Shown here in pieces: positions 1-52,269 of a stretch of DNA of 52,269 nt. The notes under the pieces are model-generated. The model was not told the DNA's origin. It searched no databases and saw only the letters and a program-made list of their open reading frames with translations. The stretch comes from Deltaproteobacteria bacterium (lineage in GTDB: Bacteria; Myxococcota_A; Polyangia; Polyangiales; Houyiibacteriaceae), in contig JAXMNT010000053.1 in assembly GCA_034670305.1 (NCBI GenBank), forward strand, positions 1-52,269. Direction: 5' to 3'. How positions within the stretch are numbered: the stretch's first letter is position 1; each line of letters opens with the position of its first letter. The translations under genes were made by a program, and so were the position numbers.

Positions 1-62
1 GTCCGCTGGGCATCGCGCTCCGATTCGCGCCTCGCCGTCGCGAAACACACGGCGTCCACGAC

Positions 63-125
63 GCGGGCAAGGGCACGGGCAAGGGCAACGGCAAGGGAGC
101 AGGTCGCTTTTCAGCGACCTGCTAG
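63..125 (-). repeat. CTAG-anchored hairpin plus (CCCTTG)n repeat element, copy 1
   Basis: (GGGCAA)-like hexamers at 63-97, then a perfect 11-bp hairpin agcaggtcgct/agcgacctgct (98-123) ending in CTAG; the reverse complement matches 52145-52225. Confidence 0.75.
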
Positions 126-192
126 CCCGCCATCGCGCTCGAGGACGTCGGCCTTCGCCCATTCCCTTCGTGGAACGGGCGTTGCCGGCGTC

Positions 193-564
193 TTGTCGTT
201 TCAGGGCCTCGTGGCTTCGCGCGCGCTTGACCGAACGACGCGGTGGTCACACACCCATCCGGTGGCCTACGGCTCCGAACGACGGAAACTGATCGAGAAG
301 CGGATCGCCTTCCTCCTCGAAGAAGAGGTGGGCCTCAAGCGCAGCTACCAGCGGCTCCCGTACCTATGGGGCAGCGCGGTGTTCATCGTGCCGGCGTTCT
401 TTCTCTGGGGCATCGTGGGAGCCGTCTCCGCGGTCGTGTGCGTGCCGGGCCTCGTGGCCACCGGCTACTACATCGTTCGGATCCGGCGCCAAGAGAACTT
501 CGGCGATTTGAACGACCTCGAGCGGCAGCTCGCCTTCCTCAAGTCCCAAGACGAAGAAGAGTAG
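193..564 (+). CDS. hypothetical membrane protein (two TM helices)
   Basis: 123-aa ORF with two adjacent hydrophobic segments and a charged C-terminus; TTG start uncertain. Confidence 0.55.
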   Translation: MSFQGLVASRALDRTTRWSHTHPVAYGSERRKLIEKRIAFLLEEEVGLKRSYQRLPYLWGSAVFIVPAFFLWGIVGAVSAVVCVPGLVATGYYIVRIRRQENFGDLNDLERQLAFLKSQDEEE

Positions 565-609
565 GCCCCGCAGCCGCGTGCTTGGGCCAGGCGCGTCCAG
601 CCGGCGGCG

Positions 610-2997
610 TCATTCGATCGTGCCGCAGGCGGCGAGTACGTCTTCGGTGCCGTTGTTGTCTTCGAGGCACTCGTTGAGTCCGATGAGCGGTTCGTGGGCC
701 GGGTCGTTGAGTACCGCGTTGAAGCGGTAGGTGGTGCCCGCGACGACGGGGGAGAAGCGGTGTTCGACCACTTCGCTCGCGCCGGGCAACAAGGTGCGCG
801 TCGTGAGTTCGCGGCCGACGAACGCGCCGTCCACGTAGAAGCTCACCGGCACGCCGGCCGGTGCGCCGGCCCGGCCTTGGTTCACCACCCGCACACGCAA
901 GATCAAGGTCTCGGCGCATTCGGCCGTGGAGAACGCCGGGTCCCGCAGCACGAGGTCCGGCGCATTGAACAGCCCGTCCGGCTGCACGTTCTGCCGGAAG
1001 TTGTTCAGGCGCGGGTTCGAGTGGTTCGGTTCCTCGCGGAGGGGGAGGGTGCCGTCTTCGTTGATGTTCGTGACGTGGTAGCTGTGCTGGTTCCAGATCC
1101 GCCGGGTGCGCACCCACTGGTTGTCCGGGTGCCCAAACGCTCGAACGCCGGTGGTCGACGCGGTGACGCCGTCGGTACAGGTGCGGCGCGCGTAGTTGTT
1201 CTCGACCAGGACAATCTCCGCGTGGTCGTCGTTGTCGACGTCCACGACGATCGGATACTCGGTCAGCGTCCCGCTCGTATTGCACCGGTCGAGGTACACC
1301 TCGCCAGTGGGCCCGCGGAATGCGCGGAAGACGTACTCGTCGTTGTAGAGCACCTCGGCGACGCCATCGCCCTCGAAGTCGAACACGCTTGAGCCCGTCG
1401 CGCGGCTCGAGGTGTCCTGCGTCTCCTCGTACCACTTGAGCGTCGCGTCGTTCTCGAAGATGACGTAGGCGTAGCCGCCCGCGAGTGCGAACTCGGGTTC
1501 TGGGTCGTCGTCGAAGTTCGCGATGGTCGGCGGTCCTCCACCGGTCAGTGCATCCCGGTCCGGGCGGGCGGCCATGATGGCGGCGACGCGGGCCGCGATG
1601 CTGGCGTCGCCGGTGGGCGTGATCTCGATCGGGCCGGCGATCAGCATGCCGGTGCCGCCGTCGCGGATGGTCACCATGTGCGACTGGACGCTGGTGGCCA
1701 CGATGTCGGGGTCGCCGTCGAGGTCCATGTCGGCGACGGCGACGTAGCCAGACTCGCCCGCGAACAGATCCTCTTGCCAGACCACACTGCCGTCGGCGTT
1801 CGCGACGCCGTTGATGCCGATGAGTTCGAGGTTGGCGTCGCCGGTGACGTCGTAGAGGACGGGGATGGCGTTGGTGGCGTTGAGCATCGCGTCGACTCGG
1901 CCGCTTCCGTCCGCTTGAACGATGATGTTGCCGACCACGATTTCGGCCACGCCGTCGCCGTCCATGTCGGCCACCGCCGGTCGCCCGCACCCGACGACCA
2001 CGTCGGTGTCGAAGCGATGCAGGATGGAACCGGTGGCCGAGAAGATGGTCAGAGCGGTCGCGCCGAACGTGGTGCCGGGCACGAACGTGCAGCCGATGAT
2101 CTCCGGTCCTGGAGAGTCGGGGCGGATGTCCGCGACGGCGACTTCGAGGGCGGGCTGGGTGGCGAAAGGCGGGTCGGCCGTCGGCCACAGACGCGAGCCG
2201 TCGTTGCCGGAGATGGCACGCAGGACGCCGTCGGCGTTGTAGACCGAAGCGCCGCCGGTGTCGGGGCTGCCGGTCCGGAAGGTGTTGAAGATCACGTCCG
2301 GGATGTCGTTCTGGTCGATGACCCCGTCGCCATTGTCGTCGTTGAGGTTCGCAACCATCGGCGCCGACATGATCTGGTCGTGCAGCGGTTTGACGGTGGG
2401 GTCGCCGGTCCAGTGCCACTCGGTGTTCAGCTCGAACTCCCGGATGTCCGGCATGTACTCGCACTCCGGGAGATCCGTCGCGCGCGGCAGACAGCGTCCA
2501 ATGCTCGCTTCGCAGTACTCGGTCTCGCTGCAGTCGAACGCGCCTTCGCAGGGTTCGCCGGGGTCGATGCAGGCTTCGAGCAGACACACTTGTTCGGCGC
2601 CGCAGCACGCGGCCGAGGCTCCATCGCCGCAGGCCGCCCGTTCTCCGCAGTCGAGCACGCAGCTCTCCGCCACACACGTCTGATCGGCGCCCCCGCAGCA
2701 CACGCCGCCACAGAGCGCATCGGGGTCGCAACAGGTGCCGTCCGTGCCGCAGCGTTCGGCCGCCTCGCAGCACGAATCCGCGCACATCAAGAACGCGGGG
2801 CACGAGGGCGCATCGACGTCGCCGGCGTCCATGCCCGCCGCATCGACGCCGCGGGAGACACAGGTTCCGTCCAAACACGCGGACCCGGCGGCGCAGTCCG
2901 CGGTGCTGGTGCAGGTCGTGCCGCTGCCACCACCTCCACAGCTCCAGAGCAGACAAGACACGAGACAGAGCGGGGCCAAACGGGAGAGTCGAAGCAT
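610..2997 (-). CDS. FG-GAP-repeat / CARDB-domain Cys-rich lipoprotein
   Basis: Signal with lipobox (LLWSC) from the ATG at 2997; Cys-rich repeats; many D-x-D-G-D-G-x-x-E/D FG-GAP motifs; WNQHSYHVTN motif; C-terminal Ig-like CARDB region (PDLV...VVNQG...ECLEDNN). Start trimmed from the 610..3942 ORF. Confidence 0.85.
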   Translation of the reverse strand: MLRLSRLAPLCLVSCLLWSCGGGGSGTTCTSTADCAAGSACLDGTCVSRGVDAAGMDAGDVDAPSCPAFLMCADSCCEAAERCGTDGTCCDPDALCGGVCCGGADQTCVAESCVLDCGERAACGDGASAACCGAEQVCLLEACIDPGEPCEGAFDCSETEYCEASIGRCLPRATDLPECEYMPDIREFELNTEWHWTGDPTVKPLHDQIMSAPMVANLNDDNGDGVIDQNDIPDVIFNTFRTGSPDTGGASVYNADGVLRAISGNDGSRLWPTADPPFATQPALEVAVADIRPDSPGPEIIGCTFVPGTTFGATALTIFSATGSILHRFDTDVVVGCGRPAVADMDGDGVAEIVVGNIIVQADGSGRVDAMLNATNAIPVLYDVTGDANLELIGINGVANADGSVVWQEDLFAGESGYVAVADMDLDGDPDIVATSVQSHMVTIRDGGTGMLIAGPIEITPTGDASIAARVAAIMAARPDRDALTGGGPPTIANFDDDPEPEFALAGGYAYVIFENDATLKWYEETQDTSSRATGSSVFDFEGDGVAEVLYNDEYVFRAFRGPTGEVYLDRCNTSGTLTEYPIVVDVDNDDHAEIVLVENNYARRTCTDGVTASTTGVRAFGHPDNQWVRTRRIWNQHSYHVTNINEDGTLPLREEPNHSNPRLNNFRQNVQPDGLFNAPDLVLRDPAFSTAECAETLILRVRVVNQGRAGAPAGVPVSFYVDGAFVGRELTTRTLLPGASEVVEHRFSPVVAGTTYRFNAVLNDPAHEPLIGLNECLEDNNGTEDVLAACGTIE

Positions 2998-3071
2998 GGG
3001 ACAAGTATGCCTCAACTCTCGGCGTTCCGGTGTTCGTGACGAAGCCCCGTCGACGCGACGACGTGCCCGGG

Positions 3072-5342
3072 TCAGGTGCGTCGGCGTCTGCGCATGAGGA
3101 AGATCAGCAACCAGATGAAGAAGAAGGGGGCGAAGAGCGACGCCACCCACCACCAGTCCTTCTCGACCTGGAACCCATCCCACGAGAGAAACGCGACGAT
3201 GGTCTCGAACACACCGGCCACGGCGACGAAGAAGAGTGCGCTCTCCATGAAGACGTCCGCGCGTTCGCGGTGTTTGGAGTCGTCGCGGGCTTCGAGCTGC
3301 GCGAGCTGGCGCATCTGGTCCTGGATCTCGCCGTATGAGCGCGGCAGGTGCATCGCATCGACCAGGCGCTCGGACACCTTTCGGGCGCGGCCGGTGCCGA
3401 TCTCGAGGTCGTAGTAGCGGGTCTGGAACGCGAGCACGTCCCGGCGCAGTTGGCCGGTGCGTTGCTGGCTGCGCTTCTTCGAGCGCAGCAGATCCGAGAG
3501 CCGCATCCGGTAGTCGCGCAGCGCCTCTCGAACGAACGCGAGGTAGAAGAGCACCTCGAGGTACCCGTCCTCTTCGCCGGAACCCGCTCCGACCGCGCGG
3601 ACCAAGAGCGAGCGGTGGTTGAAGAGCACGAGCTCGTCGTGGGTGACGGGCATCTCGTCGACGTCCACGTCGCCGAGGCCGCGGACGAGCCCGTCGAGCC
3701 GTGCAGGATCCGAGTTGTGCGGCCCGAGTCGGATGCGGGAGAGCGCGTAGGCCGGCGCGCCGTGTTTGGCGACCGCCTCCTGCATGCCCGCGAGCAGCTG
3801 TTCGAGCGTGGCGCCTTCGGCGGCTTCGATGTGCAGCAGTTCGAGGCCGCCGCGCGCTTCGGGCGGGAAGTCTCTGGCCTCGCGCCGAGCCACGACCGCG
3901 GGTGAGGTCAGCTTCTCTTCGGCCGACGGCGGCGCGCGGCACGATTCATAGAACGGCGCGAGTCGGTCGTCGATGCCGACGGGACACTTCATGGGCGACC
4001 AGGTGCCCTTCAAGACCGACGCGGCGTCGCCCGCTTCGTCGAGGTCCGCGGTCCACATCAAGGTCACGGTGCCGCTCGCCAAGGGCACGTGCCAGAACCG
4101 CCCACCGCACGCGATCGCCAGCACGTCGTCGTACTCCAGGTGGGTGCAGGTCGCGGGCGCGTCGATGATGGTGAAGTCGTGGCCGCGCCCGTCGTACCAA
4201 GGGTCGCCGTTGTTGCAGGTGCCATCGTCCCACCGCGGGGAAGGCGGCCGTTCGTCGCCATCGACCGCGCGCACTTCGCACTCGCGGCGCTCGAGCGCGA
4301 ATCCGAGCCCGCGCAGCGAAGGCGCGACGCCGTGTTCGTCCGACCAGGTGGGATCGAGTGAGAGAATCACCCGCCCCCATAGCCGAGGTGACTCGCGGTC
4401 CGCCTCGGTGGGGTAGGGACAGATGTAGTAGGGGAACCCGGAGGCGCGTACCCAGTACTTGTTGAGTTTGCTGCGCGGCGGCTCGGGTGAGATGAACGTG
4501 GGCACCCGCACTTCCGCGAGTTGGGAGACGCCGAGCCGCCCGGTGCCGCGCGCCGGCAGCGAGACTTCCGTGCGATGCGCGGCCTCGTAGTCGTCGGCGA
4601 ACCGTTCCGGCTCCTCGTCGAGCAGCGCACGCACGTCCTCGAACTCGGGACGCTTCGACCAGTGGGTCGCAGGGTGGTCCTCGTGGTCGGGATGAAATGC
4701 CGAGGGACCCCTCAACCCTTGGAGGTCCTGCAGCACGCCCTCCACCAGCATCAGTCCACGCATCAGCCCCGCCAGCGAGCGCTCGTGCGGTGTGCCTTGC
4801 GAGGGCAGGTTCTGGATCGCGAGCTGAGCGATGTGCGGCGCGAAGAAGGTCTCGCGCCGGCCGAGACGCAGCTCGTACCGGCCCTGGTCCACTTCGGTCA
4901 CGTACCGGGCGAGGGACGCGGCGGCGACGGGGACATCGCCGGTCTCGATCAGCTGGCGCACGAGGTAGCTGCTGACGACCCCATCGAAGTCCGGGTTGAA
5001 GTGGGTGACGAGGGTGAGTGTGATCTTCGCGCCCGAGAGGTCTTCGCCGGCGGCCGCCCGCTCGAGCGCGGGTCCGAGCAGGTGTACATAGACCAGCTCG
5101 CGGTGTTGCAGGATGAGCTCCGCGGTGCTGCTCGGGCGGGCTCCGTCGCCGTGGTGGTCGATGATGCCTGCCCCGAGGCCGCCCCCGACGTCGAGGTAGA
5201 TCACCCCGGGGGTCTCGGCGGCGCGGGTTCCGGGCGGCACGAACCGGTGTCGCCAGTCGATCTCGATGCCGAGCGCCTGTGCGCCGAGATGGCGCGCATG
5301 GTCCGCGGGGAGGTCCGCGGGAAGGGTGCCGTCGGCGGTCAC
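3072..5342 (-). CDS. DHH/MYG1-like phosphoesterase (permuted motif order) fused to a CorA-like helical + 2TM domain
   Basis: LDVGG...IIDHH followed by LVTHFNPDFDG; DPWYDGRGHDFTIIDAP; C-terminal helical stretch (FQTRYYDLEIG...) then two TM helices and an RRRRR tail. Confidence 0.7.
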   Translation of the reverse strand: MTADGTLPADLPADHARHLGAQALGIEIDWRHRFVPPGTRAAETPGVIYLDVGGGLGAGIIDHHGDGARPSSTAELILQHRELVYVHLLGPALERAAAGEDLSGAKITLTLVTHFNPDFDGVVSSYLVRQLIETGDVPVAAASLARYVTEVDQGRYELRLGRRETFFAPHIAQLAIQNLPSQGTPHERSLAGLMRGLMLVEGVLQDLQGLRGPSAFHPDHEDHPATHWSKRPEFEDVRALLDEEPERFADDYEAAHRTEVSLPARGTGRLGVSQLAEVRVPTFISPEPPRSKLNKYWVRASGFPYYICPYPTEADRESPRLWGRVILSLDPTWSDEHGVAPSLRGLGFALERRECEVRAVDGDERPPSPRWDDGTCNNGDPWYDGRGHDFTIIDAPATCTHLEYDDVLAIACGGRFWHVPLASGTVTLMWTADLDEAGDAASVLKGTWSPMKCPVGIDDRLAPFYESCRAPPSAEEKLTSPAVVARREARDFPPEARGGLELLHIEAAEGATLEQLLAGMQEAVAKHGAPAYALSRIRLGPHNSDPARLDGLVRGLGDVDVDEMPVTHDELVLFNHRSLLVRAVGAGSGEEDGYLEVLFYLAFVREALRDYRMRLSDLLRSKKRSQQRTGQLRRDVLAFQTRYYDLEIGTGRARKVSERLVDAMHLPRSYGEIQDQMRQLAQLEARDDSKHRERADVFMESALFFVAVAGVFETIVAFLSWDGFQVEKDWWWVASLFAPFFFIWLLIFLMRRRRRT

Positions 5343-5464
5343 GGCCGCGACTCTACACGGCTCGCCCGCTCGGAGGTATGGTCGCGGGGCCGAGATGCGG
5401 CGAAGCCGTCCGCTTGGCGGGAAGTTCCGGGGGAGAAACCTGGAACGTGTACGGAAGAGAGCTG

Positions 5465-7894
5465 ATGGAAGAGTCCCTGCGTTCCGAGATCATGGAAGCC
5501 TTGCTGGCCGACGAAGACGTCGACGAGCTGGTGTCGAACTTGGTGGATGCCGCCTGCGAGAGCGACGAAGCCATCGCGGCGGTGCTGAACGGCGAGAAAC
5601 GGGAGCCCCGCAAACCGAGCGCGCGCGTCGGGGAACCGCCCGGCGCCTACGTCGAAGAGATCTCCGTGAGTGGATTCCGCGGCGTCGGGCCGAGGGTGAA
5701 TCTCAAGCTCGAGCCCGGTCCGGGGCTCACCGTGATCTTCGGACGCAACGGTTCCGGCAAGTCGAGTTTCTCCGAAGGGCTCGAGACCCTGCTCACCGGC
5801 AGCTGCAGCCGGTTCATCGGGCGGCGCAGCAAGCTCTGGGAGAAGGGCTGGCGCAACCTTCACAACTCGGACAAGGCGCGGGTCGAGGCGAAACTCACCA
5901 TCGAAGGCCAACAGCCGCTGCACATCGTGCGCAGCTGGAAGAAGGACGCCGACCTCGAAGAGTCGCAGGTCGACGCCCGCTATGCCGACAAGACCGAGGT
6001 CACCCTCGAGTCGCTCGGGTTCCCCCAGGCGCTCGCGGAGTTCCGGCCGTTCTTGAGTCACCCGGAACTTGGTGCGCTCGTCGAAGAACCTTCGAAGGCC
6101 CACGACCTACTGAACCAGGTGCTCAGCTTGGACGAAGTGGTCGCCGCGATCGCGCGACTCACGAAGCAGCGCAAGGAACTCAGCTCCACCAAACGCTCGC
6201 TGAACGCGGAGCGCAAGCAGCTGCGCGATGCCGCTGAGGAACTCGAAGACGAACGCGCCGGCAAGTGCGCGAAGCTGCTCGCGAAGACCAAGCCGGATCT
6301 CGACAAACTCGAAGGCATCGTACTCGGCACGCAGGACGACGAAGCAGAGACGCGGCTCAAGAACCTCGGCCGGGTCACGAAGATCGCGATGCCGACGAAC
6401 GAGGAGTTCGAAGCGGCAAAGACCGCGCTGGTGGAGTCGAAGACTGCGTACGAGGCCGCGAGCACCGACGCGGCGGAGTCGCACGCGTCGCTGATCGAAG
6501 TGCTCACCGCCGCCAAGACGCACCTCGAACAACACGCCGAAGAGTGCCCGGTCTGCGAACGCCCGATGGACGCCGCGAAGATCACCGCGGTGGACGAACG
6601 CCTCGCCTCCGCGAAGGAAGCCTCGACCCGGTTCCGGGAGGCCAAGCGCGGCGTGCGCCGAGCCCGCGACGCGGCGGAGACGTTGTGTGGACGGCTCCCC
6701 CAGAAGGAACTCGAGCTCGCGTTCACCCTCGAACTCATCGAGGACCCGGCGCCGCTTCTGGCGTACGCCAAAGAGAAGGTCGAGGCGCACGACGAGCTCC
6801 TGAAGAAGCTGGAAGAACTTCCCAAGCGTGCGCGCCCGATCGTCGACGCATCGGCGGTGGCTGCCCGGGAAGCGGCGGAGAAGATCGAATCCGTCTTCCG
6901 CCCGTTCGCCACGACGGTCGCCGCGTACATCTCTCGCGCAAAGACGTTTGAGCCCCGGCTTCCGCACCTGAAGCCACTCGACTCCGCGGAGAAGTGGCTC
7001 GACGCCCGCCGCGAGATCCTGCGCGACGCCCGGTTCGATCCGATCGTCGACCGCGCGAAGGAGATCTGGGCGATGTTGAGCGCCCAGAGTTTCGTCTCGC
7101 TCGACGACATCTCGCTCGCGGGAAAGAAGAACCAGCGGCGCGTCGAGTTCTCTGCCCACGTGGACAACAACGAAGCGGAGGCGCTCAGCGTCATGTCGCA
7201 GGGCGAGCTCAACGCGTTGGCCCTGAGCATCTTCATTCCGCGCATGTGCCACGCGAGCAGCCCGTTCCGCTTCCTGGTCATCGACGACCCGGTGCAGGCG
7301 ATGGACCCGCACAAGGTGGACGGTCTCGCGCGGGTGCTCGACGAAGTCGCGCGGACCCGCCAGGTCATCGTGCTGACCCACGACGGCCGGCTCGTGAGCG
7401 CCATCCGGCGCCTGCAGATCAACGCGACGGTGCATCAGGTCACGCGCCGGCCCGAGAGCGTGGTCGACGTGCGGGTCACGCACGAGGCGGTCACGCAGCT
7501 GATCGACGACGCCTGGCAGGTGCTCGGCAGCGAGTCGGAACTCGGCGAAGACGTCTGTGCGCGCGTCGTTCCGGCGTTCTGCCGTGCGGCCATCGACGCT
7601 GCATGTGAAGAGGCCTTTCGGCGTCGTCGGCTGAAGCGCGGCGACGAACACGAGGAGGTGGAGAAGGTACTCGCGAAGTCGCGAACCACCCACGCGAAGG
7701 CCGCGCTCGCGATGTTCGACGACACCAAACACACCGGTGATGTGAAGGCAGAGCTGACGAAGGAACTCTCCGAAGCCACCACCACCGCGTACATCGGCGT
7801 GCTGCGCGCAGCGCACGGCTCCTACGAAGGCGACCTGCGGGCGCTCATCGGCGAGACGAAGAAGCTCACGAAGTTCCTGCGCGGGCGCGCTTGA
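5465..7894 (+). CDS. Rad50/SbcC/RloC-like coiled-coil ABC ATPase with zinc hook and helical (HEPN-like) C-terminal extension
   Basis: Walker A GRNGSGKSS, coiled coil with CPVC hook, signature MSQGE, Walker B FLVIDDPVQAMD, H-loop LTHD, then an extension of about 140 aa; ATG 5465 follows a purine-rich GGAAGAGA. Confidence 0.88.
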   Translation: MEESLRSEIMEALLADEDVDELVSNLVDAACESDEAIAAVLNGEKREPRKPSARVGEPPGAYVEEISVSGFRGVGPRVNLKLEPGPGLTVIFGRNGSGKSSFSEGLETLLTGSCSRFIGRRSKLWEKGWRNLHNSDKARVEAKLTIEGQQPLHIVRSWKKDADLEESQVDARYADKTEVTLESLGFPQALAEFRPFLSHPELGALVEEPSKAHDLLNQVLSLDEVVAAIARLTKQRKELSSTKRSLNAERKQLRDAAEELEDERAGKCAKLLAKTKPDLDKLEGIVLGTQDDEAETRLKNLGRVTKIAMPTNEEFEAAKTALVESKTAYEAASTDAAESHASLIEVLTAAKTHLEQHAEECPVCERPMDAAKITAVDERLASAKEASTRFREAKRGVRRARDAAETLCGRLPQKELELAFTLELIEDPAPLLAYAKEKVEAHDELLKKLEELPKRARPIVDASAVAAREAAEKIESVFRPFATTVAAYISRAKTFEPRLPHLKPLDSAEKWLDARREILRDARFDPIVDRAKEIWAMLSAQSFVSLDDISLAGKKNQRRVEFSAHVDNNEAEALSVMSQGELNALALSIFIPRMCHASSPFRFLVIDDPVQAMDPHKVDGLARVLDEVARTRQVIVLTHDGRLVSAIRRLQINATVHQVTRRPESVVDVRVTHEAVTQLIDDAWQVLGSESELGEDVCARVVPAFCRAAIDAACEEAFRRRRLKRGDEHEEVEKVLAKSRTTHAKAALAMFDDTKHTGDVKAELTKELSEATTTAYIGVLRAAHGSYEGDLRALIGETKKLTKFLRGRA

Positions 7895-8286
7895 TGGGGG
7901 CCACGGAGATCACGGCCACCCAGCTGCTCGCGAACGCGGACGCGGTGGTGTCGGCCGGAGATGCGACGTTGCGGGGGGTGTGGCCGCGGGCCGCAGCGGC
8001 CCTCACGCGACAGGCGCTCGAGACGCACGCGCGCACGCTCTTGTCGAAGGCGGGGGCGCGGGTCGAGGACGTGCGCTTCGGGGCGCTGATGCTCGCCACC
8101 CAAGCGGTGATGCACCCAACCGATGCTCGGGAACTCTCCCAGCTCTGGTCTCGTCTGAGCGAGTGTCTGCACGACACCGAACTGGGCATGGCGCTCGACA
8201 TTCCGGTGGCGGTTGCGCGCGCCCGCGCGCTGATCACGAACCCACGCGCGGTCGAAGCGATCGCGGATCCAGCGGACGACGAGTGA
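7894..8286 (+). CDS. small HEPN-like protein
   Basis: TGATG overlap with the ATPase stop; WPRAAAALTRQALE helix and R-x5-H (RLSECLH) motif. Confidence 0.65.
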   Translation: MGATEITATQLLANADAVVSAGDATLRGVWPRAAAALTRQALETHARTLLSKAGARVEDVRFGALMLATQAVMHPTDARELSQLWSRLSECLHDTELGMALDIPVAVARARALITNPRAVEAIADPADDE

Positions 8287-8696
8287 GGCCGTTTCACCTC
8301 GCGCTCCCGGTGCATTCGCTGGAGCAAGCGCGTCGCTTCTACGGCGGGCTGCTCGGCTGCGCCGAGGGACGCAGTGCCGACCGCTGGGTGGACTTCGACT
8401 TCTTCGGACACCAACTCTCGCTTCACCTCGCCGACACAGAAGAGACCACCGCGCGCAACGAGGTCGACGGCGACGAAGTACCGGCTCGGCACTTCGGGCT
8501 CGTGCTCGAATGGGGCGCGTGGGAGGCACTCGCCGATCGCCTCACCCAAGCGAAGGTGACGTTCCGGATCGCGCCGCGTGTCCGCTTCCAGGGCCAACCC
8601 GGCGAACAAGGAACATTCTTTCTGGACGATCCTTCAGGCAACGCGCTCGAGATGAAGGCGTTTCGCGATCTGCGCGCGATGTTCGCGACCGAGTAG
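8283..8696 (+). CDS. VOC/glyoxalase family protein
   Basis: PFHLALPV...ARRFYG.LLGC.EGRS...WVDFDFFGHQ...DPSGNALEMK; GTGA overlap with the previous gene. Confidence 0.92.
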   Translation: MRPFHLALPVHSLEQARRFYGGLLGCAEGRSADRWVDFDFFGHQLSLHLADTEETTARNEVDGDEVPARHFGLVLEWGAWEALADRLTQAKVTFRIAPRVRFQGQPGEQGTFFLDDPSGNALEMKAFRDLRAMFATE

Positions 8697-8797
8697 TCCG
8701 AAGTCGTTCTGGTCGAAGCGGCCGCGTAAGACGACGCGCTTGCCGCGGAACGATCCAGAACGCCGGACGCCTCTCGACCGAGTTGCGGAGCTCTTCG

Positions 8798-9742
8798 GTG
8801 GACAGCGCCGCAGCGGTCTTCCACACCGCGCGTGTGGTTGATCCCGACCGACGCCGCGGCCTGCACGGTGCGCTCTTCGGAGTCGCCGCCTACGGCGCGT
8901 GGGGCGTCATCCCCATCTTCTGGAAAGCGCTCGCCCACGTGGACGTGGTGCAGATCGCGGCCCACCGGGTGGTCTGGGGCTGTCTGACCTTCGCGCTCGT
9001 GTGCGCGCTGCGCGGACAGCTGGGCGAACTCCGCGCGGCGCTGAAGGATCGACGATTGGTCGGACGGCTCGCGGTCACCGCGACCATGCTCGCGACCAAC
9101 TGGGTCATCTTCATCTATGCGATCGCGTCCAACCAGGTCGTCGAGGCGAGCCTTGGGTACTTCATCAACCCGCTGGTCTCCGTCGCACTCGGCCGCATCT
9201 TTTTGCGCGAACGGATCTCGAGACCCCAGATGGCCGCGGTAGCGCTGGCGGCGCTCGGGGTGGTGGCCCTGACGCTCAGCATGGGCGGCGTGCCCTGGCT
9301 CGCCCTGGTGCTCGCGTTCTCCTTCGGCGGCTACGGGCTGCTCCGCAAGACGGCGCGCGCCAACGCCCTCCCAGGGTCGACCGTGGAGACGTTGCTCATG
9401 CTGCCCATCGGGCTCGGCATGCTGGTCTACTTCGAGTCGACTGGCGGTGGCGCGTTCCACGGACAAGACGTGGGATGGCTCATCGCGACCGGGCCGATCA
9501 CCGCGCTGCCCCTCTGGTGGTTCGCGAACGCGGCGCGCCGGCTGCGTCTCGCGACCTTGGGGTTTCTCCAGTACCTCGCGCCGACGGGTCAGTTCCTGCT
9601 TGCGGTGTTCGTCTTCCACGAACCGCTCGCGGCCGAACGGCTCGTGGGGTTCGGGTTCATCTGGTTCGCGCTCGCGCTCTACAGCGGGGACGCGTACCGC
9701 CGCCGGGGCGTTGTCGGCGAGGCTCCTACCACTGACCCGTGA
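8798..9742 (+). CDS. rarD: EamA family transporter RarD
   Basis: About 10 TM helices; AHRVVW, EASLGYFINPL, FGGYGLLRK, LGFLQYLAPT motifs; GTG start after GGAG (start approximate). Confidence 0.9.
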   Translation: MDSAAAVFHTARVVDPDRRRGLHGALFGVAAYGAWGVIPIFWKALAHVDVVQIAAHRVVWGCLTFALVCALRGQLGELRAALKDRRLVGRLAVTATMLATNWVIFIYAIASNQVVEASLGYFINPLVSVALGRIFLRERISRPQMAAVALAALGVVALTLSMGGVPWLALVLAFSFGGYGLLRKTARANALPGSTVETLLMLPIGLGMLVYFESTGGGAFHGQDVGWLIATGPITALPLWWFANAARRLRLATLGFLQYLAPTGQFLLAVFVFHEPLAAERLVGFGFIWFALALYSGDAYRRRGVVGEAPTTDP

Positions 9743-9932
9743 GGTAGGCGGCGAGGAACATGCCGCCGATGCCCACCACGATCAGTGGAAGCACCACGCA
9801 GCCCATGATGAAGTTCATCCGGCTCTTGGTGGGCTCGTCCCAGTTCTGCTGGGCCTTGTGGCTCGCCTTGCGGTAGGTCCGGTCCGCGTCGCGTCGCTGA
9901 CGGTCCTGTCGTTGCTGCCGCCAATCGCTCAT
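9726..9932 (-). CDS. small single-TM hypothetical protein
   Basis: 68 aa with a basic N-terminus and a C-terminal hydrophobic helix. Confidence 0.55.
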   Translation of the reverse strand: MSDWRQQRQDRQRRDADRTYRKASHKAQQNWDEPTKSRMNFIMGCVVLPLIVVGIGGMFLAAYLTGQW

Positions 9933-10044
9933 CGGTGGTTGCCCAGCCGCGATCCCATTCCATTCAAGTCTTCGTTCATGGGCCCCCGGTTCTGGAGTCT
10001 GCCCCGGAACCGCCGGATCGGGAAGCGCCGCTCCGAAACGACGA

Positions 10045-10075
10045 CGGGCCCGACACAACGCGTGTGCCGGGCCCG
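10045..10075 (-). terminator. GC-rich hairpin downstream of can
   Basis: cgggcccgacaca-N5-tgtgccgggcccg imperfect stem; weak U tract. Confidence 0.4.
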
Positions 10076-10098
10076 CCCTCACTGACTTTGTGTCGGAC

Positions 10099-10734
10099 CT
10101 AGCCGGGGCTCGCCATCTGGTACGCGGCCGGAAGCTGTTTCGGGGAACTCACGTTCATGTCGAGATCCTTGATCTTCCCGTCTTCGAGCCCGTAGATCCA
10201 CCCGTGGACCGAGACGTCCTGGCCGCGGTGCCAGGCATCCTGGATGATGGTCGTGTGCGCCAGGTTGGCCACCTGCTCCTGAACGTTCAACTCGCACATC
10301 CGGGTGCCACGGAGCTCGGGGGCCAGTCCTTCGAGCTCCTTCTGATGGAAACGCTGTACATCGCGGATGTGTCGCAGCCAGTTGTCGATCAGCCCGAATG
10401 GCTGGGACTGCATCGACGCGAGCACCCCGCCGCAGCCGTAGTGACCGCACACGATCACGTCCCTGACCTTGAGGACCTCGACGGCGTACTGAACCACCGA
10501 GAGGCAGTTGAGGTCGGTGTGGTTGACGAGGTTTGCGACGTTGCGGTGGACGAAGATCTCACCGGGCTCCACCCCGCAGATCACGTTCGCGGGGACGCGG
10601 CTGTCGGCGCAACCGATCCAGAGGATCTTGGGGGATTGCTGGGCGGTGAGACGCGGAAAGAACGTCGGGTCGTCCTTCGCACGTTGTTCGGCCCAGGCGG
10701 CGTTGTTCTTCAGAACTTGAGCGAGGTCGGTCAT
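10099..10734 (-). CDS. can: beta-class carbonic anhydrase
   Basis: WIGCADSRVP, FVHRNVAN, CGHYGCGG zinc-ligand motifs. Confidence 0.95.
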   Translation of the reverse strand: MTDLAQVLKNNAAWAEQRAKDDPTFFPRLTAQQSPKILWIGCADSRVPANVICGVEPGEIFVHRNVANLVNHTDLNCLSVVQYAVEVLKVRDVIVCGHYGCGGVLASMQSQPFGLIDNWLRHIRDVQRFHQKELEGLAPELRGTRMCELNVQEQVANLAHTTIIQDAWHRGQDVSVHGWIYGLEDGKIKDLDMNVSSPKQLPAAYQMASPG

Positions 10735-12242
10735 GAGGCTTTCGCAGGGGGGAAGGAGGAAAGGAGTTGGATGCGCTCGCCGAACTCACTCTTGAGTGCG
10801 TCGATCGCGGTCTTGAGGTCGTGCGGGACCTCGTCGAGGCCGGAGGTGTCGATTTCCATCGTACCTCCCTGAGTCGGCGCGGCGCGTCGCAACGCGGCGG
10901 GTGTGAGCCAGGGCATCACGTGCGGAATTCGGAACGTCGCTGGCTCCGACTTTCGATGGGCGCGGCGGGCCCGCAGGACTTCGTAGCCAAGGAAACCGGT
11001 GGCGACGACGAAGCCAGCCATGACCCCCGAGAGCAAGTCGCTGAACAGGGTGACGAGAACCGTGGTCGCGAACGGCACGGAGGTGGACGGTGAGGCGCCC
11101 AGCATGGTGCGCAGGCGCTGGGGGCTCGCGAGGTTGAAGCCGACCATCAGAAGCACGCTCGCGAGGGCGGCCAGGGGGATGGCGTTCATCAGCGGTGCCA
11201 GCGCGAGCACGGCGATGAGCAGCCACAGTCCGTGCATGATCGCGCTCATCCGGCTCTTGGCGCCGCTGTTCACGTTGGCCGAACCGCGCACGATGACCGC
11301 GGTCACCGGGATGCCGCCCACCAGGCCCGCCAACATGTTGCCGACACCTTGGGCCAGAAGCTCTCGGTTGGGCGGCGTGTGCCGGTTGAGTGGGTCCTGA
11401 CCGTCGACGGCTTCGGTACACAACAGCGTTTCGATGCTGGCGATGAGCGCGATGCCGAACGCGGCCACCCACACTCGAGGTTCGCCGATCAGTGCGAACT
11501 CTGGGGTGGTCAGCTGGGCGGTGAGGCTCGAGACGCCGCCCTCGGGGATCTCGACGAGCAGGGAGCCACCGACGGCGAGCTCCGGCGCCCAGACCGAGAA
11601 CGCCGCGTTGACCAGCATGCCGATGCCCACCGCGAGCAGTGGACCGGGGAGCCAGCGCATCTTCGAGAGGCGGGTGCGCTTGGAGAGGAAGAGGGCGACC
11701 CCACCGAGGAAAGTGAGGATCGTCGCGCCCAAGTTGAAGTGTCCAAGCGCGAACGGGATCTCGGTGAACGTGTTGCGACCGTCGGCTTGGAAGAACGATT
11801 CGTCGCCTTCGAAGTCGCCCGAGTATCCGAGGGCGTGAGGGATCTGCTTCAGAATCAGGATGATGCCGATCGCGACGAGCATGCCGATGACGACCGGTTT
11901 CGGAAAGAGTCGAGCCACGCCGCCCGCTCGGACGGCGCCCATGACGATCTGCATCGCCCCAGCGAGCATCGTCACCAAGGCGAGACCCGCGTACCCGAAC
12001 TCCTGTCCGGTGGCCAGCACCAGCACGATGAGTCCGGCCGCAGGCCCCGTGACGCTCGTGTGCGAGCCGCTCAGCCACGCGACGACCAGGCCGCCGATGA
12101 TGCCGGACGCGAGGCCCGCCAAGGGCGGTACGCCGGAGGCATGGGCGATGCCGAGGCAAAGGGGCAAGGCCACCAGGAACACCACGATGCTGCTGGGCAG
12201 ATCGTTCTTCACTGTGTCTAGGAAGCGGGAGGGGTTGGACAT
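10731..12242 (-). CDS. SulP/SLC26 family anion (bicarbonate) transporter
   Basis: VFLVALPLCLGIA, SVTGPAAGL, NRELLAQGVGN, PVTAVIVRGSAN; ATGA overlap with can; short, degenerate STAS region. Confidence 0.93.
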   Translation of the reverse strand: MSNPSRFLDTVKNDLPSSIVVFLVALPLCLGIAHASGVPPLAGLASGIIGGLVVAWLSGSHTSVTGPAAGLIVLVLATGQEFGYAGLALVTMLAGAMQIVMGAVRAGGVARLFPKPVVIGMLVAIGIILILKQIPHALGYSGDFEGDESFFQADGRNTFTEIPFALGHFNLGATILTFLGGVALFLSKRTRLSKMRWLPGPLLAVGIGMLVNAAFSVWAPELAVGGSLLVEIPEGGVSSLTAQLTTPEFALIGEPRVWVAAFGIALIASIETLLCTEAVDGQDPLNRHTPPNRELLAQGVGNMLAGLVGGIPVTAVIVRGSANVNSGAKSRMSAIMHGLWLLIAVLALAPLMNAIPLAALASVLLMVGFNLASPQRLRTMLGASPSTSVPFATTVLVTLFSDLLSGVMAGFVVATGFLGYEVLRARRAHRKSEPATFRIPHVMPWLTPAALRRAAPTQGGTMEIDTSGLDEVPHDLKTAIDALKSEFGERIQLLSSFPPAKAS

Positions 12243-12254
12243 ACGCGGGCTCTT

Positions 12255-12270
12255 TGCACAGCGCGTTCCA
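12255..12270 (-). promoter_or_regulatory. sigma-54 (-24/-12) promoter of sulP-can
   Basis: Minus strand TGGAAC-GCGCT-GTGCA (GG-N10-GC), next to a divergent sigma-54 activator operon. Confidence 0.6.
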
Positions 12271-12329
12271 CACTCCGTGACTCGATTTCCCGCGCAATTG
12301 AGGTCGCAGCCGGTTTGCGAACGAAAAGG

Positions 12330-12369
12330 TCGAAAGGTTCTTGTGAGAGAGGTCTCAAGAATCTTTCGA
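12330..12369. promoter_or_regulatory. AT-rich inverted repeat, candidate enhancer (UAS)
   Basis: tcgaaaggttcttgtgaga-N4-tctcaagaatctttcga, 60-100 bp upstream of the sigma-54 site. Confidence 0.5.
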
Positions 12370-12457
12370 GTGCGGGAGCGTACGGCCCACCGAGCGCGTG
12401 GTCGCCACCGTGCTTGGCCACTTGCCGAATCCTGCCGGCGCGGGGTAACGGTGCCGC

Positions 12458-14326
12458 GTGAGGTTGTCGACCAAGACCGCGCTGGTGCTCGCCGCGTTCG
12501 CGGTGGTGTGCGTCGGCGGAACCGGCGGCTACCTCTACACGCTCTCTCGGACGGGCTATCAGGAGGTCGTACTCGACCGCCAGACCCTGCTCGTCTCGCA
12601 AGCCGCAGCCCAGCTTCACCAGCAGCTGCAGTTGGCGATCGAGAAACTCGACCGGATGGCGCACATGTCCGAAGTCGACCTGACCGACGACGACGACGGT
12701 CCAGAGCGGCGGCTCCTGAGCGAGGCGTGGCGGCTCGGGCTGTTCTTCTCGCGCGGCACCATCGAACTGCTGGATGCGCGGGGGCTCTGTCACGGCGCCG
12801 AGCCCGAACACGATGCGTGCATCGGCCGGAGCTACGCGGACGCCCCCTGGTTCGCGGAAGGCCGCGCCGCACGGGCACCGACCTTGCGCATTCGCCCGCG
12901 GCCTGGACAGAACGCGGTGCTTGGGTTCTTCGTGCCGATCCGCGACCGGAACGCGTTGGTGGGCATCCTCCATGGCGAACTCGAGTTCAGCCGATCCCAG
13001 TTGTTGGAAGACGCAGCCGCCGACACGACCTTTCCGCCAGAAATGTTGATCGTGGTCAACGAGGCAGCGGAGGTGCTCCACCAAGAGGGGACCGCGGACC
13101 TTCACTCGGCGGTGTGGCGCAGCGTGCTGGAAGGGATCGACGACCAGCCGTCGGGCGCACGGCGCATCGTACTCGCGGATGGAGACCGCGCCTTCGCTTG
13201 GGCGCCCGTGGGCGACACCGGCACGACCATGATCGAGTCGTGGCAGTGGGGTGCCCTCGATCCGCACGCAGACGAGCGCCTGGAGGCCCTGTTCGTCGCC
13301 GCGATCGTGCTCGCGTTCGTGGGCGTGGCCTTGGGGATGCTGCTCGCGGGCCGGATCAACGAGCCGGTGCTGGCGCTCGCCCGCGACGTGCAACGCGTCC
13401 AGAGCGAGGGGCGTCCACTCGCCCCCGGCGAAGGCAGCGATGAGATCCAGGAGTTGAGGACCGCCTTCGTGTCGCTGGTGTCGGCGCTCGAGGAACGGGA
13501 AGGGCGCGCGCGCCGGGACCGCGACCGGATCGCGGAGCTTGCGGACACCCTCGAAGAGCGGGTGCGCGACCGGACGCAGCAGCTGGAGCAAGCCCAGCAG
13601 GACCTGGTCCGCGCCGAACGCCTCGCCGCGCTGGGGAGCGCAGGTGCGGCGCTCTCCCACGAAATCCGCAACTCGCTCAACGGACTCTCGGTTGGCATGG
13701 ACGCGCTCGAGTCGCTGGATGGCCCGGCCCGCGCCAAGGTCCGCAAACACGTGCGCGCAGAGATCGGGCGGCTGCTCCTTCTGGCGGACGCGCTGCTCGA
13801 CCTGGCGCGCCCCCGCACGCTGAAGGCAGAGCGGGTCGGTGTCGCGGGCCTGCTCGAGCGTTGTGCGTTCTTGATCGAAGAGGACGCTGCGGAACGAGGA
13901 GTTTCGGTGGAGGTCGTCGACTTGTGCGAGGGTGGCGATGTGCCGGTCGACGAAGTCCTCATCCAGAGCGCGCTCGTGAACCTCCTGCGCAACGCCGTAG
14001 AAGCGGTCGAGGGGAAGGGCGAGCGGGTGCGCATCACCGCGCAGTTCGTGGATGAGACCTGGCGGGTGGATGTGGACGACGACGGACCGGGTGTCGCCAA
14101 CCACCCCGACGGTGCGCCGTTGGCGGACCGGATCTTCGAACCTTTCGTCTCGGGGCGTTCAGGCGGCGTCGGTCTCGGTTTGGCGATCTCTCAGCGGTTC
14201 GTTCAACTGCATGGAGGGCAACTCGAACTCGTGCCCGGGGTACTCGGCGGCGCGTGCTTTCGCCTGACGCTTCCTCTGCGTGCTCCGGAGACGTCCAACA
14301 CACCGGCCGAGGAGTCCAAGGCATGA
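12458..14326 (+). CDS. membrane sensor histidine kinase (periplasmic sensor, HAMP, HisKA, HATPase)
   Basis: Two TM helices; SHEIRNSL H-box, NLLRNAVEA, DDGPGV, IFEPF, GVGLGLAIS. Confidence 0.95.
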   Translation: MRLSTKTALVLAAFAVVCVGGTGGYLYTLSRTGYQEVVLDRQTLLVSQAAAQLHQQLQLAIEKLDRMAHMSEVDLTDDDDGPERRLLSEAWRLGLFFSRGTIELLDARGLCHGAEPEHDACIGRSYADAPWFAEGRAARAPTLRIRPRPGQNAVLGFFVPIRDRNALVGILHGELEFSRSQLLEDAAADTTFPPEMLIVVNEAAEVLHQEGTADLHSAVWRSVLEGIDDQPSGARRIVLADGDRAFAWAPVGDTGTTMIESWQWGALDPHADERLEALFVAAIVLAFVGVALGMLLAGRINEPVLALARDVQRVQSEGRPLAPGEGSDEIQELRTAFVSLVSALEEREGRARRDRDRIAELADTLEERVRDRTQQLEQAQQDLVRAERLAALGSAGAALSHEIRNSLNGLSVGMDALESLDGPARAKVRKHVRAEIGRLLLLADALLDLARPRTLKAERVGVAGLLERCAFLIEEDAAERGVSVEVVDLCEGGDVPVDEVLIQSALVNLLRNAVEAVEGKGERVRITAQFVDETWRVDVDDDGPGVANHPDGAPLADRIFEPFVSGRSGGVGLGLAISQRFVQLHGGQLELVPGVLGGACFRLTLPLRAPETSNTPAEESKA

Positions 14327-15711
14327 GCCAGCACGCGAGCGTATTGCTGGTGGACGACGACAAGTCCTTCCGGGTGATCCTCGAGTCGGCGCTCGAGGCC
14401 GAGGGGTACGAGGTTCGGAGCGCGAAGAACGTCGCGACCGGCCGAAAGGCATGGAAGCAGCACACTGCCGATCTCGTCATTCTCGATCGCAACCTCCCGG
14501 ACGGCGACGGCGTCGACCTGCTGCGGGAACTGCGCAAGGACGCCACCGAACGCAACCTCGACACGACCTTCCTCGTGGTCACCGCCTACGCCGACGTCGA
14601 CAACGCGGTCCTCGCGCTCAAACACGGAGCGGACGACTACGTCACCAAACCGGTCCAGCTTCCGGACCTGTTGCTCAAGCTGAGCAAGGGGCTGGAACGA
14701 CGTGCGCTCGAGCGGCGGGTGCGCGCGCTGCGCCGGGCCGAGCCGGACGTGGTTTCCATCCTACGACGCACGAGAAGTCCCGCCATGATGCGGGTCCTCG
14801 ACATGGCCGAGCGGGTCGCGGAGAGCCCCGACACCTCGGTGTTGATTCAGGGCGAGAGCGGCACCGGCAAAGACATGGTCGCCCGGTTCATCCATTCGCT
14901 CACCCCCGGGCGAAGCGACAACGCGTACGTGGAGCTCAACTGCGCGGCGATCGGAGAGCAGCTCGCGGAGAGCGAACTTTTCGGGCACGAGCGGGGCGCC
15001 TTCACCGACGCGAAGACCAGCAAGCGGGGGCTGCTCGAGCTGGCCGACGACGGCTCTCTGTTCCTGGATGAGATCGGGGACCTTGGACCGGGCGTACAGG
15101 GCAAGCTGCTGCGCGTGCTGGAGACCATGCGCTTTCGGCGGGTGGGCGGAACCGACGAACGTTCGGTCGACGTGCGCGTCTTGAGCGCCACCCACCGAGA
15201 CCTCGGTGAAGCGGTGGAGGCCGGGCGGTTCCGTTTGGATCTCTACCACCGGCTCGACGTGTTTCACCTGAGCGTGCCGCCGCTGCGCCACCGGCCCGAA
15301 GACGTGCTCGACCTGGCCGAGCAGTTCCTGTACGCCACCGCGCGCCGGTTGGGTCGCGACATCGAAGGGATTCACCCCGACGCGGCGTCGGCGCTGCTCG
15401 CGTACCGTTTTCCTGGCAACGTGCGGGAACTCAAGAACGTGATGGAGCGCGCGGTGATCCTGGAGACTGGGCCGCAGCTCACAACGGACGCCTTGGTGCT
15501 CGGCCGACGCGGTGCCCATGCGACCCTGCCGCCTCCCAGCGTGTTCTTTCAGGCCGACCTCGGCGACGATGGACAGCCGCCGACGTTGAAGGAGGTGGAG
15601 CGCGCGTACATCGAGAAAGTGTACGAACACGCGAGCGGCAACAAGACCGCCACGGCCCGCATCTTGGGGGTGTCGTTCCCGACCGTGCAGAAGAAGCTTC
15701 AGGACGACTGA
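14323..15711 (+). CDS. sigma-54-dependent response regulator (NtrC/AtoC family)
   Basis: REC domain (LLVDDD, ILDRNLPD), GESGTGKD, GAFTDA, LFLDEIG, FPGNVREL, C-terminal HTH; ATGA overlap with the kinase. Confidence 0.96.
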   Translation: MSQHASVLLVDDDKSFRVILESALEAEGYEVRSAKNVATGRKAWKQHTADLVILDRNLPDGDGVDLLRELRKDATERNLDTTFLVVTAYADVDNAVLALKHGADDYVTKPVQLPDLLLKLSKGLERRALERRVRALRRAEPDVVSILRRTRSPAMMRVLDMAERVAESPDTSVLIQGESGTGKDMVARFIHSLTPGRSDNAYVELNCAAIGEQLAESELFGHERGAFTDAKTSKRGLLELADDGSLFLDEIGDLGPGVQGKLLRVLETMRFRRVGGTDERSVDVRVLSATHRDLGEAVEAGRFRLDLYHRLDVFHLSVPPLRHRPEDVLDLAEQFLYATARRLGRDIEGIHPDAASALLAYRFPGNVRELKNVMERAVILETGPQLTTDALVLGRRGAHATLPPPSVFFQADLGDDGQPPTLKEVERAYIEKVYEHASGNKTATARILGVSFPTVQKKLQDD

Positions 15712-16259
15712 GTTCGCACCGGACGATGTCCGGCGAACTTCTTGGCCAACCGCGCCAACGTCCCGGTGGTGCGCATCGTGTTGACCCCAACGAGCTTCTG
15801 GATGGCGCGCAGGTCGAGCGTTGAGTCCGTGATCTTGCCCACGGGCAACCAGTAGAGCGCGTCGTGGGCAAAGCACAGTCGGTCGTCGCTCGCATCGAAC
15901 GCCATGACCGCATCGCGGGTGGTGTCGCTCGGCGCCTTCCGCAGGATCATGATCTGTGGTTTGCCCGCCTTGGCGAGCAGCGCGTCTTCGAATGGTGGGA
16001 CCGCCAACTTCGCGACCTGTTCGAGCGGTCGCACCATGGTCGCGACCTCGTACCCGAGCTCGGTGGCGAGCCCCTTCTCGATTCTCTTCTCGAGGGCGAT
16101 TGTCTTCTGCGCACGCGTGTCGAACACGACGTTGCCGCTGGCCTGATACGCGGTCGCGTCTTCGAGCCCGAGGGTCTGGAACGCGGCGCAGAGCTCCGGG
16201 TTCGTGATCCGCCGTCGACCGAGGTTCATGCCGCGAAGGAACGCTGCGTACCGAGTCAT
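15699..16259 (-). CDS. DUF1697 domain protein
   Basis: YAAFLRGMNLG...ATAYQASGNVVF N-terminal motif. Confidence 0.88.
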   Translation of the reverse strand: MTRYAAFLRGMNLGRRRITNPELCAAFQTLGLEDATAYQASGNVVFDTRAQKTIALEKRIEKGLATELGYEVATMVRPLEQVAKLAVPPFEDALLAKAGKPQIMILRKAPSDTTRDAVMAFDASDDRLCFAHDALYWLPVGKITDSTLDLRAIQKLVGVNTMRTTGTLARLAKKFAGHRPVRTQSS

Positions 16260-16322
16260 GCACATCTCTACCGCCTCGGAAGGGAGGCGCCAAGGATCCT
16301 TCCGGCCATCTGTCAGACCCCC

Positions 16323-16997
16323 ATGGTTCCTCTCCGCGTGTCTTCCTTGCGCCTTGCACTGGCCGCAGCGGCCATGTTTGCCGCGTCGACCGCGAAGGCT
16401 CAGGAAGTGACCGCCGATGCCGCCCACGTCCTGCGAGCGCGGCAAGCGGATGTGGCGGACATCGCCTCCCTCCAAGAAGTCCAACGCTACGACCACGACA
16501 CCACCTTCCGGGTGGGCCTCGTGCGCGCAACCTCCGGGCTCTACGCGGTCGCCCGGTGGCGTCTCCGGCCAAGAGACCAGTGGTCCCTCGGGTTCCGACA
16601 CGTGCACGCGGGACCCGGCGGCATGCCACCGAGGATCGAGGTGGTCTCCCGCGACCGGCGCATCTTCGCCGTGCACCACACCCTGCCTCCCGAACCCGCC
16701 CCGACGGGCCGATGCCATTGCACGGCGCCCGGCGGCGACCTCCAGGTGACGTGGCTGATGGTCTCCAGTGCTGGCGTACTCGTGCGCCTGCTCGACTACG
16801 ACCCGGACGTGGGCAGCGCGTCCTGGAACGAGGCGGCCGCCCGGGTCACGATCGTTCAGCGATCGGGGCCCGTCCGCTGCCCCTCCGGTTGCGAACCCGC
16901 CCCCGCCGTCCAGCTCATCCACCGCCGCAAGTTGGAACTCCGCGGCGACCGAATGGAACCGGTCAGCGAAGACTTCGAGAGTCGATACACCGCCTGA
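16323..16997 (+). CDS. hypothetical secreted protein
   Basis: Signal peptide ending AKA|Q; 224 aa; four Cys residues. Confidence 0.65.
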
Positions 16998-17024
16998 GCC
17001 TCGGGGCCTCGGAATAGGACCGGC

Positions 17025-17344
17025 TCGGAGTCCGGGATCGGAGCCGAGTCGGCTTCGGAGTCGGCATCGGCGTCGGCGTCGGCTTCGGGATCGGCTTCGG
17101 GATCGGCTTCGGAGTCGGCGTCGGCTTCGGCGTCGGCTTCGGCTTCGGGATCGGCTTCGGGATCGGCTTCGGAGTCGGCTTCGGCTTCGGAGTCGGCTTC
17201 GGAGTCGGAGTCGGCTTCGGAGTCGGAGTCGGCTTCGGAGTCGGAGTCGGCTTCGGGATCGGCTTCGGAGTCGGCGTCAGCGTCGGCTTCGGGATCGGCT
17301 TCGGAGTCGGCTTCGGGCTTTCGGGATCGGCTTCGGGATCGGCT
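17025..17344 (+). repeat. degenerate TCGGNN hexamer tandem array (about 50 units)
   Basis: TCGGCT/TCGGAG/TCGGGA/TCGGCG units between convergent genes. Confidence 0.95.
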
Positions 17345-17349
17345 GAGCG

Positions 17350-18717
17350 TCAGTCCCGTCGGGACCGTCCGCCACCACCGCCGCCACCGCTGCGACCACC
17401 GCCGCCGCCGCCGCCGCTGCGACCACCACCGCCGCCACCGCCGCCACGCCCGCGCCCACCACCGCCGCCGCGTCCACGCCCACCGCCGCCGCCGCCACGT
17501 CGCGGGCCGCCGCGTTTGTGGCTGGGCTTTCGGCCCCCGCCACCACCACCGCGTTTCGACTCGAGGTCGGTCATCGGGGGCAGGGGCTGACTGGGCGGGA
17601 AGGGATGGTCTTCGATGCGATCCAGGTGGGTTCCGAGCAGTCGTTCGATGTCGATGAGGAACGGACGCTCTTCGCTCTCGACGAACGACAGCGCGATGCC
17701 GGATGCGCCCGCGCGGGCCGTGCGGCCGATGCGGTGTACGTAGGTCTCCGCCACGTTCGGGATGTCGAAGTTGATCACGTGCGTGATGCCTTCGACGTCG
17801 ATGCCGCGCGCCGCGATGTCGGTCGCGACGAGGACGTTCAGGGTGCCGGCACGAAATCCGTCGAGGGCCCGCGTGCGCGCCCCCTGCGACTTGTTGCCGT
17901 GGATGGCGGCGGCTTGGATGCCGGCTTTGTCGAGCTGCTGCACGACGCGGTTGGCGCCGTGTTTGGTCCGCGTGAAGACAAGCGTGTGTTCGACGGCGTC
18001 CTTCTTGAGCAGTTCGACGAGCAGCCGCCGCTTGTCCGCCTTGTCGACGAAGTACACGTGCTGCGAGACCTTCTCGGCCGCGGACGAGATCGGGGCGACG
18101 GCCACCGACACCGGATCGTGGAGGAGGTCCTCCGCGAGCGAACGGATCGCTTGAGGCATCGTGGCGGAGAAGAAGAGCGTCTGACGCTTCTTCGGCAGCT
18201 TCATGATCACGCGACGCACGTCCGGCAGGAACCCCATGTCCAGCATCCGGTCGGCTTCGTCGAGCACGAAGATCTCGATGTCGCGCAGATCGACGAACCC
18301 TCGGTTCATGAGATCGAGCAGCCGTCCGGGCGTGGCCACCAGCGCGTCGATGCCCCGCTTGAGTTCCTTGATCTGCGGCTTCTCGTTCACGCCGCCGAAG
18401 ATGACCGCGTGCCAGAGATCGAGGTGTTTGCCGTAGGTTCGGAAGCTCTCGCTGATCTGTGCGGCGAGCTCCCGCGTCGGGGTCAGCACGAGCGCGCGAA
18501 GTTTGGCTTCTTCACCCGAAGAGGCGTCGAGACGATGCAGAAGCGGGAGCCCGAAACCTGCCGTCTTGCCCGTGCCGGTCTGGGCGCAGCCGAGCACATC
18601 GCGCCCTTCGAGGGCGGGCGGAATCGCCTGCTCCTGGATCGGGGTCGGTTCGGTGTACCCGGTCTCTTGGACGGCGCGGAGGATTTCGGGGTGGAGCTTG
18701 AGTTCGTCGAATCGCAC
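17350..18717 (-). CDS. rhlE: DEAD-box RNA helicase (RhlE-like) with Gly/Arg-rich tail
   Basis: [47 protein letters not shown] start chosen at 18717. Confidence 0.93.
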
Positions 18718-18812
18718 GCCCCTACGTCGCAGACTTCCGGATCTGCGCAACCAATCTTCGAACCCCACCGACCGAAACGGCCAGGCTCGAAACCGGGACC
18801 CCCGAACGCAGC

Positions 18813-18845
18813 GAAGGCGAGAAGGGCGGTTGCCCTCTCGCCTTC
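18813..18845 (-). terminator. hairpin between the RRM gene and rhlE
   Basis: gaaggcgagaagggc-ggtt-gccctctcgccttc stem; no clear U tract. Confidence 0.45.
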
Positions 18846-18866
18846 CTCATCCGGTCGTTCGGTCGT

Positions 18867-19331
18867 TCAGCGGCGTTCGGTGGCCACGTTGACGACGATG
18901 TTGCGTCCGTCGAGTTCGCTGTTGTCGAGCGCTGCGATCGCCTTGGGTGCGTCCTTGCGATCCGCCATGGTCACGAACCCGAATCCGCGCGAGCGGCCGG
19001 TGTCGCGGTCCTTGATCACGGCGGCGTCCGAGACTTCACCGAACTCTTCGAACGCGGCCCGGAGACCGGCGTTGTCGGTCGACTGGCTCAATCCACCCAC
19101 GAACAACTTGGTCGGCACCGGCGCTGCGGAGCGACTTGCCACCGCGCCACCGGCTCCGCCGATCTCTTGCATCGTCTCGGCGATCGATCGCACGTCGCCC
19201 TGGATGTCATCGGCGGTGACGACCTGGATCTCTTGGGGACCCATGTCGCGTTTGTCCGAACGGCGGGCCGCCTTCTCGCGCTTCTTCTGGGCCTTGCGGG
19301 TTTCGCGTGCGCGTTTGTCGGGCGTGGTCAT
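18867..19331 (-). CDS. RRM RNA-binding protein with basic N-terminal extension
   Basis: KLFVGGLS (RNP2), RSRGFGFVTM (RNP1); GGAGGT RBS. Confidence 0.93.
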   Translation of the reverse strand: MTTPDKRARETRKAQKKREKAARRSDKRDMGPQEIQVVTADDIQGDVRSIAETMQEIGGAGGAVASRSAAPVPTKLFVGGLSQSTDNAGLRAAFEEFGEVSDAAVIKDRDTGRSRGFGFVTMADRKDAPKAIAALDNSELDGRNIVVNVATERR

Positions 19332-19518
19332 CGTCGACCTCCACAAAGTGCGAAGGCAGGGGAGAGCGGGGATGGGTGATCAATCAAGTTGCGAGTTCCT
19401 CCAGGAGGTGAACAGGTCGGCTGCCACAGAAGCGTGGAGCGTCTCTATAGCCTTCCATGCGCCTTCGCGCGAGTGGGCGGTGGTTTGCACAGACCGAACC
19501 GTCGCCGAAGAGAGCAGG

Positions 19519-20367
19519 CTAGCCCTCGTCGATGAGCTTCACTCCGTCGCCCGTCAACTCGACGCGCCGGAGTTTGTAGAGCCCGCCGAGCGCCTTCTTG
19601 AACGCCTTCTTGCTCATCGCGAGCCGCGCGTAGATCGCTTCGGGCGCACTCTTGTCGTGCAGCGGCAGAAAGCCTCCCTCTTCGACGATCGCCGCGAGCA
19701 GCGTCTTCTGGGCGTCGTCGATCGCTTCTCGACCGGTGCGCACGAGACTGATGTCGAGCTTGTTGTCCTCGCGGACGAACTTCAGATACCCCTCGAGCCG
19801 CTGTCCGACGACGAGCGCCTGGAACGACTCGTTGCGGTACACGAGCCCCGCGTGTGCGCCGTCGACGACCACGAGCGCCCCGAGGTCGTTGTGGTCGAAC
19901 ACCAGCAGCTCGACCTTCTTGCCGACGGTGAGGTGCTGCACCTCGTAGTCGAGGTAGGGGCCGAGCAAACTCGCGGCCTTCATGCGGCCGTCGCGTTGGT
20001 CGCGCACCACCGCGAACACGAGCTCGTCTCCGACGTCGAGCATCCGGGACTGCTCGTTCGTTGGGGCGAACAGATCTTTGTCGAGCCCCCAGTCCAGGAA
20101 CGCGCCGTGTTCGTTTCGGTCCACCACCCGCAGCAGCGCGAAGTCGCCTGCGGTGGCTTTCGGGACCTGGGTGGTGGCCACCGGGCGGTCTTCGGAGTCC
20201 GTGTAGACGAACACCCGAACCTCGTCGCCGAGCTCCACGTCGACGGGCTCGAACTTGCGCGGGAGCAAGACCTGGTGGTCGGGATCTTCGCCGCCGAGGT
20301 ACAGCCCGAAGTCGGTCTGGGCCCGCACGACGAGGGTCTGAAACACCCCGATCTCGATCTCTGCCAT
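19519..20367 (-). CDS. CvfB/YitL family S1-domain RNA-binding protein
   Basis: VFVYTDSEDRPVAT, GAFLDWGLDKDL, LHDKSAPEAI...MSKKAFKKALGGLYK. Confidence 0.92.
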   Translation of the reverse strand: MAEIEIGVFQTLVVRAQTDFGLYLGGEDPDHQVLLPRKFEPVDVELGDEVRVFVYTDSEDRPVATTQVPKATAGDFALLRVVDRNEHGAFLDWGLDKDLFAPTNEQSRMLDVGDELVFAVVRDQRDGRMKAASLLGPYLDYEVQHLTVGKKVELLVFDHNDLGALVVVDGAHAGLVYRNESFQALVVGQRLEGYLKFVREDNKLDISLVRTGREAIDDAQKTLLAAIVEEGGFLPLHDKSAPEAIYARLAMSKKAFKKALGGLYKLRRVELTGDGVKLIDEG

Positions 20368-20607
20368 GGCGCTTCGAATAGCCCACCCGGACACCGAACG
20401 CGACCCGGGATGGCGGGATCGATGGCGGCGACCGCCCCAGGGGCAACGGCCACGAATCCAACCGTGGTCGCTGCGCGGGTAACGGCCAGGCGTCGAGCCC
20501 GACTGGACCGGACAGCGCGGCCGAGTTCGGTCGTGGACATGAGCACGAAGTCCAGTGGGGGGAACCGTTCTGGTTCATCGCTTGGACGAGAACCAAGGAG
20601 TCAGACC

Positions 20608-21120
20608 ATGCCTTTGTACGACGCGACCGTTCCTCAGATGCGAAAGATGCTCGCCAACCTCGATGGGTGGCTGGAGAAGGCGGAGGCGTTCGCCAAGGAG
20701 CGCGGCTTCGAGGCGGACCGGTTCGTGGACTTCCGCCTCGCGCCGGACCAGTTCGCGCTGGCCCGCCAGGTCCAGGCTTCCTGTGACACCGCCAAGTTCA
20801 CCGCGGCCCGGCTGACGGGCAAGGAAGCCCCGAAAGACGCGGACGACGAGACCACCGTGGCGGCCTTGCGGGCCCGGATCCAGAAGACCCGTGCGTACCT
20901 GGAGACGATCACCGCGAAGGACTTCGAAGGGGCGGACACCCGCGTCGTGAAGCTCCCGTTTCTGGAGGGGAAGGGTGCCCTCGGCGGCGAGTACCTCAAT
21001 GCGTTCGCGCTGCCGAACTTCCTCTTTCACGTGACCACCAGCTACGCGATCCTGCGCCACAACGGCGTCCCGCTCGGAAAGCGCGACTTCATCGGCGGCA
21101 TGGAGATCATGGATCTCTAG
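20608..21120 (+). CDS. DUF1993 domain protein
   Basis: RLAPDQFALARQVQ...ALPNFLFHVTTSYAILRHNGVPLGKRDF; AAGGAG RBS. Confidence 0.92.
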   Translation: MPLYDATVPQMRKMLANLDGWLEKAEAFAKERGFEADRFVDFRLAPDQFALARQVQASCDTAKFTAARLTGKEAPKDADDETTVAALRARIQKTRAYLETITAKDFEGADTRVVKLPFLEGKGALGGEYLNAFALPNFLFHVTTSYAILRHNGVPLGKRDFIGGMEIMDL

Positions 21121-21229
21121 CAAGCAGCCAGGAAGCTTTCGGCGCACCGGCCGTCTGCGATCAGAAGGGTGGTCCTTCTTGACCGATCCCCATGCGGGGA
21201 TTAACAGGGCACGGCCCGGCAACGGGCGC

Positions 21230-21302
21230 GGGCTGTTAGCTCAGTTGGTAGAGCAGTGGACTTTTAATCCGACGGTCGTGGGTTCGAGCCCCACACGGCC
21301 CA
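21230..21302 (+). tRNA. tRNA-Lys (TTT)
   Basis: Cloverleaf: GGGCTGT/ACGGCCC acceptor stem, D arm GCTC/GAGC, loop CTTTTAA, GGTTCGAG T loop; CCA not encoded. Confidence 0.96.
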
Positions 21303-21385
21303 CCGCGGAAAACGAACACGAAAAAACGCGCAATCTGGCACGGGCCAGCGCTCAAAAATGTGCTAGTTAGCCGCCCAGTTCGAGA

Positions 21386-21458
21386 GTCCCCATCGTCTAG
21401 TGGCCCAGGACCCTGGCTTTTCACGCCAGTAACGCGGGTTCAAACCCCGCTGGGGACG
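21386..21458 (+). tRNA. tRNA-Glu (TTC)
   Basis: GTCCCCA/TGGGGAC acceptor stem, CTGGC-TTTTCAC-GCCAG anticodon arm, GGTTCAAA T loop; CCA not encoded. Confidence 0.96.
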
Positions 21459-21500
21459 CCCAGTCCGAGTCGGAAGGTCCACCGCCTCGGAAACCCAAAC

Positions 21501-21534
21501 GAAACCGCCTCTGGCTCACGCCAGGGGCGTTTTC
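21501..21534 (+). terminator. intrinsic terminator after the tRNAs
   Basis: cgcctctggc-tcac-gccaggggcg stem followed by tttt. Confidence 0.7.
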
Positions 21535-21681
21535 ATTGGAGCGGAGCCGCACGGCGCCCGATGGTGCTGGTGGCGTTCGGCACCTTCCGAGGTAGCTGAA
21601 GCTCCTCTTGAGGGACGGTGTTCGGGCCATCGAGGAATCGTGTGGCTCCCCTCCCTGGGGTCGGTGCGCTACGCTCTCGGC

Positions 21682-23013
21682 ATGACGGAGCGGAGGTCGG
21701 GGGTGAGCCTCTCCGCGTGGCGCCAGGCGACGATGCTCGCTTGGCTGGTCGCGTGGACAGCGCTGGCGGGATGCGACGGCGACACGGCCGCCGAGGACGC
21801 GGGTGCTGGGGACGCCAGCGGCTTGGACGCCAGCGTCTTGGACGCCAGCGTCATGGATGGGGCCGGCGCAGACGGGGAGGCCGCCGACGGCGGAGAGCCC
21901 ATGGACGCTGGACCAGATGCTGCAGCGAGCGACGCGGCGCCCGACTCGGGCGACGCTGGGCCGCCGCCCCTCCGTATTCTGTCGGTCGCAGCGGGCTTCG
22001 ACTTCAACTGTGCACTCCGCTCCGACGGGGTGGCGTTGTGCTGGGGGAACAACAGCCAGGCCCAGCTCGGGGATGGGTCCGGGGGGATCCCGCGACCGGA
22101 GCCGCTTCCGGTCGTCGGGGGGCACGCGTTCGCGTCCCTCGCCGCCGGCGACGACCATGTCTGTGGGGTCACGCGGTCTGGCGACCTGTACTGCTGGGGC
22201 GCCAACTTCGCCAGGCAGGTGGGCGACCCCGCCGAGGGGCTCCCGCATGGGACGCCATTCTTCGTGCGCGGCGACGTCAGCACTGTGGGCGCTGGCGGAC
22301 GGCACACCTGCCTGATTGACCGCGTGGGCGCCGTTGGATGTTTCGGGGAGGGCGATCGTTCGCAGCTGACCGGCGACCCGGTCAGGGCGACCGCAACGGT
22401 GCAGGCCGTGACGTTGCCCGCCACGGCCAGCGCCATCGCGCTCGGCCGCTGGCACAGCTGCGCGCTCGTGATGAACAGCCTCCACTGCTGGGGTGAGAAC
22501 GCGGACCTACAGCTCGCGCGGGCGGACACGACGGACGGCTCGACCGGCCCCGTGACCGGACTCGAGGCGGTCAACGCGTTCGGGCTGGGGTACGCACATT
22601 CCTGCGCCCGCCACGGGGCGGGCACCGCGTGCTGGGGCGCTGGTGGCGTCGGCCAGCTCGGCGACGGGGAGACGTTGAGCCGGTCGACTCCGGCTCCGGT
22701 GTCACTTGCCGACGTCGTCCAGGTGGACGGTGGGGAACAACACACCTGCGCGCGTCGCGACAGCGGAGAGATCTGGTGCTGGGGCTGGGACCGCTACCAG
22801 CAGATCGGCGGCGGCGGGGACCGATCGGAGCCAGGGCGGATCCTGCTCGACGGCCCTGCGCGCGACCTCGCGGTGGGTGGCCAGCACACCTGCGCGGTGC
22901 TCGACGACGGTCGGGTGTTCTGCTGGGGCCGGAACATCCAGGGGCAGCTCGGCACGTCGGAGGCAGGCTCCGAGAGCGCGGCGCCGGTCGAGGTCGAGGG
23001 CCTTCTCCCGTAG
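21682..23013 (+). CDS. RCC1-repeat beta-propeller lipoprotein
   Basis: Lipobox LAGC, DAG-rich linker, repeated G..HTCA......CWG.N..GQLG. Confidence 0.92.
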   Translation: MTERRSGVSLSAWRQATMLAWLVAWTALAGCDGDTAAEDAGAGDASGLDASVLDASVMDGAGADGEAADGGEPMDAGPDAAASDAAPDSGDAGPPPLRILSVAAGFDFNCALRSDGVALCWGNNSQAQLGDGSGGIPRPEPLPVVGGHAFASLAAGDDHVCGVTRSGDLYCWGANFARQVGDPAEGLPHGTPFFVRGDVSTVGAGGRHTCLIDRVGAVGCFGEGDRSQLTGDPVRATATVQAVTLPATASAIALGRWHSCALVMNSLHCWGENADLQLARADTTDGSTGPVTGLEAVNAFGLGYAHSCARHGAGTACWGAGGVGQLGDGETLSRSTPAPVSLADVVQVDGGEQHTCARRDSGEIWCWGWDRYQQIGGGGDRSEPGRILLDGPARDLAVGGQHTCAVLDDGRVFCWGRNIQGQLGTSEAGSESAAPVEVEGLLP

Positions 23014-23020
23014 CGTGGCG

Positions 23021-24436
23021 ATGAGCCCGTCCGAAGCACTCGACCGGCTCCGGTCATCGGAACTGTTCGCCGAAGACTACCCGGCGCGCGGTTCGTCTCC
23101 GGAGGCGGGCATCCTTGCGATCAGGCGCTCCGACTGCGGGCCTCTGGTGGAGTGGGTGCGCGTGCTGGGGCACGCGAAGTACATCCCGGCGGTGCCCCTG
23201 CTCGTGGAGTTGTGGAACGCATGCGCCCTGGTGCCGGTCCGGAACGCCGCTGGGCACGCGCTTCGGAAAATCGGCACCCGTCCCGCCCGCGCCGCGCTCG
23301 AGGCCCTCATCGAGGAACCCGAGTCGGTCCAACTCGCGGTCCACGCGATCTTCGACGCTGACCCGCCCCGCGCCTTCGACCGTTGCGTCCACCACTTCGA
23401 GCCCGGTGCGCTCCAGTTGGACCGTGGGGTCACAACCGCGACGGCCATCCTGGCTACGTTCTGCCCCAGCATGTTCCGCTTCGTCGGGGGAGTTCTGGTT
23501 CCGGAGTGGACGGAACCTCGCGCTCCGGAGTGGTTCCTCGCGGACCGTCGTTGGATGAAACTCTGCATCCAGCTTCGGCACCACGAGTTGCTCGGACCCA
23601 CGGCGAAGGATGTGCTTCGTTCGAATGACCAGAACGTTGTTCGACCGGCCCTCGAGGAGGCGGTAGCGACCCAGCCACCGCGTGCCATCACCGCCACGTC
23701 AAATGGGCCGGGGGATCTGCTCACCCGCTACCAACGAGGCGCGCACGAGGCCGTATGGCGCGAGCTTCGAGCGTACGAAGCCATTGACGGGGCGCTTCGA
23801 GCAGAAGCGCTTGCTGTCGCCCAAGCGACGATGGTCCGCGTCGCGCGGGCGGCGGACCAGTTGGCGGAGCGGCTCGCCCAACAAGAGTGGACGGTGATCG
23901 GTGGTGCGCTCCGCACGGCGTTCGAGCCGCCAGACCTGGACGCCATCGAGGGGATCGAACAGCGGACGGGCTCCCTGCCGCCAAGCCTGCGCGCGTTCTG
24001 GGAGGTGGTGGGGAGCGTCGAGTTCGTGTGGGACCATGACCGCAGCGAGGAGCCACCCTCGCTTGGTGTCGGGGTGCCGATGGACACCATGGACCCGCTT
24101 TCGATCGGGCCGGCTCGATGGAGCTCGGACCGGTTCGAGGACTGGGACGAGCTGAACCACGATGTGCACCCCGAACTCTGGCGGCCCTACGAACTCGATC
24201 TCGCACCCGATGTTCTGTGCAAGACGAACATCAGCGGCGGGCCACCCTACGGCGTGGAACTTCCGTTTCGAGGCGCCGACCCAATCCTCCAGAACGAGGC
24301 GCACCATCTGCCCTTCGTCGACTACCTGCGGCTCTGTATGCGCTGGGCGGGTTTTCCGGGTCTCGAGGCACACGCCGACCGGGAGGACGTGCGGGCGTTC
24401 GTCGAAACGATGTCCAAGGGCCTCGAGCCCTTCTGA
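23021..24436 (+). CDS. HEAT-like N-terminus plus SMI1/KNR4 (SUKH)-like C-terminal domain
   Basis: VRNAAGHALRKIG HEAT-like helix pair; IEQRTGSLPPSLRAFWEVVG and LPFVDYLR...WAGFPG. Confidence 0.65.
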   Translation: MSPSEALDRLRSSELFAEDYPARGSSPEAGILAIRRSDCGPLVEWVRVLGHAKYIPAVPLLVELWNACALVPVRNAAGHALRKIGTRPARAALEALIEEPESVQLAVHAIFDADPPRAFDRCVHHFEPGALQLDRGVTTATAILATFCPSMFRFVGGVLVPEWTEPRAPEWFLADRRWMKLCIQLRHHELLGPTAKDVLRSNDQNVVRPALEEAVATQPPRAITATSNGPGDLLTRYQRGAHEAVWRELRAYEAIDGALRAEALAVAQATMVRVARAADQLAERLAQQEWTVIGGALRTAFEPPDLDAIEGIEQRTGSLPPSLRAFWEVVGSVEFVWDHDRSEEPPSLGVGVPMDTMDPLSIGPARWSSDRFEDWDELNHDVHPELWRPYELDLAPDVLCKTNISGGPPYGVELPFRGADPILQNEAHHLPFVDYLRLCMRWAGFPGLEAHADREDVRAFVETMSKGLEPF

Positions 24437-24442
24437 CGGCCG

Positions 24443-25216
24443 CTACCGGGCGGCGCGCAGGACGTGGAAGTCGCCGGCCAACTCGGCAAGGTAGAGTTCG
24501 AGTCGGCTGTAGCCCGCGTCGTTGACGACGTCGCTCGGTGGCGCCCATCCGATGGGTACGCCCTCGTCGTCGAGCGTCTCGGGGTCGCGGGTGCTCGACG
24601 GGTAGTCGGGGAAGACGAACGTGGCGCTGTCGCCGAGCTCGGTGGCGCTCGGTCCGGTCCCGGTGCGCGCCCACTCGAGGTAGCGCTGGTCGATGACGTT
24701 CACGTTGTAGGTCGTGCCGTCTTCGTTGAACCGGACGCCGGCGCCAGCGTTGCGCAATACGTCGTCTTTCACGCCGGCCGTCGGACCGATGGTCACCGGG
24801 ATGGGCGCCGGTTCGGAGGGTGCCGTGCGCCGGGCGGCCATGCCGACCGTGGTGCCGGCGGTGCCGCGTTCGGTGTCCATGAAGTACGTCAACATCGGCC
24901 AGTTGTCGTCGTCGAGGCTTTGGAACTCGCTGCCGTCCCGATCGATGATCAGGTTCTCCGCCAAGAAGAAGTTCTCGTCGACGTGAACCGGTGGCGTGAG
25001 GTTGTAGTACTCGTTGTGATCGAACTTGTGCATGTACTGGTAGTCGAGCGCGAAGTTGTACGGCGCGGCCTCGTAGTAGTTCCGGTAGATGTCGATCGGT
25101 TGGTTGCCGCCGGTGTGTCGGCTCATGCGGAACTGCCAGCCGTAGATGTAGTTGTTGTACATCTGGTCCGCGACCGTGCCGTTGCCCGCGGTGGCTGAAG
25201 CCGACCCGATGCTCAA
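24443..25216 (-). pseudogene. C-terminal fragment of a pectate lyase-like (beta-helix) secreted protein
   Basis: YNNYIYGW, RNYYEA, VLRNAGA, IDQRYL, DDEGVPIGW, GYSRLELYL tail; no signal peptide or N-terminal half; weak TTG start. Confidence 0.55.
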
Positions 25217-25229
25217 CTCACCTGCCTCG

Positions 25230-26168
25230 TCAGAAAGCGTCGACGCAGGTGACTGTTTCGTTGGCTGGGTCGAGGGAGGCGGCGGTCACGTAGAGTCGGT
25301 CGCCGGGGTGCATGTTGAGTCGGCCAGTTGGCGAGAAGGGCTGGGACGTGCGGGGGACGGGCCGCCACGACTCCGTCGCGGATGCACCGCGCGGCAAGAC
25401 GACGACCTGCAGCGATCCACCGCAGAAGTGATGGAGCGTGCGTCGCCCGGCCCGAGACGCTTCGAGTCGGACGATGGGCTCCGGTCGAGACCCGCCGACG
25501 CGCTTGGCGCGGATGAGTTGCGGGGCCAGCGCGCGCGCATGCGCGGTGTCCGACGCACCCAAGGAGCCGCTTTCGGGAGGGGACGGGCGGCGCGGCGACA
25601 GGACCGGGGAGCGCGACCAGTTGGCGCTGTCTGGTGCCTCGGCGACGTCGAGCTGCACCCGGTCACTCACGGCGACCGTCAGCACGCTGAGGTCGGCGCC
25701 GAGGTCGCGGGCTCCGTCCGTGATCCGAAGCGCCCACCGCCCACCCGACGCCGGCGACAAACCGACCTCACCCACCCGAACTGCCCGCAGCACGTACCGC
25801 CAGGTGCTGCCTTCCAAGCGCTCGTGCCGTTCGAGCACCAACTCCGGACCTACGAGACCCGCGAGGTCTCTGCGAGGCTCTTCGGCAACCTCATCATTGT
25901 CGACCGCTTCGGTCGCAGCATCTTGGACCGCATCTTCGGCCACCGCAGCTTCGGCCACCGCGTCTTCGACCACCGCGTCCTCGGCCACCGTGCCTTGCTC
26001 GGGAGGATGGACACCTTGCGGTTGAACCTGTTCTGCGGATGCAGGTGCCGACTCGCCCGATGTCTCAGACGCGGCGGGTCCCGTCGGAGTGGGCGTGCAG
26101 GCGATGAGCAGGACGCTCCCCCAGAAGGTGTTGCCGATCAACCACCGACCGCTGCTCCGCTGGCGCAT
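25230..26168 (-). CDS. hypothetical lipoprotein
   Basis: Lipobox LIAC; acidic (V)AEDA repeats; start trimmed to the ATG at 26168. Confidence 0.6.
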   Translation of the reverse strand: MRQRSSGRWLIGNTFWGSVLLIACTPTPTGPAASETSGESAPASAEQVQPQGVHPPEQGTVAEDAVVEDAVAEAAVAEDAVQDAATEAVDNDEVAEEPRRDLAGLVGPELVLERHERLEGSTWRYVLRAVRVGEVGLSPASGGRWALRITDGARDLGADLSVLTVAVSDRVQLDVAEAPDSANWSRSPVLSPRRPSPPESGSLGASDTAHARALAPQLIRAKRVGGSRPEPIVRLEASRAGRRTLHHFCGGSLQVVVLPRGASATESWRPVPRTSQPFSPTGRLNMHPGDRLYVTAASLDPANETVTCVDAF

Positions 26169-26289
26169 GGGTCGATGAGGTACCCGGCGACCGTTGCTGG
26201 GGTCAAGCGCACCATGACGGGCAGCCGGCTTGGACCTCAAGCGGGTCTCGGGATACCAAGTGGTCCATCGCGGACCTGCTCTACTGCGG

Positions 26290-26520
26290 GCGGGCATCGC
26301 GGTCAGCTCTTGGAGGACGCGGGTGTAGTTCTCGACGTCTTGGGCGCCGACCACCAAATGTTGCCGGTTGAAGATCACCGCCGGGACCCACGGATCCCTG
26401 CTTCAGCCAGTACGCTTCGGCGGCGCGCACCTCGTCGGCGAACCGCTGGTCTTCCAGCACGGCCAGGGCTTCGGCCCGGTCGAGTCCGACCTCCGCGGCG
26501 ACGTCCGCCAACACCGCGCC
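26290..26520 (-). pseudogene. DsbA/FrnE family oxidoreductase C-terminal remnant, frameshifted
   Basis: VLADVAAEVGLDRAEA...WLKQG / IRG / VPAVIFNRQHLVVGAQ spread over three frames; the CxxC half is absent. Confidence 0.8.
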
Positions 26521-26554
26521 CGCAGCTGCCTTCCATGCCATACACTGGACCAGC

Positions 26555-27253
26555 ATGGTGAAGACCACCCAGCTGTTGTGTGTTGTCTGCCTTGCCGGAG
26601 CGTGTGCCCCCGACGAGTTGAGAGTGCGCGATTCGGGCGTTGGTGTGACCGACTCGGCGACCGTCGATGCGGAGACGATGGATGCGGTCGTGGTGGATGC
26701 CGGCGACGTCGGTGTGGAGGTCGACGCGATGCCGGAGGACGGCGGTCCGCCCCCGATCGATGCGGGTCCGCCGCCGGTGGATGCCGGACCGACTGGGCCG
26801 GTGGATGCCGGACCGACGGGGCCCGTCGACGAGTTCACCGAGTCCGTCACGTGGCTCCATCCCGACATCTCCGGTTGGCCGATCACCACCGAGCTGACGG
26901 TGACGTTCAGCGGCAGCTCGGTCTGCCTCGAGTACGACAGGAAGAACGTCTGGCCGGAGGTCGAGATCTTCCCGCCCGACGGAACGCTCGTGGTCGCCAA
27001 CGCCTGGGTGTTCGCACAGGACGGCGGCCGCTGGTACGCGGGCACGTTCGAGTGGATGCGCCCCGGCCAGACCTGCAAGGCCATGTCCGCGGTGGAAGGC
27101 GGCCACATCAAGGTCCGTCCCTTCGACGAAGCGTCGGGCTGGAGACCTGCGTCCGGCGAGGTCCTCTACTTCATGGTCAGCGGCCTCATCCGAAACCCGA
27201 GCTACCGAAACGTGATGGAGCGGACGAACATCGTACGCGTCGTCTGGCCGTAG
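26555..27253 (+). CDS. hypothetical lipoprotein
   Basis: Lipobox AGAC; (VDAGP) linker repeats; Trp-rich beta domain. Confidence 0.8.
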   Translation: MVKTTQLLCVVCLAGACAPDELRVRDSGVGVTDSATVDAETMDAVVVDAGDVGVEVDAMPEDGGPPPIDAGPPPVDAGPTGPVDAGPTGPVDEFTESVTWLHPDISGWPITTELTVTFSGSSVCLEYDRKNVWPEVEIFPPDGTLVVANAWVFAQDGGRWYAGTFEWMRPGQTCKAMSAVEGGHIKVRPFDEASGWRPASGEVLYFMVSGLIRNPSYRNVMERTNIVRVVWP

Positions 27254-27307
27254 CGAACGAGTTCATCCCGGCTGGGCCGTGGCAGCCGATCTGCTAACGT
27301 CGCGATC

Positions 27308-28279
27308 GTGGCTGGCCGTGTCTTCTTGGTGGTGGTTCTGCTCGGGTGTGGTGGCGGACTGCTGCCGAGTACACCACTCGAGTTCGAAGCGGGGGATCCG
27401 CTCGTGGCGGAGGGGTTCGGCGCGTGCGACGAACATCAGCCCGAATCGATCGCGCTCGACTCCAACGAGCCGCTGGTCGTCATCGTGCACGGCTGCCGGT
27501 CGTCGGGCAGCGAGTTCAAGAAGCTTTCCGAGGTCTTCGCGTTTCACGGACAGCAGACGGTCTGTTTCAACTACGACCATCGGCGCACCCTGCGGGGCAC
27601 GGCGGTTCGGTTGAGACGCGGACTGGATGCGTTGCGCACCCGAGTGCCCGATCGTGAGATCACACTGCTCGGGCACAGCCAAGGTGGACTCGTCGCGCGC
27701 ATCGCGCTCGCGGAGCTCGACGACGAGGTGCTGTCGGCACAGCACGATCTCCGGCTCGTGACGGTGAGTTCCCCGTTCTCTGGGATCCATTCCGCCCGCC
27801 ATTGCGGTCTGCCCTGGCTTCACGTGCTCTCACTCGGGATCACGCTGGCGGTGTGCCAAGGCATCGCGGGCGCGAACTGGCCCGAGATCCACCCACGCGC
27901 GCGCTATTGGACCGAACCCCATCCGCTCGACCCCGGCGTTCGGGAACACCTTCAGATCGCGACCGACGAAGAAGGGACGTGTCGTGCGCGGGACGAGGAC
28001 GGCGAGTGTGTGGAGGACGACCTCGTGTTCGGTTTGAGCGAGCAGGAGAACACCCGGATGGAGGGTGTCCGGGTGACGTCGCGCCGCATCCGCGCCGGTC
28101 ACGCCGCCGTCGTGGGATCGGCAGGCGCCGAGCCCCATGCGTTGATCGCCCTGCTCCAAGCACACGAGGTGCTTGCCCCGACGCCCGCCGAACGCGAAGA
28201 GGACCTCGCTGAGCTCGTGCACAGCCTCTTCGATCTCCCAGAGACCGCACCGACCCTGCGCGCAACCCGCGGCCCCTGA
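27308..28279 (+). CDS. alpha/beta hydrolase (lipase/esterase-like) lipoprotein
   Basis: LLGC lipobox, VIVHG, GHSQGG nucleophile elbow, candidate Asp (DDLVF) and His (AGHA). Confidence 0.85.
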   Translation: MAGRVFLVVVLLGCGGGLLPSTPLEFEAGDPLVAEGFGACDEHQPESIALDSNEPLVVIVHGCRSSGSEFKKLSEVFAFHGQQTVCFNYDHRRTLRGTAVRLRRGLDALRTRVPDREITLLGHSQGGLVARIALAELDDEVLSAQHDLRLVTVSSPFSGIHSARHCGLPWLHVLSLGITLAVCQGIAGANWPEIHPRARYWTEPHPLDPGVREHLQIATDEEGTCRARDEDGECVEDDLVFGLSEQENTRMEGVRVTSRRIRAGHAAVVGSAGAEPHALIALLQAHEVLAPTPAEREEDLAELVHSLFDLPETAPTLRATRGP

Positions 28280-28402
28280 GCATGCGGCCTCTGGTATGTA
28301 GGTAACGGAGCCACGCGTTTGCCGTACCGACTCCAGTGCCGCAATGGGTCTCTGCGGTCTGGGCGTCGGACATGGGGCGCTGGATGGGGGTGGCGGGCGG
28401 AG

Positions 28403-29389
28403 ATGCGGTACGCGTGGACGACAGCGCTGTTGTGGGCGGCGGGGTGTATGCCTTCGCCCGGGCTGACTTTGCCCACCGTGCCACCCCCGGAGGCGCGGGC
28501 GGTGGTGGCGCAGGCCGAGGTGGAGCTCCGGTCGGTGGAACATGACGCCGAATGGGAGGCACAGCTGGTCGCGCTTCTGGTCGGTCACCGGGACGCGCCC
28601 CTGTCCGATGCCCACCGGGACCGCATGCAGGAGGCCGCGCGGATCGCGCTGCGGGCCGACCGATTGGATCTGTTCGAGGAGGCGATCGAAGCGGTGGAGC
28701 GCACGGCCACCGACGGCGGCCAATGGTCGTGGGGAAGTCGGGTGCTCGGGGCACAACTTCGTCTGGCGTGGGCCGAGGCGGAGCTGCTCGTGGCGCTGGC
28801 GGTCATCTACGCCGTGCGCCACATCGAAGCCGAGTTCGGTCGCATCGCGGCCGACCGGGCGATCGGCAGTGAACGCGACCGGCGCCGGCGCCGCAGCGAG
28901 GAGATCCAGGACGCCATCGAGCGGGCCGCCTACTTTGCGGCCTGCTTCGCGGCGACGGGTCAGGCGCGACTCCAAGCGGCAGCGATCCATGTCGAGCGGG
29001 TGCTCGCGGAGAGACCAGATCACTACCTCGGCTATCGGCTCGCGCTCGACCTGCACCGGATCCAAGCGCAGCACGGAACCCAGACCGACGCGGACTGGGT
29101 GGCGTTCGAAGAGGTCGCGGCCGAACTCGAACAGCGGCGGCCGGACAGTACGGGGCTCAAGTTCTTGCGAGGGGCGGCGCTGGCGTTCGAGCAACCGGAG
29201 GAGGCCCAGCGCTTTCTGGCGGCGGCGCTCGACGATGCGCCAGAGTTCACCCGCGCACAGGTCTACCGGGTGCTGGCGGCGGACTCGTTGGAAGCCCGCA
29301 ACGTGGAGCTTGCCCGTCTGCGCGCCATCAGCCCTCACCATCAGCTGATCGAGTGGGCCGCGCCGTTGACGGAAGCATTCGGTTCGTGA
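28403..29389 (+). CDS. all-helical (TPR-like) lipoprotein
   Basis: AAGC lipobox; Ala/Leu-rich TPR-like helices; GGAG RBS. Confidence 0.7.
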   Translation: MRYAWTTALLWAAGCMPSPGLTLPTVPPPEARAVVAQAEVELRSVEHDAEWEAQLVALLVGHRDAPLSDAHRDRMQEAARIALRADRLDLFEEAIEAVERTATDGGQWSWGSRVLGAQLRLAWAEAELLVALAVIYAVRHIEAEFGRIAADRAIGSERDRRRRRSEEIQDAIERAAYFAACFAATGQARLQAAAIHVERVLAERPDHYLGYRLALDLHRIQAQHGTQTDADWVAFEEVAAELEQRRPDSTGLKFLRGAALAFEQPEEAQRFLAAALDDAPEFTRAQVYRVLAADSLEARNVELARLRAISPHHQLIEWAAPLTEAFGS

Positions 29390-29955
29390 GGCAGACGCTT
29401 CGATGGACCCGGGTGTTCGGTGTGGCAGCGGCCCTCTTGTGCGCATCGACTTCGGGGCGCGCCGAACCACCGCCGCTCCGACTCGGCTTGGAAGTCCACG
29501 CGTCGTTCCTCTCCAACCAGACCGATCGTTCCCTTCTGAACGTGACGTTCGGCGGCGGGGTGCGACTTGGCTACCGTCCGGACGGCGCGCGCTTCGGCGG
29601 CTTCCTCTTCTTCGAGCAGAACGCCTGGTACGCGACCGACTTGTTTCGCGGCGTGGTGCCCGGGGTACGGAATCTCGGCCTCGGACTCGAGCGGCTTTGG
29701 CGAGGCGAACTCGTGCGTACCTCGATGGTGCTGGGCATCTCGATGCTCGCGTACGATACGGAGCTCGATCGGAAGCGCACCACCGGTCTGTACTTCGACA
29801 TTCGCCCGGCCACCCTTCGATGGCACGTGACCCGGCGGACAGTGTTCGAACTGACCCCGCTGCATCTCGTCGTCGTGGCGCCGGTGATGCACGAGCCACG
29901 GCTGGTCACTGCCCAGTACCGGACCACGCTTGGACTGGAGATGTTGCTTCGATGA
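29386..29955 (+). CDS. secreted outer-membrane beta-barrel-like protein
   Basis: Signal peptide, alternating beta-strand pattern, GLYFDIRP motif; GTGA overlap. Confidence 0.7.
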   Translation: MRQTLRWTRVFGVAAALLCASTSGRAEPPPLRLGLEVHASFLSNQTDRSLLNVTFGGGVRLGYRPDGARFGGFLFFEQNAWYATDLFRGVVPGVRNLGLGLERLWRGELVRTSMVLGISMLAYDTELDRKRTTGLYFDIRPATLRWHVTRRTVFELTPLHLVVVAPVMHEPRLVTAQYRTTLGLEMLLR

Positions 29956-31001
29956 GTGCCCGCATCTTCGTTCTTGTGGCCGTGCTCGCATGCGGTCTGT
30001 CGCTCTCTTCGGTTGCGCGCGCGTACACAATCGGCACTGGGTTCACGGAGGGGTGCCACGAGCGGATCACCGCCGGCGCTTTCCGTGAATTCGTCGGGTT
30101 GCTCGAGGTGCCAGTGACCCTTCCCGACGAGGACGAGGAGGATCAGGACTGGAAGCGCGTCGGCCAGTTCTTGGTGCGGGCGGCCGGCATCGACCGCGAG
30201 ACACTCACCGAGACGGAGTTCTTCATTCTCCACAGTCTGCTCGCTGGGGTGCGTTCTCCGGACACGGCGGGACACTCGGTTCTGAACTTGGACCGCGCGC
30301 GTTCGCTGCACACGGACCCCGCGCCGGTGGGGCAGTACGAACATTCGCTGCGGGCGACGACGGATGACTTCGAAGAAGGAAACCGGTCCGCGGTGGATGG
30401 CATGCGCGCCGTGATTGCCGCAGAGCTCACGGAGTCGCTTCTCTTGGACGACGACCTCATCGAGGTGTCGGTGTTCTTCGATTTCTACGGGACGGTCGAG
30501 GTCGATGTCTGGGCGCCGGCCTACCACCTGGGCCGCGCCGCCCACGCCGTTCAAGACTCGTTCTCGCACACCATCCGGGACGAAGCCGACGACTTCCATT
30601 CGGTCCTGCAAGTGCTCAACTTCGCCGAAGCGGTGGCGGGCACGCTGCGAGAGGATCGGGACGGGTTGGCCCATTCGACCGTGCTCGACTCTTGCGACGC
30701 AGAGACCGAAGCGGTCGTGGCGGCCGCGCAGTTGGCCACCCAACAGCTCTTTCTCACGGCCGGCGAAGCCCGGGCCACAGGCACCACGGAGTCCATCGAT
30801 CGATTCCTGGACGACTGGTACGGATTCCGGCCGGGCTGCCACGCCGACAACGAATACTGCGGCAACCTGCACCAGGTCGAGATCGCCCGTGCGTCGCCGA
30901 CGGGACCCTACTTGTGCAATGCCGCCCACGGTGCGTTGCGGCCCAAGAGTCTGCTGCTTCTGCTCGTCTTGTTCATCGCGGGTTGTAGGCGGAGGCGGTG
31001 A
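29952..31001 (+). CDS. secreted zinc-dependent phospholipase C/P1-nuclease-like protein with MYXO-CTERM-like tail
   Basis: Signal ARA|Y, CHERIT, YHLGRAAHAVQDSFSH, C-terminal Cys-linker-TM-RRRR. Confidence 0.65.
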   Translation: MSARIFVLVAVLACGLSLSSVARAYTIGTGFTEGCHERITAGAFREFVGLLEVPVTLPDEDEEDQDWKRVGQFLVRAAGIDRETLTETEFFILHSLLAGVRSPDTAGHSVLNLDRARSLHTDPAPVGQYEHSLRATTDDFEEGNRSAVDGMRAVIAAELTESLLLDDDLIEVSVFFDFYGTVEVDVWAPAYHLGRAAHAVQDSFSHTIRDEADDFHSVLQVLNFAEAVAGTLREDRDGLAHSTVLDSCDAETEAVVAAAQLATQQLFLTAGEARATGTTESIDRFLDDWYGFRPGCHADNEYCGNLHQVEIARASPTGPYLCNAAHGALRPKSLLLLLVLFIAGCRRRR

Positions 31002-31693
31002 GTCGCTGGGTCTTGATCGGGCTCGCGTGCGCGATGCCGCTGGTCGCCGCTGCGCAACCCGACTCGACGGCGTCTGCTCTCGAGGACAGCGCCGCCGAAA
31101 GCGGCGAACACGCCGCCGAGGGAACCGAGGAGCGTTCTGCGGGGACGAACGCGAGCCACATGCGGGAGTTGGCCACGACCCTGGCCGAGGCGATCGCAGA
31201 CGTCGACGCGCGCCAGCGCGGGTTCACCCTGACCCTCGAGGCCGGCGCCTCCATTCTCACGCCGCTCGTCGACTTCTCGGCGCGCTCGTTCACTTTCGAC
31301 TTCGCACTTCGAGCCGGCTACCACATCCCCGACTTCGCGTTCCTGGTGTCCGCCGAGAGCAGCCGTTGGCGCGCGCCCGAACTCGGCGGCCGGACCTGGC
31401 AGACCGCACTCAACATCGGGTTCGGATTTGCTCGGTACCACCGGTCGGGGTTGCTGCGCACGATGGTGATGGTGGGTCCCTCCATCCTGGTGGCGAACAA
31501 CGACCTGGACCCAGCCGGGTCGGTGGGGCTCTACCTCGACATCCGGCCGCTCGGGTTCTCGTGGCGGTTCAGTGATCGGTGGGCGCTCACGGCGGACCTG
31601 CTCCAGATGACCCTCGTCGCACCCGTTCTGACCGGTGTCCCGCTGATCGACTTCCAGTTCCGCTCGTCCCTCGGCATCGAAGCCGCCTTCTGA
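30998..31693 (+). CDS. outer-membrane beta-barrel-like protein (paralogue of 29386-29955)
   Basis: Signal peptide, GLYLDIRP motif, C-terminal Phe; GTGA overlap. Confidence 0.72.
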   Translation: MSRWVLIGLACAMPLVAAAQPDSTASALEDSAAESGEHAAEGTEERSAGTNASHMRELATTLAEAIADVDARQRGFTLTLEAGASILTPLVDFSARSFTFDFALRAGYHIPDFAFLVSAESSRWRAPELGGRTWQTALNIGFGFARYHRSGLLRTMVMVGPSILVANNDLDPAGSVGLYLDIRPLGFSWRFSDRWALTADLLQMTLVAPVLTGVPLIDFQFRSSLGIEAAF

Positions 31694-31942
31694 GCGCGCC
31701 GCCAGCGGAGGAGCATAGGGCCGCCAGTCTCGCGAAGCGAGCCAGGCCCGTAGGCCCAGGAAAAACGGAAACACTTTCCGCGCTGGAGCGTCTTACCTGC
31801 GCATGCAGACCTCCCACCCCGACCTCGCACATCCGCGCAGTGGTGACCTCAGCGGCCACTGGTGTGGCTGCGAGGAGTCACTTCCGAGTGCCGGATTTCA
31901 GGATTGAATGGTTCGCATGGGCAAATGCAACGAAAGCTACGA

Positions 31943-31958
31943 TGGCACGAACATTGCT
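31943..31958 (+). promoter_or_regulatory. consensus sigma-54 promoter
   Basis: TGGCAC-GAACA-TTGCT matches TGGCAC-N5-TTGCW exactly. Confidence 0.8.
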
Positions 31959-32046
31959 GAGGAACCCTCACGAACATGACGGGCCCAAGCTCGGACCTTC
32001 TCGAAGCGTCTGGGTAGTGCACGTCGGACCTCCCGATACCAACCTC

Positions 32047-32493
32047 ATGGACCTCCAAGACCACGACCCCGTTTCCCTCGTCGTCGCCGAACGCGGCGAA
32101 GGCTGGGAACCGAACTGGACCTACTGGGTGGAGCGATTCTCCACCGGTACGCCCGATGTGATCGTGGTCCTCCAGGAACCGGGCGAGTCCGTGGAGACCC
32201 TGTCGCAGCGCGTGCGGGCCCGCGTGGTGGACCTGGAAGAGTCGGGTCGTACCCTCGCGCGTGCGGTCATCGTGGGCTCCGGAAACCCCGACCATACGGC
32301 GCTCTCGGCCCGCTCACTCGCAATCAAAGCGATCGTCGCCCCGATGGTCGAGCAGGGCCACGGCACGTTGCTGCTCGATGGCGAAGGCGCCGACCGCTTC
32401 CGCATGATGGCGCTTGCCTCGACCGTCGCCCAGATGGTCCGCAACACCGGCGTCACGGTCACCTCGACCGAACGCATCGCCAAGGTCGCGTAG
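32047..32493 (+). CDS. hypothetical alpha/beta protein
   Basis: 148 aa; start placed downstream of the sigma-54 promoter (the alternative ATG at 31942 overlaps the promoter). Confidence 0.7.
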   Translation: MDLQDHDPVSLVVAERGEGWEPNWTYWVERFSTGTPDVIVVLQEPGESVETLSQRVRARVVDLEESGRTLARAVIVGSGNPDHTALSARSLAIKAIVAPMVEQGHGTLLLDGEGADRFRMMALASTVAQMVRNTGVTVTSTERIAKVA

Positions 32494-32677
32494 CCGCGCT
32501 GCGTCACGGCGACTGGCGCATCGCGTCAGCGCTTTCCGACCGGGCTGGCTGCGCAGCCTGAGAACCGTACGCATTCTGCATTGCAGAATCGAAATGACGC
32601 ATTGCGTCGATGCGGTGCAAACATGGGACGGCAGCCACCGCAGCACGATTCGCCTTCGGGATCAGCTGATCGGGCTC

Positions 32678-33035
32678 TCGGATTCGGGATCGGCGTCGGA
32701 TTCGGCTTCGGCTTCGGGATCGGCTTCGGCTTCGGCTTCGGCTTCGGCGTCGGATTCGGGTTCGGATTCGGGATCGGCTTCGGGTTCGGCTTCTGATTCG
32801 GGATCGGATTCTGATTCGGGATCGGATTCTGATTCGGATTCGGGATCGGCTTCGGCGTCGGGTGTCGGGATCGGCGGCAGCGGCAGAATCAGCGGCAGAA
32901 TCAGCGGCAGTGTCAGTGTCAGTGGCAGCAGTGGCAGTGGCAGTGGCAGTGGCAGTGGCAGTGGCAGCGACAGAGTCAGCGACAGAGTCAGGATTCGCTG
33001 CCGGGTTCGGATCAGGGGTCGGCTTCGGATTCGGA
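32678..33035 (+). repeat. composite hexamer array (TCGGNN with an internal NCAGNN block)
   Basis: TCGGAT/TCGGCT/TCGGGA units to about 32876, GCAGTG/TCAGCG units to about 32990, then TCGG units again. Confidence 0.93.
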
Positions 33036-33044
33036 CGGCGCCGC

Positions 33045-33116
33045 TTGACACCCCGCCATTCCGGCCCAATCCTCTTTAGACCACCCGGTCGAACCACCCG
33101 GTTCAACCACCCGGTC
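33045..33116 (+). promoter_or_regulatory. TetR promoter/operator: TTGACA plus three ACCACCCGGT repeats
   Basis: TTGACA at 33045; ACCACCCGGT at 33080, 33093 and 33106 (13-bp period). Confidence 0.7.
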
Positions 33117-33124
33117 CACGCACG

Positions 33125-33745
33125 ATGCCCCTTCCACGCTTTCAGAACCTCGACACCGACAAGCAGTCGGCCATCCTCGTGGCCGCGGCTGAAGAGTTCG
33201 CGGAGCACGGCTTCGCAGGCGCCAGCTTCAACCAGATCATCCAGCGCGCCGGCATCAGCAAAGGCGCGATGTACTACTACTTCGCGGACAAGGACGACCT
33301 GTTCTGCACCGTGCTGGACGTGGCGCTCAATGAGTGGCTGGCCGAGGTCGGCTTCCCCTTCCAGGCAGACAGCGCCCGGGCCTTCTGGGACGCGTGCCAC
33401 GACATGTACGCGCGGAGCCTGCGCTTCATGTTGCGCAGCCCTCGCAACGCTGCGCTTTGCCTGAGTGTGTCGCGGGCCCGCGCGCGCATGGAGGGCCACC
33501 CCAAGTTGCTCGAGCACCAGCAGCTGATGATGGCCTGGACCCGTGGGCTCGTGACCCAGGGGAGGGCGCTCGGTGCGCTCCGGGAAGACCTGCCGACCGA
33601 CTTGGTCGTGCACTCCTCACTCGCGCTCATGGAGGCCGGTGACGTCTGGCTCAGCGAGCGTTGGAGCGAGTTGACCGAAGACGATGTCGACGCGACCGCG
33701 GCGATGATGATCGGAATGTTCCGACGACTGGGAGAAGCGACATGA
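33125..33745 (+). CDS. TetR/AcrR family regulator
   Basis: ILVAAAEEFAEHGF..ASFNQII.RAGISKGAMYYYF.DKDDL HTH. Confidence 0.95.
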   Translation: MPLPRFQNLDTDKQSAILVAAAEEFAEHGFAGASFNQIIQRAGISKGAMYYYFADKDDLFCTVLDVALNEWLAEVGFPFQADSARAFWDACHDMYARSLRFMLRSPRNAALCLSVSRARARMEGHPKLLEHQQLMMAWTRGLVTQGRALGALREDLPTDLVVHSSLALMEAGDVWLSERWSELTEDDVDATAAMMIGMFRRLGEAT

Positions 33746-35121
33746 AGACCGCCAAGAAGGCTCCAGGCCCCAAGAACCGTTTTGGGGTGCGCAACGTGTT
33801 CGGATTCGCGCGCGACCCACTCGGCTTGATGCGCTCGATGAAGGACGAGTACGGCGACGTGGTCGAGATGAAGGTCGCGAACGTGCCCTGGTTCATGCTG
33901 AGCCATCCCGACGACGTGGAGCAGGTGCTCGTCAAAAAGGCGAAGTCCGTCAAACGTGACTCCTACGTCGAAGTGCTCGAGCGCACCCTCGGCCTGGGGC
34001 TCTTGACCAGCGAAGGCGATCTCTGGAAACGCCAGCGCAAGCTCATGTCGCAAGCGTTCACCCCGCGGCGGATCAAGACCTACGCGGAGACGATGAGCGC
34101 AGTCACCGAGCGCGGGGCGATCTGGCGGGACGGAGACACCGTCGACCTCCACGAAGAGATGTCGCGCGTCACCATGGAAGTGGTCGCGGCGGTGCTCTTC
34201 GGGGCCGGCATCGGGCCGCGTGAGGTCGCGATCGTCTCCGAGTCCATGGACGTCATCAACGAGTTCTACGCGAACAGCCCCGAGGCGGTGCTGCGCTTGC
34301 CCGAGTGGGTGCCGACGCCGCGCAACCGGGCACTCACCGCGGCGGTGAAGAAGATCGACGCCGTGCTCTACGACATCATCGCCAAGCGCCGCGAGAGCGG
34401 CGAAGAACGCGACGACCTGCTCGGCACCTTGCTCGCGAGCCTGGACGACGAGGGCTCTGGCATGACCGACAAGCAGCTGCGCGACGAAGCGATCACGCTG
34501 TTCTTGGCCGGCCACGAGACCACCGCCCTCACGCTCGGGTACACACTCATGCTGCTCGGCAAATACCCGGACGTGGAAAAGCGGGTCGTCGCCGAACTCG
34601 ACGCGGTGCTGGGCGGCCGATTGCCCACGGCGGAAGACTCCAAGGCGCTCGAGTACACCGAACGGGTGATCAAAGAAGGCATGCGCCTCTACCCACCGGC
34701 GTGGACGACGGGACGCGAAGCCGCGGAGGACATCGAGGTCGCTGGATACACGATCCCCAAGGGCGCGCAGATTCTCACGAGCCAATGGATCGTGCACCGC
34801 GACGCGCGCTTCTTCCCGAACCCGGAAGCCTTCGACCCCGATCGCTGGGAGAAGGACAAGACGAAGGACATGCCGCGCTACGCGTACTTCCCGTTCGGCG
34901 GCGGACCGCGCGTGTGCATCGGCAACCACTTCGCAATGATGGAAGCCATCTTGGTGCTCGCGGTGGTGCTCCAGCGCTACCACTTCGAGGTCGTGCCCGG
35001 ACAGACCCTGAAGCTCGCGCCTTCGGTGACGTTGCGCCCGAAACAAGGCGTCCGCGCCATTGCCCAGAAGCGCGTGCAGCCGGCCGCGCAAGCGTCGGCG
35101 CAGACCACCGCACGCGTCTGA
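33742..35121 (+). CDS. cytochrome P450
   Basis: AGHETT, EGMR (ExxR), [20 protein letters not shown] overlap with TetR. Confidence 0.97.
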
Positions 35122-35143
35122 GGCGTGCCGCGTCGTTGATCGG

Positions 35144-35824
35144 CTAACGAAGCCCTTCGAGGATGCGTTGGGTGAACGAGGTGCGCAGGTAGAACCCACG
35201 CGGCCCTGTCCACTGGTAGCCGCCGTCTCCATCGGGTGCGCGCATGCGCACGCTTCCGTCGGCCGCCTTGGGCCGCACCTGCAGCGCTTCGCCGAGGTGT
35301 CCGGTGATCGCGTCCACTTCCCCGGACACCACCAGGTCGGCGATTCGATCCCAATCGCTCCGGAGGGTCGCGTGTTCTGCTTCGCTCGGCGACCAGAGCA
35401 CCGCGCTCCCGACCCGGCGATCCGCGAGCGCCAGGTGCGGGTCGGCCTGAACGGGGACCCACATCACCCGCGCGAGTTTGCGCGCGACCGACGAGTCTTC
35501 GAAGTCCGTGTCCGGTACTTCGAGCAGGTTGATGGTGGTGACGAAGGTGGACTCCTTCGGTTTGCCTTTCACGACGGGCAGGGTCTTGAGCTCCACTTGG
35601 ATCTCGAGGAAGTCCGGCTCGTCCTTGCTGCCGGCGCTGGCGCCGAGCACCGCTTCCATCAGTTGGCCCACGAGGCCTTTGGCGCGGTGGCTGGTGGGCG
35701 GCACGAACACACCGACGGTCGCCGCGAGCTCGCCGATGGTGCGGCCACCGATCGCGCGCGCCCGCGCTCGAAGTTCTTCTTCGGACGCGGGCGGAGCGAC
35801 CTTCGGAGCTTCAGTCCGCGGCAC
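35144..35824 (-). CDS. mutH: MutH/Sau3AI family endonuclease
   Basis: KGLVGQLME.VLGASAGSK.EPDF...VELKTLPV...PKESTFV; LQVRPKAA; RGFYLR..FT; start approximate. Confidence 0.88.
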   Translation of the reverse strand: MPRTEAPKVAPPASEEELRARARAIGGRTIGELAATVGVFVPPTSHRAKGLVGQLMEAVLGASAGSKDEPDFLEIQVELKTLPVVKGKPKESTFVTTINLLEVPDTDFEDSSVARKLARVMWVPVQADPHLALADRRVGSAVLWSPSEAEHATLRSDWDRIADLVVSGEVDAITGHLGEALQVRPKAADGSVRMRAPDGDGGYQWTGPRGFYLRTSFTQRILEGLR

Positions 35825-38084
35825 CGAAGCCGATGCGCCGGTCGGTCTGCGGCTGCTCCTGCTGGAGCTCCGCCGCCATGCGTTTGTACGCGTCGTGCAT
35901 CTTGCGGGTGACCGAAGGACGCGACTCGCCAAGGGCGGACTCGAAGATGCTCATGTTGACGTCCTTCACATCGAGGTCGTCGCGCAGCGCGAGCAGACCC
36001 GCCCGCCGCACGACGTCTTCAAGGTCCGCGCCCGTGTAGCCCTCGGTCCGGTCGGCGATCGACCCGAGATCCACGTCGGTGTTCAAGGGCATGCCCTTGG
36101 TGTGGATCGAGAGGATGAGCTTGCGGCCTGGGGCGTCGGGCACCGAGACGTACAGCAGCTCGTCGAACCGGCCGGGGCGAAGGAGCGCTGGGTCGACGAG
36201 CGTCGGCTGGTTGGTGGCACCAAGCACGACCACGCCGCGCATGGACTCGAGTCCATCCATCTCTGCGAGGATGGTGTTGACCACGCGCTCGGTGACGGCG
36301 GGTTCGCCCTGACCACCGCCGCGCCGCGGCACGAGCGAATCGATCTCGTCGATGAAGATGACGGTCGGCGCGACCTGGCGTGCACGCGCAAACAAGCGCG
36401 CGACCTGCTTCTCGGACTCGCCGTACCACTTGCTCAAGAGATCGCTGGAGCGCACCGAGATGAAGTTGGCTTCGGCTTCGCGGGCCACGGCTTTGGCGAG
36501 CAGGGTCTTGCCGGTGCCAGGCGGGCCGTAGAGAAGAAACCCACGCGCGGGACGGATGCCCAGCCGCTCAAAGGCTTCAGGGCGCTTGAGCGGTAGCTCC
36601 ACGCCTTCCTTCAGCTTGGTCTTGGCTTCGTCGAGCCCACCGATCTCATCCCATCGGACGGTCGGGGTCTCGATCATGATCTCGCGAAGCGCGGTCGGGC
36701 TCACCCGGCGAAGCGCGTTTTCGAAGTCGTGGTGATGCACGAAGAGCGCCTCGAGCACCTCGGCCGGCACTTCGTCTTCGTCCAGGTGGATGTCCGGCAG
36801 CTTGCGCCGCAGCGCGTCGATCGCGGCCTCGCGGCACAGCGCCGAGAGATCGGCGCCGACGAATCCGTACGTCACGCGCGCGAGCTCTTCGAGTTTCACG
36901 TCCTCGTCGATCGGCATGCCGCGGGTGTGGATCTCGAGGATCTCGAGGCGGCCTTCTTGCGAGGGCACGCCGAGCACGAGCTCGCGGTCGAAGCGGCCGG
37001 GGCGGCGGAGCGCTTCGTCGATGGCATCGGCGCGGTTGGTGGCGCCGATCACCATCACGTTGTTCCGCGGTTCGAGTCCGTCCATCAAGGTCAGCAGCTG
37101 GGCGACGAGTCGCCGCTCGCCCTCGCCGGCGACGCGGTCGCGTTTGGGTGCGATCGAATCGAACTCGTCGAAGAAGATGATCGAGGGCGCCGCCTGCTGG
37201 GCTTGCTGGAAGATGTCGCGCAGCCGCTCTTCGGATTCACCGTAGTGTTTGCCGACGATCTCCGGGCCGTTGATGACGAAGAACTGGGCGTCCGCTTCCG
37301 ACGCGACCGCGCGGGCAAGCAGGGTCTTGCCGGTGCCGGGCGGACCCTGCAGCAAGACGCCGCGCGGCGGATCGATGCCGAGCCGGCGGAAGAGCTCCGG
37401 GTGTTTCAGTGGTAGCTCGATCATCTCGCGGACCTGGGCGAGCGTGTCCCGAATGCCGCCGACGTCGTCGTAGCTCACGCCACCACGTCCCTGACCCGAG
37501 CCGACCGGTTCCTTGAAGTCGGTCGAGAGTACGATCTCGGTTTGGTCGGTGACCCGCACGATGCCCTGCGGCACCGACGACACCACCACCAGTCGCATCT
37601 CCTGCAGCCCGAAGGGTTCGCGCGCGAGCGTGTTGGCCACGGCCGGTGCGGTGCCCTCTGGAAGCCAAGCGCTCCGGAAGCCGCTCGTGCTGACCACGTT
37701 GCCGCTCACGATCGGCCGCCCACGCAACGTTGGTAGGAAGTCCGAACCGTTGCCGGTCAGGCGGTGCTGTTCGTCGGCCGGCCCGAGCACGATGCGCTCG
37801 GCCACCGGCGGTTCGACCACCGAGACGGTGACGGACTCGCCGACGCTGACACCCGCGTTCGTCCGCTCCAAGCCGTCGAGCCGCACCACGAGCGAGTCTT
37901 TGTCTTCGTCTCGGGAGGGCAGGGCGATGGCAGCGGTGGTGCGCTTGCCATGGATGCGCACCACGGCCCCGCCTTCGAGTCCCAGCTCGCGCATGGCTTT
38001 CGCGCCGATGCGGGCGATGCCGCGTCCCAAGAACAACTTGTTCGATTGGGCGGCGACCTGGAGGGAGAGTGTCTTTGTGCTCAT
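35811..38084 (-). CDS. CDC48/p97/VAT family AAA+ ATPase
   Basis: CDC48_N-like N domain; two AAA modules (GPPGTGKT twice, FDE/IDE, RPGRFD twice). Confidence 0.95.
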   Translation of the reverse strand: MSTKTLSLQVAAQSNKLFLGRGIARIGAKAMRELGLEGGAVVRIHGKRTTAAIALPSRDEDKDSLVVRLDGLERTNAGVSVGESVTVSVVEPPVAERIVLGPADEQHRLTGNGSDFLPTLRGRPIVSGNVVSTSGFRSAWLPEGTAPAVANTLAREPFGLQEMRLVVVSSVPQGIVRVTDQTEIVLSTDFKEPVGSGQGRGGVSYDDVGGIRDTLAQVREMIELPLKHPELFRRLGIDPPRGVLLQGPPGTGKTLLARAVASEADAQFFVINGPEIVGKHYGESEERLRDIFQQAQQAAPSIIFFDEFDSIAPKRDRVAGEGERRLVAQLLTLMDGLEPRNNVMVIGATNRADAIDEALRRPGRFDRELVLGVPSQEGRLEILEIHTRGMPIDEDVKLEELARVTYGFVGADLSALCREAAIDALRRKLPDIHLDEDEVPAEVLEALFVHHHDFENALRRVSPTALREIMIETPTVRWDEIGGLDEAKTKLKEGVELPLKRPEAFERLGIRPARGFLLYGPPGTGKTLLAKAVAREAEANFISVRSSDLLSKWYGESEKQVARLFARARQVAPTVIFIDEIDSLVPRRGGGQGEPAVTERVVNTILAEMDGLESMRGVVVLGATNQPTLVDPALLRPGRFDELLYVSVPDAPGRKLILSIHTKGMPLNTDVDLGSIADRTEGYTGADLEDVVRRAGLLALRDDLDVKDVNMSIFESALGESRPSVTRKMHDAYKRMAAELQQEQPQTDRRIGFGAAD

Positions 38085-38189
38085 GGCTCGCTTTCGTGCA
38101 CGCGGAAAGCGCGCCGGGGAGACGGGAGAAAAGCGGGCGAGAGCCGTTCGGTCAAGGGCGATGACCCACGGGCATCCAGAAGAGAGGGA

Positions 38190-38516
38190 TCAGTCGGTGT
38201 CGCTCATGTCTCGAACCACGGCCTTGATGGCCTCGGTGTCTTGGTCGACCTGCTTCTTCAGTCGCGCAAGTTCCGCGTCGAGTGCCTTGGCATCCTTCTT
38301 CAGAGCCTTCTCTCGAGCACGCGTCCGTTGCTTTCGCGCTTTGGCGGCCCGCTTGGCTTCCCGTTTGGCCGCTCGGGCCGCAGCCCGTTGGGCGGAAGGG
38401 CTGGGCGGTGGCGCCGGGACGTCCGCTTCGTCCCGCAGCTTGTCCATGCCTTCACGGGCCGCTTCGCGCCCAATCTCGAGTCCGATGCCCGCCACGATCC
38501 ACTTCATCAATCCCAT
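38190..38516 (-). CDS. small coiled-coil hypothetical protein
   Basis: GGAGG RBS; 108 aa; Lys/Ala-rich, ending in LDAELARLKK. Confidence 0.7.
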   Translation of the reverse strand: MGLMKWIVAGIGLEIGREAAREGMDKLRDEADVPAPPPSPSAQRAAARAAKREAKRAAKARKQRTRAREKALKKDAKALDAELARLKKQVDQDTEAIKAVVRDMSDTD

Positions 38517-38761
38517 GTCCTGCCTCCGCCGTCTCACACAGGATACGCCGAAACTGCCCAAGAATTCGCTGATACATGTATCGTTCAGTGTTCGGTCGGT
38601 GGGGGGTGTAGACCCTGGCACAATTGCTCACTCGAGTCCGCAGCCACTCCAGTGGCCACCTGTGGGGACAATGAACCCCACGGGCGTGTCTGGTCCAGAT
38701 ACAAGCCTTTTGATCCGTGTTTTGTTGGGAAATGTCGGTGGCGGCCCAGTCCAATCGATGG

Positions 38762-38777
38762 CGGCACGCTGGTTGCA
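38762..38777 (+). promoter_or_regulatory. sigma-54 promoter
   Basis: CGGCAC-GCTGG-TTGCA. Confidence 0.7.
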
Positions 38778-38789
38778 CAGTACCCCGGC

Positions 38790-41036
38790 ATGTCGAGTGA
38801 CCACCCCCAGGCAGCCCGAGTGACCACCCCGCTCCTCTCCGGAATCTGTGCCCTCGCGCTCGGCGCGTGCGCCGCGCAGGGGCTCGGAACGGGCAGCGAC
38901 GATCCCGAGGCCGAGGCCACCAACCACGACCACCAGGAGATGCGCGCTGTCTCAGGCGAGATTCTGAACTGGACGCTGGAGGGCGACTGGTACGTCTCTC
39001 CCGTGCTCGCCGCGCCGGACGGAGCCACCCGCGTCGGTGTGTTCTTGACCCTGACCGAGCCGGGCACGATGCCCGCCATGGAAGCGCAGCTTCAGGTCAT
39101 CGGCGCGCCGATGGGCGACTGGCAGACGGTGGCGGAGGACTTTGGTGAAGAAGACACCTACGTGGGCGTCGCCGAGATGCCGACCTTGGGCGACGGCGCG
39201 CGGCTTCGGGTCTACGTCGAGGACGCCGCCCGCATCCTCAACCTGCAGTGGTCCGCGGTGGTGCCGGAAGACGCCAGCCCCGAAGAAGAGCCGGTGGCCG
39301 ACGATGGCGCGGGCAGCCGACGCGACGCCTTGCGCTCGGGTCTCGGCGACATCGGCATCGTCACCCGCGAGTCTTGGGGCGCTCGCTCGACCCGCTGCAC
39401 CAGCCGCAACACCCGCAAGACGCGCTTCGCCATCCACCACACGGTCACCCCCTCGAGCGACCCGGCGCGGCAGGTGCGCGGCGCGCAGGCCTACCACATG
39501 TCCACGCGCGGCTGGTGCGACATCGGGTACCACTTCCTCATCGGCGTCGACGGTTCCATCTACGAAGGGCGCCCGATCGATCTGCTCGGCGCACACGTCG
39601 GTGGCGCCAACACCGGCAACATCGGCATCTCCTTCGTCGGCTGCTACCACTCGAGCGGTTGCCGCGACTGGGGCCCCAGCCGCCCGACCGACAGCAGCAT
39701 CTCGGCGGGGGCGCGCTTGCTCGGCCGACTGAGTCGTCTCTACGGCATCTCGCTCGACCGCGGTCGGGTGCTCGGTCACCGCGAGCATCTGGGTTCGAGC
39801 ACCTCGTGTCCCGGTGAGTACCTGCTCGCGCGCATCCCTGCGATGCTCGAGGCAGCTGGTGGGACCACCTCGGAAGATCCGCCTCCGATGTCCGAGCCGG
39901 AGCCCGATCCCTCCCGCATCGAAGGCGGCGCCTGCACCCACAGCCACTTCGGTACGTACCCGCAGGCCGGTTGCTCGCGGGACTACCAGTGCTGCGACGG
40001 ACGTTGGAAGACCCGCGCGGGCGGTGGCTGCGGAGCGTGCGCCTGTGTCGAAGAGACCGGCACCATCGGCTGCGACGCGGCGTCGCCCCCTCCGCCTCCC
40101 GCGGCGGGCGATGAAGGCGACAGCTGCACCCACAGCTACCTCGGCGAGTACGGCCACATGGCGTGCTCCGCGGACTACCAGTGCTGCGACGGACGCTGGA
40201 AGACGCGGGCCGGCGGCGGCTGCGGCGAGTGCGGATGTGTGGAGCCCTCGGGCATTCACGGCTGCACCGCGGCCCCGACCGAGGCGCCCGAAGGTGCGAA
40301 CTGCGAACACACGTACGGCGGCAGCTACGCCCACTCGGCATGCAGCGCTGCGTGGCAGTGCTGCGACGGACGCTGGACCGAGGGCCACGGCAGCTGTGGG
40401 GCGTGTTACTGCACCGAAGCGACCGGCACGATCGGTTGCGGCGAAGACCTGCCTCCGCCCGACGGTTCGATGTCCGGTGGCGACGGGAGCGGTGAGTGGC
40501 TCACCCAGGGCGGCTCCGAGATCCCGCGCCGCGGCCTCCGGAACGGCACCCTCGAGAGCACCCTCGGCATGGCGACCGAACCGTACGGTCGCGTCGTCAC
40601 CGCCGAAGGACATGAGTGGGTCCAAGGGCGCATCAGCTGGTTCGGCGGACCCGAAGACCGCAGCATCGGACCGAGGGACACCGGCGCCATCACGGGAGAG
40701 CGGGTGCGCGAGCTCAACTCGCCGCTTCGGCCCTCCGCGGAGTACGCCGCTGCGAATGGCGAGGCGTACTACTGGATCGCCATGCGCTGGAACTACAGCC
40801 CGAACGGTCGGAGCTTCTGGCGGAACGCGCGCTTCATCCTGCGCAACCCGCGCACCGGCACGAAGGTCGTGGTTCGCGCAGTCGACTGGGGTCCGCACAC
40901 CCGGACCGGTCGCATCCTCGACCTCTCGCCGCAGGCCATCAAGGACCTCGGGTTGTCGACCGACGACGAAGCACAGATTGCGTTCGCCCCGCCCGGCACC
41001 GCCCTCGGGGTCGTGTTGAGCCACGAAGGCCGCTAG
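38790..41036 (+). CDS. PGRP/Amidase_2 N-acetylmuramoyl-L-alanine amidase with three Cys-rich repeats and an RlpA-like DPBB domain (lipoprotein)
   Basis: LGAC lipobox; IHHT, DIGYHFLI, AHVGGAN, GHRE...TSCPG; C-terminal VVVRAVDWGP...RILDLS. Confidence 0.88.
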   Translation: MSSDHPQAARVTTPLLSGICALALGACAAQGLGTGSDDPEAEATNHDHQEMRAVSGEILNWTLEGDWYVSPVLAAPDGATRVGVFLTLTEPGTMPAMEAQLQVIGAPMGDWQTVAEDFGEEDTYVGVAEMPTLGDGARLRVYVEDAARILNLQWSAVVPEDASPEEEPVADDGAGSRRDALRSGLGDIGIVTRESWGARSTRCTSRNTRKTRFAIHHTVTPSSDPARQVRGAQAYHMSTRGWCDIGYHFLIGVDGSIYEGRPIDLLGAHVGGANTGNIGISFVGCYHSSGCRDWGPSRPTDSSISAGARLLGRLSRLYGISLDRGRVLGHREHLGSSTSCPGEYLLARIPAMLEAAGGTTSEDPPPMSEPEPDPSRIEGGACTHSHFGTYPQAGCSRDYQCCDGRWKTRAGGGCGACACVEETGTIGCDAASPPPPPAAGDEGDSCTHSYLGEYGHMACSADYQCCDGRWKTRAGGGCGECGCVEPSGIHGCTAAPTEAPEGANCEHTYGGSYAHSACSAAWQCCDGRWTEGHGSCGACYCTEATGTIGCGEDLPPPDGSMSGGDGSGEWLTQGGSEIPRRGLRNGTLESTLGMATEPYGRVVTAEGHEWVQGRISWFGGPEDRSIGPRDTGAITGERVRELNSPLRPSAEYAAANGEAYYWIAMRWNYSPNGRSFWRNARFILRNPRTGTKVVVRAVDWGPHTRTGRILDLSPQAIKDLGLSTDDEAQIAFAPPGTALGVVLSHEGR

Positions 41037-41200
41037 AGCGCCGACCGGTTTGAATCGCCCGCGCCTCCGCGGCCGATGCGGGCCGCATGCGGCCCCGCCA
41101 CCCCTCGAATGGCTTACAGCCGTCCTTCGGCGCGTGCAGAACCACCTTCGACACCACCTGGTCCACGCAATCACAGACGATTCAAACCGGTCGGCGCTCT
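41035..41200. mobile_element. MITE-like element with perfect 23-bp terminal inverted repeats
   Basis: agagcgccgaccggtttgaatcg (41035-41057) and its exact reverse complement (41178-41200). Confidence 0.75.
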
Positions 41201-41319
41201 CGCCCGACACGACGGAGAATCTTGCCCCGGCGTCTACCGACGTCGGGGCGTTCTCGTGGTTGGCCTCCGGTTTCGAGAGCGTGAAGACGGCCGGTTGCTC
41301 GGACTGGTAGCGTACGGCT

Positions 41320-42018
41320 GTGGAGGCAACGCAACAAATTCACACGGACGGGTACGCGCGTCTGCACACCTGCCGGAACCCGTTCGGCTCGGCCACGTTC
41401 GAAGAACTCGCGGCGCTCATGGTGAGCGATGTGGCGATCGCGCCGCTGGTCGAACGGCTGCGCAGGCCACCGGCCGCAGCCCGCGTCGCCATCGAGTTCG
41501 TGGGGCCGTGCGGCCACGGCAAGTCGACCCACCTCACCGCGTTGTGGACCCACTTCAGGAAGCTGCCGCGGACGTTGTTGCGGCCGGACGAGACGGCACC
41601 TCGGATTCCGCGCGCCCCCATCGTGTTCCTCGACGAGTCCCAACGTCTTCCGGCCTGGCGCCGCCGGTGGCTCTTTCGCCGGCGCGCCCATTTCGTGCTC
41701 GCCACCCACGTCTCCCACCGCGAAGAGTTCGAGGCGGCGGGGATCGAAGACGTGGTGCACCACCGGGTCGGCGCACTCGAGCCCGATGCGTTTCGGGCGC
41801 GGCTCGAGGCGTTCGTGCAGCGGCGGATGCGGTGGGCGGCGCTTGGGACCGGTCCCACGCCGGACGTCCCCGCGGAACTGCTGGACGCACTCGTACGGCA
41901 ACACGGACAACATCTGCGTGCGACGCAAGACGCACTCTACGATTGGTTTCAGGCACTGGTGCGGGCAGGCACCGACAGACGATTCGACGAGGACGGAGTG
42001 GGGTGTGGCGAACAGTAG
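41320..42018 (+). CDS. small P-loop NTPase
   Basis: GPCGHGKST Walker A, IVFLDE Walker B, N-terminal RNPF. Confidence 0.75.
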   Translation: MEATQQIHTDGYARLHTCRNPFGSATFEELAALMVSDVAIAPLVERLRRPPAAARVAIEFVGPCGHGKSTHLTALWTHFRKLPRTLLRPDETAPRIPRAPIVFLDESQRLPAWRRRWLFRRRAHFVLATHVSHREEFEAAGIEDVVHHRVGALEPDAFRARLEAFVQRRMRWAALGTGPTPDVPAELLDALVRQHGQHLRATQDALYDWFQALVRAGTDRRFDEDGVGCGEQ

Positions 42019-43009
42019 TATCCAGGTGGTCCTTCGCGAGCCTGGCCGGGTGTATCGGCCCGGGGAGCTCATCGCCGGCGTGGTGCACGTCCGGGTGCAT
42101 GCAGAGTGCAAGTGCGACGGGCTCGACGTCGCCGTCGCGTTCTTCACTCACGGCAAGGGCAACACCGCGACCAAGCAGATCCAAGCGTTTCGATTGTTCG
42201 TGGGGACCTGGGCCGGAGGCACCGAACATCAGTACCCGTTCGAGATCCCGGCGCCGCGCGACCCACTCGCGTACCAGGGCACCTTGCTCAACGTCGCGTT
42301 CCGCATCGAGGCGCGTGCGGACGTGCCGTGGGCGATCGACCCGAAGTCGGTGGTGCCAGTCGCAGTGCAGCACGACCCGCCGCCCTCGGGCTTGGTGATC
42401 AGCTGGAACGAGAAACTGCTCGCGAAGGGGAACAACACCGGCTGCCTCATCTTCTCGGCCGTCTTGTTGGGATTGTCCGCCCTCGTGATGGGCATCGCGG
42501 CCATCCAGCTGGAGCCAGGGGCGATTGGCCTCGCTTGCCCGTTGGGCATCTTTGGGATCATCGGACTCGCGATCACGCTTCCGAGGGCGCTCGCAGAACG
42601 GAAGCTCGGCGCGGTTGAGATGGGGCTGCGTCTCGGGGGCGGCGGTGGGTACCGCGAGCCACAAGAAGAGGGGCAGCTCTTCGTCTCCATCAAGACGCAG
42701 TCGACGGAAGGCGTCTCCAGCATGACGGCCACTTTGGAGATTCTCGAGCAGGTGGTGCGGGGGTCGGGCAGCAACGCGACCACCCACCGACATCCGCTCC
42801 ACAGTCTGCGCATCCCACTGGTGGCTGCGGGCAACGGGCACTACGAAGCGCGGGTGCCGCTCCCGCCACCCGGGCAGTTTCCGTACTCGTTCAGCGCTCC
42901 GAGCAACCAGATCATCTGGCGCTTGACTGGTCACGTCGACATCGCGGGCTGGCCCGACTGGAAGAAGGTCGTGCCGCTCACGGCGAAGCCGGGCCGGGCG
43001 CGTGTCTGA
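42005..43009 (+). CDS. arrestin/SpoOM-like beta-sandwich membrane protein
   Basis: YRPGELIAGVV...GKGN...YPFEIPAP...YQG.LLNV; two central TM helices; second similar sandwich (FPYSF...IIWRL.GHVDI..WPD). Confidence 0.65.
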   Translation: MANSSIQVVLREPGRVYRPGELIAGVVHVRVHAECKCDGLDVAVAFFTHGKGNTATKQIQAFRLFVGTWAGGTEHQYPFEIPAPRDPLAYQGTLLNVAFRIEARADVPWAIDPKSVVPVAVQHDPPPSGLVISWNEKLLAKGNNTGCLIFSAVLLGLSALVMGIAAIQLEPGAIGLACPLGIFGIIGLAITLPRALAERKLGAVEMGLRLGGGGGYREPQEEGQLFVSIKTQSTEGVSSMTATLEILEQVVRGSGSNATTHRHPLHSLRIPLVAAGNGHYEARVPLPPPGQFPYSFSAPSNQIIWRLTGHVDIAGWPDWKKVVPLTAKPGRARV

Positions 43010-43075
43010 CCGCCGCTCGCCTCTGGGTTGAACTCGGAACTGGAAAGTTCCCGTTGAAACCGGCAAGGTGGGCGC

Positions 43076-43513
43076 ATGGGTCGAGAGAAGGTGGTTCTCA
43101 TCGTGGAGGACAACCCGGGCGATGCGGAGTTGATCGGCATCTGTCTCGAGGACTTCGAGATTCCGCTCGACATCTCGTTCGTGAGTGACGGCGCCGAGGC
43201 GCTCGACTTCTTGAAGCAGCGAGGCCCCCACCCCGACGCGGCCCGACCGGACCTCGTGTTGATCGATCTCAACATGCCGAAGAAGTCGGGACACGATGTG
43301 TTGGCCGAGCGAACCGACGACCCGGCCCTTCGGTCCATTCCGTTCATCGTGTTCAGCTCGTCCGCTCGAGACGACGACATCGAACTCGCGTACGCGCTTG
43401 GCGCCAACAGTTACGTGAGCAAGCCGATCGACATCGGGGAGTTGCGCAGCGCCCTGGCGCTGGTGTTCAAGTACTGGTTCGAGGTCGTGAAGGTGCCGGC
43501 GGGTCCGACCTAG
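43076..43513 (+). CDS. single-domain response regulator (Rcp1-like)
   Basis: LIVEDN, PDLVLIDLNMP, FSSS, GANSYVSKP. Confidence 0.93.
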   Translation: MGREKVVLIVEDNPGDAELIGICLEDFEIPLDISFVSDGAEALDFLKQRGPHPDAARPDLVLIDLNMPKKSGHDVLAERTDDPALRSIPFIVFSSSARDDDIELAYALGANSYVSKPIDIGELRSALALVFKYWFEVVKVPAGPT

Positions 43514-43524
43514 CGCACCTCCCG

Positions 43525-44319
43525 ATGTTCTTCGTCACGAACCCAGCGGTGGCCCGGCCTCGCCGATCCAACCCGCCTGCGCGCCTCGCCCTCGGTGCCG
43601 TGACCTTGCTCGTCGCCGTGATCGGTTGGACGCCCTCCGCCTCCGCCTACGTGCTGGACGCGAACGATGCGCGGACCGTGGCGCCTGGCGGGCTCGAGCT
43701 CGAGTTCCAGCCAGCCGGCTGGTACCAGACCTTCGGTGCCGAAGGCGAGCGCTACCTCATCGCGCCCTCGGTCATGGTCTACGCGGGGCTCGCCGAGGGG
43801 TGGGACCTCATCGTCATCGGCCGCGGCTACCTGGGCATCGATGGCGGGGACCAGACCCGCTACAGCATCACCGACAACGGCGTGTACACGCGGCTGCTGG
43901 TCCGCGAGGGAAGTTATGCGGGCGACGACACGGGACCAAGCATCGCCATCCAGCTGGGGGTCATCCTCCCGAGCTGGCGGGACGAACAAGGTGCCGGTGC
44001 AAGCGCTGCGCTGTTGGTCTCTCAGGAATGGACCCAGCTCGATCTGCATGTGAACGTGCAGGTCGATCGACGTCGTTCGGGCCGCCCGGGGATGTTCGCG
44101 ACCATCGCGCTCGAAGGACCGCTCGAGTGGCCCGTCCACGGCGTCGTGGAAGCCTACGTCGACGTGGAAGACGGCAGCCGCGAACTCTCGGTGCTCGGTG
44201 CACTGAGCGTCGCGCCGAAGGAGCGATGGACGATCGGCGGCGGCGTCCGCTACTTCGACGTCGACGGGACCCGCGGAATCGAAGTGCGCCTGTCCCTCTA
44301 CGCTGCCATCACCGAGTAG
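43525..44319 (+). CDS. secreted outer-membrane beta-barrel-like protein
   Basis: Signal ending ASA|Y; amphipathic beta strands. Confidence 0.65.
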   Translation: MFFVTNPAVARPRRSNPPARLALGAVTLLVAVIGWTPSASAYVLDANDARTVAPGGLELEFQPAGWYQTFGAEGERYLIAPSVMVYAGLAEGWDLIVIGRGYLGIDGGDQTRYSITDNGVYTRLLVREGSYAGDDTGPSIAIQLGVILPSWRDEQGAGASAALLVSQEWTQLDLHVNVQVDRRRSGRPGMFATIALEGPLEWPVHGVVEAYVDVEDGSRELSVLGALSVAPKERWTIGGGVRYFDVDGTRGIEVRLSLYAAITE

Positions 44320-44376
44320 TCGCTCGCGTGTCGGCGCCCTCTCTCTATCAAGTCTTGTGGTTCGGCGCGCGGTGGT

Positions 44377-45354
44377 TCAGCGGGGGCGGGCTTCGATCGT
44401 GCGGCTGCGCTCGGCGCCCTCGACGGGGTCGAAGTGGTCCACGGGAAGGGCGCCTCCAAGCGCGATGTTCGACACGGCGATCTCCGTCACGACGTCTCCG
44501 ACTTCGCCAGCCTCGCTGTCCCACGCGCTCGTGTTCAGATGGGTCGCGAACTGCAGCGCCGAGTTGCCAAAGGACACCGCCTGCAGGTCCGCATAGCGCA
44601 TCAACTTCTCGGGGGTGTGGCCACCCTCGGGGAAGAAGCCAGGGTAAGCGACCACGTAGCGCAGGGCGGAGAGGCGGTGGGTCTCGGGGTGCAGGTACAG
44701 GATGTAGTAGTCCTCGGGCGAATCGCCGGTGCCCGCTTCGTAGGTGAGCCGGACCAGGTGGTGCTCGACGCCGTCGAGCGTCGCGTCCTCGAGTTGCTCG
44801 TACTGGGTGCCAGGGTCGGCGGCGACGAAAGGCATCCCGGTGAAGTAGAAGGGCGTGAGCGTCCAGAACCGGGCGGTGCTTGGAAACGCCGCGGCGTTCG
44901 GCGTGATCCACGCTTCTTCCCCGTTCCATCCCATCGTCGCGAGCGGCGCGTTCGACGGGTCTTCGGCTGCGAGCTCGTTCTGGCGCCCACGGGCGGACCA
45001 GAGATCGATGTCGTTGTGCGTCTTCATCCGACGCGCTGGGTTGGCCACGGGCTGGTAGTCGAAGTCGAACTGGATCACCCCGGCGGTGAGCCAAGCTTCG
45101 AGCCCGCCGTGCGCTTCGATCGCATCCCAGACCAGCTGCCCGGCCGGCGACGACTGCATCCGGGTGCGCGCTTCGGCGACCCGCGGACCGACCCAGCTCG
45201 GGTCGATGGGACCTGGCGTTCGCGCGGCCGGCTCGGCTGCTTCGGCAGGTGCTTCGGGCTCCGAAGGCGTGGGTGTCGGGTCGGCTTCGTCTGGCGTGGC
45301 GGACTCGCTGGAACCGGAACACGCGACGAGCAATGCGAAGAAGAGGGGGCGCAT
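44377..45354 (-). CDS. hypothetical lipoprotein
   Basis: LVAC lipobox; AIEAHGG..AW motif; TGDSPEDYY. Confidence 0.8.
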   Translation of the reverse strand: MRPLFFALLVACSGSSESATPDEADPTPTPSEPEAPAEAAEPAARTPGPIDPSWVGPRVAEARTRMQSSPAGQLVWDAIEAHGGLEAWLTAGVIQFDFDYQPVANPARRMKTHNDIDLWSARGRQNELAAEDPSNAPLATMGWNGEEAWITPNAAAFPSTARFWTLTPFYFTGMPFVAADPGTQYEQLEDATLDGVEHHLVRLTYEAGTGDSPEDYYILYLHPETHRLSALRYVVAYPGFFPEGGHTPEKLMRYADLQAVSFGNSALQFATHLNTSAWDSEAGEVGDVVTEIAVSNIALGGALPVDHFDPVEGAERSRTIEARPR

Positions 45355-45364
45355 GGCGCCGAAC

Positions 45365-45907
45365 CTAGGGCGATGCGGCCTGGGCGCCAGGCCTGGCGTG
45401 TTGATGGCGGGTCAAGGCAGCCCCGAGCTCCGCACCAAAGACCTCCGAGACGCCCCAGAGCGGCTCGAACTCGACGGTGCGGCCGGCCGAATCGCTCAGC
45501 GACCAGACGTCGCCCTCACCGTAGAGGTCGAACCACATGTCCTCATGGCGGAGCACCACATCTCCGGTGAGTGCAACGCGCCCGTAGGGGACCCCTGCCA
45601 GGAGACGCCAGACCACGACGGATGGACCGGAGGCGGTGCGGCGAATGGTGATGCGGTCGCCGGTGAACGCGAGGAGGCCGACGAGGGCGACGATCAACCC
45701 TCCGAAGCCCCACCAGAAGCCGAAGACGAACAGAGCGCCCGGAACGAAGGGGAGCAGGACCCCCACCGTCGCCGCGACGAGCCGATCGCGGTGGATGACG
45801 CAAGTCCGCGTGGCGCCGTGGTGCACGGTCACCGTCGAAATCTCCCGAAGCGGGGCGGGGGTCGGGGCGTTGGTGGGTGCGGGCGGGATCCAGGGAAGGG
45901 GCGTCAT
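45365..45907 (-). CDS. hypothetical membrane protein
   Basis: Two TM helices followed by a beta-rich domain. Confidence 0.55.
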   Translation of the reverse strand: MTPLPWIPPAPTNAPTPAPLREISTVTVHHGATRTCVIHRDRLVAATVGVLLPFVPGALFVFGFWWGFGGLIVALVGLLAFTGDRITIRRTASGPSVVVWRLLAGVPYGRVALTGDVVLRHEDMWFDLYGEGDVWSLSDSAGRTVEFEPLWGVSEVFGAELGAALTRHQHARPGAQAASP

Positions 45908-46003
45908 GGCGAAGTCCTGGTTAGATAAATTGGTCACCCAACCTATAAATCGGGTTGGGCGTGGGCGCAAGAGGGAGAAGGGCGGAGCAGCTGTTCGCTG
46001 TGG

Positions 46004-46144
46004 CCGAAGTCGATTCCCGAAGCCGATTTCCCGAAGCCGATTCCGAAGCCGATTCCGAAGCCGATGCCGAAGCCGATCCCGAAGCCGATCCCGAAGCCGC
46101 GCCCGTCGCCGCGCCCGTCGCCGATCCCGAAGCCGCGCCCGTCG
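46004..46144 (-). repeat. TCGGNN-type hexamer array directly after the dnaE stop
   Basis: CCGAAG/CCGATC/CCGATT/CCGTCG units on the plus strand. Confidence 0.9.
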
Positions 46145-46145
46145 C

Positions 46146-49100
46146 TTAGCGGAGCTGGATGGCGGAGGCGCCGAGCAGGCGTTCGATGCTGGCGCGGAGG
46201 GCGTCGCTGGGATCGACGGTGAGGCCGGTGTCGCTGAGGGTGACGGACCAGTGGCCTCGGTGGATGAGCTCGAGGCTGACGGGGACGGAGCCGGGGAACT
46301 TGGCGAGGGCTGTCTTCAGCGACTCGAGGCGCTCTCGGTCCACTTCGTCGACGTCGACGCGCACGGCGACGGCGCGCGCCTTTTTGGCCAACGTGTCGGT
46401 CAGAAGCTCGGCGGAGTCCATGACGAGCTTGGTCTCGAGTGAGTCGCCGCCCCCGCGCGCCTCCTCGTGTTTGACCCGGCCGGTGACGACGACCGGTTCG
46501 CCGCTCTCCAGTAGGTCGCGCAGGCCCTCTTGGAGCAGCAGCTTCGGGCGCACGACGACTTCGATGCGGCCGCTGGGATCCTCGAGTTCGAAGAACGCGA
46601 TCGTCGTGCCGGTGCGGGTGCGGCGGGCGCGGAAGCCTTCGACGGATCCGCCCACCGTGACGCGCGCGTTGCGGTCCATGTGCTCGAGGGTCTCGGTGGT
46701 CGCGTTGCAGAAGCGCATCAGCTCTTTGACGTAGCGGTCGAGCGGATGGCCGGAGACGTAGAAGCCGAGGGTCGACTTCTCGCGCGCGAGTTGGTCGCGG
46801 CTGTCCCAGGGATCGATGCCGGAAGGAAACGTGCCGCCGCGGGCCGTGAACGCTTGTGCGCTCTCGTCGCTCAAGAGGCCGAAGAGGCTCTGCTGTCCGC
46901 TGGCTCGTTCCTGCGCCGCACGCCGCCCACGCTCGATCGCGGTTTCGATCGCGGTGAAGGCCTGCGCGCGATGCACGCCTTGCGACTGATGGATGGTGTC
47001 GAAGGCCCCGCTCTGCACGAGCGCTTCGCAGACGCCTTTGTTCACGCGGCGCATGTCGACGCGATCGCAGAAGTCGAACAGATCGACGAACGGCACGTTC
47101 TCTTCCCGGTCGTGTTCGTCGGTGGTGGTGCGCGCTTCGAAGAGCGCTTCGAGCGCACCCTGGCCGACGCCCTTGAGTGCACCGAGGCCGAAACGAATGC
47201 GCGGGCCGGCTGGGTCGTGGAGCCGCCCCTTCACACTGACCGGTTTGTTCGTTCGGTCGCCACGCGGGGCGTCCTCTTCGGTGTCCTTGGGTTCGTAGAC
47301 GACGGTGAAGTCGACCGCGCTCTGGTTCACGTCGGGCGGGAGCACGGTGATGCCGAGCGCACGTGCTTCGGCGACGGTGCGCACAACCTTCTCGGAGCGA
47401 TCCTTGTCCGCGGTCATCGTCGCGCAACAGAACTCGGCCGGGTAGTGCGCTTTGAGGTACGCGGTCTGGTAGGTGATGAGCGCGTAGGCCGCCGAGTGCG
47501 ACTTGTTGAAGCCGTACTGCGCGAAGCCTTCCATCAGGTCGAATACGTTCTCCGCGTCGCGGGCCGCGTGGCCGCGCTTCTCCGCGCCGGCGGTGAAGAT
47601 GGAGCGCTGCTTCTCCATCTCGGACTGCTTCTTCTTGCCCATCGCGCGACGAAGAATGTCCGCGCCACCGAGCGAGTAGCCCGCCATGTCCTGCGCGATG
47701 CGCATGACTTGTTCCTGGTAGACGATGACGCCGCGCGTGTCCTTGAGGATCGGCTCGAGGCTCGGGTGCGGGTACACGACCTTCGCGCGGCCATGTTTGC
47801 GGCGTACGAAGTCGTTGTGCATGTCCATGCTCATCGGGCCGGGCCGGTAGAGCGCGACGGCGGCGACGATGTCTTCGAAGCAGTCGGGCTTCAGCTCCTT
47901 GAAGAGCCCCTGCATGCCCTGCGATTCGAGCTGGAAGACGTTGGTGGTCTCGCCGCTCTGAAGGAGCGCGAAGGTCGCCAGGTCGGTGAGCGGAAGGGCA
48001 TCGATGTCGAACGGGTCGTCCGGGTTCGCGTCCGGTCGTTGACGAATGAGTTTCACCGCGATGTCGATGACCGTGAGGGTCTTCAGACCGAGGAAGTCGA
48101 ACTTGACGAGGCCCGCGGACTCGACGTCGTTCTTGTCGTACTGGGTGACGAGCGCGCCTTCTTCCGGACAGAACACCGGCACGTGATCCCAGATCGGTCC
48201 TTCGGAGATCACCACGCCCGCGGCGTGCATGCCGGCGTGGCGGGTGAGGTTTTCGACCTGCTGCGCGATGCCGACCAGTTCGCGCACTTCCGCGTCTTCG
48301 TCGATCAGAGCGCGCAGCCGCGGCTCTTGTTCGATGGCGTCCTTGATGGGCACGCTCTTGCCGCCGACGGGCTCGGGCACGAGCGTCGCGATGCGACCGG
48401 CGTCCTGCGGCGGCATGCCCATGACGCGTCCGACGTCGCGCACCGCGCTGCGGCTCTTGAGCTGATGGAACGTGGAGATCTGGCCGACCGAGTTGTGGCC
48501 GTACTTTTGGCGCACGTAGTCGATGACCCGGTCGCGCGTGTCCATGCAGAAGTCGATGTCGAAGTCGGGCATCGACACACGTTCCGGGTTCAGGAACCGT
48601 TCGAAGAGAAGGTCGTAGGGCAAGGGATCGAGGTTGGTGATCCCGAGCGCGTACGCGACCAGCGAGCCGGCGCCCGAACCGCGTCCGGGACCGACCGGGA
48701 TCCCGTTGTCCTTCGCCCAGCCGATGAAGTCGGCGACGATCAAGAAGTAGCCGGGGAACCCCATGCTGATGATGACGTCGAGTTCCACCGAGAGCCGGTC
48801 TTGGTAGACCGCGAGGTCCGGCTTCTCGCCGCGCGCGTGCATCTCGGCGATGCGCCGCGTCAGGCCCTCCTTGGACTCGGTGCGCAGGTGCTCCGGTTCG
48901 GTCTGACCTTCGGGGACCGAGAAGCGGGGCAGCTTGGGATCGGCGAGCGGGTTGGCTTTGCCGGCGGTGCGTTCGGCGATGACCAACGTGTTGGTGATCG
49001 CCTCGGGCGCGTCGGCGAAGAGCTCGCTCATCTGCTCGGCGGACTTGAGGTACATCTCCGCGGAGTTGTGGTGCATGGCCTCCATCTCGCGGAGGGTGCG

Positions 49101-49778
49101 GCTCGCACCGATGCACTGGAGGGCGAGCTGTGCGCGGGCGCCAGCGCGTTCGGTGAAGTGGCAGCAGTTGGTCGCCACGAGCGGCAGGTCGCGCTCCTTG
49201 GCGAGGTCCCGCAGCACCCCATTCAGCGGGCGGTTCTCAGGGAAGCCATGGTCCTCGAGCTCGACGTAGAACGAGCCCTCGAAGATGTCGGCGAGCCGGA
49301 ACATGGCTTCCCGACCCGCGTCTGGCCCCTTCATCAGGACCTTCTGCGGCACGTACCCACCCATACACGCCGTCAGCGCGACGACGCCTTCGTGGTACTG
49401 CTCGAGCAACTCGAAGTCGACGCGCGGGGTGCCGTCGACCATGCCTTCAACCCAGCCCAGCGAGACCAGCCGGACGATGTTCTGGTACCCGAGCTGGCTC
49501 TCGGCGAGGAGCACCAGGTGGCCAGCGTCCGTGGCCGCGGGGTCGGCACGGTGGCCGCCGACCATGGTCACCTCGGCCCCCAGGATGGGTTTCACGTCGG
49601 TGCCGCGGCACGCCTGATGGAGCTGCACCGCGCCGTACATGTTGGCGCGATCGGTCAACGCGACCGCGGGCATCTTGAGCTCGCCGCACTTCTTGACGAG
49701 CTCCTTGATGCGGATGGCGCCATCCAACATCGTGAACTCCGAGTGCACGTGCAGATGCACGAAGCCAGCATCACTCAT
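46146..49778 (-). CDS. dnaE: DNA polymerase III alpha subunit
   Basis: FVHLHVHS PHP domain, GPGRGSGAGS, FERFLNPERVSMPDFDIDF, KFDFLGL, YGFNKSH, OB fold. Confidence 0.98.
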   Translation of the reverse strand: MSDAGFVHLHVHSEFTMLDGAIRIKELVKKCGELKMPAVALTDRANMYGAVQLHQACRGTDVKPILGAEVTMVGGHRADPAATDAGHLVLLAESQLGYQNIVRLVSLGWVEGMVDGTPRVDFELLEQYHEGVVALTACMGGYVPQKVLMKGPDAGREAMFRLADIFEGSFYVELEDHGFPENRPLNGVLRDLAKERDLPLVATNCCHFTERAGARAQLALQCIGASRTLREMEAMHHNSAEMYLKSAEQMSELFADAPEAITNTLVIAERTAGKANPLADPKLPRFSVPEGQTEPEHLRTESKEGLTRRIAEMHARGEKPDLAVYQDRLSVELDVIISMGFPGYFLIVADFIGWAKDNGIPVGPGRGSGAGSLVAYALGITNLDPLPYDLLFERFLNPERVSMPDFDIDFCMDTRDRVIDYVRQKYGHNSVGQISTFHQLKSRSAVRDVGRVMGMPPQDAGRIATLVPEPVGGKSVPIKDAIEQEPRLRALIDEDAEVRELVGIAQQVENLTRHAGMHAAGVVISEGPIWDHVPVFCPEEGALVTQYDKNDVESAGLVKFDFLGLKTLTVIDIAVKLIRQRPDANPDDPFDIDALPLTDLATFALLQSGETTNVFQLESQGMQGLFKELKPDCFEDIVAAVALYRPGPMSMDMHNDFVRRKHGRAKVVYPHPSLEPILKDTRGVIVYQEQVMRIAQDMAGYSLGGADILRRAMGKKKQSEMEKQRSIFTAGAEKRGHAARDAENVFDLMEGFAQYGFNKSHSAAYALITYQTAYLKAHYPAEFCCATMTADKDRSEKVVRTVAEARALGITVLPPDVNQSAVDFTVVYEPKDTEEDAPRGDRTNKPVSVKGRLHDPAGPRIRFGLGALKGVGQGALEALFEARTTTDEHDREENVPFVDLFDFCDRVDMRRVNKGVCEALVQSGAFDTIHQSQGVHRAQAFTAIETAIERGRRAAQERASGQQSLFGLLSDESAQAFTARGGTFPSGIDPWDSRDQLAREKSTLGFYVSGHPLDRYVKELMRFCNATTETLEHMDRNARVTVGGSVEGFRARRTRTGTTIAFFELEDPSGRIEVVVRPKLLLQEGLRDLLESGEPVVVTGRVKHEEARGGGDSLETKLVMDSAELLTDTLAKKARAVAVRVDVDEVDRERLESLKTALAKFPGSVPVSLELIHRGHWSVTLSDTGLTVDPSDALRASIERLLGASAIQLR

Positions 49779-49824
49779 CGGCGGAGGCTACCCCATCTCG
49801 CGAAGCGAGCCAGGCCCGTAGTGC

Positions 49825-50490
49825 CTATAAAGAAGCGCGGCGTTCGAGTCGGATCGGGCGGAACCAGCGGCGCAAGAGCAGGAGGTTCGCGAGGACGAAC
49901 AAGAGCGCCAGCACCGCGAGGCCGACCGACCACAGGTAGCTCCCCGGCGGCTCGTCGACCATCAACACGTAGGTTTCGGCGCTGATGGGAAAGTCTCCGG
50001 CTTCGAAGTGCCGGCGGACCGCGGAGAACCGACCACCGAGCTCGCCCACCGTGACCAGGCGACCCGAGTAGGTGGTCCGCGGATCGGCCCGTCCGCTGCG
50101 GGAACCGTTCGCGGCCACGTGCGCGAGGATCCGGCGCTGCCCGGCGAGCGGGAACACCGCGTAGCTGCCACCGAGGAGCCGGGTGTAGTGCACCGTGCGC
50201 GACGCCATCGGGGTGCCTTCGATGCTCACGAAGGCGTTGGTCTGCAGTCCGGCGGTGTCGAGCTCCGTGACCTGGCCGAGCGACTGCACCGCATCGCCGG
50301 CGAAGAAGTACGCGAGATCGCTGCGGAGGCTGGCCAGCAAAGCGAGCGAGGTCGCCACGACAAGCGCCATCAACGTCATCGTCGCGAACCGCCGGCCTCG
50401 CGCGGGCGCAGGCAGCGCGGCGAGCTCGGGGTCCACCCCTTCGACGAGGGGCACGAGGGTCTTGGCGTCGGCGGTTTCCACGCGGGTCAC
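49825..50490 (-). CDS. hypothetical membrane protein (two TM helices flanking a periplasmic domain)
   Basis: 221-aa ORF co-oriented upstream of dnaE. Confidence 0.75.
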   Translation of the reverse strand: MTRVETADAKTLVPLVEGVDPELAALPAPARGRRFATMTLMALVVATSLALLASLRSDLAYFFAGDAVQSLGQVTELDTAGLQTNAFVSIEGTPMASRTVHYTRLLGGSYAVFPLAGQRRILAHVAANGSRSGRADPRTTYSGRLVTVGELGGRFSAVRRHFEAGDFPISAETYVLMVDEPPGSYLWSVGLAVLALLFVLANLLLLRRWFRPIRLERRASL

Positions 50491-50585
50491 GAGAGTTCAG
50501 GACACCCCGGACGCCGGAAAGTTCTGAACTAGGGACGTATGTAGCCGTTTTCTCGGTTGAAGGGAATTGTGCGGGTGCAGGCCCC

Positions 50586-50645
50586 AAACGAAAACCCCCG
50601 CAACGAACATTGCGGGGGTCGATGTCGAAACCTGGGGTTTCGACA
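50586..50645 (-). terminator. intrinsic terminator (two tandem hairpins)
   Basis: acccccgcaa-N6-ttgcgggggt with a minus-strand U tract; second stem tgtcgaaacc-N3-ggtttcgaca. Confidence 0.75.
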
Positions 50646-50659
50646 GAGTCTCGGGCTTC

Positions 50660-51019
50660 TCAGCTGCGCTTGCGGGCGGCCTGAAGCCGATCCCAGAGCC
50701 GGGGCGAAGACCAGTCGGCGAAGTGCTTGCTGAACGTGGCGTCCTTGCGGCCTTCCGCCTCCAGGATGGCCTTCACGAGCGCGTCGCGGGTCTTGAACTC
50801 GCTCTTGATGGTGTCGAGCACATCGAGCAGGCGAAGGAGTTTGGCGTTCGAGACATGCTCGAGGCCCTTGTCGCCGAGTCCGTCGGTCCAGAGACCGCCG
50901 TCCACGTGCTTCTTCACGGCTGCAACGAGCTTGGTTTTGGTGGCCTTGCGGGCCTTCGTGGGATCTTTCTCGTCGATCCCGAAACGCTTTTTCGCGGCTG
51001 CGAGTGGCGTGAGCTTCAT
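50660..51019 (-). CDS. small basic hypothetical protein
   Basis: AGGAG RBS; 119 aa, Lys-rich; KGLEHVSNAKLL; own terminator. Confidence 0.8.
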   Translation of the reverse strand: MKLTPLAAAKKRFGIDEKDPTKARKATKTKLVAAVKKHVDGGLWTDGLGDKGLEHVSNAKLLRLLDVLDTIKSEFKTRDALVKAILEAEGRKDATFSKHFADWSSPRLWDRLQAARKRS

Positions 51020-51152
51020 GACTGGACTCCTAAGGGCCGGTGAATCACCCGGCGGGGCAGGCGAGGTAGCACCGCTCGTGGGCGCGGGCAAGCATCGGGA
51101 ACCGCCACAAACGGAATCATTCAGCGGGTGAAGCCAGTTATGCTCCCCCCGC

Positions 51153-52148
51153 ATGTTGGCAGCAGACCTCCCCCAATGGCTCGTATGGGGCGCCGCGTTC
51201 CTGTTCGGGGCCCTGTGGGGGAGTTTCTTCAACGTCGCGATCTATCGGTGGCCGCGCCAGATGAGCGTGGTCACGCCGCCGAGCCACTGCCCCTCGTGTG
51301 GCACTCCGGTCGCCTGGTACCGAAACGTCCCTATTTTCGCGTACTTGGCGATGCGGGGACGCACCACCTGCTGCAAGACCAAGCTGACCCCTCGCTACCT
51401 CCTCATCGAAGTGGTGTCGGCGCTCCTGTGCGTCGCGTTCGCCGAACGGATCATCGTCCGTGCCGATGGCATGCAGGAGGTCCTGCCGCTCGTGCTCTCC
51501 ACGCTCGCTTGGTTCTTCTTCGCGGGCGGGCTCCTGGTGGCGACCTTCATCGATCTGGAATGGATGATGATCCCCGACGAGGTCAGCCTGCCGGGCGCCG
51601 CGCTGGGGCTCGCGACCGTGAGTCTTCGAGGCGGCGATGCAGCCGACATGGCGCTCGGTGCAGGCGCTGGGTACCTCGTCATCCAGGTGCTCTTCGTCTG
51701 GGGCTACGAGCACCTCAGCGGCCGACGGGGCATGGGCGAGGGCGACTCGAAACTGCTCCTCTTCATCGGGGCCTTCACCGGCTGGAAGGGCGCGGTCTTC
51801 GCGCTCGTCGCGGGATCGATGCAAGGCCTCGTGGTCGCGATCGGCGCCAAACTCACGGGGCGCAGCGTCGCCCCCGAAGAGCATTTGATCGAGTCGCTGG
51901 AAGACTGCTGTGCGCCGGGCGAGGATCCGTCGCAGGGCGCACGCTGCATCGATGCGGAAGGGGCGGCGGCGGAGATCTTCCTGGACGAAGATCTGGACCC
52001 GCCCGAGCCATCCGGCGACTCGGAATCGGACGCGGAAGAGGAGGCGCCCCGCGCCCGAATTCCGTTCGGCCCATTTCTGGCGCTCGGCGCGCTCGAGTGG
52101 GTGTTCTTTGGGGACGAGATCCTGGATTGGTACCTGTCGCTCTTCTAG
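51153..52148 (+). CDS. pilD: prepilin peptidase (A24)
   Basis: GSFFNVAIYRWP, SHCPSC, IDLE (Asp1), GMGEGDSKL (Asp2), IPFGPFL. Confidence 0.94.
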   Translation: MLAADLPQWLVWGAAFLFGALWGSFFNVAIYRWPRQMSVVTPPSHCPSCGTPVAWYRNVPIFAYLAMRGRTTCCKTKLTPRYLLIEVVSALLCVAFAERIIVRADGMQEVLPLVLSTLAWFFFAGGLLVATFIDLEWMMIPDEVSLPGAALGLATVSLRGGDAADMALGAGAGYLVIQVLFVWGYEHLSGRRGMGEGDSKLLLFIGAFTGWKGAVFALVAGSMQGLVVAIGAKLTGRSVAPEEHLIESLEDCCAPGEDPSQGARCIDAEGAAAEIFLDEDLDPPEPSGDSESDAEEEAPRARIPFGPFLALGALEWVFFGDEILDWYLSLF

Positions 52149-52225
52149 CAGGTTGCTGAAGAACGCCCGCAGGGCGTTCTCGCAGCCTGCCCCTTGCCCC
52201 TGCCCTTGCCTTTGCCCTTGCCCGC
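52145..52225 (+). repeat. CTAG-anchored hairpin plus (CCCTTG)n repeat element, copy 2
   Basis: ctagcaggttgctgaa...hairpin...cccttgcccctgcccttgcctttgcccttgcccgc; inverted relative to 63-125. Confidence 0.75.
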
Positions 52226-52269
52226 GGATCAGCGGTCAGATCGCTTGATCAGCGCGACGAGCATCGCGA

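Follow-up and report, generated by a model that had tools for sequence, protein, structure and literature searches.

Two separable anti-phage-type modules, an NrN-CorA fusion and a zinc-hook ATPase with a HEPN-fold partner, probably lie head to head in a Polyangiales-type genome

A type III-B CorA effector working with an NrN phosphodiesterase has been described in Bacteroides fragilis, and nrn-corA fusions are reported from Aliarcobacter butzleri (the available text of Chi et al. 2023, PMC10600005). In that text, as in the other work consulted, CorA and NrN have so far been handled as type III CRISPR accessory proteins, and a literature search found no paper that places CorA/NrN fusions outside CRISPR loci. 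The RloC anticodon nuclease, known from Geobacillus kaustophilus, is presented in the available sections of two reports (PMC2610378, PMC3458546) as the product of a single gene, with the anticodon nuclease triad given in the former as Arg-X3-Glu-X36-52-His. ABC-HEPN fusions of the PrrC/RloC/APECO1_4465 and ERFG_01251 families, occasionally found in CRISPR-Cas neighborhoods, are covered in the available part of Anantharaman et al. 2013 (PMC3710099).

The locus described here spans positions 3072-8286 of the window (the whole stretch of 52,269 nucleotides that was analyzed) and consists of an NrN-CorA fusion gene on the minus strand (3072..5342; GTG start, 756 aa, protein P0001) that is divergent from a pair of plus-strand genes encoding an ATPase and a small protein. 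The first-pass annotation placed a 122-bp gap between the divergent genes and a TGATG coupling within the pair, and both proved to be exact. Positions 5343..5464 separate the two starts: the reading frame of the ATPase is open from 5279, and the ATG preceded by a GGAAGAGAG-type ribosome-binding site is the one at 5465. The TGA stop codon of the ATPase (7892-7894) and the ATG of the small ORF (7894-7896) have an A in common, which confirms the one-base TGATG overlap (7892-7896). The small ORF (130 aa) terminates at 8286, and its plus-strand frame is favored by the GC content by codon position over an antisense ORF at 7866-8633. Beyond the coding starts, the 122-bp spacer shows no sequence conservation with the spacers of two related loci of the same layout, L001 and L002, so a regulatory element common to the three spacers was rejected. 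No cas genes were found in the window. The genes on its flanks resemble housekeeping ones (an FG-GAP protein, glyoxalase, EamA, carbonic anhydrase, and SulP) and PADLOC gave no matches for 13 further window ORFs, so that the locus lies outside any obvious defense island.

P0001 is a predicted fusion of a DHH/DHHA1 phosphoesterase from the NrN family of CRISPR-associated enzymes with a whole CorA-like module containing two transmembrane (TM) helices. In its AF2 model (mean pLDDT 87.1), residues 20-417 (4092..5285, minus strand) form the NrN-type DHH/DHHA1 phosphoesterase domain, in which VIA-align matched the two-domain fold of 8a8k (Z 10.3, 224 residues aligned, rmsd 3.9); the VIA-align wide search added PggH 7d62 (Z 9.6, 232 aligned, rmsd 5.2), NrN 9lq9 (Z 6.8, 135 aligned, rmsd 3.9), and RecJ-like chains (Z 7-9), the matches jointly covering residues 20-417. 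Foldseek searches with the full model ranked the CorA half alone, and the DHH half surfaced only in the VIA-align wide search. The Pfam DHH match is just 13.6 bits, under the cut-off. Across the locus, PDB sequence-profile searches with the profiles A1, A4, and A5 returned nothing under E 0.05. At the sequence level, the DHH domain aligns end to end with the products of stand-alone NrN-like genes located downstream of CRISPR-type CorA genes. The invariant residues of the NrN domain include D51, D62, H64, H114, D118, D120, D152, D380-R386, and H388. The DHH motif of the window protein is D62-H63-H64, with D62 and H64 invariant, and the motifs H114-x2-P-D-x-D120, D152, and DPWYDGRGxH are invariant across 30 members of the family (75 clusters at E<=1e-3) and in a set of 11 sequences that include CRISPR-linked ones.

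The CorA-like module (residues 420-756; 3075..4085, minus strand) is predicted to comprise a cytoplasmic alpha/beta domain, stalk helices, and two TM helices. Foldseek matched it to Thermotoga maritima CorA chains over ~320-400 columns (probability 0.85-0.99, E ~2e-3), with identities of ~10-14% in the structural alignments, and the PADLOC model of the CRISPR-type CorA (PDLC01174) recognized residues 598-753 with an E value of 5.7e-6 (1.4e-11 to 9.4e-5 among relatives). These fold searches and PADLOC matches bear out the initial call of a DHH-CorA fusion. Hydropathy analysis and a motif scan place the TM helices at approximately residues 697-722 and 730-752, with a basic tail after the second (3087..3254, minus strand), where the AF2 model has helices 666-719 and 726-755. 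The GMN motif is missing from the end of the first TM helix in all 30 family members examined (0/30); 28 of them lack G[MVI]N altogether, and in the other two it occurs elsewhere. The Pfam scan of P0001 at E<=1 included no CorA family.

The 809-aa product of the first plus-strand gene (5465..7894) was initially described as a Rad50/RloC-like zinc-hook ATPase, and this assignment stands: Pfam finds SMC_N (E 9.6e-17), AAA_23, and AAA_21, the best PDB matches of its profile are the SMC and Rad50 heads, and the CPVC of the hook is invariant. The Pfam family AAA_13 is a near miss (34.1 bits versus the gathering cut-off of 36). The top PADLOC match is LmuB (PDLC03859, E 8.9e-30) in two stretches, the best of which places residues 211-648 on model positions 172-593 of 611. 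In 26 sequences of this family, which numbers at least 226 clusters, the invariant positions include G93, N95, G96, K99, and S100 of the Walker A motif (F92-S100, GRNGSGKS; 5738..5764, plus strand), the ABC signature residues, and F603, D607, D608, P609, M613, and D614 of the Walker B/D-loop segment FLVIDDPVQAMD (7271..7306, plus strand). All four residues of the zinc hook C361-P-V-C364 (6545..6556, plus strand) are equally invariant in 26 family members, with the Pfam Rad50_zn_hook model giving a weak match (E 0.045).

The C-terminal helical domain of the ATPase (R707-x3-D711...H784; 7427..7891, plus strand) has invariant R and H residues and either E or D at the +4 position in 14 of 14 sequences. 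Comparison of this domain with the small-protein family by hhalign yielded a probability of 46% (E 2e-4). Its nearest ESM Atlas clusters include one (score 0.91) that bears the name [quoted passage not shown] and another (score 0.88) with AAA_13 in 29% of its members. Judging from the motif logic, the hhalign probability, and this language-model lead, the domain may be HEPN-like. PADLOC gave no matches at E<=1 in 22 sequences of ATPase C-terminal domains and small proteins.

The small protein (130 aa; 7894..8286, plus strand), translationally coupled to the ATPase, is predicted to be a free-standing HEPN-fold protein, in agreement with the earlier description of it as HEPN-like. Its AF2 model (pLDDT 85.4) aligned in VIA-align with 2hsb (Z 13.3, 110 of 126 residues, rmsd 3.0) and HEPN structures made up most of the top 17 matches, at Z scores that helical bundles can also reach by chance. 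Foldseek returned no match at E<=0.001, with HEPN entries among the top ones at probabilities of 0.8-0.97. In 81 sequences of this family (1186 representatives at E<=1e-3), R39, E43, L88, and H93 are invariant, the first two being located on helix 2. The RxxxxxH motif noted in the first-pass annotation does exist in the window protein as R87-x5-H93; the family, however, keeps H93 and not R87, its consensus being W-x-A-L-S-x-A-C-H. Thus, the test for an Rx4-6H motif failed at the family level, and RxxxxxH was rejected as the HEPN catalytic motif.

When the C-terminal domain of the ATPase and the small protein were modeled as a complex, the score was 0.50 versus 0.01 for the best control. Of 157 solved complexes, 116 reached that mark, as did 2 of 215 mismatched pairs; among those that reached it at 0.60 or below were only 18 of the solved complexes, along with both of the mismatched pairs that passed. 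The contacts agreed between the runs to at least 85%, and the pLDDT of the partner was at least 74. The modeling thus lends weak support to the binding of the two.

The ATPase (module A, together with the small protein) is encoded in 20 of the 401 Myxococcota genomes (5%), and the small-protein gene directly follows it in at least 14 of 18 loci, none of which share a conserved third gene. The pair is also found in Actinomycetota, on the Streptomyces plasmid pM92. PADLOC defense matches lie within three or four genes of the pair in 7 of the 18 loci and include cas3 (4 loci), two restriction-modification (RM) methyltransferases, and BrxHI/BrxD-like genes. Gene calling from GC3 is imperfect at high-GC loci, so the neighbor lists may miss or mis-start some genes. 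The ATPase and its small HEPN protein form an independent two-gene operon that is widespread.

The NrN-CorA fusion (module B) is a rarer, single-gene unit, present in 10 of the 401 genomes (2.5%), with no neighbor recurring in more than 3 of 42 loci; the plasmid search with P0001 gave no match. A scan of 45 proteins showed the NrN-like domain fused to TIR in 3 and to Ser/Thr kinases in 9. It is also encoded by a separate gene directly after a PADLOC-recognized CRISPR-type CorA gene in three loci (L041, L044, and L058), the last of which also contains a CARF-HEPN gene and RT-Cas1. The failure to find Cas10 in the window, as originally noted, extends to its genome (G000, 96% complete), in which TIGR02577 had no match and TIGR02578 had just a 17-bit fragment. 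Neither model detected Cas10 in the single-contig complete chromosome of a relative (G235) or in G242, although a divergent synthase could have been missed by these two models. With no cas genes in the window and no Cas10 found in the genome, a type III CRISPR context of the locus was rejected.

The NrN-CorA protein could nevertheless still work with a partner encoded at another place, either a type III CRISPR system or a different synthase of SAM-AMP or oligoadenylate, with the ATPase pair as a mere neighbor. Indeed, its NrN domain has invariant residues of the catalytic type, and Cmr2/Cas10 scores above the family cut-off on another contig in 2 of 5 other Myxococcota genomes with NrN-CorA (G191 and G332). 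The three genomes without detected Cas10 and the lack of a recurrent neighbor in the 42 loci argue against such a role, which we consider improbable.

Still less probable is a function outside defense, in which the ATPase pair would be a DNA repair or chromosome maintenance factor and NrN-CorA a nucleotide-regulated ion channel of ordinary physiology. The housekeeping-like genes around the locus would fit this explanation, as would the automatic GO term, double-strand break repair, borne by the plasmid copy of the ATPase. It agrees poorly with the sporadic distribution of the two units, with neighbors that include CRISPR-Cas, RM, BREX-like, Avs-like, PDC, and kinase genes, with the occurrence of the pair on plasmids, with the predicted HEPN fold of the small protein, and with a CorA-like part that lacks GMN and any Pfam CorA match. 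Both units have defense genes nearby in other genomes, which makes a defense role plausible for each.

Modules A and B adjoin in the window; among 148 related loci they do so in 2, namely, 2 of 68 loci from genomes and 0 of 80 from metagenomes. Only 2 of the 28 carriers among the 401 Myxococcota genomes have both modules, and all co-occurrences belong to one Polyangiales-type clade. The three loci have the same divergent three-gene layout with 65-74% amino acid identity, the flanking genes tested being different. The three proteins have diverged congruently (67/74/66% to L001 and 66/72/65% to L002), and the retention of the block between differing flanks is the look that would be expected of a functional or co-mobilized unit. 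The first-pass annotation proposed a single sensor/nuclease/effector module. Some co-occurrence was found, in the clade of the window itself; elsewhere, including all metagenomic loci, the units stay separate, and a single three-gene module is not generally supported. We favor, with a probability of about 0.6, the reading of the locus as a head-to-head arrangement of two separable anti-phage-type modules, with the adjacency being a trait of one Polyangiales-type clade and not of either family.

One system could still operate within that clade, with the ATPase/HEPN pair sensing the infection and NrN-CorA acting as its membrane effector, the two being linked either by contact between the proteins or by a small nucleotide that module A makes or releases. 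This alternative is unlikely but deserves to be taken seriously. The block with its ~100-122-bp divergent spacer persists between unrelated flanking genes, and three more metagenome pairs of relatives with 66-74% identity have longest contigs of equal length (430100, 42792, and 94085), which suggests that they share contigs. Lamassu systems use swappable effectors, and LmuB is the top PADLOC match of the ATPase. No Cas10 was found in the genome to serve module B, which comes without an identified signal source, so that the neighbor could supply one, a point that counts against the two-module reading. On the other hand, in all other clades examined either unit is conserved in the absence of its counterpart, the genes diverge and are not co-transcribed, the spacer lacks sequence conservation, and P0001 and the small protein match no LmuA and no LmuC model, respectively. 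Moreover, all co-occurrences come from related genomes and may represent a single evolutionary event.

The least probable of the explanations considered is a Cas10-independent circuit specific to this clade, in which the triggered ATPase/HEPN pair would free an RNA-derived product that gates the CorA-like channel, and NrN would destroy the product and reset the system; the NrN-CorA, NrN-TIR, and NrN-kinase fusions outside CRISPR would then be nucleotide-gated effectors with a non-Cas10 signal. Examples of such a product are an excised nucleotide and a short fragment with a 2',3'-cyclic phosphate, NrN being of the nanoRNase type.

Under the preferred reading of two separable modules, module A would be a variant of the RloC-type ABC-HEPN abortive infection enzyme with a free-standing HEPN paralog in the same operon. 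By analogy with RloC, as presented in the available parts of PMC2610378 and PMC3458546, the dimeric ATPase would act as a sensor of DNA (ends or damage), and hydrolysis of ATP would then permit the action of an RNase. This RNase would form from the C-terminal domain of the ATPase and the small HEPN protein and would stop translation. Module B would be a homolog of the SAM-AMP-gated CorA membrane effector fused to a signal-degrading NrN phosphodiesterase (compare the available text of PMC10600005). A small nucleotide bound by the cytoplasmic domain of P0001 would open or disrupt the membrane, and hydrolysis of this ligand by the DHH domain would reset the protein.

The abundance of the ATPase pair (the ATPase numbers at least 226 clusters and the small protein 1186 representatives), its frequent location by CRISPR-Cas, RM, or BREX-like genes, and the lack of a PADLOC 2.0 match for the small partner and the C-terminal domain make it a good candidate for an undescribed RloC-like abortive infection system. 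An RNase domain that is split or duplicated could clarify how RloC-type enzymes are switched on. For module B, this analysis adds a whole family of NrN-CorA fusions that lie apart from cas genes, in genomes without detected Cas10, and fusions of NrN to TIR and to kinases in the same situation. Its occurrence away from cas genes raises the testable question of which ligand gates it and what makes that ligand.

Among the known systems, Lamassu resembles this locus in its LmuB component, which matches the ATPase at E 8.9e-30. The Lamassu reading was rejected, however, given that neither P0001 nor the small protein matches an LmuA or LmuC model in PADLOC. To our knowledge, Lamassu is defined without a zinc hook or a C-terminal R...H domain. 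The likeness of P0001 to CRISPR CorA/NrN includes a DHH/DHHA1 domain from the sequence family of the NrN-like genes that adjoin CRISPR-type CorA, a two-TM C terminus recognized by the PADLOC CRISPR-CorA models, and the combination of a phosphodiesterase and a channel in one protein. It differs from these systems in its surroundings, as searches of the window and genome turned up neither Cas10 nor another cas gene. NrN precedes CorA in P0001, and corA precedes nrn in the CRISPR-linked loci of this analysis. Unlike CRISPR CorA, its CorA half is similar to canonical CorA over the entire fold: residues ~420-756 are predicted to fold like the full protomer of the Mg2+ channel from T. maritima. Unlike the canonical CorA metal ion transporter, it has neither GMN nor a Pfam CorA match.

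Compared with RloC as characterized in the available sections of PMC2610378 and PMC3458546, the ATPase has a similar length (~800 aa) and a collinear organization, with an ABC head, a coiled coil bearing the CxxC zinc hook, and a C-terminal R-x3-acidic...H domain. It differs in its R707-x3-[D/E]-x72-H784 spacing, which is outside the 36-52 range, and in scoring under the Pfam AAA_13 cut-off. The small protein, with R39-x3-E43-x49-H93, is encoded by a separate, conserved second gene, unlike the single-gene RloC. Like the families in the available part of Anantharaman et al. 2013 (PMC3710099), module A brings together an ABC ATPase and predicted HEPN-type RNase domains, and it has a CRISPR-Cas neighborhood in 4 of 18 loci.

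The three genes of the locus are all recovered as the first-pass annotation had described them: a 756-aa open reading frame (ORF) on the minus strand (3072-5342) is separated by a 122-bp divergent gap from an 809-aa ORF on the plus strand (ATG at 5465, end at 7894), which overlaps a 130-aa plus-strand ORF (7894-8286) in the sequence TGATG. For the small ORF, the GC content by codon position favors the plus frame. The genome that carries them (G000) is 7.9 Mb in size, with 67% GC and 96% completeness; contig C53 (52,269 bp) is the entire window, and its close relatives carry the labels Polyangiales or Myxococcota. The best-supported reading of this locus is that it consists of two separable defence-type modules, an NrN-CorA protein and an ATPase with a small HEPN-fold partner.

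Elsewhere in the window, a minus-strand run of RNA-handling genes (17350-20574) encodes a DEAD-box helicase, a CvfB-like S1 protein, and a protein with the RRM_1 domain, which is uncommon in bacteria. An RCC1-repeat protein (21433-23013) and a Cdc48-like double-AAA ATPase with CDC48_N (35811-38189) both belong to eukaryote-like families. An ORF of ~1100 aa (37737-41036) combines Amidase_2 with a C-terminal DPBB_1 (lytic transglycosylase-like) domain; its first half is unannotated.

The Pfam scan of the minus-strand gene product is near-blank, with DHH at 13.6 bits, under the cut-off. Residues 598-753 match the CRISPR-type CorA model of PADLOC (E value of 5.7e-6), and in the AlphaFold2 model (mean pLDDT 87.1, 30 homologues as input) the C-terminal half resembles complete Thermotoga maritima CorA protomers over ~320-400 columns (Foldseek probabilities of 0.85-0.99). 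There are two hydrophobic helices (~697-722 and 730-752) followed by a basic tail; the GMN motif is absent. In a structure search independent of Foldseek, residues 20-417 matched DHH/DHHA1 enzymes, including the PAP phosphatase 8a8k (Z score of 10.3, 224 residues aligned), PggH (7d62, Z 9.6), RecJ-type chains, NrnA, and a chain titled NrN (9lq9, Z 6.8). Stand-alone genes coding for 309-390 aa match the N-terminal domain from one end to the other and share every Asp/His motif with it. Four such genes (L026, L041, L044, and L058) are found immediately 3' of a gene from one neighbor cluster, which in the last three loci matches PADLOC CorA models; L058 additionally has CARF-HEPN and RT-Cas1, and a WYL gene is present in L041. 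The CorA-like and DHH matches, together with the motifs shared with NrN-like genes next to CorA, identify this protein as an NrN-CorA fusion.

The full-length family comprises 75 clusters (E ≤ 1e-3), just one of which has a precomputed Pfam domain, TIR_2. A domain scan of 45 NrN-like proteins from 68 genome loci revealed fusions to TIR_2 in three (L019:7935-9536, L020:2276-3862, and L043:2588-4330) and to Ser/Thr kinases in nine (L021, L022, L027, L029, L033, L035, L037, L045, and L047), the latter mostly from Planctomycetota and with the NrN-like domain on either side of the kinase; the remaining ones are joined to long unannotated regions or stand alone. These fusions suggest that the NrN-like DHH domain acts as a mobile unit, either regulatory or hydrolytic, that serves diverse effectors. 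Across the 42 loci with the long form (NrN-CorA length), no neighbor is common to more than 3. Several loci have defence-like neighbors, namely PDC-S37/Hhe-like and PDC-S11 (L010 and L014), mad8/HerA-like (L009), Avs2-like STAND (L005; weak in L004), and PD-T4-6-type kinases with NYN (L017). A transposase and an integrase are also found next to NrN-type genes, and the tested neighbors in L001, L002, L006, and L013 gave no PADLOC match. In L003, a 514-aa protein (6428-7972) with weak CRISPR-CorA matches (E value of 1e-5) is encoded directly upstream of, and co-directionally with, NrN-CorA (7995-10193), possibly placing two CorA-like proteins in tandem, with a Mutator-family transposase nearby. 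Proteins of ~1100 aa adjoin NrN-type genes in L004 (10268-13573), L014 (10295-13564), and L010 (10125-13649); in L004 and L014 their genes begin only a few bases from the stop codon of NrN-CorA, and those of L014 and L010 share a PDC-S11-like C-terminal region (E values of 3e-30 and 2e-28, respectively).

The 809-aa protein is a zinc-hook ABC ATPase that matches SMC_N (9.6e-17), AAA_23, and AAA_21 in Pfam, with AAA_13 falling narrowly short (34.1 bits against a cut-off of 36). Its top PADLOC match is LmuB (8.9e-30), followed by generic ABC ATPases, and its profile retrieves SMC and Rad50 heads from PDB. Across 26 family members there is no variation at the Walker A, signature, and Walker B residues, at C361-P-V-C364 midway along the coiled coil, or at R707 and H784, which lie within the last 160 residues. 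Fourteen C-terminal domains display the pattern R-x3-[E/D]-x72-H, with Glu in 10 and Asp in 4. A language-model look-up of this domain returned an [quoted passage not shown] cluster (score 0.91) and a cluster with AAA_13 in 29% of its members (0.88), which serve as leads only. The ABC head is preceded by a conserved acidic extension of ~60 aa (residues 1-60, window 5465-5640) with nearly invariant V27, A30, and L41, which the matched Rad50/SMC heads lack.

In the small-protein family (81 sequences), R39, E43, L88, and H93 are invariant, which yields the pattern R-x3-E-x49-H; R87 of the window protein is not conserved. The structural model of this protein (pLDDT 85.4) matches the HEPN structure 2hsb (Z 13.3, 110 residues aligned), and the best 17 structural matches are mostly HEPN proteins (HEPN toxins, sacsin, Csm6, LsoA, and HI0074); Foldseek alone returned nothing at E ≤ 0.001. 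In hhalign, the small protein matches the ATPase C-terminal domain (probability of 46%, E value of 2e-4) across the helix bearing the Arg and the acidic residue. Complex prediction for these two partners scored 0.50 versus 0.01 for the best control, weakly supporting a predicted association. In the calibration of this method, 116 of 157 solved complexes and 2 of 215 mismatched pairs passed the mark; of these, 18 of the solved complexes and both mismatches scored no higher than 0.60.

The ATPase family includes at least 226 clusters, named Actinomycetota among them, and the small-protein family has 1186 representatives (E ≤ 1e-3). The small-protein gene directly follows the ATPase gene in at least 14 of 18 fetched loci (11 detected with tblastn at E < 0.01, the other three through ORF clustering), and no other conserved gene accompanies the pair in these 18. 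PADLOC matches (E ≤ 1e-5) were found among the neighbors in seven loci and in none of the other 11. Four of them (L096, L105, L108, and L111) have cas3 within a few genes of the pair, accompanied by further type I cas genes or by CARF/WYL genes: a Cas3g/Cas8g/Cas5-6g set in L096, CARF genes in L105 and L108, and a WYL gene directly upstream in L111. The others have two restriction-modification methyltransferases (L094), BrxHI/BrxD-like genes (L107), and a weak TmtA match (L110). The Streptomyces plasmid pM92 also carries the pair, annotated solely as "AAA family ATPase" and "hypothetical protein," beside NB-ARC/TPR, AAA ATPase, and kinase genes.

The proposal that all three genes form one defence system has little general support. 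In tblastn searches around NrN-type genes, the ATPase and the small protein were found in 2 of 68 genome loci (L001 and L002, with 72-74% identity for the ATPase, 65-66% for the small protein, and the same divergent layout) and in none of 80 metagenome loci (17 with the long form). Among 401 Myxococcota genomes, 20 encode the ATPase and 10 an NrN-type protein, with both present only in G000 and G235, the latter apparently the same chromosome as L001. Neither L001 nor L002 has a match to the FG-GAP and glyoxalase proteins that flank the block in the window, and these two loci share no flank clusters; the block has therefore been kept or moved as a unit in these three genomes. A clade-restricted coupling of the two modules is the live alternative. 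All instances come from related genomes, the divergent spacer sequence is not conserved, and NrN-CorA and the ATPase pair are transcribed apart. Three further metagenomic pairs of relatives lie on contigs of equal size, which hints at more instances. Scans with TIGR02577 and TIGR02578 detected no Cas10 above the cut-off in G000, in the single-contig G235, or in G242; G191 and G332 carry Cmr2 on other contigs, and G351 a 36-bit fragment.

For the two separable modules, any mechanism would be drawn by analogy with RloC and the CRISPR-associated CorA/NrN. No report of NrN-CorA outside CRISPR loci was found among the papers listed for NrN/CorA/SAM-AMP and DHH/CorA/TIR conflict systems. By the definition in PMC2610378 and PMC3458546, RloC combines an ABC head with a coiled-coil/zinc-hook insert and the triad Arg-X3-Glu-X36-52-His, and a DNA-dependent ATPase activates its ACNase; PMC3710099 classes the PrrC/RloC nuclease domains as HEPN and lists further ABC-HEPN fusions. 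Given this definition and class, the ATPase and small-protein genes read as an RloC-like enzyme plus an extra, separately encoded HEPN paralogue. The ATPase shares with RloC, so defined, the ABC head and zinc-hook coiled coil but has a wider His spacing (x72 versus X36-52); the separate small protein has R-x3-E-x49-H. The NrN-CorA protein, in turn, resembles the nrn-corA fusions that Chi et al. (PMC10600005) report for type III-B loci of Aliarcobacter butzleri, with NrN and CorA in one chain.
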